Positions 1-64,000 of a DNA stretch of 64,000 nucleotides are shown here, piece after piece. Positions within the stretch are counted from its first letter, which is position 1. Every line of letters starts with the position of its first letter. The notes below the pieces were generated by a model that was not told the origin of the DNA, ran no database searches, and worked only from the letters and a program-made list of their open reading frames with translations. The position numbers and the translations under genes were made by a program. Origin of the DNA: Scyliorhinus canicula (taxonomy: Eukaryota); the NCBI RefSeq assembly GCF_902713615.1, contig NC_052162.1, positions 103,133,811-103,197,810 of the forward strand, given 5' to 3'.

Positions 1-14235: not shown

Positions 14236-14729
14236 CAATGTGGGTAGTGGGAGTGGGAGTGCTTTCCTCATAAGACAAGCTGCCAATTTGTCCCACTTTC
14301 TTGTAAACCTTCTCGGAAATGATTCTAATGCGTTTACATATTTCTTTAAATAACAAGGCGAATACTTTACACAGTGGGGGCCATTGCGATTCACTTTGCC
14401 CGCGACCAGTTCACCCTGCCCGTCAGCTTTCTAGCGGTGTGCGATGGCTTCAATGAGATGCAGCGGGTTTATAGAGTCCCATCGCTAGCGAAGGCCATGC
14501 CACCCAGAAAAACTAATCTGGGGGACTGGAGAATCCAGCAGCATATTTCTCAGCGGCACGCTGTTCATTGGCGACAGTAGTCTAGCTTCCCACCACTTGT
14601 CAAATTTCCACTGATGCCACCCCACGCCATCAGGAAACCCACAGGCAGGGTTGCGCCGACAGTGGGAAAAGCAAAACCTGATGATCGGGTAATTCCAGCA
14701 AATGGCCTAATGAACTGAATTATGTCACT

Positions 14730-14830
14730 CACCTGATGAAGGAGTTGAGCTCCAAAAGCTAGTGATTGGGCTTTAACCTGGTGTTGTAAGACTTCTTACT
14801 GTGCTCACCCCAGTCAGACGCCCGCACCTC
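14730..14830 (+). repeat. Penelope-type terminal repeat with a mutated hammerhead core
   Basis: CAC-CTGATGA-AGGAG TTGAG CTCC-AAAAG-CTA-GTG (GAAA changed to AAAA), followed by the TTTAACCTGGTGTTGTAAGACTTCTT motif shared with 24088, 32417 and 34879. Confidence 0.65.
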
Positions 14831-15879
14831 CACATCATTGAAGTATGTAAAGACAAGGGTTGCAATTGTCTGGTTGTTGGCATGCTTTGTTGCCACCTGC
14901 AGCGCACCCCCGCCCGTGGGTTTCCCTGCAGCGTGGGGTGAGGTGGGGTGGCTTCAGTGGGAAATTGACAAACGACAGGAAGATAGAATACTGTCGCCAG
15001 CAACAGCCTGCTGCTGAGAAACACGCAGCTAGGAACTGGTGAATCCAGCCCATCATATTGGTATAATTTTTTGCTAATTTTTTTCCAGTGGGACTGAACT
15101 TTTATGTTGGGGGTAAAACATAATAGAAGGTATTAAATATGGCAAGGGTTTGTAACCGAATATACTTGGGGAACAGCACTTCTAGATCTATAGAATTGCT
15201 TCCATACGTGCACAAAGAACAAGGCAGGAGGTACAAGATATGATGCTGAGTCAGGGATAAAAGTCACATTGTCACTTTTCACCAATGCTACAGAAAGATA
15301 TGCATACGTTTGGAAAGCCAGTTGGGCAGGTAACTTAATTCTCTCCGAGACTAGTCTCCTGATAGAATATGTTAAGGTCTGTGTCAAGTGCCGCAAAACC
15401 CAGAAAGGGAATCTGGAACATCGGTTCTTCCTGGGTCACGGACTATAGTTAACATGCAGTTAGTTCGATCATATGAGGAAAGATAATCAAAAGGTTATCG
15501 GGGGTTGGGGGAGCGACTGACTTCAAACACAGACAGGTGAACAATTCCGTGTGGAATGACCGAGAAGGCTTGAGTGTCCGAAGCCCCACTTCTGCTCCTT
15601 TTCGCATTTTCGATTTATAAAAAAACAGCATTGTCCACATGCGGATTTAATTTTAATTGGTGCCAATGAGATCCAACACCTGATTCCTACCAAAACCATA
15701 GCTAAGACATGGGCGTGTCACATCTGAAATACACTTGAAAACTCGCTACTCCTCGACATGTGTATCTCAAAAATAAGCAGTAAGCACAACCACATGCCTG
15801 GATGGAATTTATTTCTCATCAATGACCCAATTGAGTTTGGCTCTATGTACACCGCTGTGGATGGAGGAAGGATCTTAAC

Positions 15880-17505
15880 ACCATAGGAGCAGAATTAGGC
15901 CACTCGGCCCATCGAGTCTGCTCTGCCATTCAATCATGGCTGATATTTTTCTCATCCCCATTCTCCTGCCTTCTCCCCATAACCCCTGATCCCCTTATTG
16001 ATCAAAAACCTATCTATCTTTGTCTTAAAGACACTCAGTGATGTGGCCTCCACAGCTTTCTGCGGCAAAGAGTTCCACAGATTCACCATCCTCTGGCTGA
16101 AGAAATTCCTCCTCATCTCTGTTTTAAAGGTCTGAGATTGTGTCCACTGCTTCTAGTTTTTCCTACAAGTGGAAACATCCTCTCCACATCCACTCTATCC
16201 AGGCCTCGCAGTATCCTGTAAGTTTCAATAAGATCCCCCTTCATCCTTCTAAATTCCACCGAGTACAGACCCAGAGTCCTCAACTGTTCCTCATATGACA
16301 AGCTGTTCATTCCAGGGATCATTCTTGTGAACCTCCTCTGGACCCTTTCCAAGGCCAACACATCCTTCCTTAGATACGAGGTCCAAAACTGCTCACAATG
16401 CTCCAAATGGAGTCTGACCAGAGCCTTATACAGCCTCAGAAGTACATCCCTGGCCCTGGTCAAATTCCTAGGGGTGCACATCACCAAAAATCTATCCTGG
16501 TCCACTCACGTTGACGCTATCACCAAGAAAGCACAACAGCGCCTATACTTCCTCAGGAAACTAAGGAAATTCGGCATGTCCACATTAACCCTTACCAACT
16601 TTTACAGATGCACTATAGAAAGCATCCTATCGGGCTGCATCACAGCCTGGTATGGCAACTGCTCGGCCCAGGACCGCAAGGAACTTCAGAGAGTCGTGAA
16701 TACCGCCCAGTCCATCACACAAACCTGCCTCCCATCCATTGATTCCATCTACACCTCCCGCTGCCGGGGGAAAGCGGGCAGCATAATCAAGGATCCCTCC
16801 CACCTGGCTTACTCACTTTTCCAACTTCTTCCATCGGGCAGGAGATTCAGAAGTCTGAGAACACGCACAAACAGACTCAAAAACAGCTTCTTCCCCACTG
16901 TCACCAGACTCCTAAATGACCCTCTTATTGACTGACCTCATTAACACTACACCCTGTATGCTTCAACCGATGCCAATGCTTATGTAGTTACATTTTATAT
17001 CTTGTGTTGCCCTATTATGTATTCTCATGTATTTTCTTGAATTGTTTAATTCCCCTTTCTTCCATGTACTGAATGACCTGTTGAGCTGCTTGCAGAAAAA
17101 TACTTTTCACTGTACCTCGGTACACGTGACAATAAACAAATCCAATCCAATCCAATCCAAAAACATTTGCCTTCCTAACTGCCAACTGAACCTGCACGTT
17201 AACATTAAGAAAATTGTGAACAAGGACTCCAAAGTCCCTTTGTGCTTCTGATTTCCTAAGCATCTCCCCATTTAGAAAATAGTCTATGCCTCCATTTCTC
17301 CTTCCAAAGTGCATAACCTCACATTTTTCCACATTGTATTCCATCTGCCACTTCATTGCCCACTCTCCTAGCCTGCCCAAGTTCTTCTGCAGCCCCTTTT
17401 CTTCCTCAATACTACCTGCCCCTCTACAGATCTTTGTATCATCTTCAAACTGAGCAACAGTGCCTTCAGTTTCTTCTTCCACATCATTAATGCATATTGT
17501 GAAAA
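15880..17505 (-). mobile_element. CR1 RT/3' fragments interrupted by a Rex1/Babar piece
   Basis: LVRLHLEHCEQFW..., QRRFTRMIPG (16113-16505); VAQFEDDTKI, WQMEYNVEKC (17015-17482). Confidence 0.8.
16454..17160 (+). mobile_element. Rex1/Babar-type LINE 3' end
   Basis: KFLGVHITKNLSW...KKAQQRLYFLRKL...ESILSGCITAWYG...RLKNSFFP, followed by GTGACAATAA and an (ATCCA)n tail. Confidence 0.8.
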
Positions 17506-17739
17506 GGACGTCTGCAGAATGAACTGCAGCAATATCCCACAGTTAATTTGCCAGCAGCTCCCCGCACCGTGAACTTTACAGCGACATGGGGTTGAAATAC
17601 AATGTTATGAGATCCACCATTTCTAACCCACTATCCTGACTTGTAGCTCCTCCCTTCATCAGTGTCCCATCAGAGATTTGGAATTGCTGAACACGAGAAG
17701 AGAAGTTAGCAGAATGGATAAAGCAGCTTAATATAAAGG

Positions 17740-17957
17740 TAAAAACAAATTACCACAGATGCTGGAATCTGAAACAAAAACAGAAAATACTGGACAATCT
17801 CAGCAGATCTGACACCATCTATAGAGAGAAAAGGGAGCTATTGTTTCGGGTCTGACAGAGTCATCAGCTTTCACAAAGAGACAGCCAGAGTCGAAAGGTT
17901 CTCTCCACAGATGCTGTCAGAGCTGCTGAGATTGTCCAGTATTTTCTGTTTTTGTTT
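17740..17957. repeat. Palindromic (fold-back) repeat, probably Penelope-end derived
   Basis: Arms AAACAAAAACAGAAAATACTGGACAATCTCAGCAG and CTGCTGAGATTGTCCAGTATTTTCTGTTTTTGTTT are reverse complements. Confidence 0.7.
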
Positions 17958-18264
17958 AATCTAGTGGTATACCACGAGATTTTCAGCCAAACTCTGGATG
18001 GAAAATAATGGAACTTGGTTCCAATAAACACTGAAAAATAAAAAAGCAGGGGGAAAAGGATGTCTATTGATAGAAACAGGAATTAAGTTCAATTCTGGGT
18101 TTCAGAATGGAGTCGGGAGGTAGGGAATTGGAACTGATGTGTTCAGGAAAGAAATGGCATCAGAGACCAGGGAGGGGAAGAGAGTTTGTGACAAGTGTAC
18201 GGAGGTTGTAACCAAAGCACAAAATAAATCTCGGTGTCTTCAATTCAGTTTTAACAACAATGCT

Positions 18265-18588
18265 GGGCAGCAAAGTAGCATGGTGGTTAGCATAAATGCT
18301 TCACAGCTCCAGGGTCCCAGGTTTGATTCCCGGCTGGGTCACTGTCTGTGCGGAGTCTGCACGTCCTCCCCGTGTGTGCGTGGGTTTCCTCCGGGTGCTC
18401 CGGTTTCCTCCCACAGTCCAAAGATGTGCGGGTTAGGTGGATTGGCCATGCTAAATTGCCCGTAGTGTACTAAAAAGTAAGGTTAAGGGGGGTGTTGTTG
18501 GGTTACGGGTATAGGGTGGATACGTGGGTTTGAGTAGGGTGATCATTGTTCGGCACAACATCGAGGGCCGAAGGGCCTGTTCTGTTCT
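18265..18588 (+). mobile_element. HE1/V-SINE-type SINE
   Basis: Matches the SINE consensus. Confidence 0.9.
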
Positions 18589-18637
18589 AACATCATCATT
18601 AATTTGAATTAATTGCTGGTACCAGAATCCCTTTTTT

Positions 18638-18962
18638 CATAGAATTTACAGTGCAGAAGGAGGCCATTCGGCCCATCGAGTCTGCACCGGTTCTCTGAAA
18701 GAGCATATACTACCCAAGCCCATATGTCCACCCTATGCCCATAACCCAGTAACTCCACCCAACACTCAGGGCAATTTTGAACACTGAGGGCAATTTAGCA
18801 TGGCCAATCCATCTAACCTGCACCGGAGCACACGGAGGAAACCCAGGCACGCACGGGGAGAATGTGCAGACTCTGCACAGACAGTGAGCCAAGCCGGGAA
18901 TCGAACCTGGGACCCTGGAGCTGTGAAGCAATTGTGCTAACCACCATGCTACCGTGCTGCCC
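18638..18962 (-). mobile_element. HE1/V-SINE-type SINE (variant with internal deletion), tail-to-tail with the previous copy
   Basis: Reverse complement head at 18900-18962; core shortened. Confidence 0.85.
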
Positions 18963-20301
18963 TTCTTGCAAGGTGTGCAAGATAACTTTATAAATCACTG
19001 TGTAAAAACATCCCAGACAGTGAACATTAACTATTCGATCTAATGGTGGCAAATTAACCAGAGTGGATAAAAGAGTAGAGGTCTAAGGAGAGTGGCCATA
19101 AAATATAATCCCTAAATTTCCATGGATTTAGAGACAGAGTGGGATTGCTATTCTGGGAATGGCTAAGACTATATTTAATAAAATTCCCCGCGACACAGTA
19201 CAATGTGTTAATATACAAGTAAGTTGCAGCATGTGTTAAAAGTGAGAGGGAATTGTGCTTTAAATGCCCTCGTGTGGAAAATCCAAATGAGCAAATACGC
19301 TTTAATGTACAGCGAACATAACCTAGACAGGGATTAGTGAACGGACTGAGAAATATGGGAAATTTAGGGAAAAGGGATGTGCATCCAGTTATAATGGAAT
19401 AGTTTAATAAAGTCTGGATGATAAAGTATTAGACAACTCGTTAAAACAATATTGGAGAATGTAATGACATAATTAGCTGCAGACACATTTATGGAGGTGT
19501 TGGAAAAAGTGGCCACCAAAACTGGTGAATTATCTGCCAGATAATCAAGCTCTTTCAGCCGAGCGGTCCACACTCATCATGCAACTCAATGAGCAAACGT
19601 TTGCCGTTCGGTTCCAGTGACGATTTCCATACTAGGAAAGCTCGCCATGGGCCATTTGCTTTAAAGTGTGTCTTGAGGATCGACTCAGTCAAAGTTCCCC
19701 CTTGCCACTAACGCCGGGACAGGTTCTGTCCAGCTGCCCCAGAAGTAACAGCCTCGTCACCCACCTTATCAGATGTGCGAAAGCAATGCTAATTTACCAA
19801 ACACAAATTCTAATGGAATAATATAGGCAATTGTTCCACCCAATGTAGAAGCGAAAGCTGTTTGTAGGAGGAAGAACTGTTGTTCTGGGTGATGGAGAGA
19901 CAGGAGCAAAATGATCGGTGGTTCTCCTGGAGGTACCATGGGAAAAGGAGTTGTTGAAAGTGATTGTCTTCAATAATCTATCCACTGCGCCTCGCAACTT
20001 CCTTTCGACAGCAATTTGTTGCTGCTTCGTTTGGATCATGTATCCATGCAATGAAAAACTGAGGCCCAAATGCACATCCCGGAGCACGTGCAGTCACCTC
20101 CTACCAATTGAACTGCACACACTTTATCCATAAACAAATTGACAGCGTTCTGTGCATACATTAGCCTCCCGATTGCTGTTTATATCAATTAAAATTAATC
20201 TCTTTACAGAATCATAGAATTTACAGTGCAGAAGGAGGCCAAAGTTCAAATCCAACTCATAAATTCTTAATTCTAATCATTGGGGTGCTCTTCGCAACCG
20301 A

Positions 20302-20340
20302 GGTTTTTGTACGGACTCTGTCGCTCCATACAACACTGTG
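20302..20340 (-). promoter_or_regulatory. 23-RSS of V1 (consensus)
   Basis: Minus strand: CACAGTG (20340-20334), 23-bp spacer, ACAAAAACC (20310-20302). Confidence 0.97.
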
Positions 20341-20622
20341 TAGTAGACACCACACAGAAGTAGGTCGCGGTGTCTGTCAGACTCATGGACGAGATAGTCA
20401 GGGTGCTGCTCTTCTCCAAACTTCGACTGACGGCTCTGAATCGACCTTTTTCTTCACCGGTTCTCGACGCCATTATCAACATCTTTGGTCCCTGGTTCGG
20501 AGGCTGAACATACCAGTAAATCGCCGAGAAAACAATGGTGGTGTGGCAGTGTATCAATATGGTTTTCCGTTCACGCGGATTCTGTGACGGAAATGTTTGC
20601 GTAACTTTTTCATCGGTAACAG
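20341..20622 (-). CDS. TCR alpha/delta-like V exon (V1)
   Basis: Acceptor ttgctccattAG, phase 1; VTDEKVTQ...LIHC...IYWYVQPPNQGPKML...GRF...STLTISSMSLTDTATYFCVVST with both conserved Cys and the Trp; abuts a consensus 23-RSS. Confidence 0.92.
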
Positions 20623-20932
20623 CTAATGGAGCAAAGTAATCAATTCCAATTAGTCCAAACAGATATTTGAGAAACATGGGAATAGCTGTATGAATTTCAA
20701 CTCTTCAGATCTACTGCAAATTTAATTACTTCATATTAATTCTAAATCTTAAATCTGTTTGTCCTCTTTCGCTCAATAAGCGGTGATGTAATCATCCTTG
20801 GCTAAAGAACATCGTTAAAATATTCTGAACAAATAATACGAGACATTGATAAAATTACAAAGACGGCCAGGAATTGGCCAGCTGATTTCAATGTCGTGAA
20901 TCTTTGAAGAAGTAAAGGAGGTCAGATATTAC

Positions 20933-20971
20933 CTGAAAAAGAGTATGAATGACCAAAGCACTGGGCTTCAT
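20933..20971 (-). other. Candidate leader exon of V1 (39 nt, out of phase with the V exon by 1 nt)
   Basis: ATG AAG CCC AGT GCT TTG GTC ATT CAT ACT CTT TTT CAG|GTAATA (MKPSALVIHTLFQ); one more T in the T5 run would give phase 1. Confidence 0.45.
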
Positions 20972-22069
20972 TTCCAAAGCGGATGAACGGAAAAGCAGAA
21001 AGTTGCGTTCCTGTTACACTCACTGAACACGTTTCCACATCGATACATTTATTTTTCTCGCAAGGTCAGAATTATGTGGTTACATCCACAGCAACTTTGA
21101 ACAGGTTGTGCCCCCTATCTCTAGAAACAATTAAACTGAGTTATGTCCCTTTAGATTTAATTAGATAGCAACATTGTTTGGTAAACTATATTTGGGGAAG
21201 ACGTTTCCGTAGGGGGTAACAGATCTTCAGATACATGGGAGGATTGATTGTCCTGCTTAGCAGGATCACAGATCTGTAGATTGAGTGATCTGGCTTTGTT
21301 CTGTACATCTTCTTAATAACCTAACGATCAAAATGTCTGACTCAAAAGGTTTTTGGGGCGAGTTTTCCAACTTTTATTTTTACCGCCCTTTGCATGAAAG
21401 AAATCCAGATTTCTCTCCTATGTGACCTTGTTCTAATTTTAAGATCGTGCATCTTCGCCCTTGATTCTCTGGTTACAGCAAGTATTTTCTTCATCTACCT
21501 TGCCGAAGGTTTTAACAGCAAAGCACCTCGAACAGATGTTTCAATATTTAATAGACAACGCAACACAACCCAAATTTCTACAATTTGTACTCCTAATTTA
21601 ATATTTCAACACCTGTACCGTTCTAGCGAGTTTGTGTTGTGTTAATTCCGAAGCAAATATCTGCTGCCTGAGGCACAGAACTGAATGCAATCAGACAGGT
21701 ACCATCTAACCAGAGCTTCACACAACTGAAGCCTAACTTTCAGCAATTTGCATTACCTTGAGATAGGGACGCACCATCTATTACTTTTTCTGAGCCAGGG
21801 CCCAGAGTGTGGACAGGGGCGAACCCCTAATCCAGCTCCTTGCCTGCTCCAGAAAACAATTCAAATTCAAATTGAATCCAATTCATGGTCCCCACAAGAG
21901 AGATATACCAGATCTGAGCCAAAAGGCAGAGCAGACACTACACTTGATCTTAGCCAAACGGCCGAAAATTCACCAGTCTGATTCTATTTTCTGATCCTCT
22001 ATTCGCTCTGAATGATTCTGTACTTGAACTCGAGTCTCCTTGCATATCTTCTTGAAATGAATGAAAAAT

Positions 22070-22215
22070 GAACTGAAAATCGCTTATTGTCACGAGTAGG
22101 CTTCAATGAAGTTACTGTGAAAAGTAACCGCCTGTCCGGCAATCGAACCGTGCTTGCTGGTCTACTTGGTCTGCTTTCAATGCCAGCGATTTAGCCTAGT
22201 GAGCTAAACCAGCCT
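22070..22215 (-). mobile_element. Second tRNA-derived SINE family
   Basis: Reverse complement GGCTGGTTTAGCTCAC...GGTTCGATT...GTGACAATAAGCGATTTTCA; more copies at ~29540-29870 (tandem pair) and ~61045-61203. Confidence 0.75.
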
Positions 22216-23179
22216 CAACCTTTACTCCCAGATTAAATATTGGCAGTTCTGAGTAAATGTTCTCACACTTGCCCACAGGAAACTCGTTCTGCCTCATTGT
22301 TACAATATTTAATCTATTTTCTCCTTACATCTCCATATTTGCTTTTTTGCTCTAATTTATTGAAATTTAACATTTTGAATATATATTTTTCAGCCCTTTG
22401 AATTAATAATTTTCAGAACAAACATGTGTATCCATCTAGAAGGACACAATATATTAGAACTTGCAGAATTTGTCGTTATTCGTTAACCTAATAATATACT
22501 TACATGTTATAAAACTCAGTGAAATGCTAAGCAGGAATATCGGTCCTGATATCTTTTGCATCTTGTACATCGACGGCTTCTAAAATCCGCTCAGAATTGC
22601 GGCAGAATTGTTCGGTAATGTAACAGGGATAATAGCAGAGTGTAAACCTGGTTCACTGATGACAATGGCAAAACTAAGATCGCTCTGGTCTGACATCATC
22701 ATGTCCGGGTCACTGGAGTCAAGGCCATCATTTGGCAAAGGAACAAAATCATGCAAAAATAATCAACGTCCTCAAATCCTCAGTGTATTGACGGATTAAT
22801 AATGGTCGAAATTCAATAAATCTGTATGATGGAACTATTGCTGGAGCAGAACAATAATGATTCCATTAAAATCAGGTATTACGGGAAGGTTTTAATGACA
22901 ATGTGGTCCATGATCTATTAATATTGCTGAAACAATTAGTCTGAATTGTTTGATTTCTTACCGTTCGACTTTTCTTTTGCAAGTTTTAACGTCAATAATC
23001 TTTTGAAATGTCACCGAGTCAAAATGGAATAATGTTTTAGCACATTTTGAAAATCCCGCCTGCAGTTTTGAATGCTGTGGCTGTTTTAGCTTTAGTCAAT
23101 TTATGTAAGATATAAGCTATCTTCCAACATTTTCACCACGACTAGGGGGCGAGTAACTATTAAAGTACTTTTAACGCAG

Positions 23180-23380
23180 GGCAGCACGGTGGCACAGCCC
23201 TGCTGCCTCACGGCCCCGAGGTCCCAGATTCGATCCCGGTTCTGGGTCACTGTCCGTGTGGGGTTTGCACGTTCTCCCCGTGTTCGCGTGGGTTTCGGCC
23301 CCAGGTTAGGTGGATTGGCCATGCTAAATTGCCCCTTAATTGGAAAAAATGAGTTGGGTACTCTAAATTTATTTTTAAAA
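23180..23380 (+). mobile_element. Short HE1-like SINE with TSD
   Basis: 14-bp TSD TACTTTTAACGCAG at 23166-23179 and 23381-23394. Confidence 0.85.
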
Positions 23381-24087
23381 TACTTTTAACGCAGAGGATG
23401 ACAATATAAAAAAGTGACCTTCATTCCCAATGTATTATGAGTGACGTTCTACGTTAAGTTCGACATATTTCCCAAACACTGATTGACAGGCAGGGGACAA
23501 CAACTCCAGGGGACCTGGGAAGAATTCAAGGCCCATTTCATGGCATACATTCTCTCCTTAATGTTTCTCTTGATGGCATACATTCTCTCCTTAATGTTTC
23601 TCTTGATGGCATTCATTCTCTCCTTAATGTTTCTCTTTAAACAAAAATAAAAATATTAATGTTCAGTTCGTTATATAAACCTAGAAAGACAAGATAGCAG
23701 ACGCATAGAAACACAACTACCTCCAAGTTCCCTTCCAAGTCACTCATCACCCTGACTTGGAACTGTCTGTGGATCAAAATTATGAAACTCACTTCGTAAC
23801 AGCACTTCCTAACACGATCGACACCACAGGGTCTGCACTGTCTTCCCAGATTTAGCTGCAAAAACATCCGCTTGAGTGGGGATCACGTCCCCAACTTTAC
23901 CCTTGATTGAACAGCCAATTAGCGCGTTCAACTGGAGATGGTTACCCATATCCAGCAGGGACTCTCCATATTCGATACGCAGCTGACCTCTATGAAAGCA
24001 TGTTCTGAATTTACCCATATTGATCTGAAGGTCAGCATACACCCATGGAGATGCAGCCTACCTCAAAATCTGAAAAATCTCTTCATT

Positions 24088-24122
24088 CACCTGAGGAAGG
24101 AGCAGTGCTCCGAAAGCTAGTG
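24088..24122 (+). ncRNA. Minimal type-I hammerhead ribozyme in a Penelope-type end
   Basis: CAC-CUGAGGA-A-GGAG(CAGUG)CUCC-GAAAG-CUA/GUG: stem I CAC:GUG, stem II GGAG:CUCC, loop-less palindromic stem III (AGCU); predicted cleavage after 24119. Confidence 0.7.
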
Positions 24123-24558
24123 TTTGAAACAAACCTGTTGGACTTAACCTGGTGTTGTAAGACTTCTTACTGTGAAAAATCTCTGGCCATCGAAGCAGCC
24201 ATCCAACAAGAAAATTTGACTTTGATTGAGCTGAAGGCTAAGTAATTTAAAATATACATAAAGTTAACTGCTCTCTTACAATAAGAGATTTTTACTTTGG
24301 TATTTCGCTAGATATGGTGCACGAGAAATTCGAATTTAATTTTTCTTTTGTGAACTGGGGGAAAATATTGAAAACAATCCAGTGTACAGACCATCTCACG
24401 CAATGAGGATTCTCGTATTGTTTGCAATTAAAATATTTCTGAACCTCTGTATTATGTTTCTTATGAGCTTTCCACCACAACGCTTATGCAGTAATGTTCT
24501 TATTGTGAAACTGCACAGTCGCATGTAGAACTGACCTTCATGTCACAAAGCCCCATCT

Positions 24559-24597
24559 AGTCATTGTACAAGTGTCTAACAGGTTCAATTCACTGTG
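24559..24597 (-). promoter_or_regulatory. 23-RSS of V3 (degenerate nonamer)
   Basis: CACAGTG (24597-24591), 23-bp spacer, ACAATGACT; the nonamer-proximal sequence resembles that of V2 (agtcattgt acaag vs agtttttgt acaag). Confidence 0.75.
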
Positions 24598-24880
24598 GGA
24601 GTCAGTGCGCTCTAGTACATTGCTTCATCAGATAGCCGCAGCTTGGAAATTGTTAAGTAAAGGTCGGGGTGTGTGTGAACACTGTTGAACATTACGATTG
24701 TTTTATTTTTTAAAACAGCAGACTGAAGCTCACCAAGGCAAACCATTGCGGAATACAGAACGTGGCAGAAATTGATCCCTTGCAGCAGATACGTGGTAAA
24801 TAATGTTATTTTTTTCCCTTTAGTGTTCAGTCCATGCAGGATTTTTAGACTCCCGGATCAATTACATAGAAAATAAAAGG
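24598..24880 (-). pseudogene. TCR alpha/delta-like V pseudogene (V3)
   Basis: 3' end reads LTISKLRLSDEAMY*SALT (YYC changed to Y*S) into the RSS; degraded TKGKKITL and FWYRQ-like relics upstream; the 5' boundary is approximate. Confidence 0.75.
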
Positions 24881-26775
24881 ATACATATAAGGAAACGGTC
24901 TCCTTTATGGATAATTCTGTTAAATTATCAGTTACCATCTGTTCATCAAAACGATGTTTGCACCTGATTTCTGTGTGGAATTAACCAGGAAATCATTCGT
25001 CCAATGAATGACATGCTAGTTTCCTTGAGAAAAATACATTCACCGTTGTATTTTTTTTCCTGTAACATGAGCAAACCAAAATAAACCAATACTTTGAAAG
25101 GTCCCACATTCAAATCAAAGCACGTGTGAGCTAATTGTTTGGTTGCCAATCAATCCACTGTACAAATTACCAAGCAGTGAAACGTTTAATATGGTGATAT
25201 CCATGGTTAAACATCAAGGACACAGCAAACGTCACACTGAAGATCATCTTGTAAAATCGGTTAATTCCAGGGACTCCTCCTCTTGAAAAATCAGATATCC
25301 TAAATGAACTGTCCCACCACCGATTGAGATTCTACAACACAAAGCAGCTGCAATCTCACCCAAAGTTTAGCCGCTGAGGTTACGTTGAACCCAATTCAGG
25401 AGGCGGAATTCACGCTGCTGCTCTGACCTGGGAGTGACAGTTGCGGTCAGAGCTCAGTGCGATCCAGGCGCACTTCCGGCTCTAACGGCAGTTTCGCATC
25501 TCCAACTGACTCGTGACAAAACACCTGCCTGAATGGAAAGTAGTGTGAAGATAATTCATAGAAAAAACTGTTACATTCCAGGTTCCTTTCTAATGACCTA
25601 ATTATCTAATTCGAGTTGAGGGAATCGAAAAGTAAAGTAGACTGATCAAAATCATAATAGACACGGGAACAAAGCTTTGATGGGAAATATGAAGCCCAAA
25701 GGCTCCTCTTTACGAATACTGATACCCGCCTCCAGCGTTGAGGACTTAGAAAACCGTTTAAAGTATTAAAAACAGCTTTAAATAATGCTCATTCTCAGCA
25801 GCAAATTATAAAGAGAAATCATTGGGAGAATTGAACATGCACACTATTACATTTCATAAGGAATCCTACAGCAGATTACAGCCAATGCGTTAGTTTTGTG
25901 TTGCAGTCATTTTCACCTCCTATAGAGGAGACAGTGTGGTAGTGGGAATGTCACTCGACTAATTAGTCAGAGGCCCACTTTACTCTTCCACGCACATTGA
26001 TTCAACTCCAACATTGCAGTTGGTAAATGTTAAATTAACAAAATCTGGGATTTAAAATTAGTTTCAGTAACTGTGATCGTGAACGATCATCGTCTGACTT
26101 TAAAAATCAGCTTGTTCATTAATGTAGTTCCGGGGGTGAAATCCACCATCTTTACCTAGTCTGACTGACGTGTGAATCCAACTTGACTCTTAACTGCTCT
26201 CTGAAGCCCAAAGAGAACAACATCATCATGTCTGCTCAAACTCAGTATTTGTTTCAACGCAAGAAGTATGGCAGGTAAGGCAGATGAAATTAGAGCACTT
26301 AGGACTATGATGTTGTGGCCGTCACGGGAACGTGGTTAAAGGAAGGGCAGGATTGGACGTTGGAGGATATAGATCAGTGGTTCCCAACGTGGGGCGTACG
26401 CCCCACAGGGGGGCAATTTGATTTTTAAGGGGGGCAATTGTGCGCGACTGAGGAGGTCTGGGTCCAAATTTTCAATTTTTATTTTTTTGGATTTTCCATC
26501 AGGTAAACATATGTAGTTTATGTTTCAGATGTTATTTTGAGTAAATAATTTTTTTCAAATCTTTAAAGGATAAGTTTGAAAAAAGATCAACAATAAAGTC
26601 TCTGTTCACTGCACAAACTGTTACTGTCAGTTGTACTCTTGAGGCTAGTTATGAAATTTCTTTACTCATTGCTAAATCTGGAAAAAATCATACTATAGGG
26701 GAAGATTTAATTAAACCATCAATATCAGCATTTCTTAAAACAGTTCAGGAAAAAGATGACAAAGATGTTAAAGCC

Positions 26776-28402
26776 ATGCCACTCAGTAACAACACTGTTA
26801 GGAGAAGAATAGATGAACTGAGTGAAGATATTGAAACACAACTTGTTGAAAAGCTGAAATCAAGAAAATTCTCAGTACAAATGGATGAATCAACTGTGAG
26901 AGACAGTGAGGCATTATTGCTAACCTATGTAAGATATATTGATAAAGGTGAATTTGCTGAAGAAATGTTATTCTGCAAATTGTTAGAGACCACCACTACC
27001 GCCACTGATATATATAATAAACTAAAACACTACTTAGATGTCAATAATATACCAATGGAAAACATAACGTCTTGTGCAGCTGATGGTGCTCCTGTTATGA
27101 TGGGCAAGAAAAATGGCTGCTTAAAATTGATGAAAGATGAGAATCCGGAAATGCTTCTTGTGCACTGTGTTATTCATAGAGAGAACTTAGTGTCGAAAAA
27201 TATTTCTCCTGTACTTAATGAGGTACTCACAGAACTGACAGTGCAGAAGGAGGCCATTCAGCCCATCGTGTCTGCACCGGCTCTTTGAAAGAGCAGCCTA
27301 CTCAAGTCCACACCTCCACCCCATCCCCCTAACCCAGTAACCCCACCCAACACTAAGGGCGATTTTGGACACTATGGGCAATTTAGGATGGCCAATCCAA
27401 CTAACCGGCACATCTTTGGACTGTGGGAGGAAACCGGAGCACCTGGAGGAAACCCACGCACACACGGGGAGAACGTGCAGACTCTGCACAGACTCTGCAC
27501 TGAAATCAGTTATAAAATCTATCAATGCTATCAAAGCTAATGCCAAATGTGAGCATCTTTTCAAGCAATTTTGTGAAGATAACAATGCAGACCATGTGAG
27601 ACTTTTACTTCACACTGAGGTACGGTGGCTTTCGAAGGGGAATTGTTTGAAAAGATTCATGGAACTATTTGATGAGCTTAGTGACTTTTTAAGTGAAAAG
27701 CCTGAAATGAAGCACCTGCTAACCGTTGATGGAAAAGCGTTTGTGAATTATTTAGCAGATATTTTTGAAAAACTGAATGTGTTGAATAAACAACTTCAAG
27801 GAACAAATAAAACTCTTGTTGATGCAAAGGCGAAGATATTTGGCTTTATTTCATTTATCGAGTTATGCCAAAAACATATTTATGACAAACATTTTGACCA
27901 GTTTCATTGGCTAAAGAAATGTGAGCCGACTGATGCTGCTGTACTTGTCATTGTGGATCATGTGAAAATATTGGCCTCTGATTTGAAAGAAAGATTATCT
28001 GATTTAAAACAGATTGATTTTCCAACATGGGTGATGCAGCCAGTGCTAGTGGATCTATCTGATGTTTCAATGCAGTACCAAGAAGAACTCTCGGAAATAC
28101 AAAATGATGAGTCAGTTAAAACTTTATTCAACATAAAAGGAGCGATGGCATGGCTTTGTGATGAGACAGAAACTAAATACCCAAATTCAACAAGGTTTGC
28201 AAGAAAACTGTTGTTACCGTTCCCATCTTCATATTTAGCTGGTTTTAGTGCTGTAAATGATTTGCTACTGAAGAAAAGAAATCGACTGGATATCACTAAA
28301 CGAGGAGATTTGAGACTGAAGCTGACTAAATTATATGTTTTGAAACTTTATTTGCTGTTTTCGTATGAGACAATCCACAAATATTTCAATATTCTAATAT
28401 AG
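26776..28402 (+). pseudogene. hAT transposase, N-terminally incomplete and split by a SINE
   Basis: FSVQMDEST, ADGAPVM, HCVIHRENL, HTEVRWLSKG, FPSSY motifs. Confidence 0.9.
27229..27497 (-). mobile_element. 5'-truncated HE1-type SINE within the hAT transposase
   Basis: SINE core and tail interrupt NEV|LKSV. Confidence 0.85.
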
Positions 28403-28757
28403 AAATTTTCGCTCTCTTTATTACCTGTGAATACTCTTTTATTATCATATTTATCATTATTATTATTTTAATACCACATAATGTTTTTTCTTTTTTTTTT
28501 ACAATTTTTTAGTAATTTCTTGCTCAGAACTTTAACTGTCTTTTGTTTATTTTCTTTTTCTTTTTCATGGATGCCATGTTCTTTTGAAGCTTGTTTAAAC
28601 CAAGGTATTAGCGTTTTAAGCTTCTTCAGCTGAAACGGAGTTCACTTTTTAAATGATAAGAATGATATATCACCACATGGGGGGGGGGGGCATCAGGATT
28701 TTAGAGGTGATTAGGTGGGGCATGGCCAAAAAAAGGTTGGGAACCACTGATATAGAT

Positions 28758-31700
28758 GCTTCAGGAGAGATAGAGGGGGATGTAAAAGGGGTGGGGGAGT
28801 AGCATTACTGGTTAATGAGAATATTATAGCTGTACTGTGGCAGGACACCTCGCAGGTCTCATACAGTGAGGCAATATGGGTAGAACTCAGGAACAGGAAG
28901 GAAGCAATCACAATGTTGGGGGTCTATTACACCACCCCCCCCCCCCCGCCCCTCAACTGCCAGCGAAAGATAGAGGAGCAGATAGGTAGAGAAATTTTTG
29001 ATAGGTGCAAAAGTAACAGAGTTGTTGTGGTAGGAGGTTTTAATGGGACTCACTTAGTGCTCGGGCCTTGGATGGAGCAGAGTTTGTAAGATGTATCCAG
29101 GAAGGCTTCTTGATGCAATATATAGATAGCACAACTAGGGATAGGGCAGTACTGGGCCTGATATTGGGGAATGAGCCTGGACAGGTGGTTGAGGTTTCAG
29201 TAGGGGAACACTTTGGGCGTAGTGACCACAATTCCATAAGTTTTAGGGTACTTTTGGATAGGGGTGAAGTTAACCCTCACATTAAGGTGTTAAACTGGGG
29301 AAAGGCAACTTATGATAACATCAGACAGGAATTTAAAAATTTGGATTGGGTGTGGTTGTTGGAGGGTAAACCAACATCGGACATATGGGGGTCTTTCAAG
29401 CGACAGTTGATTAGGATTCAGAAGGATTCAGGAGAGAATGAAGGATAAGTATGGGAAGTTTAGGGAGCCATGGATAAAGCGAGTGATTGTGAACCTCATC
29501 AAAAGAGAAAAAGGAAGCTTTTGAGTATTTATGAAAAAATGAAAATCGCTTATTGTCACGAGTAGGCTTCAATGAAGTTACTGTGAAAAGCCCCTAGTCG
29601 CCACATTCCGGCACCTGTCCAGGGAGGCTGGTACAGGAATCGAACCATGCTACTGGCCTGCTTTAAAAGCCAGCGATTTAGCTTTGTGAGCTAAACCAGC
29701 CCCTAAATGAAAATCGCTTATTGTCATGAGTAGTCTTCAATGAAGTTACTGTGAAAAGCCCCTAGTCGCCACATTCTGGCGCCTGTCCAGGGAGGCTGGT
29801 ACGGGAATCGAACCGTGCTGCTGGCCTGCTTTAAAAGCCAGCAATTTAGCTCAGTGAGCTAAACCAGCCCCTTTTTATTGCAAAAGGACTGGAGTATAAA
29901 AGTAGAGAAGTGCTTTTGCAATTGTATAGGCCGTTGGTGAGACCACATTTGGAGTATTATGTCCAGTTTTGGTCACCTTAGTTGAGAAAAGACATGGTGG
30001 CATTGGAAGCAGTTCAGAGGAGATTCACCAGATTGATTCCGGGGAGGGGGTGGGTGGGTGGGGGGTCAGGAGGTGAGTGGGTGGGTGGGGGGGGTGGGGG
30101 GGGGGGGTCAGGAGGTGAGTTACTCACTGTCCGATTCTCCAATATTGACTGGGACTCACTGAGTGCTGGGGGCTTAGATGGGGCAGAGTTTGTAAGGAGC
30201 ATCCAGGAGGGCTTCTTAAAACAAGATGTAGATAGTCCAACTAGGGAAGAGACTCTCCTGGACCTGTTATTGGGGAATGAGCCCAGCCAGGTGGTAGAAG
30301 TTTCAATAGTGGAGCATTTTGGGAACAGTGACCACAATTCAGTAAGTTTAAGTGTTGGTGGACAAGGATACAAGTGGACCTTGGGTGAATGTGCTAATTT
30401 GGGGTAAGGCTAATTATAACAATATTGCATGGGAACTGCAGAACCTAGATTGGGGGCGGATGTTTGAGGGTAAATTAACATCTGACATGTAGGATGCTTT
30501 CAAATGTCAGTTGAAAGGAATTCAGGACCGACATGTTCCTGTGCAGAAGAAGGATAAATATGGCAAATTTTGAGAACCTTGGATAACAAAAGATATTGCA
30601 GGTCTCGTCAGGGCTGGGAACAGACAAAGCCTGTGTGGAATATAAGGAAAGTAGGAAGGAACTTAAGCAAGAAGTCAGGGGGGTCACGAAAAGTCATTGG
30701 CAAACAGGGTTAAAGAAAATCCCACGGCTTTTTACATGTACATAAAAAGCAAGTGAGTAGCCAGGGAAAGGGTTGGCCCAATGAAAGACAGGGGAGGGAA
30801 TCTATGTGTCGAGCCAGAGGAAATGGGCGAGGTACTAAATGAATACTTTGCATCAGTATTCACCAAAGAGAAGGAATTGGTGCATGTTGAGTCTGGAGAA
30901 GTGTGTGCAGATAGCCTGGGTCACATTGAGATCCAGAAAGACGGGGTGTTGTGCATCTTGAAAAATATTAAGGTGGATAAGTACCCAGGACCTGATGGGA
31001 TCTACCCTAGAATACAAAAGGAAGCAAGAGAGGAAATTGCTGAGGCCTTAAAATAAATCTTTGGATCCTCACTGTCTTCAGGTGATTTCCCAGAGGACTG
31101 GAGAATAGCCAGTGTTATTCCTTTGTTTAAGAAGGGTAGCAAGGATAATTCAGGGAACTACAGGCCAGTGAGCCTTATGTCAGTGGTAGGGAAATTACTG
31201 GAGAGAATTCTTCGAGACAGGATCTACTCCCATTTCGAAGCAAGTGGACGTATTAGCAAGATACAGCACGGTTTTGGGAAGGGGAGGTCGTGTCTCACTA
31301 ACTTGAGAGAGTTTTTCGAGGAGGTCACAAAGATAGTTGATACAGGTAGGGCAGGGGATGTTGTCTGTATGGACTTCAGTGAGGCCTTTCACAAGGTCCC
31401 TCATGGCAGACTGGTACAAAACGTGAAGTCACATGGGATCAGGGGTGAGCTGGCAAGATGGATACAGAACTGGCTAGGTCATAGAAGGCAGAGAGTAGCA
31501 ATGGAAGGGTGCTTTTCTGATTGGAGGGCTGTGACTAGTGGTGTTCCGCAGGGATCAGTGCTGGGACCTTTGCTGTTCGTAGTATATATAAATGATTTTG
31601 GAGGAAAATGTAACTGGTCTGATTAGTAAGTTTGCGGACGACACAAAGGTTGGTGGAATTTCGGATAGCGATTAGAACTGTCAGAGGATACAGCAGGATT

Positions 31701-32416
31701 TAGATCGTTTGGAGACTTGGGCGGAGAGATGGCAGATGGAGTTTAATCCGGACAAATGGGAGGTAATGCATTTTGGAAGGTTTAATACAGGCAGGGAATA
31801 TACAGTGAATGGTTGAACCCTCAAGAGTATTAACAGTCAGAGAGATCTAGGTGTACAGATCCACAGGTCACTGAAAGGGGCAACACAGGTGGAGAAGGCA
31901 GTCAAGAATGCATACGGCATGCTTGCCTTCATTGGCCGGGGCATTGTGTATAAGAATTGGCAAGTCATTTTGCAGCTGTATAGAACCTTAGTTAGGCCAC
32001 ACTTGGAGTACAGTGTTCAATTCTGGTCATCACACTACCAGAAGGACGTGGAGGATTTAATGAGGGTGCAGAAGAGATTTACCAGGATGTTGCCTGGTAT
32101 GGAGGGCATTAGCTATGAGGAAAGGTTGAATAAACTTGGTTTGTTCTCACTGGAACGATGGAGGTTGAGGGGCGACCTGATAGAGGTCTGCAAAATTATG
32201 AGGGGCATAGACAGAGTGGATGGTCAGAGACTTATTCACAGGACGGAGAGGTCAATTCCTAGGTTTAAGGTGCCAGCAGCAAGGTTTAGAGATGTACCAG
32301 GTAAGGTTTTTTTTTACACAGTGGGTAGTGGGTGCCTGCAACTCGCTACTGTGGAGGCGGTTGAAGCAGGGACAAAAGTGGTGTTTAACGGGCATCTTGA
32401 CATGAATAGGATGGTA
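28758..32416 (+). mobile_element. Mosaic of decayed CR1 fragments (with a second-family SINE tandem pair at ~29540-29870)
   Basis: APE and RT motifs in ORFs 29068, 29982, 30781, 31123 and 31889; rearranged order. Confidence 0.8.
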
Positions 32417-32600
32417 AGAAGTCTTCCAACACCAGGTTAAAGTCCAACAGGTTTGTTTCAAACCCGAGCTTTCGGAGCACAGCTCCTTCTTCAGGTCCGA
32501 AAGCTCGTGTTTGAAACAAACCTGTTGGACTTTAACCTGGTGTTGGAAGACTTCTTACTGTGCTCACCCCAGTCCAACACCGGCATCTCCACATCATGAA
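32417..32600. repeat. Head-to-head Penelope-type ends forming a palindrome
   Basis: AAGAAGTCTTCCAACACCAGGTTAAAGTCCAACAGGTTTGTTTCAAAC...GTTTGAAACAAACCTGTTGGACTTTAACCTGGTGTTGGAAGACTTCTT. Confidence 0.8.
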
Positions 32601-32980
32601 TAGGATGGGAATAGAGGGATACGGACCTCGGAAGTGTGGAAGATTTCAGTTTTGACGGGCAGCAAGGTCGGCGCAGACTTGGAGGGCCGAACGGCCTGTT
32701 CCTGTGCAATATTTTTCTTTGTTCTTTTCAATGCTGGGATGAGCCAACTTTTCTCCTTTTTGTGCAAGAGAGGAAGACAACGAAGCCTCAGTTTATTATA
32801 ATGGAAAGATCCCACAGTGCTGCGGAATCTACACTGCATATACATATTTCAGACTGGGACTCGCAACAACATGTTCCGGTTCTGAGACCAGAGTAAGCCA
32901 CAACTCAGTAAACGGATATCTGAAGAGCTTGGGTTGTTTTAAACAGATAATTCACAAAACCCGCATCATCCGGAGCTGTT

Positions 32981-33019
32981 AGTTTTTGTACAAGCGTGCA
33001 GTCACTCTGGAACGTGGTG
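32981..33019 (-). promoter_or_regulatory. 23-RSS of V2 (non-canonical heptamer)
   Basis: Nonamer ACAAAAACT at 32989-32981; a 23-bp spacer places the heptamer at CACCACG (33019-33013). Confidence 0.8.
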
Positions 33020-33327
33020 CTTCATAGCCGCGCAATAATACACGGCTGAGTCCGAAAGCTGGGTGTCTGTGATGTTCAAAGGTATGTTTGTGTTCATTCT
33101 GTCCTGTTCGGCAGAAAAGCGCTTTGCAAATGTCGGTGCGTTCTCTTCAATCCCAGCAGTGTGGCTGAGCAGCACATACTGAAGGCCCTGTCCCGAGTAC
33201 TGTACATACCAGAATAGGTAAGCAGCTGTGTATGTGGCAGGGTAGATACAGGGCAACACCACAGAATCCCCCTCACTCGCTACTACGGTTGGGAGATTTT
33301 GGAAAAGTTCCTCCTGCTGGCTCCGCG
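33020..33327 (-). CDS. TCR alpha/delta-like V exon (V2)
   Basis: Acceptor tttttttccAG, phase 1; RSQQEELFQNLPTVVASEGDSVVLPC...YLFWYVQYSGQGLQYVL...RFSAE...LNITDTQLSDSAVYYCAAMK, open throughout. Confidence 0.93.
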
Positions 33328-33349
33328 CTGGAAAAAAAGCAACAGAACG

Positions 33350-33760
33350 TTACAACACACACTAACTCTTTCACACACAGTATCTTCCATTCACAGACAC
33401 ACAGACTCTCCCTCACACAATCTCTTAAAATATCTGTCTCACACATATATTCTCTCACAAACACACACTCTCCCCCTCACACACTCTCATACATACCCAC
33501 TTTCTCTTTGATATACATACACTCACAGATACGTTCTCTCACACACACACTTTCTTCCTCTCACACACACTCGCTCACAGACGCTCTCACACATTTTCTC
33601 ACACGTACTAGCTCTCTGTCACACATACACACACACTCTATCCCTCTCACAGTCTCACATTCTCTCTCACACGTACACTCAAAGATACACAGACACAGGC
33701 CTGTGCACGTACAGATAAAAACATATACGCGCTCACATACAAACAAGCGAACACCCGCAC
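33350..33760. repeat. Compound (CA)/(CT) microsatellite in the V2 intron
   Basis: Degenerate CACA/CTCT runs. Confidence 0.85.
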
Positions 33761-34052
33761 TCGCTTGCAATCGTTCGCTGCGGGTGTTGTGGAGTTTTAG
33801 CCCCTCATTTAACTGATCCCAGGCTACCGTGGTGTTTTCATCATCCAAGACTACCGTTCCAGAGAAAAAAATAAGCGTTCACTGGAGCTGCGATTCTGAC
33901 AGTGGCAGGCAGCATTGTGGCTGCAAACTCATCTCAGGACACTCTGACTCGAGCCCAAGGACCCAGACCTCACCAGTGCAATAAATAAACATTGGAAGAA
34001 AATTGCAAAACAATAATGAAATAAAACAGTTATAATCGCACGAAATACCCAC

Positions 34053-34092
34053 TCGCTTGGAGAATTATGAAGAAAAATATCTTTGCTGACAT
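34053..34092 (-). CDS. Leader exon of V2
   Basis: ATG TCA GCA AAG ATA TTT TTC TTC ATA ATT CTC CAA GCG A|GTGGGT (MSAKIFFFIILQA); 40 nt, phase 1, in frame with the V2 exon. Confidence 0.75.
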
Positions 34093-34183
34093 TTTTCTGG
34101 TTCAGCAGACAAGGTGATAATCAGGAGGCACGTTTGTGCTGAAGTCTGTGCCAGGATTCGACACTGTACGGAAATGAGCGCTG

Positions 34184-34878
34184 CGCATGCAATCCATTTG
34201 TTACAACCTATTACCACCTATGTGCATGCAATCCATTTGTTACAGCCTATTACCACCTATGCGCATGCAATCCATTTGTTACAGCCTATTACCACCTATG
34301 CGCATGCAATCCATTTGTTACAGCCTATTACCACCTATGCGCATGCAATCCATTTGTTACAGCCTATTACCACCTATGCGCATGCAATCCATTTGTTACA
34401 GCCTATTACCACCTATGCGCATGCAATCCATTTGTTACAGCCTATTACCACCTATGCGCATGCAATCCATTTGCTGCAGCCTATTACCACCTATGCGCAT
34501 GCAATCCATTTGCTGCAGCCTATTACCACCTATGCGCATGCAATCCATTTGTTGCAGCCTATTACCACGTTTGCGCATGCAATCCATTTGTTGCAGCCTA
34601 TTACCACGTTTGCGCATGCAATCCATTTGTTGCAGCCTATTACCACGTTTGCGCATGCAATCCATTTGTTGCAGCTTATTACCACGTTTGCGCATGCAAT
34701 CCATTTGTTACAGCCCATTACCGTTGCACTTTCAATCCATTTGTTACAGCCTATTACCGCGTTTGCGTATGCAATCCATTTGTTGCAGCCTATTACCACC
34801 TTTGCGCATGCAATCCATTTGTTACAGCCTATTACCACGTTTGCGCATGCAATCCATTTGTTACAGCCCATTACCGCG
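34184..34878. repeat. 39-bp minisatellite, ~18 copies
   Basis: Unit GCGCATGCAATCCATTTGTTACAGCCTATTACCACCTAT; the repeat ORFs here (AHAIHLLQPITTY etc.) are by-products. Confidence 0.95.
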
Positions 34879-35063
34879 TTAAGAAGTCTTACACCACCAG
34901 GTTAAAGTCCAACAGGTTTGTTTCAAACACCAGCTTTCCGAGCACTGCTCTATAGGAAGGAGCAGTGCTCCGAAAGCTAGTGTTTAAAACAAACCTGTTG
35001 GACCTGGTGTTGTAAGACTTCTTACTGTGCTCACTCCAGTCCAACGCCGGCATCTCCACATCA
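34879..35063. repeat. Head-to-head Penelope-type ends forming a palindrome
   Basis: Same family as 32417-32600. Confidence 0.8.
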
Positions 35064-37379
35064 TATTACCACGTTGACAGCATGAGCATGAATCCGAGAT
35101 TGACAGCCAACATCGAAATTGCGATTGTCAACCTCCTCTTTGTGATGAGTCCCAGCATCCGATTAGTGCATTGCTGACAGGGGCGGGGCAAAAATACAGT
35201 GAGCGAAAGAAAGAAATCAAAGGTTACGATATTACGATTCCTGACCACACCCAACAGTGACTAACATACTGGACCGAAACCCCAATATTTTATTTTATTG
35301 AAGACTATGTGGAAAGAATACTTAACTTCAGGAGCGATTTCACGAAGAAATGGGGAGTTGATATTTTAAAACAAAACTTTATTGTTAGCACAGTATTACA
35401 ACCTTGAACATGACAGCCGAAAGTAGCTTACAATTACCCCTTGAACAACACTACTCAATAAAGTAAATCTAATACCCTTAATCTCCATATTGCCGATTAA
35501 GCAAAAAAAAAACACTCAATTCCTCCTACATCCCAATGGGACAGAGTAATACTTGCTTTACGGAACAGATTTCATTCCTGTTAGAACCCGCAGACTCTGG
35601 CTGGATATCTTCAAGAAGCTATTTCAACTGGTTTGTTTCTGCTTGCCCTTTGTCCGCAGGCAAGTCTGCCATGTATTAAATACTATTAATATTTATTTAA
35701 ATTTTCCTACTGTGAAATCAATCTCCCTTACTTATGTTAGCCAGATCAGAACCCAACTTAAAAATGCTTTCCCAAAATCTCTGAAAGCCTTAGCTCCACC
35801 CGTCTCCCCAAGCACCATCCCCCCAAACTGAAAGCCAACTGAATCCCAATGCAGAAAACGCATGAAATTCACAGTGATTACCCCTAGTCGAACAACATTG
35901 CATTGATCCAGGCTTTTACGATGGTGAATTTACCACTGTCTCCGATAAGCTTTCTGGTCTATCAAAACAAGATTGGAAAAAAATAACTACTGCAGTCAAA
36001 CACACTTGAGCCCAGGTTTTTAGCCTTTAGATTGCCAAATGTTTATAATCTAACATCTTGCATTTGGCACAGATAAAGACAAGTGAACACTCATATTTAA
36101 CAAACCGGGGTGGGTCAATTCAATACTTTGCATGAAAGGTTAGAAATTTACTAATAATACTCTACATACTCCAAACCCATGACCACTACCATCTAGAAGG
36201 ACAAGAGCAGCAGATATCTGGGAGCCCCACCACCTGGAGGCTCCCCTCTGCACAAACAATGTTCTTCTATGTTGGTATGGATCAGTTGCTGGCTGAAACA
36301 GGAACAGAAACGTGAACATCAATTCAGATATTTATCGACATTATTTCAGTCTTTGGATACAATGTCAGCTTACGGGTGATCTAAGTTCAAGGGTGTGATG
36401 TTATGCAGTCAGTTCATGCACTCGATGATTTCGGAACCAGATCTAGGATCATCTCCACCAGACACCCCATTGTTTTAGTTAGTCTGCCCCGCACAGCAGA
36501 ACACATACTGGGTATTGATTTTATGAATGCCCACAGCCTGTCGTTCGATCCAGTCAATCAGTGTGTCTGGAGAATGGCAAAATCGGACAGAGCACCCGCA
36601 ACTCTCACAGTGGGAGAGTATGCAAACAGGATTAGCGCAGTAGGCGACTATTGTTTCGACCCGACCACGCTTAGTACGGACAAACAGGTTAGGGCAGTTT
36701 TGAACAGACACAGGACAGCATTTGCCAGTCACCAGCACGACTGCGGCAGAATGACTGGACAAGTTCAAGTTACTGGACCTGACCCGAGACCACAGAGACA
36801 GTACCGATTTCCCCTAGAAGCAGAGGGAGAAATTGGAAAAGTTATAGAGAGCTTATTAGAGCAGGGTGTACTTAGGACAGTAGCCTCAACTAATAATGCA
36901 CCTATTTGGCCAGTGAGGAAGCCCGACGGATCATGACCATTGATTATCGGGAACTCAACAAAGTAACCCCAGCAGTAGCCCCCACGGTAGCAACAAGTCC
37001 CAAGACCATGCTCAAGCAGGGACTCCACTCCAAATATTTCACGGTATTGGACATTAGCAATGGCTTCTGGTCAATCCCATTGGCAAAAGCGTGCAGTACA
37101 AATTTGCCTTCACATTTAAAGGACAGCAAGGATTCCACAATTCACCCTCCATTTTCCACTGACAGCTGGCAAATGGATTAGCAACATTTTCCCGACCCGA
37201 ATGTCTGGTACAGTATGTGGACGACCTATTACTGCAGACAGACACCAAGGCAGAGCACATCACGCTTCTGTCCGAACTCCTGGAAATTTTACAAGACATT
37301 GGATGTAAAGTTAACCCCAGAAAGGCCCAAATATTAGAGAATCAAATTATGTATTTGGGTACAGTCATCACGCACGGCA

Positions 37380-39432
37380 GGGTCGGGTGCTTTTTGGCGC
37401 CGCCATTTTAGCCCCGATCTTTTGGCGCCATTGTTTTGGCGCTAGTTGTTATGGTGCTCATTTTTTTGGCCCACCACGGTTTGGCGCCAAAATTAAAATT
37501 TAAGCATGTAAATAAATGGAAACTAGGATTTAAGATGAATTAGCTTGTGATACCAATCAATTATCCCTAACAACAGCGGGATTCTCCGTTTCATAGAATG
37601 TTGATAGTCTGCTAGGGTCCTGGAATGAAATTAAACTAGGATAAAAAACAAACCCTTTATTCGGGATAAAAAAACGAAACCTTTATTCTGGACAAAAATA
37701 CGAAATCTTTATTCTTGATAAAAATACTAAACCTTTATTCTGGCATAAAATATTTATGTAAAAGATATAATTAAAACTCAGTAATTTAATATATTTCGTA
37801 ATTGTGGGCTATACCATGCAAATATTCTAGTGGTTCTCTCTCATCAAACTGGCGCACAATATTCAAAATGCGCTCGTCAGCTCTCACATACTTAAGAAGT
37901 TTTTGTTTTGGAGCATGGCCAGCAACCAATTGTTCATAACATGCATCTCAGTTGTTTTGAATTTTTCTCAGTCCATCAATGAATTTCCATATAATTGGGT
38001 GGTGAACTCCTAATTCCGCATATACCTTTCTATGTGCTGCTTCTGCGTGATTGTTAGTTCGGTCCTCTCCGTTGATTGTGCGATTGTACTGGTTCCACAT
38101 CTCTGAAGGAAAAAGAGGGGGCCGCCTGCCATTGCCTCTTCTCATTGGTCATCCTACGTAATTATCTTCAAACCAGTTAAGCAGCAATTGAAGTTCTACC
38201 GGCAAGTCTTCGGACAGGGTATCTATGTAGTTATCCAAGTGAGGAACAGGCACGAAACATAAGGCTATGATCATTTTAGCTCTTAAAGCAAATTCGGAAT
38301 CACTGTTATATAAAACCTGGCACCCAATCTGTTTAAGGTGCTTGTACACATTATGAGCGAAATGGAAGAAACTCCTGGAAAACATTCTTCCATTGCAGAA
38401 ATAGCTGCCTGTTCAAAGTCACAAGAAATTCTTCCCGGATTTAATCCTGGGATTGCGTCATGAACCATCTGAAACATGCGTACATATGTTGCACGCCTTT
38501 TATTTGGTAATAAGGCATATAAAACTGGATGAACTCCTCCATGCCTTCTTCCCATAATTACATAAACCTGTGTAAATAACGGAGGAGATAATTTAAAGGT
38601 CCCATCAACATACCACACTTCAGAATCTAATAGAAACACAGTCCAGCTCTGTCTCCCAAAAATTAAAATTCTATCATCTTCATGACCACTGTCTGCTATT
38701 AAAAAGTTCTCACGTTCACCATTGTTCTTCATATAATGTTGTAATCATCAGGGATCACTAATTCACGAACATGAACAGGATTTGGAGGAACGAGGTTCAT
38801 TTGATTTCTTCTTCTCCTTACAATTTGCTTCATTGCGTCTGCAGTTGGAAGTACTCCTTGAGCGGCTTGAGAAATATTTTCCGTACAAGAACTTAAAATT
38901 GCCGATGGTTGATCTTGACTCTCTCCAGCCCGGCGCTTTACACTTGTTTTAACTACAGCTACTTCCACGCTTGCTGCTGAAGCACCATGAGAATGCTCAT
39001 TTATTTCCTTTATCACTTCATTGTTTTTAGTGTGTATACGGGCTTTGCACTCGTTCTTGTTTTCACATCTCCAAAACTTCATCAAAGTGTCCTTCTTGCT
39101 ATGCTTGTCGAACACATATAGATATCCATTGTGAGAAAATTTAGGTTTGTCTTTCTTACTTAAAATACTTTCAGCCATTTCTACTACTTTTAAATTTTTA
39201 CAGTGAAATTCTAAGACTATGTTGCGCTACAGAACTAGGTGGAATTCTGGTGGAACTAGGTACAGAACTACATTTAAAATGTTGGTTTTAAAAGTGGGTA
39301 ATTAAGTAGGTAATTAAGATTCGGCGCCAAATCGTTGAATGCCAAAACAATCAGCGCCAAAACAATTCAGCGCCAATAAAACAGCGCCAAAAGATCGGCG
39401 CCAAAATGGCGGGGCCAAATGGTACCATTCCC
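37380..39432 (-). mobile_element. MULE/MuDR-type DNA transposon inserted in RT of element A
   Basis: Imperfect TIRs (GGG...TTTGGCGCCGCCATTT / AAATGGCGGGGCCAAA...CCC), many TTTGGCGCC subterminal repeats; the host frame ITHG|KREIE is interrupted. Confidence 0.85.
37786..39178 (-). pseudogene. FLYWCH-MULE transposase, frameshifted
   Basis: GYLY...FWRCENKNECKARIH (FLYWCH); YVDGTF, LYALLPNK, ISCDFE, FFHF, RTNNHAEAAH. Confidence 0.88.
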
Positions 39433-41774
39433 AGGCAAACGCGAGATCGAGTTCAAAAGAATTGAATCGATTGTCAAATTTCCCCTTCCCCAGAATGTTT
39501 CAGCCCTCCGGTCGTTTTTAGGACTGGTTGGGTACTGTCAGAACCATATCGACGGTTTTGCGAAAAAGGCAGCCCCACTCTCAGACCTCCTTAAGAAAGG
39601 AGCCCCTTGGGAATGGCTTACGCAGCATACAGAGGCTGTGGAAGAGTTAAAGAAGGCCCTTAGCGCAGCACCCGCGCTACAAGTTCCAGACCAACTCTCC
39701 CCCTACGCAATAGAGGTAGCTAGCACCGATCTGACCCTCTCGGCCGTGCTCCTTCAGGAACGGCACGAGCAGCTACGACCAGTGGCTTATGCCTCCAGAC
39801 TTTTAGACCCCGTAGAACAAGGATTTTCAGCCTGCGAGAGGCACCTACTAGCAGTTTTTTGGGCAGTTCAGTACTTCTCGTACATTACCGGACTCAATCC
39901 CATCACCATTTTGACCGAGCACACCCCCACACAGTTACTTTTAGACGGTCGACTGAAGGACGGTTCAGTGAGCCAGATAACAGCAGCTAGGTGGACACTA
40001 CTGTTACAAGGACGGGACATAACAGTTAAATGGACCAAAACACACACATTTTTAGCGGACAACCTACAATATCCAGGACAACCCCATGAATGCGAGATAG
40101 TAGCACCCCTACACAACACAGGACCCTTCATTGCCAAAACGCCCCCCAGGAAGATAGGGAATTCAAGCCAGAGCCCCCAGGACACAGACACGTGTGCCCC
40201 ACTAAAGATATATGTGGACGGTTCATCCACAGTTTTAGATGGCGAACGCATCACAGGATGCGGGATTTATGTTGAGGATGCGCAGGGTCGCGCACTAGAA
40301 GAGATCGCATTAAAATTACCAGGTCACTTAGGCACGCAGGCAGCAGAGCTCACGGCAATTGCTTATATAGTGGACCACCCAGATTCGTTCCCCAGCCCAG
40401 GGGACATATATTCGGACAGTTTATATGTCTGTAACAGTTTAACAGACTTTCTACCCCTGTGGAGGACATGAGGTTTTGTCACCGCAGACGGGAAGCCCCT
40501 TCCATCAGCCCCATTACTCCGCCATATCCTAGAGAAGGCAAAGGATAGGACATATGGCATCATCAAAGTTAGAAGTCACCATAGGTCATCCCCCCCGGAA
40601 ATGTAAAAGCCGACGCACTGGCTAAAGCAGGTTTCAGGCGAGGTCACTTTTGGACACCCCCAGCTAGCTCACCAGCTAGCGCCCCTGTGAGTGCAGTTCA
40701 GGTCTCACAGACAGAAATCGAAGATTTAGTACAGGCACAGAAGCAGGCGAAAATCTCCAGGAGATTTTTAAAGGAAACTTCGTGGCCCAGTACGATAAAT
40801 TCAAACACGCTTTGACCACACATGAGGGTGTGATCATAAAAGATAAATTGTATGTGGTTCCTGAACAGGACAGGAATCAAATGATTGCCTTATTCCATGA
40901 CGGCCATGGACACCAAGGGATTGACCCTACTACAACACACCTAAGACAACTCTGTTGGTGGCCCAACTTAAGACAAGATGTCACCCACTACATAGAGAAT
41001 TGTTTGATTTGTGCGCAGAATAACCCGGAGAGGTATTCGAAGAAGGCACAACTCAGCCACACTCGCCCCGTTAATGGCCCCTGGACAAACCTCCAGATCG
41101 ATTTTATAGGACCATTGCCCCCTTGCAGGAATGGCTATAAATATGTTCTGGTGGTCATAGATACCTTTACCAAATGGGTAGAGGCATTCCCTTCATGCAC
41201 CAACACAGCTAAGACAGCTGCAAAGATCCTGACCCACCACATCTTTACGAGATGGTGTCTCCCCAGAAGTATAGAGTCAGATCAGGGATCTCACTTTACA
41301 GGACGGGTCATGAAGAACGTCCTGACCATATTCGGAATAAAACAGAATTTTCACATTGCGTATCACCCCCAATCAAGCGGGATAGTAGAACGCATGAATC
41401 GGACCCTAAAATCGACCCTTAGGAAGATGGTACAGGAGAACAATTCGACTTGGGATTCAGTGCTCCCATTCGCTCTAATGTTCATTAGGAATACGGTTTC
41501 ATCATCTACAGGTTTCACCCCTCACACACTCATGATCGGACGCCCTATGAAAGGATCAGAATTCCTTTTAGGACTAGACATGACCAGCCCAGAAGTGACA
41601 GCCCTCACACACGAGAAAGCAGTCAAAGGATTAGTTGAGACTGTAAGGTCTGCACAGTTAGCAGCCGCAGTAAAATTGGGAAAAAGACGGAAACAGAGCA
41701 TGGCCTGTTTCAACAAGAATGTACACCCCACAGAATTTCAGGTTGGGCAACAGGTTATGCTATCTGTTTATAAC

Positions 41775-42454
41775 CAGCGCCGGCTCGAGGGTTGCTGGCG
41801 CCCCGGGCAAGCTGAACTTCGGCGCCCTTAGGGGGGGGGGGGGGCGAGGGGGGGGGGGCCGAGGGGGGGCGGGGTCGAGGGGGGGGCGAGGCCGGGGGGG
41901 GCGAGGCCGGGGGGGCGAGGCCGGGGGGGGGCGAGGCCGGGGGGGGGCGTGGCCGGGGGGGGCAAGGCCGGGGGGGGCGAGGCTGAGGGGCGGGGCCGAG
42001 GGGAGGGGCGGGGCCGGGGAGGGGGGGGCGAGGCCGAGGAGGGGCGGGGGGCGAGGCCGAGGAGGGGCGGGGGGGCGAGGCCGAGGGGCGGGGGGGCGAG
42101 GCCAAGGAGGGGCGGGGGGGCGGACCCGAAGGGGGGCGGACCCGAGGTCGGGGCGGGGGGGCGGACCCGAGAGGGGGGCGGACACGCGGGGGGGCGGACG
42201 CGGGGGGTGGACCCGAAGGGTGGGCGGACCCGAGGGCGGGGCGGTGGGCGGACCCGAGGGCGGGGCGGGGGGCGGACCCGAGGGGGGGCGGGGGGGACTG
42301 AGCGGGGGGGCCGCCCTGGGGGCGGGCAGCCACCGCGCATGCGCTGGTTGGCACCGGCCCAACTGCGCATGCGCGGGACCCGAGTCTCTGGCGCCCCCGA
42401 GCACATGGCGCCCCGGGCGACTGCCCGAGTTGCCGGTGCCTTGAGCCGGCCCTG
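41775..42454. mobile_element. Non-autonomous hAT (MITE-like), extremely G-rich, inserted in IN of element A
   Basis: TIRs CAGCGCCGGCTCGAGG / CCTTGAGCCGGCCCTG; 8-bp TSD TTTATAAC at 41767-41774 and 42455-42462. Confidence 0.88.
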
Positions 42455-43985
42455 TTTATAACCCCAGCACGTTTTTGGCTCCTAAATTTTCCGGCCCGTA
42501 CTCAATTTCGGACAAAATCAGCCCCTCAGTATACAGAATAAAATACCCAAACGGTAAGACTCCGTGGTTTCATATTAACCAGCTAAAGGTTATGGAACAC
42601 AGTCAAACCACACACACCATGTCCTGCTGGATGCAGCAGAACACCTCGCTCCGCCCACAAGAGACACATTTCCACCCTCCCCCTCACAGACCAGTTCCTC
42701 ATCGGACTCGACCTCGACTCCGCCCACTTACTCCAGACCATGCCCCGGAACGCCCACAAGCTGCCACAGCAGAGACAGTGACAGTGACTGTGAGACTGAG
42801 GACAGCCACAGCACTCCACCCTACAGCCCCCACTTCAGCGGCTACGACCCCGACTCCAGTGACCCCATGGAGATCACCTACATTAAAAATCCAGACCCAC
42901 ACCTACACCCACCACTGACGACCCCGACAACGCTCCTTCAATTTTAGACCCCACGATTTGGCACAGGGACAATTCTTGGCGACTTGTCCGCAATGACGAG
43001 AGTGACCCCCGGTCACACAATGCAACAATTGCATGCCTGATCCATACAAGGGTATGGGATCCGGGAGAAGAGGATGACTTGATGTCTGACTCCCGACACG
43101 GCAACCCCTTTGCGACCCTGTTCGCAGAGAATGAAGAGAAGTGAGGTGTCCAGATGATGTAAAAAGAGGAACCGCTTGGGAGAAGCGCTGTCCTTTCTGA
43201 TGGCACCTGCACGTATGTTGTTTGTATGTTTGTTAAATGTTTCATTTGGAGATTGGCCACTTACTTTTCAGCTGAAAAGCTTGTGACCACCTCACATGCA
43301 CGTTAGTTTGTCCGCAGATATTTCTGAGAACTTGACACATCTGAAATGTCTGGAGCCCAGCTCAACTTATCACAAGGAGCATCTTGACTCCTCCCCTTTC
43401 TGTTTTTAGGTGCCCGTCTATTCTGGGAATAGAGGCTGCAATTCCACTACGACTACATTCTTGCCCGTTCATTTCAGGTTGCTCAGGCAGTGGAGAAACG
43501 GCATTGAGGACCCTCCCTGTCTGAGGACCCCCCTTTGGTCAGCTAAGCTCGGGTACAGCACAGCACGCCCTACCCGGGGATCCCATACCCGTCGTGGCCC
43601 ATACGCAACTCATTCGACCTTTTCGTTTCTAAACGTTGGTTTCATTTTTGTTTAAGGTAGCCCTTCGGCCGCCACTCCATATGCTATTTACATCCAAGAA
43701 CATTTTGGGATGGTAAATTTCAACACTCTGCGAGACGGCTCGCACTGGTTTAAGATAAGTATATGTCTGGTCCTAAATCCGTTTTTGGAAAAAAAAATGA
43801 GGGAGTCATATGGAGGTGACCACCATAAAGGGAAAATTGGAACAAGAGGACAGATATACTTAAAGTCAAGATATTAAGCTGAATACTAACAGATAATATG
43901 CTTGATCCCCTTAGCTTTCGGACGTTCAGGAAAGGAACTGAGGCAACAACACAGCAAGATCCCAGAAGAGAAGAGAAGGGAAGAG

Positions 43986-44342
43986 ATGAAGAGCACTCGA
44001 ATTGCTATGGTTTTAGCTATTGTGCCATCTGTGTGGTTGCGTGTGGACGCGTGCCCCCTTTCCCACAGTACAACGTTTGCTAACTTCTCCCAAACCCAGA
44101 CCACCCCCAGCCCAGTCAATGGTAACAGTACCCCGACCTGGTGTACCAAATTTCTGACATGGTACTCCTTGTCATATGTAATAGAATCACTTTTGGTGAT
44201 TGCAGTCCTATGTATCATAGTCCAGACCCTCAGGATGAGGAAATGGAGAAGGAGAGCCCACCGCTCGCAGGCCTCAACAGTGTACAGAGTACAATCCCCC
44301 ATTTTCGGATTCCACCAATCCCCCCAACGCCTTGATGTGTAA
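43986..44342 (+). CDS. Putative 118-aa type-I membrane glycoprotein in the env position of element A
   Basis: MKSTRIAMVLAIVPSVWLRVDA (signal-like); S/T-rich ectodomain with NFS and NST sequons and 2 Cys; TM YVIESLLVIAVLCIIVQTL; polybasic RMRKWRRRAHR; uninterrupted frame. Confidence 0.6.
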   Translation: MKSTRIAMVLAIVPSVWLRVDACPLSHSTTFANFSQTQTTPSPVNGNSTPTWCTKFLTWYSLSYVIESLLVIAVLCIIVQTLRMRKWRRRAHRSQASTVYRVQSPIFGFHQSPQRLDV

Positions 44343-44701
44343 TAAAAGATTTAATTTTGATACGATCTGTAAATAAAGATTATTGCGGATGTATTATAAT
44401 GTTCTGCTCTCGACTGCCGAATCAGAAAACGAAATGTAAAGATGCTGTTGTATGAATGAGTAAGGGTTTAGAATGTTATAGAATGCTTTAAATGTGAGAT
44501 GAGAGTAGTTTATTGAGAGAGTTAGAGGTTCCCGATTCGAATTGGTAATGCATGTCCCCTTTGACATAGCGCCAATTAGAAACTGTTAGTTAAATTTTTT
44601 TTGCCATTGTTGAGGAAATAGAAGCCATGGAACTCGCTGAGGTCAGGGGACCCAAAGACACCGTACTTAGGTGATCCTTCATGATTTCTCATGAGGATCA
44701 C

Positions 44702-44711
44702 AAGGAGGGAG
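44702..44711 (+). promoter_or_regulatory. Polypurine tract of element A
   Basis: AAGGAGGGAG immediately before TGTAG. Confidence 0.8.
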
Positions 44712-45505
44712 TGTAGCCACCGAAGTTGGCCATTTCCCTAAATACAAAATGGAGGAACGCAAAGCATACAGGATAAAATGGACAATGTTTGCAGCCCCAG
44801 CAGGCTGCACCTAGCAGGTGTGGATTCTGTCTGCTAAGAAAGCAAACAGCACCGAAACGAACGTTCCGCATACTAATGAGGCAATCACCGGGATAATTAG
44901 CATGTTAATGGAACAATTCCAGATACAATGGACACAAATGGGGAAGCAACTGCAACATTGTAAAGGATACCAGACACTCAGGCACCAACAGGGTTCGAGA
45001 ACAAAGAGCCTGAGAGCCCGCCCAGTAGCTAAGGAACAGCCTCAGTATTGGGGGGATTCAAACATATCGATTGGGAAGAGACCCAATCGATTCCAAGCAG
45101 GTAAGGGAGTCCGCCCAAAGGGGTGCGGATCCCTGGGACCTATAAAAGACAGGTCCCACACATGGTTCAGTCTTCTCGTCCAGCCCTCCTCTTTCTTTGA
45201 CCAGCACTCCTCCGTGGACCAGCACCTCGACCAGCTTTTGCCAAGAAGACCCTGAAGGAGAGAGAGAGAGGTTCGGACAGCAGCCGCCAGCAAGTAAGTG
45301 TCTCACAACGATCGCTACCAGAGATAGACACTCCTGACCCCTTTTAACTTATACCAACCTGAAGTCTGCAGACCAGAGCAGAGCAAGAGGCCTTGTTCCC
45401 TGATCCGGCAGTTCCTTCGAGATAAGTATTAGTTTATTTAGTGGTAGGAATAGCTTAATCCTTTTAGTGTGTGCATGGGTAGTTATTATAATTGTATTAT
45501 AATAA
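44712..45505 (+). repeat. 3' LTR of element A (3'-truncated)
   Basis: Starts TG after the PPT; TATAAAA at 45141; breaks off at AATAA ~45505; loosely similar to the LTR at 56551-56825. Confidence 0.75.
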
Positions 45506-45518
45506 CCGGTGACGCCAT

Positions 45519-48500
45519 TGTAACGATTATTACTTATGTTTTACTTTTGATCAAATTCCTAACCGAGTTGTATTCATGTTATCTTGATCCTATAATGTAT
45601 AAGAATCGCCTTCTTTTCCTGTAATATCGCAGACTTGGGACGGACTCAGCAGTTGTAATTGACTGCTTTCCGACTCCAAGTATCAGCTATTTTCTGCTAG
45701 CAGTTCTAATTAGTGAATAAAGTTCAGTTTTGCTTATCTAATGAATGCTGTTTGAATTTCTCTATCACAGTCAAGACGTGGGGAAAATATAAAATACAAC
45801 ATTTGGCGCTGCGAGAAAAAATCCAATATCCTGAGTGAGCTTCCATGAGGGACTGAGAAAAAGTGATCAAAGCCATGACCGGAGTAAAGAGACGGACGCC
45901 GGCACAAGGTAAGATTGACCTTGGTCTCTCTCTCTCTCGGATCTGTGCTGCGACCCCTCATCCCTGACGGAAGTAACTAAACAGGTGACGGTTCTCGAAT
46001 CTAAATTTGACTGTGAGTACATTTTTTTGGTGTAATTAGCAGCAGGTCAGGGACCTTGTTGATCTCGTTTTTCATCCGCATCAGATTTATACAGGCTGTC
46101 AATAAATTTGGGTCAGGGACCCTTTGATTAAGTTTGGGGTCAGGGACCCTGTCAATATTTTTTTCGGGTCAGGGACCCTGTCAGTAATTTTTTGGGGTCA
46201 GGGACCCTGTCAATATTTTTTTGGGTCAGGGACCCTGTCAGTAATTTTTTGGGGTCAAGGACCCTCCAATTTGATTTGGTACCAGAAATTTTGTTTTGAG
46301 CGTTTTTTTTGCCTGGGCACATTTTACTGACATTATGCGACAAACTTTAGATAAAACTAGCGGCAACTCCCCTCTATTTTTCATGTGTTTTTCAACCCCT
46401 TCCCAAGAACGTAATATTCGAAGATTGGCTGCAGCGCTGCTTTAAACAATAAATTAGGTAACAATATCTGGCCACTAGGTTACACAGGGATCTTGGAACT
46501 TTGACAATAGCATTGATGCAGAAAAAAAAAGCAATCTGGAGAAAAAAAAAGGCCGGTTTCAAATTGTTTAATTTTACAGTGGAAAAAAACAGTCTGCTTA
46601 ACGCAACGAACAATCACTATTAATGAGTTGGAGAGATAAAGCCCGCAAAAGAGATATTAATGAGTGTGTGAACGGTAAATTGAAAGATTGAAGACTTTAA
46701 AATTGTAATGTGACCTTTGGTATGGAAAACAGTCAAAATGATAAAGAGCAATCTGGCAATAACAAACGTCCTGTTAGCAGAAAAGTAGGACTGGCCAATA
46801 AGATTATAGGAAAGAAGGATCCTCCCAGTTGCTCTGGCATGCCGATGTTCCCCTATTCAAGCGATACGGGACAAGGAGGATTTGAACCCTGGACCCACCC
46901 TCATTTTGCGCTCCCCGATCTTGCAATTCCACTGTCCTAAGTCCTGACTCCCACTTCTGATCCCATTACCAATGAAACTTCTGCTAACGTATCCCCCATA
47001 GCGACACGCACTCGGTCACAGACGCAAGCCTTAAATATCGAACAACCCTTCTCTACGGAAAACATGATAATTGACTAAAAGATGTTGATTAAACGATCCA
47101 CAATAAGGGAATTATAGAAGTGAAGTTAATAAGTTACCAATTTAGAAGCATGCTGGCAATAATGACTAAAGTTTAACATTGCTTTTGAATGAAATTTAGT
47201 AGATCAGATGATGTTAACTAACTACTGCTTGGAATGTTGTACTGGCCTTATTATGATAACAAGTGGTTCTTCTGAAGGACAACAAAATGCGTACTCGAAT
47301 TGTTGTTAAACTAATGGCAAAACATTCATAATTCCTCTTGCAAATGTTCCCAAAGTTGTTCAGTTCACACTATATCAGTTTAAAAGAAAGTAACTTTAAG
47401 AATAAGAGTAATTGAAATATGAATAAGTTTTTAGATTGCGTCAAAAGACGTAAATGGCATCACACCAAGTTCTCCACCCATTAGATTCTGCAGGAAACAT
47501 TAACCATTTCAGCAGACAGTTGGTCTTTTCTGAATTGACAAAAGAAATACATCTCAGAGAACAGCTAATACCTCTAAGATTAATCAGTGCAAATTGACTT
47601 AAATGGAATAACACAGATAAAGTTTTCGAAGGAGAATGAAAATTTTTGTTCAAAAATTTGTCCGCAAGGACAAGGGCTGAATCCAAGAGAGAGAAAGAGA
47701 GACAGAGGAAGAGATTGAAGGAGAGAGAGAGAGCCAGCGACAAGAGACAGGAACTGTTAGAGAGAGCGAGAGAGAGCGAGTCAGGGAGAGGCAGAGACGG
47801 AGAGGTAGGCAGATAAAGAGAAAGAGCAACAAGAGTTCCAAAGACAGACAGAGTTATGTAGAGAGGGAGAGAGATAGATAAGAGAGAGAGGGAAAGAATT
47901 CATATTTCATTTTTCAGACTTTGACTTTAAAAATTGTTTCAAGCTGTGATTATTTGAAAGAGGTAAAGAGATATCGATGCCAACATGGTCCTTGTTATTA
48001 CCTGACCAATATCCAAAGTTCTGTGAACTCTTTTGTAAAGCAGTCAGACAATTGATAGCTACTGTCAACCTATTTAATTTTTGCAGAATTGACAGGTCTT
48101 GAAAACGGAATGCGCATATGGAAAAGAACCAAGTTAGGCTATCCACCTTGATTAGAAAGTTGCTGATTAGACACTGCAAATTCGGAGCGGTAATACAGTG
48201 CATTGATAATGGTATGTTTATAGAACTGTCTCAAATACGAGGTCACCAGCTGCAAGATTTAATAACTTCTGTGCCTGCGCCTGATTGCTCTCTGTTCTAT
48301 GCTGGCAGCTAACGTTAACCCTGAGTACCACTGTTTAAAACACCTGATAGAGTCCAGATGAGAGAATATAGTGACCCAAGCCTTGATAACCGCATTACTA
48401 TATCACCTATCCCGCAGGCCCAGCTTCGAAACTTTCCCCTATTCACTACTCCACAGTGGTGGTCGATTGATTTTGACCCCTCACACTTTTCACCTCCCTT

Positions 48501-48583
48501 AGATATTCCCAATCCACATGTCACTCTTTGCTACGATCATACAGTAACCTCGCCCGATTTGGAGAGCATTTACCAAGACAAAA
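45519..48583 (+). mobile_element. Decayed ERV relic (epsilon/class-I-like): 5' LTR, PBS, leader, gag/pro remnants
   Basis: LTR TGTAAC...ACAACA (45519-45801) with AATAAA at ~45717; PBS-like TGGCGCTGCGAG at 45804-45815; protease C-terminal-like CKFGAVIQCIDNGMFIEL at ~48175-48230. Confidence 0.6.
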
Positions 48584-50652
48584 GTACCTCCCCTCTGTCC
48601 AACATCTGCTTCAAACTTGCGATGTCTATCCCTAACCTTTTTTCATTGACACGTTTTGTACAGTGCACATTATCCGATAGGGATTTATTGTCAATGCAAC
48701 ATTCAATAGGTATATTTCCCAAATCCCCTTATCCCAAAATTTCTGTCAATATCTGAGATATATAAAAGGCCATATCCACTGCCTCTACATCTCAGCAGCC
48801 GAAGTGCTTTTGACCACTCTCCTTGTTTTCTTTGTTTCCCACACAAGAGGGCAACATTTACCATTGTTCCCCAAAAGGAAAATTATAAAACCTCCTGCGC
48901 TTGAAACCCCATCACATAAATTTGCATAGGACGCATCACTATAAACTATGAGTTTCATTTGCCTAAGGTCACCTAAAACCGGGAACCTAAAAACACACTC
49001 CTGCATTTTTAGTTTGACCAACGCTTTATTTGCTCTTATTATGTCTTCCACTTTGGGATCATTCATTTTTGTACTCAACTCTAAGACATCAAAACTCACA
49101 TCCGGTCTAGTCTGTCTATCTAACCAATTCAGTTGCCCAATTAAACTTTGTGGTTGCTCTTTTTCCATCCTTGAAACCATTGCGTCTTTTTGTGAAACCC
49201 GGCCACGACTAATTGCTACTGGGCTGATGCTTTCCAAATAAGATTGCTGACATAAAGTTGCCCCTAACTTAGTCTGTCCGATTTCGAGTCCAATATATTT
49301 AAATGCACCGGAAGCCTGACTTCCAACCTTGAATTCTTTCCTCAAACCAGAGATTACAATAGCTTCAAAATCACTAGTCCCACCCCACACAAAATCATCG
49401 GCATGCATCACAAAGATGCCAGAAATATTTCCTTTATAGTGCCAGTAAAACATTGCGGATCTGCTTTCAACTGGCAACAGCCTAACTTTAACAAAACTGA
49501 CCTTACCGAAAAGTACCAGACTCTAGATGCATCATTCAATCCATATACACATTTGTTCAACTTGCAAAGTACCCCTTCTGTGCTAGCTGCCTCTTTCGGA
49601 GGACGGAGAAAAATGTCTCTTTGGAGCTGATGCCCCTGCAAAAAGGCAGCTTTTATATCTATAGATGTGCATTCCTTTCCCTTTGTGGCTAATAGAGCCA
49701 AGAAGATCTTTAAGACCTTTCCTGCCGTAGGTGAATTTACCCTGAAATCCTGATCTTTACCCTGAAATCCTGATCTTGCCTTATAAGTTCCATCCGGAAG
49801 AAGCTTTTCCGTACAAATCCATGTGTGGGATAGAGCTCTTTGTCCCCTATCCGGTACTCCCGTGTATACCCCAAATTCACTCCAACTATGCAGTTCTTGC
49901 TGTTTGGCATCTTTGATAACCTTTTCATCTAATTTATTGGAAGCCACCAAAATTCACGTGCATGTGGGCTTCTACTCCTATTAGTATTCGTAGTCTTACT
50001 CATGTTCCGAGATCTTGATAAACTACGTCCCCTCTCCCACCTGGTATCTCATTCTGTACTGCTACTGCTTGATCTTTCCCTTCTGCTGTGCGATGTCCTT
50101 TCAATAGTTCTCGACGTTTTCCTGCGGACCTGTTCACTATCCGATGTACTATCTGAACTGGCATTGCGTTTTTGTGCCCTCCATTTTAGAACTTCGTTTT
50201 CCTAATCCATTGTCTTGACTCTCTCCCCTGAATGCTGTACATTCAACCAATGTTTATACTTTCCAGTGGACTTCCCTGCTCGACTAATAACAGTTGCATC
50301 CTTCCATTAACTAGACCCTTCAAGCAAGTATGTCACTTTTGTACCAAATTTTGGCATTCGCCCTTTTGGAAAAATGGCCTGTTCTAATTCATCAGAAGTG
50401 TTGTGTTCCTCTACAGAAACCCTGTCTACATCAGTTAACTGGTCCTCATAGTTCTGCAACACGCGCATACCAGATGACTCTGGTTCCTCGTCATGTCTGT
50501 CTGCTCTGTCTAAATTTGAAAATTTGTAATCTCTACTCATTAACCTTGATGAATGTACCCTAACAGTTTGATTACCATGTTGCAAAATAATTGTTTTGCC
50601 ATCTATGCCTATGATCTTCCCTGGGCCTTTCCATTCATTAGAATAGTCATTA

Positions 50653-51009
50653 GGGGCAGCAGGGTAGCATGGTGGTTAGCATAAATGCTTCACAGCTCCA
50701 GGGTCCCAGGTTCGATTTCCGGCTGGGTCACTGTCTGTGTGGAGTCTGCACATCCTCCCCCTGTGTGCGTGGGTTTCCTCCGGGTGCTCCGGTTTCCTCC
50801 CACAGTCCAAAGATGTGCGGGTTAGGTGGATTGGCCATGCTAAATTGCCCGTAGTGTCCTAATAAAAAAAAGTAAGGTTAAGGGGGGGGGGGGGGGTTGT
50901 TGGGTCACGGGTATAGGGTGGATACGTGGGTTTGAGTGGGGTGATCATGGCTCGGCACAACATTGAGGGCCGAAGGGCCTGTTCTGTGCTGTACTGTTCT
51001 ATGTTCTAT
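50653..51009 (+). mobile_element. HE1-type SINE within the copia element
   Basis: Consensus match. Confidence 0.9.
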
Positions 51010-52863
51010 GTCTCTCTTATCGTATACCATGTCTCTTTGCTGAAAAATGGCATCTGATGGCCTTACATTATGTCTTAAAGCTCAGCAAATTCTTTCAGAG
51101 ACTTCTGCTTCAAGAAAGGCTTTTCTACTGCTATGTAATGCATTTAAATGCTCAGCAAAAGCAGAGCTAATTTTAGTCCCTTCCCAAGCTGGAGGCTTGT
51201 CATCTAAGATGGATGGAATTTTAGGGTGTCTACCAAACACTAATTGATAGGGACTATAGCCCCCAACCATCTGCAATGAATTATTTGCATGTACCGCCCT
51301 TGCTAAACTGAATTTAACTTGCAGTTCGGTCTAACTGCCAAAATTTTCCGGATCATGTCATCTATTACTGCGTGGTGTCTTTCACACACACCATTACTAA
51401 ATGGGCTTTCCACAGCCATATTCATAATTGTGATGTTCACATTTTCACACATATCCCGACACTCATCATTAGCAAATTCAAAGCCTACTTGTGACAATAA
51501 GTGATTTTCATTTTATTTAATTCCATTGTCCGTAACAAATTTTGCCAGTGGGCCCATTCCTGTCTCTATCCATTTTTCCACGATTTGATCCAGAATTACC
51601 CTCTTTTCTTTACTTCGTATAATCATTGATTGAATAAATCTGGTTGCTAAATCTATAAAATGCAAAATAAATATATTATTGGCTTTATCCCAGATCTTAA
51701 GGTCCATGGCCACAATGTCATTAAAATCTTTGGCCAAAGGTAAGGTTACTATCGGTCGTGCTGGCGTCCTTCTGTACTTCCAGCAAACTTCACAGCGATC
51801 ACTAACCTGTTCTATCAGTTTAGTATAGTCTTCATCCCTTATCACTGCATCCTTCAATAAATTTGTCAGCCTCCAAGGAGACGGATGCGCAAATTGCCTA
51901 TGCAGTTTTAACAAGCCTATCAGCTAAAGACTCATTTCCAACTGCCATTACACATCCTTAACAACTGTACTTGAAATATTATTTGTCAGGAATGGAATAC
52001 AATAATGTCCCGACTGTGTAAATTGTAAGTCCACCGTCTATTCAAAAACTGTTGCCTTATCCTGTTTCATATCCAGTTTCATGTGTGCTTTCATCATCGA
52101 CTGTCTTCTCAGAATACATCTCAGATACATCTCACTTGTATCTCACTTGATATAACATCCGTGCTAATGAAATGATTCACTCTGGCAATATTGCAAGGGA
52201 TCACCACTCTTTGCAACGACTTCAGAGTATTATGATCCCCAAACCTGAAACTTGTGGAACTTTCAAATTCCTTAACCTTGTTACGATTTTCAGCATTCAA
52301 GGAGTCCAGGTAACATTTTAACCAGTCAATTCCACACACAGTAGATGTGCAGCCACTGTCCAATACAGCACAATTGAACGATTCTGCAACCAACACCCTC
52401 ATTACCGGTGTAAAACAGCTTGTTAATAGGACAATGCCTTCTTTCTGGTCACTATCTTTTTCCTCTTCTGACCCCTCCATGTCATGTGTCGCTTCAAACA
52501 CTCTATTATAACATTTTGGGCAGTTGAAAGCATAATGGTATTGAGAGTCACACATAGAAAACATCGATTTATCATACCCCGGGCATTTCTGGGGTTCATC
52601 TTCCTAATTGTAGGTTCTAACTGGGTTTCTGTCTTCATACTTTCCGGGTCCCGATCTCCCTCTATAGTCTTGGAACCCGTTTATAGCCGTGCGATTTTGC
52701 CATCCTGTTAATAGTGTGTCTTCTATATTCTGCTTTATTGCAGGCTGAACTATTTGGGTCATCAGAGCCATCGGAATTGAATGTTTCCCCAGAAACTTTT
52801 TTAAAGCTTCTGTCATCTGATCGAATAAGGTATCCTGATCCGCAATCTGAAGTCCTATCAAAA

Positions 52864-53222
52864 CATAGAACATAGAACATAGAACAGTACAGCACAGAAC
52901 AGGCCCTTCGGCCCTCGATGTTGTGCCGAGCAATGATCACCCCACTTAAACCCACGTAACCCGTATACCCGTAACCCAACAATCCCCCCATTAACCTTAC
53001 ACTACGGGCAATTTAGCATGGCCAATCCACCTAACCCGCACATCTTTGGACTGTGGGAGGAAACCGGAGCACCCGGAGGAAACCCACGCACACACGGGGA
53101 GGACGTGCAGACTCCACACAGACAGTGACCCAGCCGGGAATCGAACCTGGGACCCTGGAGCTGTGAAGCATTGATGCTAACCACCATGCTACCGTGAGGC
53201 CCCATTGCTACCGTGAGGCCCC
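52864..53222 (-). mobile_element. HE1-type SINE within copia gag, with a duplicated 5' tip
   Basis: Consensus match; CTACCGTGAGGCCCC occurs twice at the head. Confidence 0.88.
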
Positions 53223-53788
53223 TAAAACCAGGAGCCTATCCATATTGCTTACTCTAGCACAGTCAAGTAATTTAAAGGCCAACACAGACTGTGGAAATTC
53301 CAGGTTGTGTTTCTGCAGCCTTTTATATAGTCTGCTAAATTCCTTTATATAGTCTTCCATGGAGAATTCCTCTATTTTCCAGAACCTATCAATATCCAAC
53401 CATGCTTCATACGCACTTAACAAGTCATCCTTTTTATAAATCTTATCCATGTAATGTAATAGAGTCTCCAGACCTTCTTCTGAGTCTAACTCTTCCAATT
53501 CCACCTCAGAAAACACTTTGCTCCAGATTTTACTGTCATAGGTAGAGAAAGATCCAATGCCATACCTTGTTTTCTGTTTCCCAAGGCAGTTACCGTAGTC
53601 CACATAACTACTGCACTTCTCCATGGATCGTACGATTCCCTTTCAGAAAATAGGGGGGGGGGGGGGGGGGTCGTCATATCCAGCCACCTTTTAACCTCGG
53701 TTCAGCCATATTTTTGTTTTTTTTTCTCACTCACTCCTTGGTTTGGTCTTGAAAAGTTGTATCTTTCAACCCTTCACACTTGCACAGC

Positions 53789-53806
53789 AACCGTCCTCTG
53801 CTACCA
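53789..53806 (-). promoter_or_regulatory. Primer-binding site, tRNA-iMet (copia)
   Basis: TGGTAGCAGAGGACGGTT, 17/18 to the animal initiator tRNA 3' end as I recall it, 2 nt after the LTR. Confidence 0.9.
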
Positions 53807-53808
53807 TT

Positions 53809-54027
53809 TGTTAGACGTGTAGCTGCTGCAGTATAAAGAGTCAAAGGTTCTGCTGCTTTTCCACAAAACACCTTTAATTTCCTTCAACAGACTTTGCACA
53901 AAACTCTAACATCACATCACCTGACACAAAGGCCACCAGAAGTCCCTTTACATATTAGTGTCAATTATTGGATGCTTAACATAAATGAGACAACTAATTG
54001 GAATGTCTCTTAACCCATTACTTAACA
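53809..54027 (-). repeat. Copia 5' LTR (219 bp)
   Basis: TGTTAAG...CTAACA termini, followed by the PBS. Confidence 0.88.
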
Positions 54028-54059
54028 TCGCAGACCCAAGTTGGGGAGACCGAACACCG

Positions 54060-56120
54060 TCAATCGGTGCCATTTATGGCCAAATTGTCTGCATAGGCGC
54101 TAACGCTGTGGAGAGGTCTGGTAATGTTCCTAGGTGGGGCATTTGTGGGCTGGTTTCTTTGATGTTTCCGGGGGGGCTTGGCATTCTCGTGCGTAATGTC
54201 CCTTCTGTCCACAATTGTAGCATTCCTGCGCTTTAGGGTGCTGTGTGTTATTTCTACCTTCATTTACCCATGCGGGTCTTGGTGTGCCCTTACTGGATTC
54301 ATGTTGGCGTCTACTTTTTCTCTCTTTTTCAGGAGGGATTGTTCCCAAGCTCTAGATAGTCACTTCAGTAGCCACACTTCATAGTGTGCCGGGTTTGAGG
54401 GGTCGTAATTCGCACATGCCTTTTGTCCTGCCTCTATGGCATGGGAGACTAAAGTACAGGTCCATTTGGCCGTGTTGTCTGCAGATAAATGGGCGCGTGT
54501 TAAATCACCGAATACTGCGGTGAAGTGGATCCAGAGGCGTCCAGCAAATGCTGTTGGATGCCCTCCATTTTTCTGTCTGCATCGGTTGAGTCCTTCTACT
54601 GGATCTCCTCTTTTGCAGCTAATTGCATCTAACATGGCTGTTTTCATACCTTGGAGGCTACTTCCTCCTACATTATGTGGGTCAGGAAGGGCTGAACTAA
54701 CCAATGGGTCAATGCACATTACTATGAGTTTTACTTCTTCCTGCTCGTCCAGACCGCACACGATGGTCTCTTGCCTAACTCGCTCAAAAAAGTGGTGTGG
54801 GTCTGATGTGGGGTGAAAGGTTTCAATTTTATCGTGGGCATCCCTTAACTGGGTGATGGTTAGTGGGGTGGTGTACACAAAATCGGGTTGGTCTTCTGTT
54901 GGGACTCTTTCGGGGCAGCATGGTAGCACAAGTGGATAGCACTGTGGCTTCACAGCGCCAGGGTCCCAGGTTCGATTCCCCACTGAGCCACTGTCTGTGA
55001 GGAGTCTGCACGTTCTCCCTGTGTCTGCGTGGGTTTCCTCCAGGTTCTCTGGTTTCCTCCCACAGTCCAAAGACGTGCAGGTTAGGTGGATTGGCCATGA
55101 TAAATTGCCCTTAGTGACCAAAAAGGTTCGGAGGGGTTATTGGGTTACGGGGATAGGGAGGAAGTGAGGGTTTAATTGGGTCGGTGCAGACTCGATGGGC
55201 CGAATGGCCTCCTTCTGCACTGTATGTTCTATGTTCTACGCTGCAAAGTGACTGGATTCATAGGGTTGGGTGCTGCCTGTGCAATTGGTGGTGCGGGTGC
55301 TTTCCTTTTCGGGGCCTTTGAGGCTCTATTCTGACTTTCTGTTTCATTCACATATCAATGGGCCGTTTCATTAAGTTCCTGCCAATCGGGGCCATCTTCC
55401 TGATCTAACTGTGGGCCAAAGGTATCTCTGAACCCATTCTGAACTGAGAGCAGTGATTGCAATCTTGCAATTTGCTGCCTGCACTTGGCATGGTCTACCG
55501 AACTCTGCCTCTGTTCCGTGATGGAACTGTGGAGTGCTCATAGGGCCGCCTTTAAGTCCTCGCATTGTTTTTTTCAATTGTTCTGCTTGATGTTCTCTTT
55601 CCTCTCTTAACAAAACCGCACGTTGCGTGTATTGGTAGGCCTTATCATATTGAATCTGAAAGCTACTTAGGTGAGCGAGACAAGATTGGTGTGCTCGTTT
55701 AACATCAGCCATCTCCTTGTCCTTCGCCACTAGCTGCTCTCGGAGTTGCTTATTTACTCTCTCACACTCGCTAACACTTCCCTCACTACTCCTCTCTTTC
55801 TCTTCAAGCTGTCTACGGAGCATCCTCACGACCTCCTCTGTGCCTCGCAATTGTGCCAGACAGGACACGATTGTCATCAGCTTACAAACTGTACTTAAAT
55901 TCTTCTTGTGGATCTCGGTCAGGTTATCCCACCAAGTTTGTCCTGTACTACCAGGACCTGTTTCCTCATTCGCACAAAACTCAGACCATAGGGACCATGG
56001 TTTCCCCTTTAGGTACTTCCTAATTTCCTCTTCCCATATGGGACACTGTTCTGCTCTGTTGGTCGCTGCGACCTTGGGTTCTTGTGGGTGCATAAGGCGT
56101 TCCATTGGCTTCATTGCCAT
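54060..56120 (-). pseudogene. gag of element B (frameshifted, SINE-interrupted)
   Basis: ORFs 55371-56120, 54360-54912 and 54060-54263; CCHC zinc knuckle. Confidence 0.8.
54912..55238 (+). mobile_element. HE1-like SINE within gag of element B
   Basis: SINE head, core and tail. Confidence 0.88.
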
Positions 56121-56530
56121 CTCTACGATTATCTCTGTTTCTTTACCGGGAATTTGGGACAGGGGGGAATAAAGCGGTGATGCAAACAGCGGGTACGGCG
56201 TAAGCTATTTTCCGGTTTACGCAACTCCCAAAAGTTTCACGCAACAAAATCCATCGAGGTTACCTTATATCCCTTGTTAGTACACATGCAAATTACACAC
56301 TTCTGAATCATGGAGGTTTGATCAATACTGGTCTTACGCTTGTGGTTTCTTTTACTTTTCCAATTTGGATTTCTAATTCAAACGTTTTGTGGGTTCTCTC
56401 GGAGTGACACAGTCACTTCTGGGTCGAGTCCCATCAGATGTCGCCAATTACTGTTGCCTTTTTTACCTGCTATAAATATGGCAATCAATAAGGTTGCCGT
56501 TCTTCCTTTAGATATCGATATTATATTGCT

Positions 56531-56541
56531 CAGAGTCGCCA
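56531..56541 (-). promoter_or_regulatory. PBS (tRNA-Arg UCU-like) of element B
   Basis: TGGCGACTCTG, 9 nt downstream of the LTR end; a second similar site lies at 56424-56446. Confidence 0.65.
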
Positions 56542-56825
56542 GGTATCAAATGATACCACCACAACGTTCAACTGGATATTGATCAAAGAGCCAAACACCA
56601 GTTAGTTAGTTCAAGATCAATGGTACTTTATTTACACACACAATTAACATGCAACATAAACACTACTAGTTAAACTAAACCTAACAACTATGACAACCTG
56701 TACTTAACTTCAGGCACCCGGCTTAGGTCAGAGGAACAGTGGCCTTTGTTCGAATCTGGATCTACTGGGTCTGGAGAAGTAACTGCTGCTCAGCTGGGCT
56801 CATCCGTTTGGTAGCGGGCATTGAA

Positions 56826-59800
56826 ATTCAGATTTCTGGATAACTGGGGCTCTTTCTGGGGAAGGTGGGACCTCTATAGACAGGATGGTCTACATCTGAA
56901 CCTGAGGGGCACCAATATCCTGGGGGAAAGATTTGTTAGTGCTCTTTGGGGGGGTTTAAACTAATTCAGCAGGGGCATGGGAACCTGGATTGTAGTTTTG
57001 GGATACGGGAGATTGAGAGTATAGAGGTCAGGAGCACAGATTTGACTTCGCAGGAGGGTGCCAGTGTTCAGGTAGGTGGTTTGAAGTGTGTCTACTTCAA
57101 TGCCAGGAGTATACGAAATAAGGTAGGGGAACTGGCAGCATGGGTTGGTACCTGGGACTTCGATGTTGTGGCCATTTCAGAGACATGGATAGAGCAGGGA
57201 CAGGAATGGTTGTTGCAGGTTCCGGGGTTTAGGTGTTTTAGTAAGCTCAGAGAAGTGGGCAAAAGAGGGGGAGGTGTGGCGCTGCTAGTCAGGGACAGTA
57301 TTACGGTGGCAGAAAGGATGCTAGATGGGGACTCTTCTTCCGAGGTAGTATGGGCTGAGGTTAGAAACAGGAAAGGAGAGGTCACCCTGTTGGGAGTTTT
57401 CTATAGGCCACCTAATAGTTCTAGGGATGTAGAGGAAAGGATGGCGAAGATGATTCTGGAAAAGAGCGAAAGTAACAGGGTAGTTGTTATGGGAGACTTT
57501 AACTTTCCAAATATTGACTGGGAAAGATATAGTTCGAGTACATTAGATGGGTCGTTCTTTGTACAATGTGTGCAGGAGGGTTTCCTGACACAATATGTTG
57601 ACAGGCCAACAAGAGGCAAGGCCACATTGGATTTGGTTTTGAGTAATGAACCAGGCCAGGTGTTAGATCTGGAGGTAGGTGAGCACTTTGGAAACAGTGA
57701 CCACAATTCGGTGACCTTTACGTTAGTGATGGAAAGGGATAAGTATACCCCGCAGGGCAAGAGTTATAGCTGGGGGAAGGGCAATTATGATGCCATTAGA
57801 CATGACTTAGGATGTGTAGGTTGGAGAAGTAGGCTGCAAGGGTTGGGCACACTGGATATGTGGAGCTTGTTCAAGGAACAGCTATTGCGTGTTCTTGATA
57901 AGTACGTACCAGTCAGGCAGGGAGGAAGGGGTAGAGCGAGGCAACCGTGGTTTACCAAAGAAGTGGAATCTCTTGTTAAGAGGAAGAAGGAGGCCTATGT
58001 GAAGATGAGGCGTGAAGTTTCAGTTGGGACGCTTGATAGTTACAAGGAAGCGAGGAAGGATCTGAAGAGAGAGCAAAGACGAGCAAGGAAGGGACATGAG
58101 AAGTCTTTGGCTGGTAGGATCAAGGAAAACCCAAAAGCTTTCTATAGGTATGTCAGAAATAAAAGAATGACTAGGGTAAGAGTAGGGCCAGTCAAGGACA
58201 GTGGTGGGAAGTTGTGTGTGGAGGCTGAGGAGATAAGCGAGATATTAAATGAATACTTTTCGTCAGTATTCACTCAGGAAAAAGATAATGTTGTGCAGGA
58301 GAATGCTGAGACCCAGGCTATTAGAATAGATGGCATTGAGGTGCGTAGGGAAGAAGTGTTGGCAATTCTGGACAAGGTGAAAATAGATAAGTCCCCGGGG
58401 CCTGATGGGATTTATCTTAGGATTCTCTGGGAAGCAAGGGAAGAGATTGCTGAGCCTTTGGCTTTGATTTTTATGTCATCATTGGCTACAGGAATAGTGC
58501 CAGAGGACTGGAGGATAGCAAATGTGGTCCCTTTGTTCAGGAAGGGGAGTAGAGATAACCCCGGTAACTATAGGCCGGTGAGCCTCACGTCTGTTGTGGG
58601 TAAAGTCTTGGAGAGGATTATAAGAGATACGATTTATAATCATCTAGATAGGAATAATATGATTAGGGATAGTCAGCATGGTTTTGTGAAGGGTAGGTCA
58701 TGCCTCACAAACCTTATCGAGTTCTTTGAGAAGGTGACTGAACAGGTAGACGAGGGTAGAGCAGTTGATGTGGTGTATATGGATTTCAGTAAAACGTTTG
58801 ATAAGGTTCCCCACGGTCGTCTATTGCAGAAAATACGGAGGCTGGGGATTGAGGGTGATTTAGAGATGTGGATCAGAAATTGGCTAGTTGAAAGAAGACA
58901 GAGGGTGGTGGTTGATGGCAAATGTTCAGAATGGAGTTCAGTTACGAGTGGCGTACCACAAGGATCTGTTCTGGGGCCGTTGCTGTTTGTCATTTTTATA
59001 AATGACCTAGAGGAGGGCACAGAAGGTTGGGTGAGTAAATTTGCAGACGACACTAAAGTCGGTGGAGTTGTAGACAGTGTGGAAGGATGTTGCAGGTTAC
59101 AGAGGGACATAGATAAGCTGCAGAGCTGGGCTGAGAGGTGGCAAATGGAGTTTAATGTAGAGAAGTGTGAGGTGATTCACTTTGGAAAGAAAAACAGGAA
59201 TGCGGAATATTTGGCTAATGGTAGCATGGTGGTTAGCATAAATGCTTCACAGCTCCAGGGTCCCAGGTTCGATTCCCGGCTGGGTCACTGTCTGTGTGGA
59301 GTCTGCACGTCCTCCCCGTGTGTGCGTGGGTTTCCTCCGGGTGCTCCGGTTTCCTCCCACAGTCCAAAGATGTACGGGATAGGTGGATTGGCCATGCTAA
59401 ATTGCCCGTAGTGTCCTAAAAAGTAAGGTAAGGGGGGGGGGGGGGGGGGGGGGGGTTGTTGGGTTACGGGTATGGGGTGGATACGTGGGTTTGAGTAGGG
59501 TGATCATTGCTCGGCACAACATTGAGGGCCGAAGGGCCTGTTCTGTGCTGTACTGTTCTATGTTCTATGGTAAAATTCTTGGCAGTGTGGATGAGCAGAG
59601 GGATCTCGGTGTCCATGTACATAGATCCCTGAAAGTTGCCACCCAGGTTGATAGGGTTGTGAAGAAGGCCTATGGTGTGTTGGCCTTTATTGAGTTCCGG
59701 AGCCATGAGGTCATGTTGCAGCTGTACAAAACTCTGGTACGGCCGCATTTGGAGTATTGCGTACAGTTCTGGTCGCCTCATTATAGGAAGGACGTGGAAG

Positions 59801-60280
59801 CTTTGGAATGGGTGCAGAGGAGATTTACCAGGATGTTGCCTGGTATGGAGGGAAAATCTTATGAGGAAAGGCTGATGGACTTGAGGTTGCTCTCGTTAGA
59901 GAGAAGAAGGTTAAGAGGTGATAATAGAGGCATACAAAATGATCAGAGGGTTAGATAGGGTGGACAGTGAGAGCCTTCTCCTGCGGATGGAGGTGGCTAG
60001 CACGAGGGGACATAGCCTTAAACTGAGGGGTAATAGATATAGGACAGACGTCAGAGGTAGGTTTTTTACGCAAAAAGTGGTGAGGCCGTGGAATGCCCTA
60101 CCTGCAATAGTAGTGAACTCGCCAACATTGAGGGCATTTAAAAGTTTATTGGATAAGCATATGGATGATAATGGCATAGTGTAGGTTAGATGGCCTTTAG
60201 TTTTTGACTTCCCATGTCGGTGCAACATCGTGGGCCGAAGGGCCTGTACTGCGCTGTATCGTTCTATGTTCTATGTTCTA
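56826..60280 (+). mobile_element. CR1/HER1-type LINE, copy 2 (near-identical to copy 1)
   Basis: Open APE-RT frame 56946-~59220, then a SINE insertion and a frameshifted C-terminus; (TTCTATG)n tail. Confidence 0.95.
59218..59566 (+). mobile_element. 5'-truncated HE1-type SINE in CR1 copy 2
   Basis: ATGGTA duplicated at 59218-59223 and 59567-59572 (TSD overlapping 5' microhomology). Confidence 0.9.
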
Positions 60281-60889
60281 TGTTGAACTTGCCTCTGGTG
60301 GTGCTGCAATTGGAGGTGGACGTTGCCAGAGCGCCAGGTCCAAGAGAAATCGAACACATGGCAGGCAGTGTCTCTCTTTATCCTTGGGGAGTTTCGCGCT
60401 CTTTTGGGCGGTCCTTAGGTTTGGACCCCATTAATTGGGCAGTTCTCGATCACTGTCTTCCATCTGAGCCAATAAAGGGACTGGTGCCTTGATGGCTGGG
60501 CGTGTCCTAAGTGGTCAGTGACACTGTTTTTTATGCTTCCCGAGTAAAGGGAGTGGCGCCAAAATATCTGGACCTATATCGGTTGCCCGAGTATCAATCC
60601 TTTGTCTTACGGAGATGGGCCATCAAAATGCTAATCGGTTGGGAGTTTTGATGCTGTCTGGATTCTTTGCTCACAAATATATATTCAGGCTCTGTGCCTG
60701 CCTGAATATTACATTGTACACATTTCCCTTTAGGCTTTGCGAACGTCCATGTTTCTTGTTGTAAGTGGCCATTCCAGATGGCTACACCTTGCAATCAAGT
60801 TATCTATCTCCCTTCTGCAGTCTGATTCGTCGTTGTTTGAGATACGGCCCACCAGAGTCGTATCATTCGGAAACATATAGACCGAATTG

Positions 60890-61350
60890 GGAGTTAAATA
60901 TTGCCACACAATTGTGTGTGTATAGCGAGTACAGTGGAGGACTGAGCATGTATCCTTGTGGGGCTTCAGTGTTGAGGACTATTGTGCAGGAGGTGCTGTT
61001 ACCTATCCTGACAAATTGCGGACTGTTGGTGAAATGAAAAAAATGAAATGAAAATCGCTTATTGTCACGAGTCGGCTTCAATGAAGTTACTGTGAAAAGC
61101 CCCTCGTTGCCACATTCCTGCGCCTGTCCAGGGAGGCTGGTACGGGAATCAAAGCGTGCTGCTTTAAAAGCCAGCGATTTAGCCGAGTGAGCTAAACCAG
61201 CCCCTGAGGAAGTCAAGGATCCAGCTGTACAGGGAGGGGTCAAGTTCAAGATTACAGAGTTTGGTTATTAGTCTTGTCGGGATAATGGTATGGAAGGCAG
61301 AGCTGTAGTCTATAAACAGCAGTCTCACATAGGTGTCCTTGTCGTCGAGG
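60890..61350 (-). mobile_element. Rex1/Babar RT fragment (with a second-family SINE inserted)
   Basis: [18 protein letters not shown]...WILDFL; LNTEAPQGYMLSPPLYSLYTH. Confidence 0.8.
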
Positions 61351-61379
61351 TGTGGGACATCGGGCATGTGGGAGTCTTT

Positions 61380-62250
61380 CAAGTGACAGTTGATTAGGAT
61401 TCAGGAAAGTCACGTTCCTGAGAGAATGAAGGATAAGTATGGGAAGTTTAGGGAGCCTTGGATAACGAGGGATAATGTGAACCTTGTCAAAAAGAAAAAG
61501 GAGACTTTTGTACGGTTTAGAAGGGTGGGAACAGTCAAAACCCTTGAGGAGGATAAAGAAAGTAGGAAGGTAATGGAAGTGGAAAATTAGGAGGGGTAGG
61601 AGGGGCCATGAAAAGACCTTGGCAAGTAGGAATAAGGTGAATCACAAAGCTTTTTATTCATATATAAAAAGCAAGAGGGTGGGCAGGAAAAGGATTGGAC
61701 CACTTCAGGACAGTGGGGGGAATCTATGTGTTGAGCCAGAGGAAATGGGCGAGGTACTAAATGAATACTTTGCATCAGTGTTCATTAAAAACAGGGACTT
61801 TGCGGAAGTTGATTCTTGGGTAGGTGTGTGGACAGTCTGGATCATGTTAACATCAAAAAGGAGGTATTGGGTCTTTTAAAAAATATTAAAGTAGGTAAGT
61901 CTCCTGGGTCAGATGGGATTTATCCCAGAAAACTGAGGGAAGCAAGGGAGGAAATTGCTTGGGCCCTGACTGACATCTTTGTATCCTCATTGGCTACAGG
62001 CAAGATCCAGAGGACTGGAGAATAGCTAATGTGGTATCGCTGTTTAAGAAAGGTAGCAGGGATAATCCAGGAAACTATAGTTCCTCAAGTCGGTTGTAGG
62101 TAAATTATTGGAGGCAATTCTCAGGGACCGGATTTATCCCCATTTGGATACAAATGGACTCATAAGCGATAGGCAGCATGGTTTTGTGAAGGGGAGGTCG
62201 TGCCTCACTAACCTGATCGAGTTTTTTGAGGAGGTGTCAAAGATGATGAT
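61380..62250 (+). mobile_element. CR1 fragment
   Basis: KAFYSYIKSKR...GKSPGSDGIYPR...GRSCLTNLIEFF. Confidence 0.8.
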
Positions 62251-63039
62251 GAGGAGAATAATAATCTCCACAAAGAATATAGTACTCTATAAATAACCCT
62301 TAATCTTTCCTTGCATAAGATATCCATAAGACAAATACCCTCTTCAACACATACATCAAGTTTAAATTCTCTACTGAGAGCAGGTATCACTTTTAAACTA
62401 GCAAGTGATTTGAAAACATTCCTTTCATGCAGAAATTAATCAGAATTACACCTGGTTTTGCTGGATGCAGCTTTCAATCTGCAAAACGAAACTAAACACA
62501 TCCTGTAGCTGCTAACTCAAAGTGAAAGGAAACCAGACAGATAGCCCAGCTCCACCCACACTCGGACATCAGTGCACCTATTTGATAAACACCCATTTCT
62601 TAAAGGTACACCCACTACAGCTATCTGATAAACACCCATTTCTTAATGACATTGTGCAGGCTATATTCAGATAGGAACTGAAGAATGGGGCGAAATTTCA
62701 TTTTACTTGGATTGTGAAATTCAAAAAACTGTTATCAGATATTCCATCATCACAGCCGGTTTATTTGGTGCTCTGCTCAAAAACCCATCTCAGTGAGAAC
62801 ACACAAAGTGAGGTTGCTTCAGTTTTTATTTAGTGATGAACAGGAATTGCAGAAATAGAAAAAATGAAACTAATTCAGTCCTGACGGAGTGCTCTTGATT
62901 TAAATCAGAGAGATTATCATTGCTCCGGGGATATGGACACATTGAGCTCCACATTGGTATGTCATCTTGTTAACTTGGAGGGAGCGGTCTTCCGCTGGTG
63001 GCTATGAAGCAGTAGGTCGCACATTTGGTGGCAGCCGCT

Positions 63040-63930
63040 CGGGTCGGAACTTTGGACCTTTTTCCCCAATTTTTTGTCAGATCTGAGGTGGAAAATTGAT
63101 GTTGGGCACAATTGTGAAGAGGAATCCTATGTCAACGATTGGAGAAGGGGACCAGGAGTGCTCGCAAAGAAAGAAATAGATGAACGGAGAAGGTTTGGGC
63201 TGAGGCTGAATGGGGAAAACGTGGCGATGGACTGGAGTTCTGCCTTGACGAACCAGCGGTCGACGGAGCAGTTGATGCAGTTTACACAGGAGGGCTTCGC
63301 CAAGCAGAAACAGGAATGCTTGGACCCGATTAAGGAGTCAATTGCGCAACTGGAACTCAGACTGGATGCTCAAGATCGGGCGATCCAGAAAGTGGAGAAG
63401 GCCCTGACTGAGCAGGAGGAGCAGCAAGCTGCCGTGGAGTTGGAGGTGGGAATGTTGAGAGACCAACAGAAAAGCCTCCAGGAGAAGGTGGAGGATCTGA
63501 AGAAACAGATGCAGGGGCATACATAGTGGCTATGTTTGAGAAGCTACTGGGGGAAGGGGCATTCTCTAGACCCTTGGAGGTGGACAGGGCACACAGAGCA
63601 CTAGCGAGGAAGCCGCGTGTGGGTGACGACCCCCCCCCCCCCCCCAAGAGCAATGGTGGTGAGATTGCACAGGTACCTTGACAAGGAGTTCATTCTACGG
63701 TGGGCCAGGCAGACACGGCGCTGCAAATGGGAGAACAGTGTCCTGCGTATATATCAGGATCTGAGCGTGGACGTGGCCAGGAGAAGAGCAGGGTTCAACC
63801 AGATAAAATCTACCCTTTTTAAGAAGAAGGTAAAGTTTGGATGACTGTATCCGGCCTGTCATTGGGTTATGCACGAAGAGCAACATTTCTATTTCGAGTC
63901 ACCCCGAGGAAGCGATGAACTTTGCTACAG
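63040..63930 (+). mobile_element. L1-clade ORF1 remnant
   Basis: Coiled coil followed by PRAMVVRLHRYLDKE...IYQDLSVDVARRRAGF...VKFG; internal deletion and stops. Confidence 0.8.
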
Positions 63931-64000
63931 TGCTCAAGTGTTTTTTTTTTGTTGTTCTCTTCTCTTCTGTCATTGTTTTTTTAAAAAGAAAAGTTTTTGG

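Follow-up and report, generated by a model that had tools for sequence, protein, structure and literature searches.

A decayed, probably SnRV-related endogenous retrovirus of Scyliorhinus canicula with a small membrane-protein ORF in the env slot

The window, a 64,000-nucleotide stretch of Scyliorhinus canicula contig NC_052162.1, contains the remains of a retrovirus-like element. Its features are given below with window coordinates, strand and evidence.

36451..36936, + strand: C-terminal half of the protease and start of the RT, the surviving 5′ end (tblastn of 10 close pols)
36939..37379, + strand: RT fingers and palm with DISNGFWSI, QGFHNSP and YVDD (RVT_1, 1.6e-5 and 1.4e-10)
37380..39432, − strand: nested DNA transposon with a decayed FLYWCH and MULE transposase (FLYWCH 2.5e-13, MULE 3.4e-11)
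39434..40080, + strand: RT thumb and tether, a degenerate Ty3-type RNase H (Pfam RT_RNaseH_2 5e-23, RT_RNaseH 4e-18)
40205..40638, + strand: second, RNase HI-type RNase H (RH2), residues D-E-D-H-D (Pfam RNase_H 9.4e-8, PDB, tree)
40851..41774, + strand: integrase HHCC and core, D-D35-E intact (Pfam Integrase_H2C2 6e-19, rve 3e-15)
41775..42454, no strand: nested non-autonomous GC-rich MITE, ~85% GC (TSD/TIR scan, repeat family D2)
42455..42590, + strand: integrase C-terminal SH3 domain with GPY-like motif (SH3_Tf2-1 4e-7, Integrase_p58_C 4e-5)
42590..43144, + strand: low-complexity S/T/P/D-rich frames with an 85-aa acidic ORF at the end (ORF list)
43145..43985, + strand: non-coding, splice-acceptor-like sites ending 43409, 43477 and 43929 (pyrimidine/AG scan)
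43986..44342, + strand: intact 118-aa ORF (homologues at E 1e-42 to 3e-16; alignment and feature counts)
44702..44711, + strand: polypurine tract AAGGAGGGAG (sequence)
44712..45506, + strand: putative 3′ LTR with TG start and TATAAA at 45141 (sequence)

An earlier note on this DNA had treated 36430..45505 as one LTR element. The pol part of that span stands, but homology begins at ~36451, two later insertions lie inside and only one end is LTR-like. Specifically, tblastn with 10 close pols gave no match upstream of ~36451 (main matches begin at 36451-36784), a three-frame Pfam scan of 35070-36451 gave none either, and the 5′ LTR, PBS, gag and protease active site were absent; an ARAGORN scan turned up no PBS-relevant tRNA. 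With the 5′ half gone and a single LTR-like end, the copy offers no gag, PBS, paired LTRs or TSD for classification. The FLYWCH/MULE transposon, a later insertion foreign to the retrovirus, splits the RT and has imperfect terminal inverted repeats (inverted repeat I3). The GC-rich MITE splits the integrase and has short TIRs beginning CAG and an 8-bp TSD, TTTATAAC; from the TSD length, we take this MITE to be hAT-like. The polypurine tract, TG start and TATA box suggest that the sole LTR-like end is the 3′ LTR. The 3′ end of this putative LTR is severed by another LTR-like element, and self-BLAST of the window revealed no second copy. The copy is dead: it lacks a 5′ LTR and gag, and is broken by stops, frameshifts and two nested DNA transposons.

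The RT, tether and RH2 motifs quoted in the earlier note were all present, and Pfam and PDB comparisons confirmed its degenerate Ty3-type RNase H, RNase HI-type domain and integrase. In the RT, VLDISNGFWSIPL lies at 37044-37082 and YVDDLLL at 37214-37234; the fingers and palm have suffered two frameshifts (~36935 and ~37092), one in-frame deletion (~37127) and a stop at 37160. The tether carries IEVAST (39710), CERH (39833) and LTEH (39911), in which the catalytic D of gypsy TDAS is replaced by A, the E of EKE by H and the D of TDH by E. The best PDB match of the thumb and tether was MLV RT/RH (2e-26), compared with 6e-13 for foamy virus and 1.5e-10 for Ty3. The Pfam tether and RNase_H domains share one open frame. 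RH2 contains IYVDGS (40208), QAAEL (40337), YSDSLY (40409), the H at ~40577-40582 and GNVKAD (40597-40614); it is interrupted by a stop at 40469-40471 and a frameshift near 40597, and GNVKAD is in another frame. The assignment of RH2 to the RNase HI type held, as the domain aligned with foamy virus RNase H (1e-6), human RNase H1 (6e-5) and bacterial RNase HI in the PDB. A single-sequence AlphaFold model of the RH2 piece had a pLDDT of 40.7 and was set aside. The integrase residues D-D35-E lie at ~41100, ~41280 and ~41388, and its best PDB match was the PFV integrase (5e-40; Ty3, 2e-27). The PR-RT-RH-IN order and the D-D35-E integrase are canonical features of Retroviridae; a tether with a second RNase H is, as had been pointed out, a mark of Retroviridae and their relatives. 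The frames at 42590..43144 are possibly a pol extension or an accessory ORF; Pfam and 92 pols yielded no homologue, and the 85-aa acidic ORF had no usable ESM Atlas match.

In an RT tree of 37 rows, the window fell within canonical Retroviridae (support 99/98). Its own subgroup there (85/90) also held frog, coelacanth, Xenopus and fish pols, and an Ovex1-like clade lay nearby. A quick tree of 92 rows agreed, placing the window among canonical retroviruses with a support of 99; its window row carried 6 residues of the transposon end, of which the 37-row tree is free. Within the latter tree, three of the frog and coelacanth pols annotated as 'protein NYNRIN-like' (Rhinophrynus KAM4696090.1, Aquarana, Pyxicephalus, Latimeria XP_064407972.1) were 54-57% identical to the window's RT, with 57% for Rhinophrynus P0002, and the two foamy viruses 33-36%. 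The NYNRIN-like pols share the PR-RT-tether-RH-IN order with the window, but stop shortly past the integrase SH3 motif. The avian Ovex1/SpeV/CrocERV37-39 elements (PMC2717909, PMC4299795) form a neighbour clade in the RT and integrase trees, have a tether and RNase H, and are 33-37% identical over thumb, tether and RH2; the bird matches bear the Ovex1 motifs quoted in PMC2717909. Unlike the window element, Ovex1 has been domesticated as a single-copy locus, has lost the RT and integrase catalytic residues and possesses an 873-aa ORF3; its crocodilian relatives have env.

The trees were built from rows other than SnRV, Odin, Tat and named Gmr1 sequences, and the probable link to SnRV comes from a by-eye motif comparison and the tip order in a PDF, not from a computed tree. 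When four conserved RT blocks, 57 positions in all, were compared by hand with published rows, the window shared 46 positions with SnRV, 28 with Loki-Str and 26 with Odin-Aeq4. By eye, its RT motifs agreed with SnRV and with published clade-Huo members from eel, cyprinid and elephant shark, and disagreed with Loki and Odin. SnRV and clade-Huo ERVs share LEQGVLR...PIWPV, LDISNGFWSI, QGFH.SP.IFH, QYVDD and a dual RNase H with the window, and the clade has cartilaginous-fish members. Since the RT nests in canonical retroviruses and its motifs match SnRV, the dual RNase H is expected. In the accessible part of Xu 2018 (PMC6001957), the consensus proteins an_ro_ERV1, si_gr_ERV3 and ca_mi_ERV1 much resemble the window's RT by eye; the tip order in its PDF text places them under Clade Huo beside SnRV and the whale-shark Rh_ty_ERV2. 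Similarly, P0003, with which the window groups in the 37-row tree, resembles si_gr_ERV3 by eye as far as that source goes. Overall, we consider it likely that the window element is a dead, 5′-truncated endogenous retrovirus of the SnRV-related group, from a multi-copy catshark family that lost env and kept a small membrane gene. In this placement, we take clade Huo to be the neighbourhood of Ovex1, SpeV and SnRV.

Canonical env is absent from the ORF list of this single, deletion-prone copy, as the earlier note had stated. Moreover, a three-frame Pfam scan of 42590-44714 detected no env remnant and no Mononegavirales F-like env. Lacking env, this copy does not qualify as an intact retrovirus; ERVs without env are still assigned to groups by their pol. 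In SnRV, a 3′ ORF lies behind env, and there are several accessory ORFs expressed by splicing; CrocERV37-40 also have env, and elephant-shark lineage I was chosen by a downstream env. Since env is present in SnRV and in the crocodilian relatives of Ovex1, its absence here is most simply taken as a secondary loss. Extrapolating from one copy, we moderately favour loss of canonical env throughout the family.

What is new here is the 118-aa ORF in the env slot, the small membrane ORF that the earlier note had remarked on. It comprises a signal-like N-terminus, a 29-aa T/P/S stalk with an N-glycosylation sequon, a WC-aromatic segment, one anchor, a polybasic patch and a tail of ~27 aa. The ORF recurs in 10 Scyliorhinus gene models, which form three subgroups that are 41-54% identical; homologues were found in Scyliorhinus only, and linkage to pol was seen in this window alone. 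Across the family, the proteins are 113-120 aa long with a conserved aromatic pre-anchor segment; the sequon occupies the same alignment column in 10/10 rows, the stalk is 28-34 aa in 10/10, and 6-8 K/R follow the anchor in 9/9 rows extending that far. As the homologues are gene models, open frames and a conserved core are favoured among them; the alignment left out P0239 (shifted N-terminal frame) and P0252 (an isoform of P0251). HEPACAM2 matches (6 of 18, besides P0239) and P0261 reflected host parts of the query alignment and were dropped, P0261 having no match to the window. A sub-cut-off Pfam match to TMEM156 (E 0.003) was attributed to generic TM similarity, and the ESM Atlas returned only look-alikes below 0.9 (TMIE, TMEM213 and others). 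The conserved layout points to a type I membrane glycoprotein, with topology and splicing predicted. Conservation across the subgroups suggests that the gene was probably under selection as the family diversified. One prospect raised earlier, that the RT lies inside an already described family, was borne out for placement (SnRV-related, by motif) but not for the 'same organisation', because literature searches yielded no description of such a small membrane gene at this position.

In the proposed history, the active element would have undergone reverse transcription and integration as in any retrovirus, the old RNase H acting as tether and the nuclease function residing in the acquired RNase HI-type domain; this architecture is seen in the window, and the activities would follow from established knowledge. 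The lineage would descend from env-bearing ancestors and then have lost canonical env, so that spread would most likely have relied on copying inside germ-line cells. The small gene was probably expressed from a spliced mRNA via the acceptor at 43929. Its product most likely served at the cell surface in an accessory role, as an env shrunken to signal, anchor and tail or as the counterpart of the 3′ accessory genes of SnRV, and not as a virion fusogen.

A less probable explanation, to which we nevertheless give some weight, is that an SnRV-like complex retrovirus family has the order pol-env-small ORF, that env was deleted from this copy or sub-lineage only, and that the small ORF represents a 3′ accessory gene of the ordinary kind. 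SnRV itself has env, then a 3′ ORF and spliced accessory ORFs, the 5′ half of the present copy is already gone, and 43145-43985 contains several acceptor-like sites. Against this, the three frames of 42590-44714 hold no env remnant, and none of the 7 matches from a search without a length limit was an env-length protein bearing this anchor. SnRV differs from the window copy in having a full env and accessory ORFs where the latter has one signal-stalk-anchor gene.

We regard it as unlikely that the small protein is a FAST/sORF2-like cell-cell fusogen that took the place of env and allowed passage from soma to germ line without an envelope, as in the MDG1-group retrotransposons of Drosophila. 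Like MDG1-group sORF2 and reovirus FAST proteins (10.1101/2025.03.14.642691), the window's product is small, with a single anchor, short ectodomain and polybasic patch, and is encoded downstream of pol in an env-less LTR element; the aromatic pre-anchor segment also fits. The published criteria are 60-210 aa, an ectodomain of 10-50 aa, a tail of <150 aa, ≥3 K/R in the 15 aa following the anchor, an N-terminal MGxxxS/T myristoylation motif and a single hydrophobic segment (10.1101/2025.03.14.642691). The window ORF agrees in size, ectodomain (counted from the cleavage-like site), tail and K/R, but 0/10 rows begin MG, and a second, signal-like hydrophobic segment precedes the anchor. This segment and the N-glycan sequon lie outside the criteria in the accessible part of that source. 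Moreover, the hydrophobic moment of the pre-anchor segment is low to moderate (0.19-0.42), Pfam and the homologue search gave no sequence match to FAST proteins, the ORF belongs to a vertebrate retrovirus lineage, and a small TM protein with a polybasic patch is a common design. The fuller version, in which env was lost family-wide and a ~115-aa signal-stalk-anchor glycoprotein was selected in at least three catshark subfamilies as a minimal FAST/sORF2-like device for cell contact or fusion, is similarly doubtful. If true, it would mean envelope-independent cell-to-cell spread in Retroviridae, a family unlisted for such proteins in 10.1101/2025.03.14.642691.

The boundary position proposed in the earlier note, that of a primitively env-less, Odin/loki-like element between retrotransposons and retroviruses, is largely refuted by the RT tree and is very improbable. 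Lokiretroviruses and Odin (PMC7947760, PMC9040795) do share the tether and second RNase H with the window; Odin also lacks env, and the loki env is Mononegavirales F-like (PMC7947760, PMC9040795). The integrase has H2C2 and SH3 domains as in gypsy elements, and the integrase tree left the window group and loki-motif integrases unseparated (81-84). However, the RT has the retroviral (P)QGFHNSP form and not the PFGY-NSPAE signature of Loki and Odin, and in published rows Odin's RT, sister to loki, has FVDD and PFGY. The window's RT was 35-38% identical to 6 loki-motif rows, labelled by their CPFGY motif and not by database names, and its grouping with them was rejected in the 37-row set (p-AU 0.012). 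The RH2 tree likewise placed the window on the gamma/epsilon side (96), apart from loki and foamy (97), and relatives have env. The integrase and RH2 trees were quick LG+G4 trees of 45/53 reference rows each with weak deep support. A Tat-like or other gypsy element with an independently gained second RNase H is hardly credible: the lower matches of the tether region are mostly gypsy proteins, but these span only roughly half the query and show no Pfam RNase_H domain, the 6 gypsy rows (28-34% RT identity) stand apart at 100/100 in the 37-row tree, which has no Tat-labelled row, and the YVDD and QGF motifs and best PDB match to MLV are retroviral.

The hope that the element would inform on how retroviruses arose was not borne out: it is not a missing link, because a dual RNase H is standard for the clade and shark members have been published. 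A term search of the accessible text of PMC7947760 gave no mention of sharks, and the accessible parts of PMC10435555 and of a 2026 chondrichthyan Env preprint do not describe the window family. The small gene illustrates what may persist in the env slot of an SnRV-like lineage once env is gone, and its short intact ORF allows a direct assay of surface display or fusion.

Finally, the junction with host exons in the catshark gene models lies ~20 codons before the Met of the small ORF. This accounts for membrane tails that look spurious on several RefSeq isoforms of catsharks (HEPACAM2-like, SUGCT, B3GAT1-like, KIAA1958, CFAP36 and PTGER3), which apparently splice into the small-ORF exon.

The element at 36430-45505 belongs to a known retroviral clade, of which it is an ordinary, decayed member. 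Its one undescribed feature, a small membrane gene in the env slot, is worth checking at the genome level. Its pol architecture and RT placement are retroviral, and this copy lacks env. Every motif quoted in the earlier note was located, and a single open frame contains the RT thumb, a Ty3-type RNase H (RT_RNaseH_2/RT_RNaseH; hereafter the tether), and then a second RNase H (RNase_H; RH2) according to Pfam, in the order described there. The best solved relatives of this frame were MLV RT/RNase H (2e-26), foamy Pol (6e-13), and Ty3 RT (1.5e-10). In a check set beforehand, RH2 aligned with RNase HI-type domains; its matches were RNase HI structures from foamy virus, human, and bacteria. Aligned against gypsy RNase H, the tether has A, H, and E at three catalytic carboxylate columns. 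Close relatives are comparably degenerate, which makes the tether a trait of the lineage and not decay in this copy. The expected integrase was present, with HHCC, D-D35-E, and an SH3 end; PFV integrase was the nearest among solved structures.

A protein search using thumb-tether-RH2 identified 267 proteins (E <= 1e-10) among 7997 candidates. The best full-coverage named matches were frog, Xenopus, and bird pols, and the bird proteins have the motifs that the accessible text of PMC2717909 gives for Ovex1 in protease, RNase H, and integrase. An RT search seeded with a Rhinophrynus protein added coelacanth, turtle, foamy, gamma- and epsilon-like, and loki-motif (CPFGY) pols. In the 37-row RT tree, which like the RH2 and integrase trees contains no SnRV (snakehead retrovirus), Odin, Tat, or named Gmr1 rows, the element fell within the canonical retroviruses (support 99/98), in a subgroup with frog, coelacanth, and fish pols (85/90). 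A 92-row quick tree agreed. RT identity was 57% to Rhinophrynus, 35-38% to loki-motif, 33-36% to foamy, and 28-34% to gypsy sequences. A topology test rejected grouping with the six loki-motif rows (p-AU 0.012). These RT results contradict the proposal that the element sits at the retrotransposon-retrovirus boundary. The separate trees that the earlier note had called for gave a divided answer: in the RH2 tree, the element's partner was a single unnamed pol, and the two fell on the gamma/epsilon side, apart from loki and foamy, but the integrase tree was weak and placed loki-motif integrases inside the element's broad group, which counts against a clean separation. Integrase trees were also incongruent in Wang and Han, as excerpted (PMC7947760).

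Many of the bird 'protein NYNRIN-like' entries (P0007-P0021) are Ovex1 orthologues, from ostrich to woodpecker, that have lost YxDD; the kiwi orthologue clusters together with ostrich. Many of these entries are misnamed domesticated retroviral pol.

Homology starts mid-protease, at ~36451, and the searches turned up neither gag nor an upstream LTR.

Features of the element (window positions)
Near 36935, 37092, and 40597, plus one between RNase H and integrase: pol frameshifts
Near 37127: in-frame deletion in pol
37160 and 40469: pol stops
37380-39432: FLYWCH/MULE transposon, a later DNA insertion
41775-42454: GC-rich MITE, a later DNA insertion with an 8-bp target duplication
Directly after integrase, ~550 nt: low-complexity reading frames
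Between these frames and the small ORF, ~840 nt: non-coding stretch with acceptor-like sites
43986-44342 (+): small ORF, 118 codons, 3' of the non-coding stretch and 5' of the polypurine tract
44702-44711: polypurine tract
From 44712: LTR-like stretch, interrupted near 45506 where another LTR-like element cuts it short

The FLYWCH/MULE transposon has repeated subterminal TTTTGGCGC motifs and a 5-bp near-duplication at its ends, nothing longer; the target duplications of Mutator elements are longer, at 9-11 bp.

No Pfam env family scored in the three frames of 42590-44714, and the space available is too short for a usual env. Published sequences were compared by hand over 57 RT positions in four conserved blocks picked by the analyst: the element shares 46 of them with SnRV, 28 with Loki-Str, and 26 with Odin-Aeq4 (rows as excerpted from PMC9040795). 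RT text is also common to the element and the consensus proteins of eel, cyprinid, and elephant shark in the accessible part of Xu et al. (PMC6001957), whose S2 Fig text lists these ERV names beside SnRV and whale-shark Rh_ty_ERV2 in Clade Huo. Env-associated elephant-shark ERVs clustering with SnRV had already been reported in Han 2015 (PMC4422223). Since SnRV has env plus accessory ORFs (PMC12193657, in excerpt) and crocodilian ERVs related to Ovex1 have env (PMC4299795, likewise), the env-less form highlighted in the earlier note, while real in this copy, is best read as loss. We consider loss throughout the element's family the probable, if far from certain, course; intracellular amplification would have accompanied it. 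Env loss favours intragenomic spread. Deletion from this copy alone, in a family with an SnRV-like complex genome, is possible but doubtful.

The small membrane ORF singled out earlier is a conserved membrane gene at multiple catshark loci. Searched against 1.84 billion representatives of any length, it gave seven matches; the four strong ones were all Scyliorhinus proteins. A profile search yielded 18 proteins, 11 with the ORF, from 10 gene models (two S. canicula, eight S. torazame). Pfam, Atlas, and the 1.84 billion representatives yielded neither an env-length homologue nor a host one. At least six of the proteins are named host genes whose isoform terminates in the small-ORF exon, joined ~20 codons upstream of the ORF Met. 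With splicing as predicted by the gene models, this junction fits the acceptor-like site at 43929, and the small ORF may be expressed from a spliced mRNA. In S. torazame RefSeq proteins P0239 and P0251-P0257, HEPACAM2-like, SUGCT, B3GAT1-like, KIAA1958, CFAP36, PTGER3, and galectin-domain isoforms end in the ERV exon. Such catshark isoforms suggest frequent exonisation via the element's splice acceptor.

An alignment of the window ORF and nine catshark proteins (10 rows) contained three subgroups, with 41-54% identity between groups for non-truncated rows. The N-x-S/T sequon occupies an identical column in 10/10 rows, with stalk conservation of just 43%. A signal-cleavage-like site lies 28-34 residues N-terminal of a fixed WC in 10/10 rows, and 6-8 basic residues lie C-terminal of the anchor in 9/9. 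Core identity minus that of the N-terminal part was 0.29-0.48 (eight rows) vs 0 +/- 0.10 under random decay. However, the search is itself biased towards conserved cores, and as evidence of selection the sequon suffers less from this bias. Based on the conserved sequon, cleavage-like site, and basic residues, the small ORF is a real family gene, and hydropathy and motifs predict a small type I membrane glycoprotein. Its role may be accessory or that of a vestigial env. A FAST/sORF2-like fusogen is improbable: the small protein agrees with the criteria in the available text of 10.1101/2025.03.14.642691 in its size and position, its short ectodomain, and its polybasic patch, but it departs from those for myristoylation and a single hydrophobic segment.

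Outside subscription journals, Repbase/Dfam, and bioRxiv supplements, we found no description of this gene in the literature on sORF2, snakehead accessory genes, Scyliorhinus retroviruses, env-less small transmembrane proteins, or SnRV-like ERVs, the comparison including portions of PMC10699275, PMC12287698, PMC10435555, and 10.1101/2023.10.26.564294. The screen in 10.64898/2026.05.06.723177 required ORFs >= 400 aa, according to its excerpted text.

A second LTR-like element (45519-45801 and on to ~48900) adjoins the 3' end of the first. It has TG...CA ends, AATAAA at 45716, a PBS-like TGGCGCTGCGAG at 45804, and 27-29-nt tandem repeats in its leader (46103-46265), 3' of which decayed coding-like sequence gave zero Pfam matches. 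A decayed Copia-type element at 48785-51923 (minus; RVT_2 5.7e-17, weak rve) is interrupted by a SINE-like repeat at ~50650-51010. At 34065-34992 a 39-nt unit is repeated in tandem roughly 20 times, and this array is flanked by a palindromic repeat also present at 32414-32597. ARAGORN called tRNA-Phe(aaa) twice in a 168-nt tandem duplication (29537-29872), probably a tRNA-derived repeat or chance. Regions 1-33400 and 52000-64000 are dense in LINE fragments with a strong GC skew, and a 340-nt SINE-like repeat is abundant there; the copies at 62-2407 and 56826-59173 share 97% identity.

Follow-up and report, generated by a model that had tools for sequence, protein, structure and literature searches.

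Among retroelements devoid of an envelope gene, the closest described counterparts of the locus considered here are found in insects, where env-less elements use a small protein, sORF2, for soma-to-germline transfer (available text of bioRxiv 2025.03.14.642691). In the available portion of that preprint, sORF2 was located downstream of pol in 7/22 lepidopteran cases, and the underlying screen was conducted on arthropod elements plus NCBI viruses, the word 'shark' occurring 0 times in the portion concerned (bioRxiv 10.1101/2025.03.14.642691). A further point of reference is provided by the reovirus FAST proteins, which operate without a cleavable signal peptide, the TM serving as reverse signal anchor: in the available sections of the relevant account, p14 is both unglycosylated and myristoylated, and the addition of a glycan site rendered it non-fusogenic (PMC3979892).

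With respect to the retroviruses themselves, foamy virus Gag carries no membrane signal and budding requires Env (PMC7828637, available part), while the accessible text on lokiretroviruses reports them from amphibians and coelacanth and not from cartilaginous fishes (PMC7947760). One element from the small-spotted catshark is already on record, the spuma-like ERV-Spuma.0-Sca, given in the accessible part of its description as 9,220 nt in length with an LTR of ~870 nt (PMC10699275).

The present analysis concerned a 64,000-nt stretch of genomic DNA from that species, Scyliorhinus canicula, hereafter the window, from which a prior sequence-only reading had proposed that a shark LTR lineage carries a small non-Env membrane glycoprotein at the position of env. 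Evidence of selection, together with the occupation of that slot in five families, bore this proposal out, and the small gene family is real, selected and apparently undescribed.

The open reading frame and its carrier copy

Translation of the window yielded an uninterrupted frame of 118 residues at 43986–44342(+), assigned as a small membrane glycoprotein gene from its env position, the selection acting on it and the helices predicted by AlphaFold. It starts 841 nt past the pol stop (43142–43144) and ends 359 nt ahead of a polypurine tract (PPT; 44702–44711(+)) that was identical or near-identical in 16/22 natural copies examined, an arrangement between integrase and PPT/3' LTR, beside a ruined pol, that agrees with the original description. 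The broken pol (36446–43144(+)) covers the last part of protease, followed by RT, the tether, RNase H, integrase, its SH3 and an acidic C-terminal tail, and is disrupted by stops, frameshifts and two insertions: a MULE-like DNA transposon at 37380–39433(-), recognised by its TIRs and a FLYWCH domain (E 2.5e-13), and a GC-rich non-autonomous element of unassigned strand in integrase at 41775–42454, flanked by the 8-bp target duplication TTTATAAC. The integrase tail extends for ~180 acidic, Ser/Pro-rich residues beyond SH3 (42600–43144), and conservation of its last block (43043 onward) reaches as far as the most distant family.

The window copy is devoid of gag and a 5' LTR, and its alignment to other copies begins at 36446, inside protease. 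The 3' LTR (44712–45505(+)), which contains a TATA at ~45142 and, at 45294, the donor GTAAGT, is truncated to ~790 of ~950 nt and ends abruptly at 45505, where it is interrupted by a different LTR-like sequence ending ...ACA at 45801. A PBS-like TGGCGCTGCGAG comes after 45801 and 29-bp leader repeats lie at 46103–46265; the region from 45506 to ~48800 is probably a second, decayed ERV.

Elsewhere in the window, the segment at 54063–56456(-) contains a leader and a broken gag (50–65% identical) that belong to a diverged element of this lineage; neither the window nor the 10 kb beyond it gave a pol or small-gene match. The segment at 48785–50205(-) contains Copia-like RT fragments, identified by their motif. 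An Ig V-set segment resembling a T-cell receptor V gene (33005–33346(-), Pfam E 1.9e-15) and a second, weaker Ig-like segment (20354–20635(-)) were also recorded, and an antigen-receptor locus may be where the element resides. A tandem array with a 39-bp unit was present at 34065–34990, and at 29622–29870 a 168-bp duplication contained two tRNA-like (SINE-like) copies.

Copy number and organisation of the element family

Five protein searches of the catshark genome (G000) were conducted, the queries being the ORF of the window copy and four of its relatives among the RefSeq models of S. canicula and S. torazame. Each scored the best 150 of 4,485–5,650 candidates for the small gene, and the identity bands among these best 150 matches per query resolved at least five families (A–E) that carry it. 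From these data we infer at least about 600 distinct copies in the genome, and hundreds to thousands overall. The 118-codon ORF is a family gene, with a chance frame ruled out, and its presence in at least five families disposes of the idea of an insertion unique to the window copy.

Natural copies of ten kb consist of an LTR of ~950 nt, gag, pol, the small gene, PPT and LTR. Their primer site corresponds to tRNA-Arg(TCT), the SnRV primer also being tRNA-Arg. Gag is a protein of 581 aa with a coiled coil and one CCHC, and Gly2 was missing from 22/22 natural Gag N-termini shown; gag and pol occupy one frame separated by TGA, found at 28/29 aligned junctions (40 loci), and pol runs from protease through RT, tether and RNase H to integrase and SH3. 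The small gene occupies the same env slot in all five families, mostly 1.3–1.6 kb from SH3 in the 45/54 ten-kb loci with both landmarks. An Env-sized frame was absent from the intervening spacer in these 45 loci, where the longest ATG frame from integrase SH3 to the ORF was ≤179 aa, the remaining 9/54 having been left out of the scan as being without an SH3 match; the assertion that the element has no SU/TM Env was to that extent confirmed.

Family A LTR pairs were 90.6–99.5% identical (median 96.3, 16 pairs), and 16/143 lineage-like pol matches in the genome sit in frames of 1,404–1,411 codons. The lineage has been recently active, as judged by those pol frames and by LTR pairs up to 99.5% identical. 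Between families A and B, dS varied by gene (RT 0.19, gag 0.28, IN 0.35, small gene 0.80), an unevenness within one family pair that suggests recombination and module swapping.

Selection on the small gene

Comparison of 110 unique family-A copies showed that variants seen once (45 synonymous, 163 non-synonymous) gave w 1.36, and that those present in at least 10 copies (18 synonymous, 12 non-synonymous) gave w 0.25 (p 1.7e-4); no stop codon was common to 10 or more of these copies. The other plus frames of the ORF returned w 1.2 and 4.7 and, at a threshold of three copies, the ORF gave w 0.45 against 0.71–1.59 in nine flank frames. One antisense frame, which has its third positions in common with the ORF, mirrored the signal at w 0.35. 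The ORF contained 1 frameshifting indel present in at least four copies, at codon 112, and three equal flanks contained 23, 18 and 11, a result at odds with disruption of the frame at neutral rates in other copies.

Between families, pairwise comparison of the small gene gave dS 0.8–1.4 and dN/dS 0.20–0.37, falling to 0.10–0.30 for residues 52–111, as compared with 0.14–0.26 for gag, 0.11–0.32 for RT and 0.06–0.12 for integrase. The ectodomain (w 0.43–0.55) was under purifying, not diversifying, selection, and the most constrained portion was the TM and tail (w 0.12–0.21 for residues 52–93), changes shared in the TM amounting to 16 synonymous versus 6 non-synonymous. Protein similarity was the basis on which many copies had been chosen, and such a choice leans toward intact frames; despite that bias, singletons were neutral, and the between-family signal was based on large dS. 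The dN/dS analysis proposed in the sequence-only reading has accordingly returned purifying selection, both for shared variants and between families, which acts on the small gene at the family level with a strength about equal to that on gag and RT.

Since differences confined to one copy are neutral, selection worked on replicating elements and not on the window copy. The open frame in the latter is unremarkable, since 10/30 copies selected by non-coding DNA were also open, and its private differences amount to 4 non-synonymous and 0 synonymous; such post-insertion decay points to selection during replication, and domestication is not indicated. In neutral simulations, a 118-codon frame remained stop-free in 138/5000 cases at 0.4 substitutions/site and in 50/5000 at 0.8.

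Predicted structure of the protein

Across the lineage the protein is 114–118 aa in length. Residues 1–22 (43986–44051(+)) form a predicted cleavable signal peptide with small residues at -3/-1, cleavage at that point being presumed from these features. The signal-like N-terminus reported initially was recovered as a prediction in 8/8 copies checked across families, with a hydrophobic core of KD 2.0–3.1, and its hydrophobic character persists while its sequence diverges among families. The ectodomain (44052–44165(+)) comprises an S/T/P-rich stalk with the N33 sequon and an aromatic juxtamembrane helix (W52-C53-F56-W59-Y60). It had been put at ~40 S/T-rich residues, in good accord with the 37 residues from predicted cleavage site to TM in 108/111 copies (35% S/T). 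The two sequons first noted fared differently, N33 being near-invariant (115/116 unbroken copies) and N47 present in only 86/116; of the two bracketing cysteines, Cys53 was retained in 113/116 and Cys23 in 1/116.

A predicted TM helix (44166–44225(+); KD 2.0–2.5) contains conserved Glu67 and Cys76, the single membrane span with a Cys thereby being substantiated (Cys76 in 111/116). Beyond it lie the polybasic juxtamembrane stretch and the conserved tail motif Y100-R101...P105-x-F107-G108 (44232–44339(+)). Of the features singled out earlier, the polybasic stretch is kept and the terminal LDV is variable in the family. Among the 116 unbroken copies W52 was invariant (116/116), Gly2 occurred in 0/116, and W59, Y60, S61, E67, C76, the basic stretch, Y100, R101, P105 and F107 were nearly fixed. 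AlphaFold predicted a helix at 3–21, disorder at 22–51 and a single helix at 52–101 (mean pLDDT 64). The hydrophobic moment of the juxtamembrane helix (0.35–0.58) was barely above that of shuffles (p 0.04–0.28), and that of the endodomain was 0.21–0.47; amphipathicity, a property of ecto- and endodomain helices in the FAST proteins, is marginal here.

Expression signals and a conserved non-coding block

Immediately upstream of the gene, a predicted CTAAC branch point and 3' splice acceptor (43886–43914(+); AG 43913–43914, alternative AG 43891–43892) form a signature kept in families A–C, with a YAG after the upstream ATG in 95/96 copies. The acceptor is followed by a purine-rich, non-coding 5' leader (43915–43985(+)) of variable length and phase, which is likely to be a splicing enhancer, and the ATG at 43986 is preceded by a purine at -3 in 107/108 copies. 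An N-terminally extended protein from the ATG at 43898 was considered and rejected, the phases being unfixed (28/17/14 in A, 1/2/15 in B, 6/7/6 in C).

The LTR donor GTAAG was retained in 30/34 aligned copies, and the 5'-LTR twin of the donor at 45294 would serve splicing. RefSeq model P0122 departs from the genomic frame exactly at the equivalent of the 43914 acceptor, and P0123 appears to be joined at the upstream AG. The conserved acceptor, the LTR donor and these two joints together point to an env-like spliced mRNA. Contigs of four runs guessed to be RNA covered 30/30 bins of one natural copy, a canonical splice being found in 0/15 joints listed, out of 22; no spliced read was observed, and this outcome weighs neither for nor against splicing. 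Models P0122–P0125 fuse host or unrelated exons to the upstream region of the small gene, one of them being a HEPACAM2-like isoform that ends in its TM and tail; host-ERV chimeric transcripts possibly lie behind these models.

A conserved non-coding block at 43457–43615(+), likely to be a cis-acting RNA element, showed 85–99% identity in most 20-nt bins across families A–C and ~70% in family D, and was more conserved across families than the remainder of the pol-to-gene spacer. It returned no Rfam match, and its predicted hairpin had a fold z of +1.07, with double changes in 3/36 predicted pairs, outside both main stems. It is a candidate RNA export, packaging or splicing element.

Lineage of the carrier and its Env-bearing sister

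The carrier element has the LTRs, PBS, PPT, PR-RT-tether-RH-IN order and RT placement that characterise the Retroviridae. Its closest pol relatives, annotated as NYNRIN-like, come from frog, coelacanth, turtle and bird elements, and its RNase H is nearest to that of foamy virus. The C-terminus of one frog pol model (P0002) contains a signal peptide and an Ig-like stretch missing in other frog models, and this is probably a fused gene model.

An RT tree was built with 40 rows selected out of 121 proteins, and in it the element fell in an amphibian-coelacanth group (support 84/96), itself within a clade of gamma/epsilon-type and OVEX1-like rows (100/98) that stands apart from gypsy and a teleost clade, which we take to be lokiretroviruses; the rows included no labelled SnRV, ERV-L or loki sequence and the clade names are inferred. 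Bird rows share the WMGPVR motif of OVEX1. Given the composition of the tree, the cautious designation is 'basal, class III-like retrovirus', and a first classification of the element as a lokiretrovirus was weakened by its failure to group with the teleost clade. A PF00523 search of the genome gave no match anywhere, controls included.

A search with the nearest relative located seven loci of a low-copy sister lineage, with Env-like frames after pol in 3/7. The sister Env has a furin-like RQRR and a heptad/Trp-rich stem/TM end, and gave no Pfam match. First-look candidates numbered 298, against 4,485–5,650 for the small gene, and the 120 matches recorded in the genome were mostly weak and from more distant Env families. 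Profile-profile comparison of the small gene with the sister Env C-terminus gave a probability of 0.64%, with 25/60 architecture-preserving shuffles scoring as high, and non-coding DNA in common with the Env-bearing loci was found in 0/7. The simplest reading of these comparisons is that env was replaced.

Homology searches

A word-based protein search gave no match for the single protein and only P0124 for the family profile. A full HMMER scan returned six matches, of which four were real relatives, all Scyliorhinus models, and two were repeat-rich noise. The best Pfam match, TMEM156, was below cut-off; PDB gave 0 matches, the best BFVD match had E 1.1, ESM Atlas values were under 0.9, and viral contigs contained no relative. 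No homologue outside Scyliorhinus/catsharks was present in the databases searched. The small gene was also undescribed in the literature searched, a body of text that did not extend to subscription journals, Repbase/Dfam notes or bioRxiv supplements.

Functional interpretation

Because the element, devoid of env, has to retain this protein of the secretory pathway to multiply in the germ line, the protein most likely acts during one of the membrane steps of the cycle. Our preferred reading, to which we would attach a rough probability of 0.45, is that the small protein may act as an Env substitute for cell-to-cell transfer, in the manner of insect sORF2 and with a different build. A subgenomic mRNA would be formed by splicing of the LTR donor to the 43914 acceptor; the signal peptide would direct entry to the ER, where N-glycosylation would follow, and the polybasic patch would promote Golgi export. 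The conserved tail could then bind Gag, itself without a Gly2 myristoyl site, and so gather capsids at the membrane, where a short ectodomain of fixed length and the aromatic juxtamembrane helix might allow two membranes to come within reach of limited fusion or pore transfer, capsids being handed directly to neighbouring cells such as germ cells. A more ambitious proposal, in which an unrelated glycosylated fusogen of 96 residues (mature), of a class distinct from both FAST and sORF2, replaced Env, effected soma-to-oocyte transfer of capsids and out-amplified the Env-bearing sister more than tenfold, is less likely than not and should be regarded as tentative. High copy number is equally expected from intracellular env-less retrotransposition, and the protein consequently need not act between cells.

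It is somewhat doubtful that the protein is instead an accessory factor that protects replication, as an antagonist of a membrane restriction factor, an immune modulator, a viroporin or a barrier against superinfecting relatives that bear Env, with no role in transfer. A type I layout such as this one, in which a signal peptide precedes a glycosylated mucin-like stalk, TM and basic tail, is found in many accessory glycoproteins of viruses, the proteins that resemble it weakly (TMIE, glycophorin, TMEM154 and adenovirus E3, none significant) are host or viral proteins of type I, and a polar Glu and a Cys are conserved inside the TM; however, the gene occupies the env slot with env-like splice signals and is the sole third gene of the element. 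Restriction antagonists usually show the diversifying pattern of an arms race, which the purifying selection on this ectodomain (w 0.43–0.55) does not resemble. That the protein is no more than an adaptor for budding or capsid anchoring, its tail docking unmyristoylated Gag to ER/Golgi or plasma membrane for particle assembly and maturation without fusion, seems unlikely: the tightest constraint does lie in TM and tail, and Gag has no Gly2 and has an N-terminal coiled coil, as does foamy Gag in the available part of the source (PMC7828637), but a fixed ectodomain length, an invariant glycan site and the invariant outer W/C/W would be left unexplained, and the greater divergence of the small gene than of gag in some pairs (A-B dS 0.80 vs 0.28) suggests that the small gene moves from one backbone to another.

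Origin as an internally deleted Env, retaining the signal peptide plus membrane-proximal stem, TM and tail, would be compatible with any of these functions and is decidedly improbable. The slot and splice logic are those of env, and the sister Env, whose C-terminal end is made up of a Trp-rich stem, a TM and a basic tail, gives E ~0.01 against the family profile within its locus; set against this are the profile-profile probability of 0.64%, the 25/60 shuffles that did as well, and 7/7 Env-bearing loci without common non-coding DNA. Least credible of all, to the point of being very nearly dismissible, is that the frame stayed open by chance or that the host has domesticated the copy at this locus: the ORF is short and intact beside a ruined pol, but selection operates at the family level, five families keep a frame that was rarely stop-free in neutral simulations, and the window copy, with 4 private non-synonymous and 0 private synonymous changes, gives no indication of domestication, 10/30 flank-picked copies also being open.

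A retrovirus that has lost Env is considered to be restricted to the cell in which it is expressed, and here an env-less lineage has kept a membrane protein of the secretory pathway, constrained like capsid, across dS above 1; a low-copy Env-bearing sister in the same genome offers a natural comparison for envelope loss or replacement. Should capsids be transferred, as the preferred reading as an Env substitute would have it, Env-independent infection, so far a matter of insects, would take in the Retroviridae of vertebrates as well, and fusogens would gain a new minimal architecture; should there be no transfer, a new family of retroviral accessory or budding proteins would be indicated. The small gene would represent a further variant of the strategy whereby a small membrane protein stands in for Env.

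Comparison with known systems

From a retroviral Env, with its furin site, fusion peptide, heptad repeats and several hundred residues, the small gene departs in its size (118 aa), in the lack of any Env-sized frame in 45 loci and in having no detectable homology to the C-terminus of the sister Env. Foamy viruses have a Gag without a zinc knuckle and express pol from a separate spliced mRNA, whereas the catshark element has a CCHC and gag-TGA-pol in frame. As described in the available portions of the relevant papers, the basal class III-like elements (snakehead retrovirus, OVEX1/SpeV, clade Huo) share with it a gag-stop-pol arrangement in one frame and one CCHC knuckle (PMC6001957, PMC2717909, PMC4422223, PMC13517186), as well as the tether plus RNase H, a tRNA-Arg primer site and an RT beside the OVEX1-like clade. 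They differ in possessing, in those same portions, a large Env or Env-like ORF, that of OVEX1 (ORF3) being 873 aa as compared with 114–118 aa here. Lokiretroviruses, in the accessible text, resemble the element in their dual RNase H and a coiled-coil Gag with Ty3-like capsid features (PMC7947760), but its RT lies apart from the presumed loki teleost clade (100/98, with no labelled loki row) and no F-like Env occupies the slot. ERV-Spuma.0-Sca shares the host species and is of similar size, but its layout in the available description differs (gag 1538–3796, pol 3920–6865, and an 'env' at 6989–8314 abutting the LTR; PMC10699275). Motifs of the small-gene lineage were not found in the supplements of that paper, the text of which may be incomplete, and ERV-Spuma.0-Sca is probably another element.

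The FAST proteins (p10, p13, p14, p15), as far as the available accounts extend, are similar in size, single TM, small ectodomain and membrane-proximal polybasic motif, and it was from this architecture that the sequence-only reading had drawn its comparison. Membership of the FAST group was nevertheless rejected: the catshark protein has a separate signal-like N-terminal hydrophobic segment and a near-invariant glycan site, and has neither an N-myristoylation motif (Gly2 0/116) nor an ectodomain cystine loop, there being one conserved Cys and no family-wide pair. No homology to FAST was found in Pfam, PDB or BFVD.

Of the features used in the insect sORF2/FAST-like screen, as given in its available text (60–210 aa, one TM, N-out, ectodomain of 10–50 aa, MGxxxS/T), size and ectodomain fit and MGxxxS/T is absent. 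No sequence link to sORF2 was found, and the catshark system differs from the partially available account of sORF2 in that a vertebrate retrovirus, one with dual RNase H, acts as carrier, and in that its protein combines a predicted signal peptide with a glycan site, is without MGxxxS/T and is likely to be expressed from a spliced env-like mRNA. The sORF2 proteins of the MDG1-group Metaviridae (412, Mdg1, Stalker), as portrayed in the same text, are nonetheless alike in being short single-pass membrane proteins carried by an Env-less LTR element, with N-out/C-in topology, a short ectodomain of constant length and a polybasic patch just past the TM.
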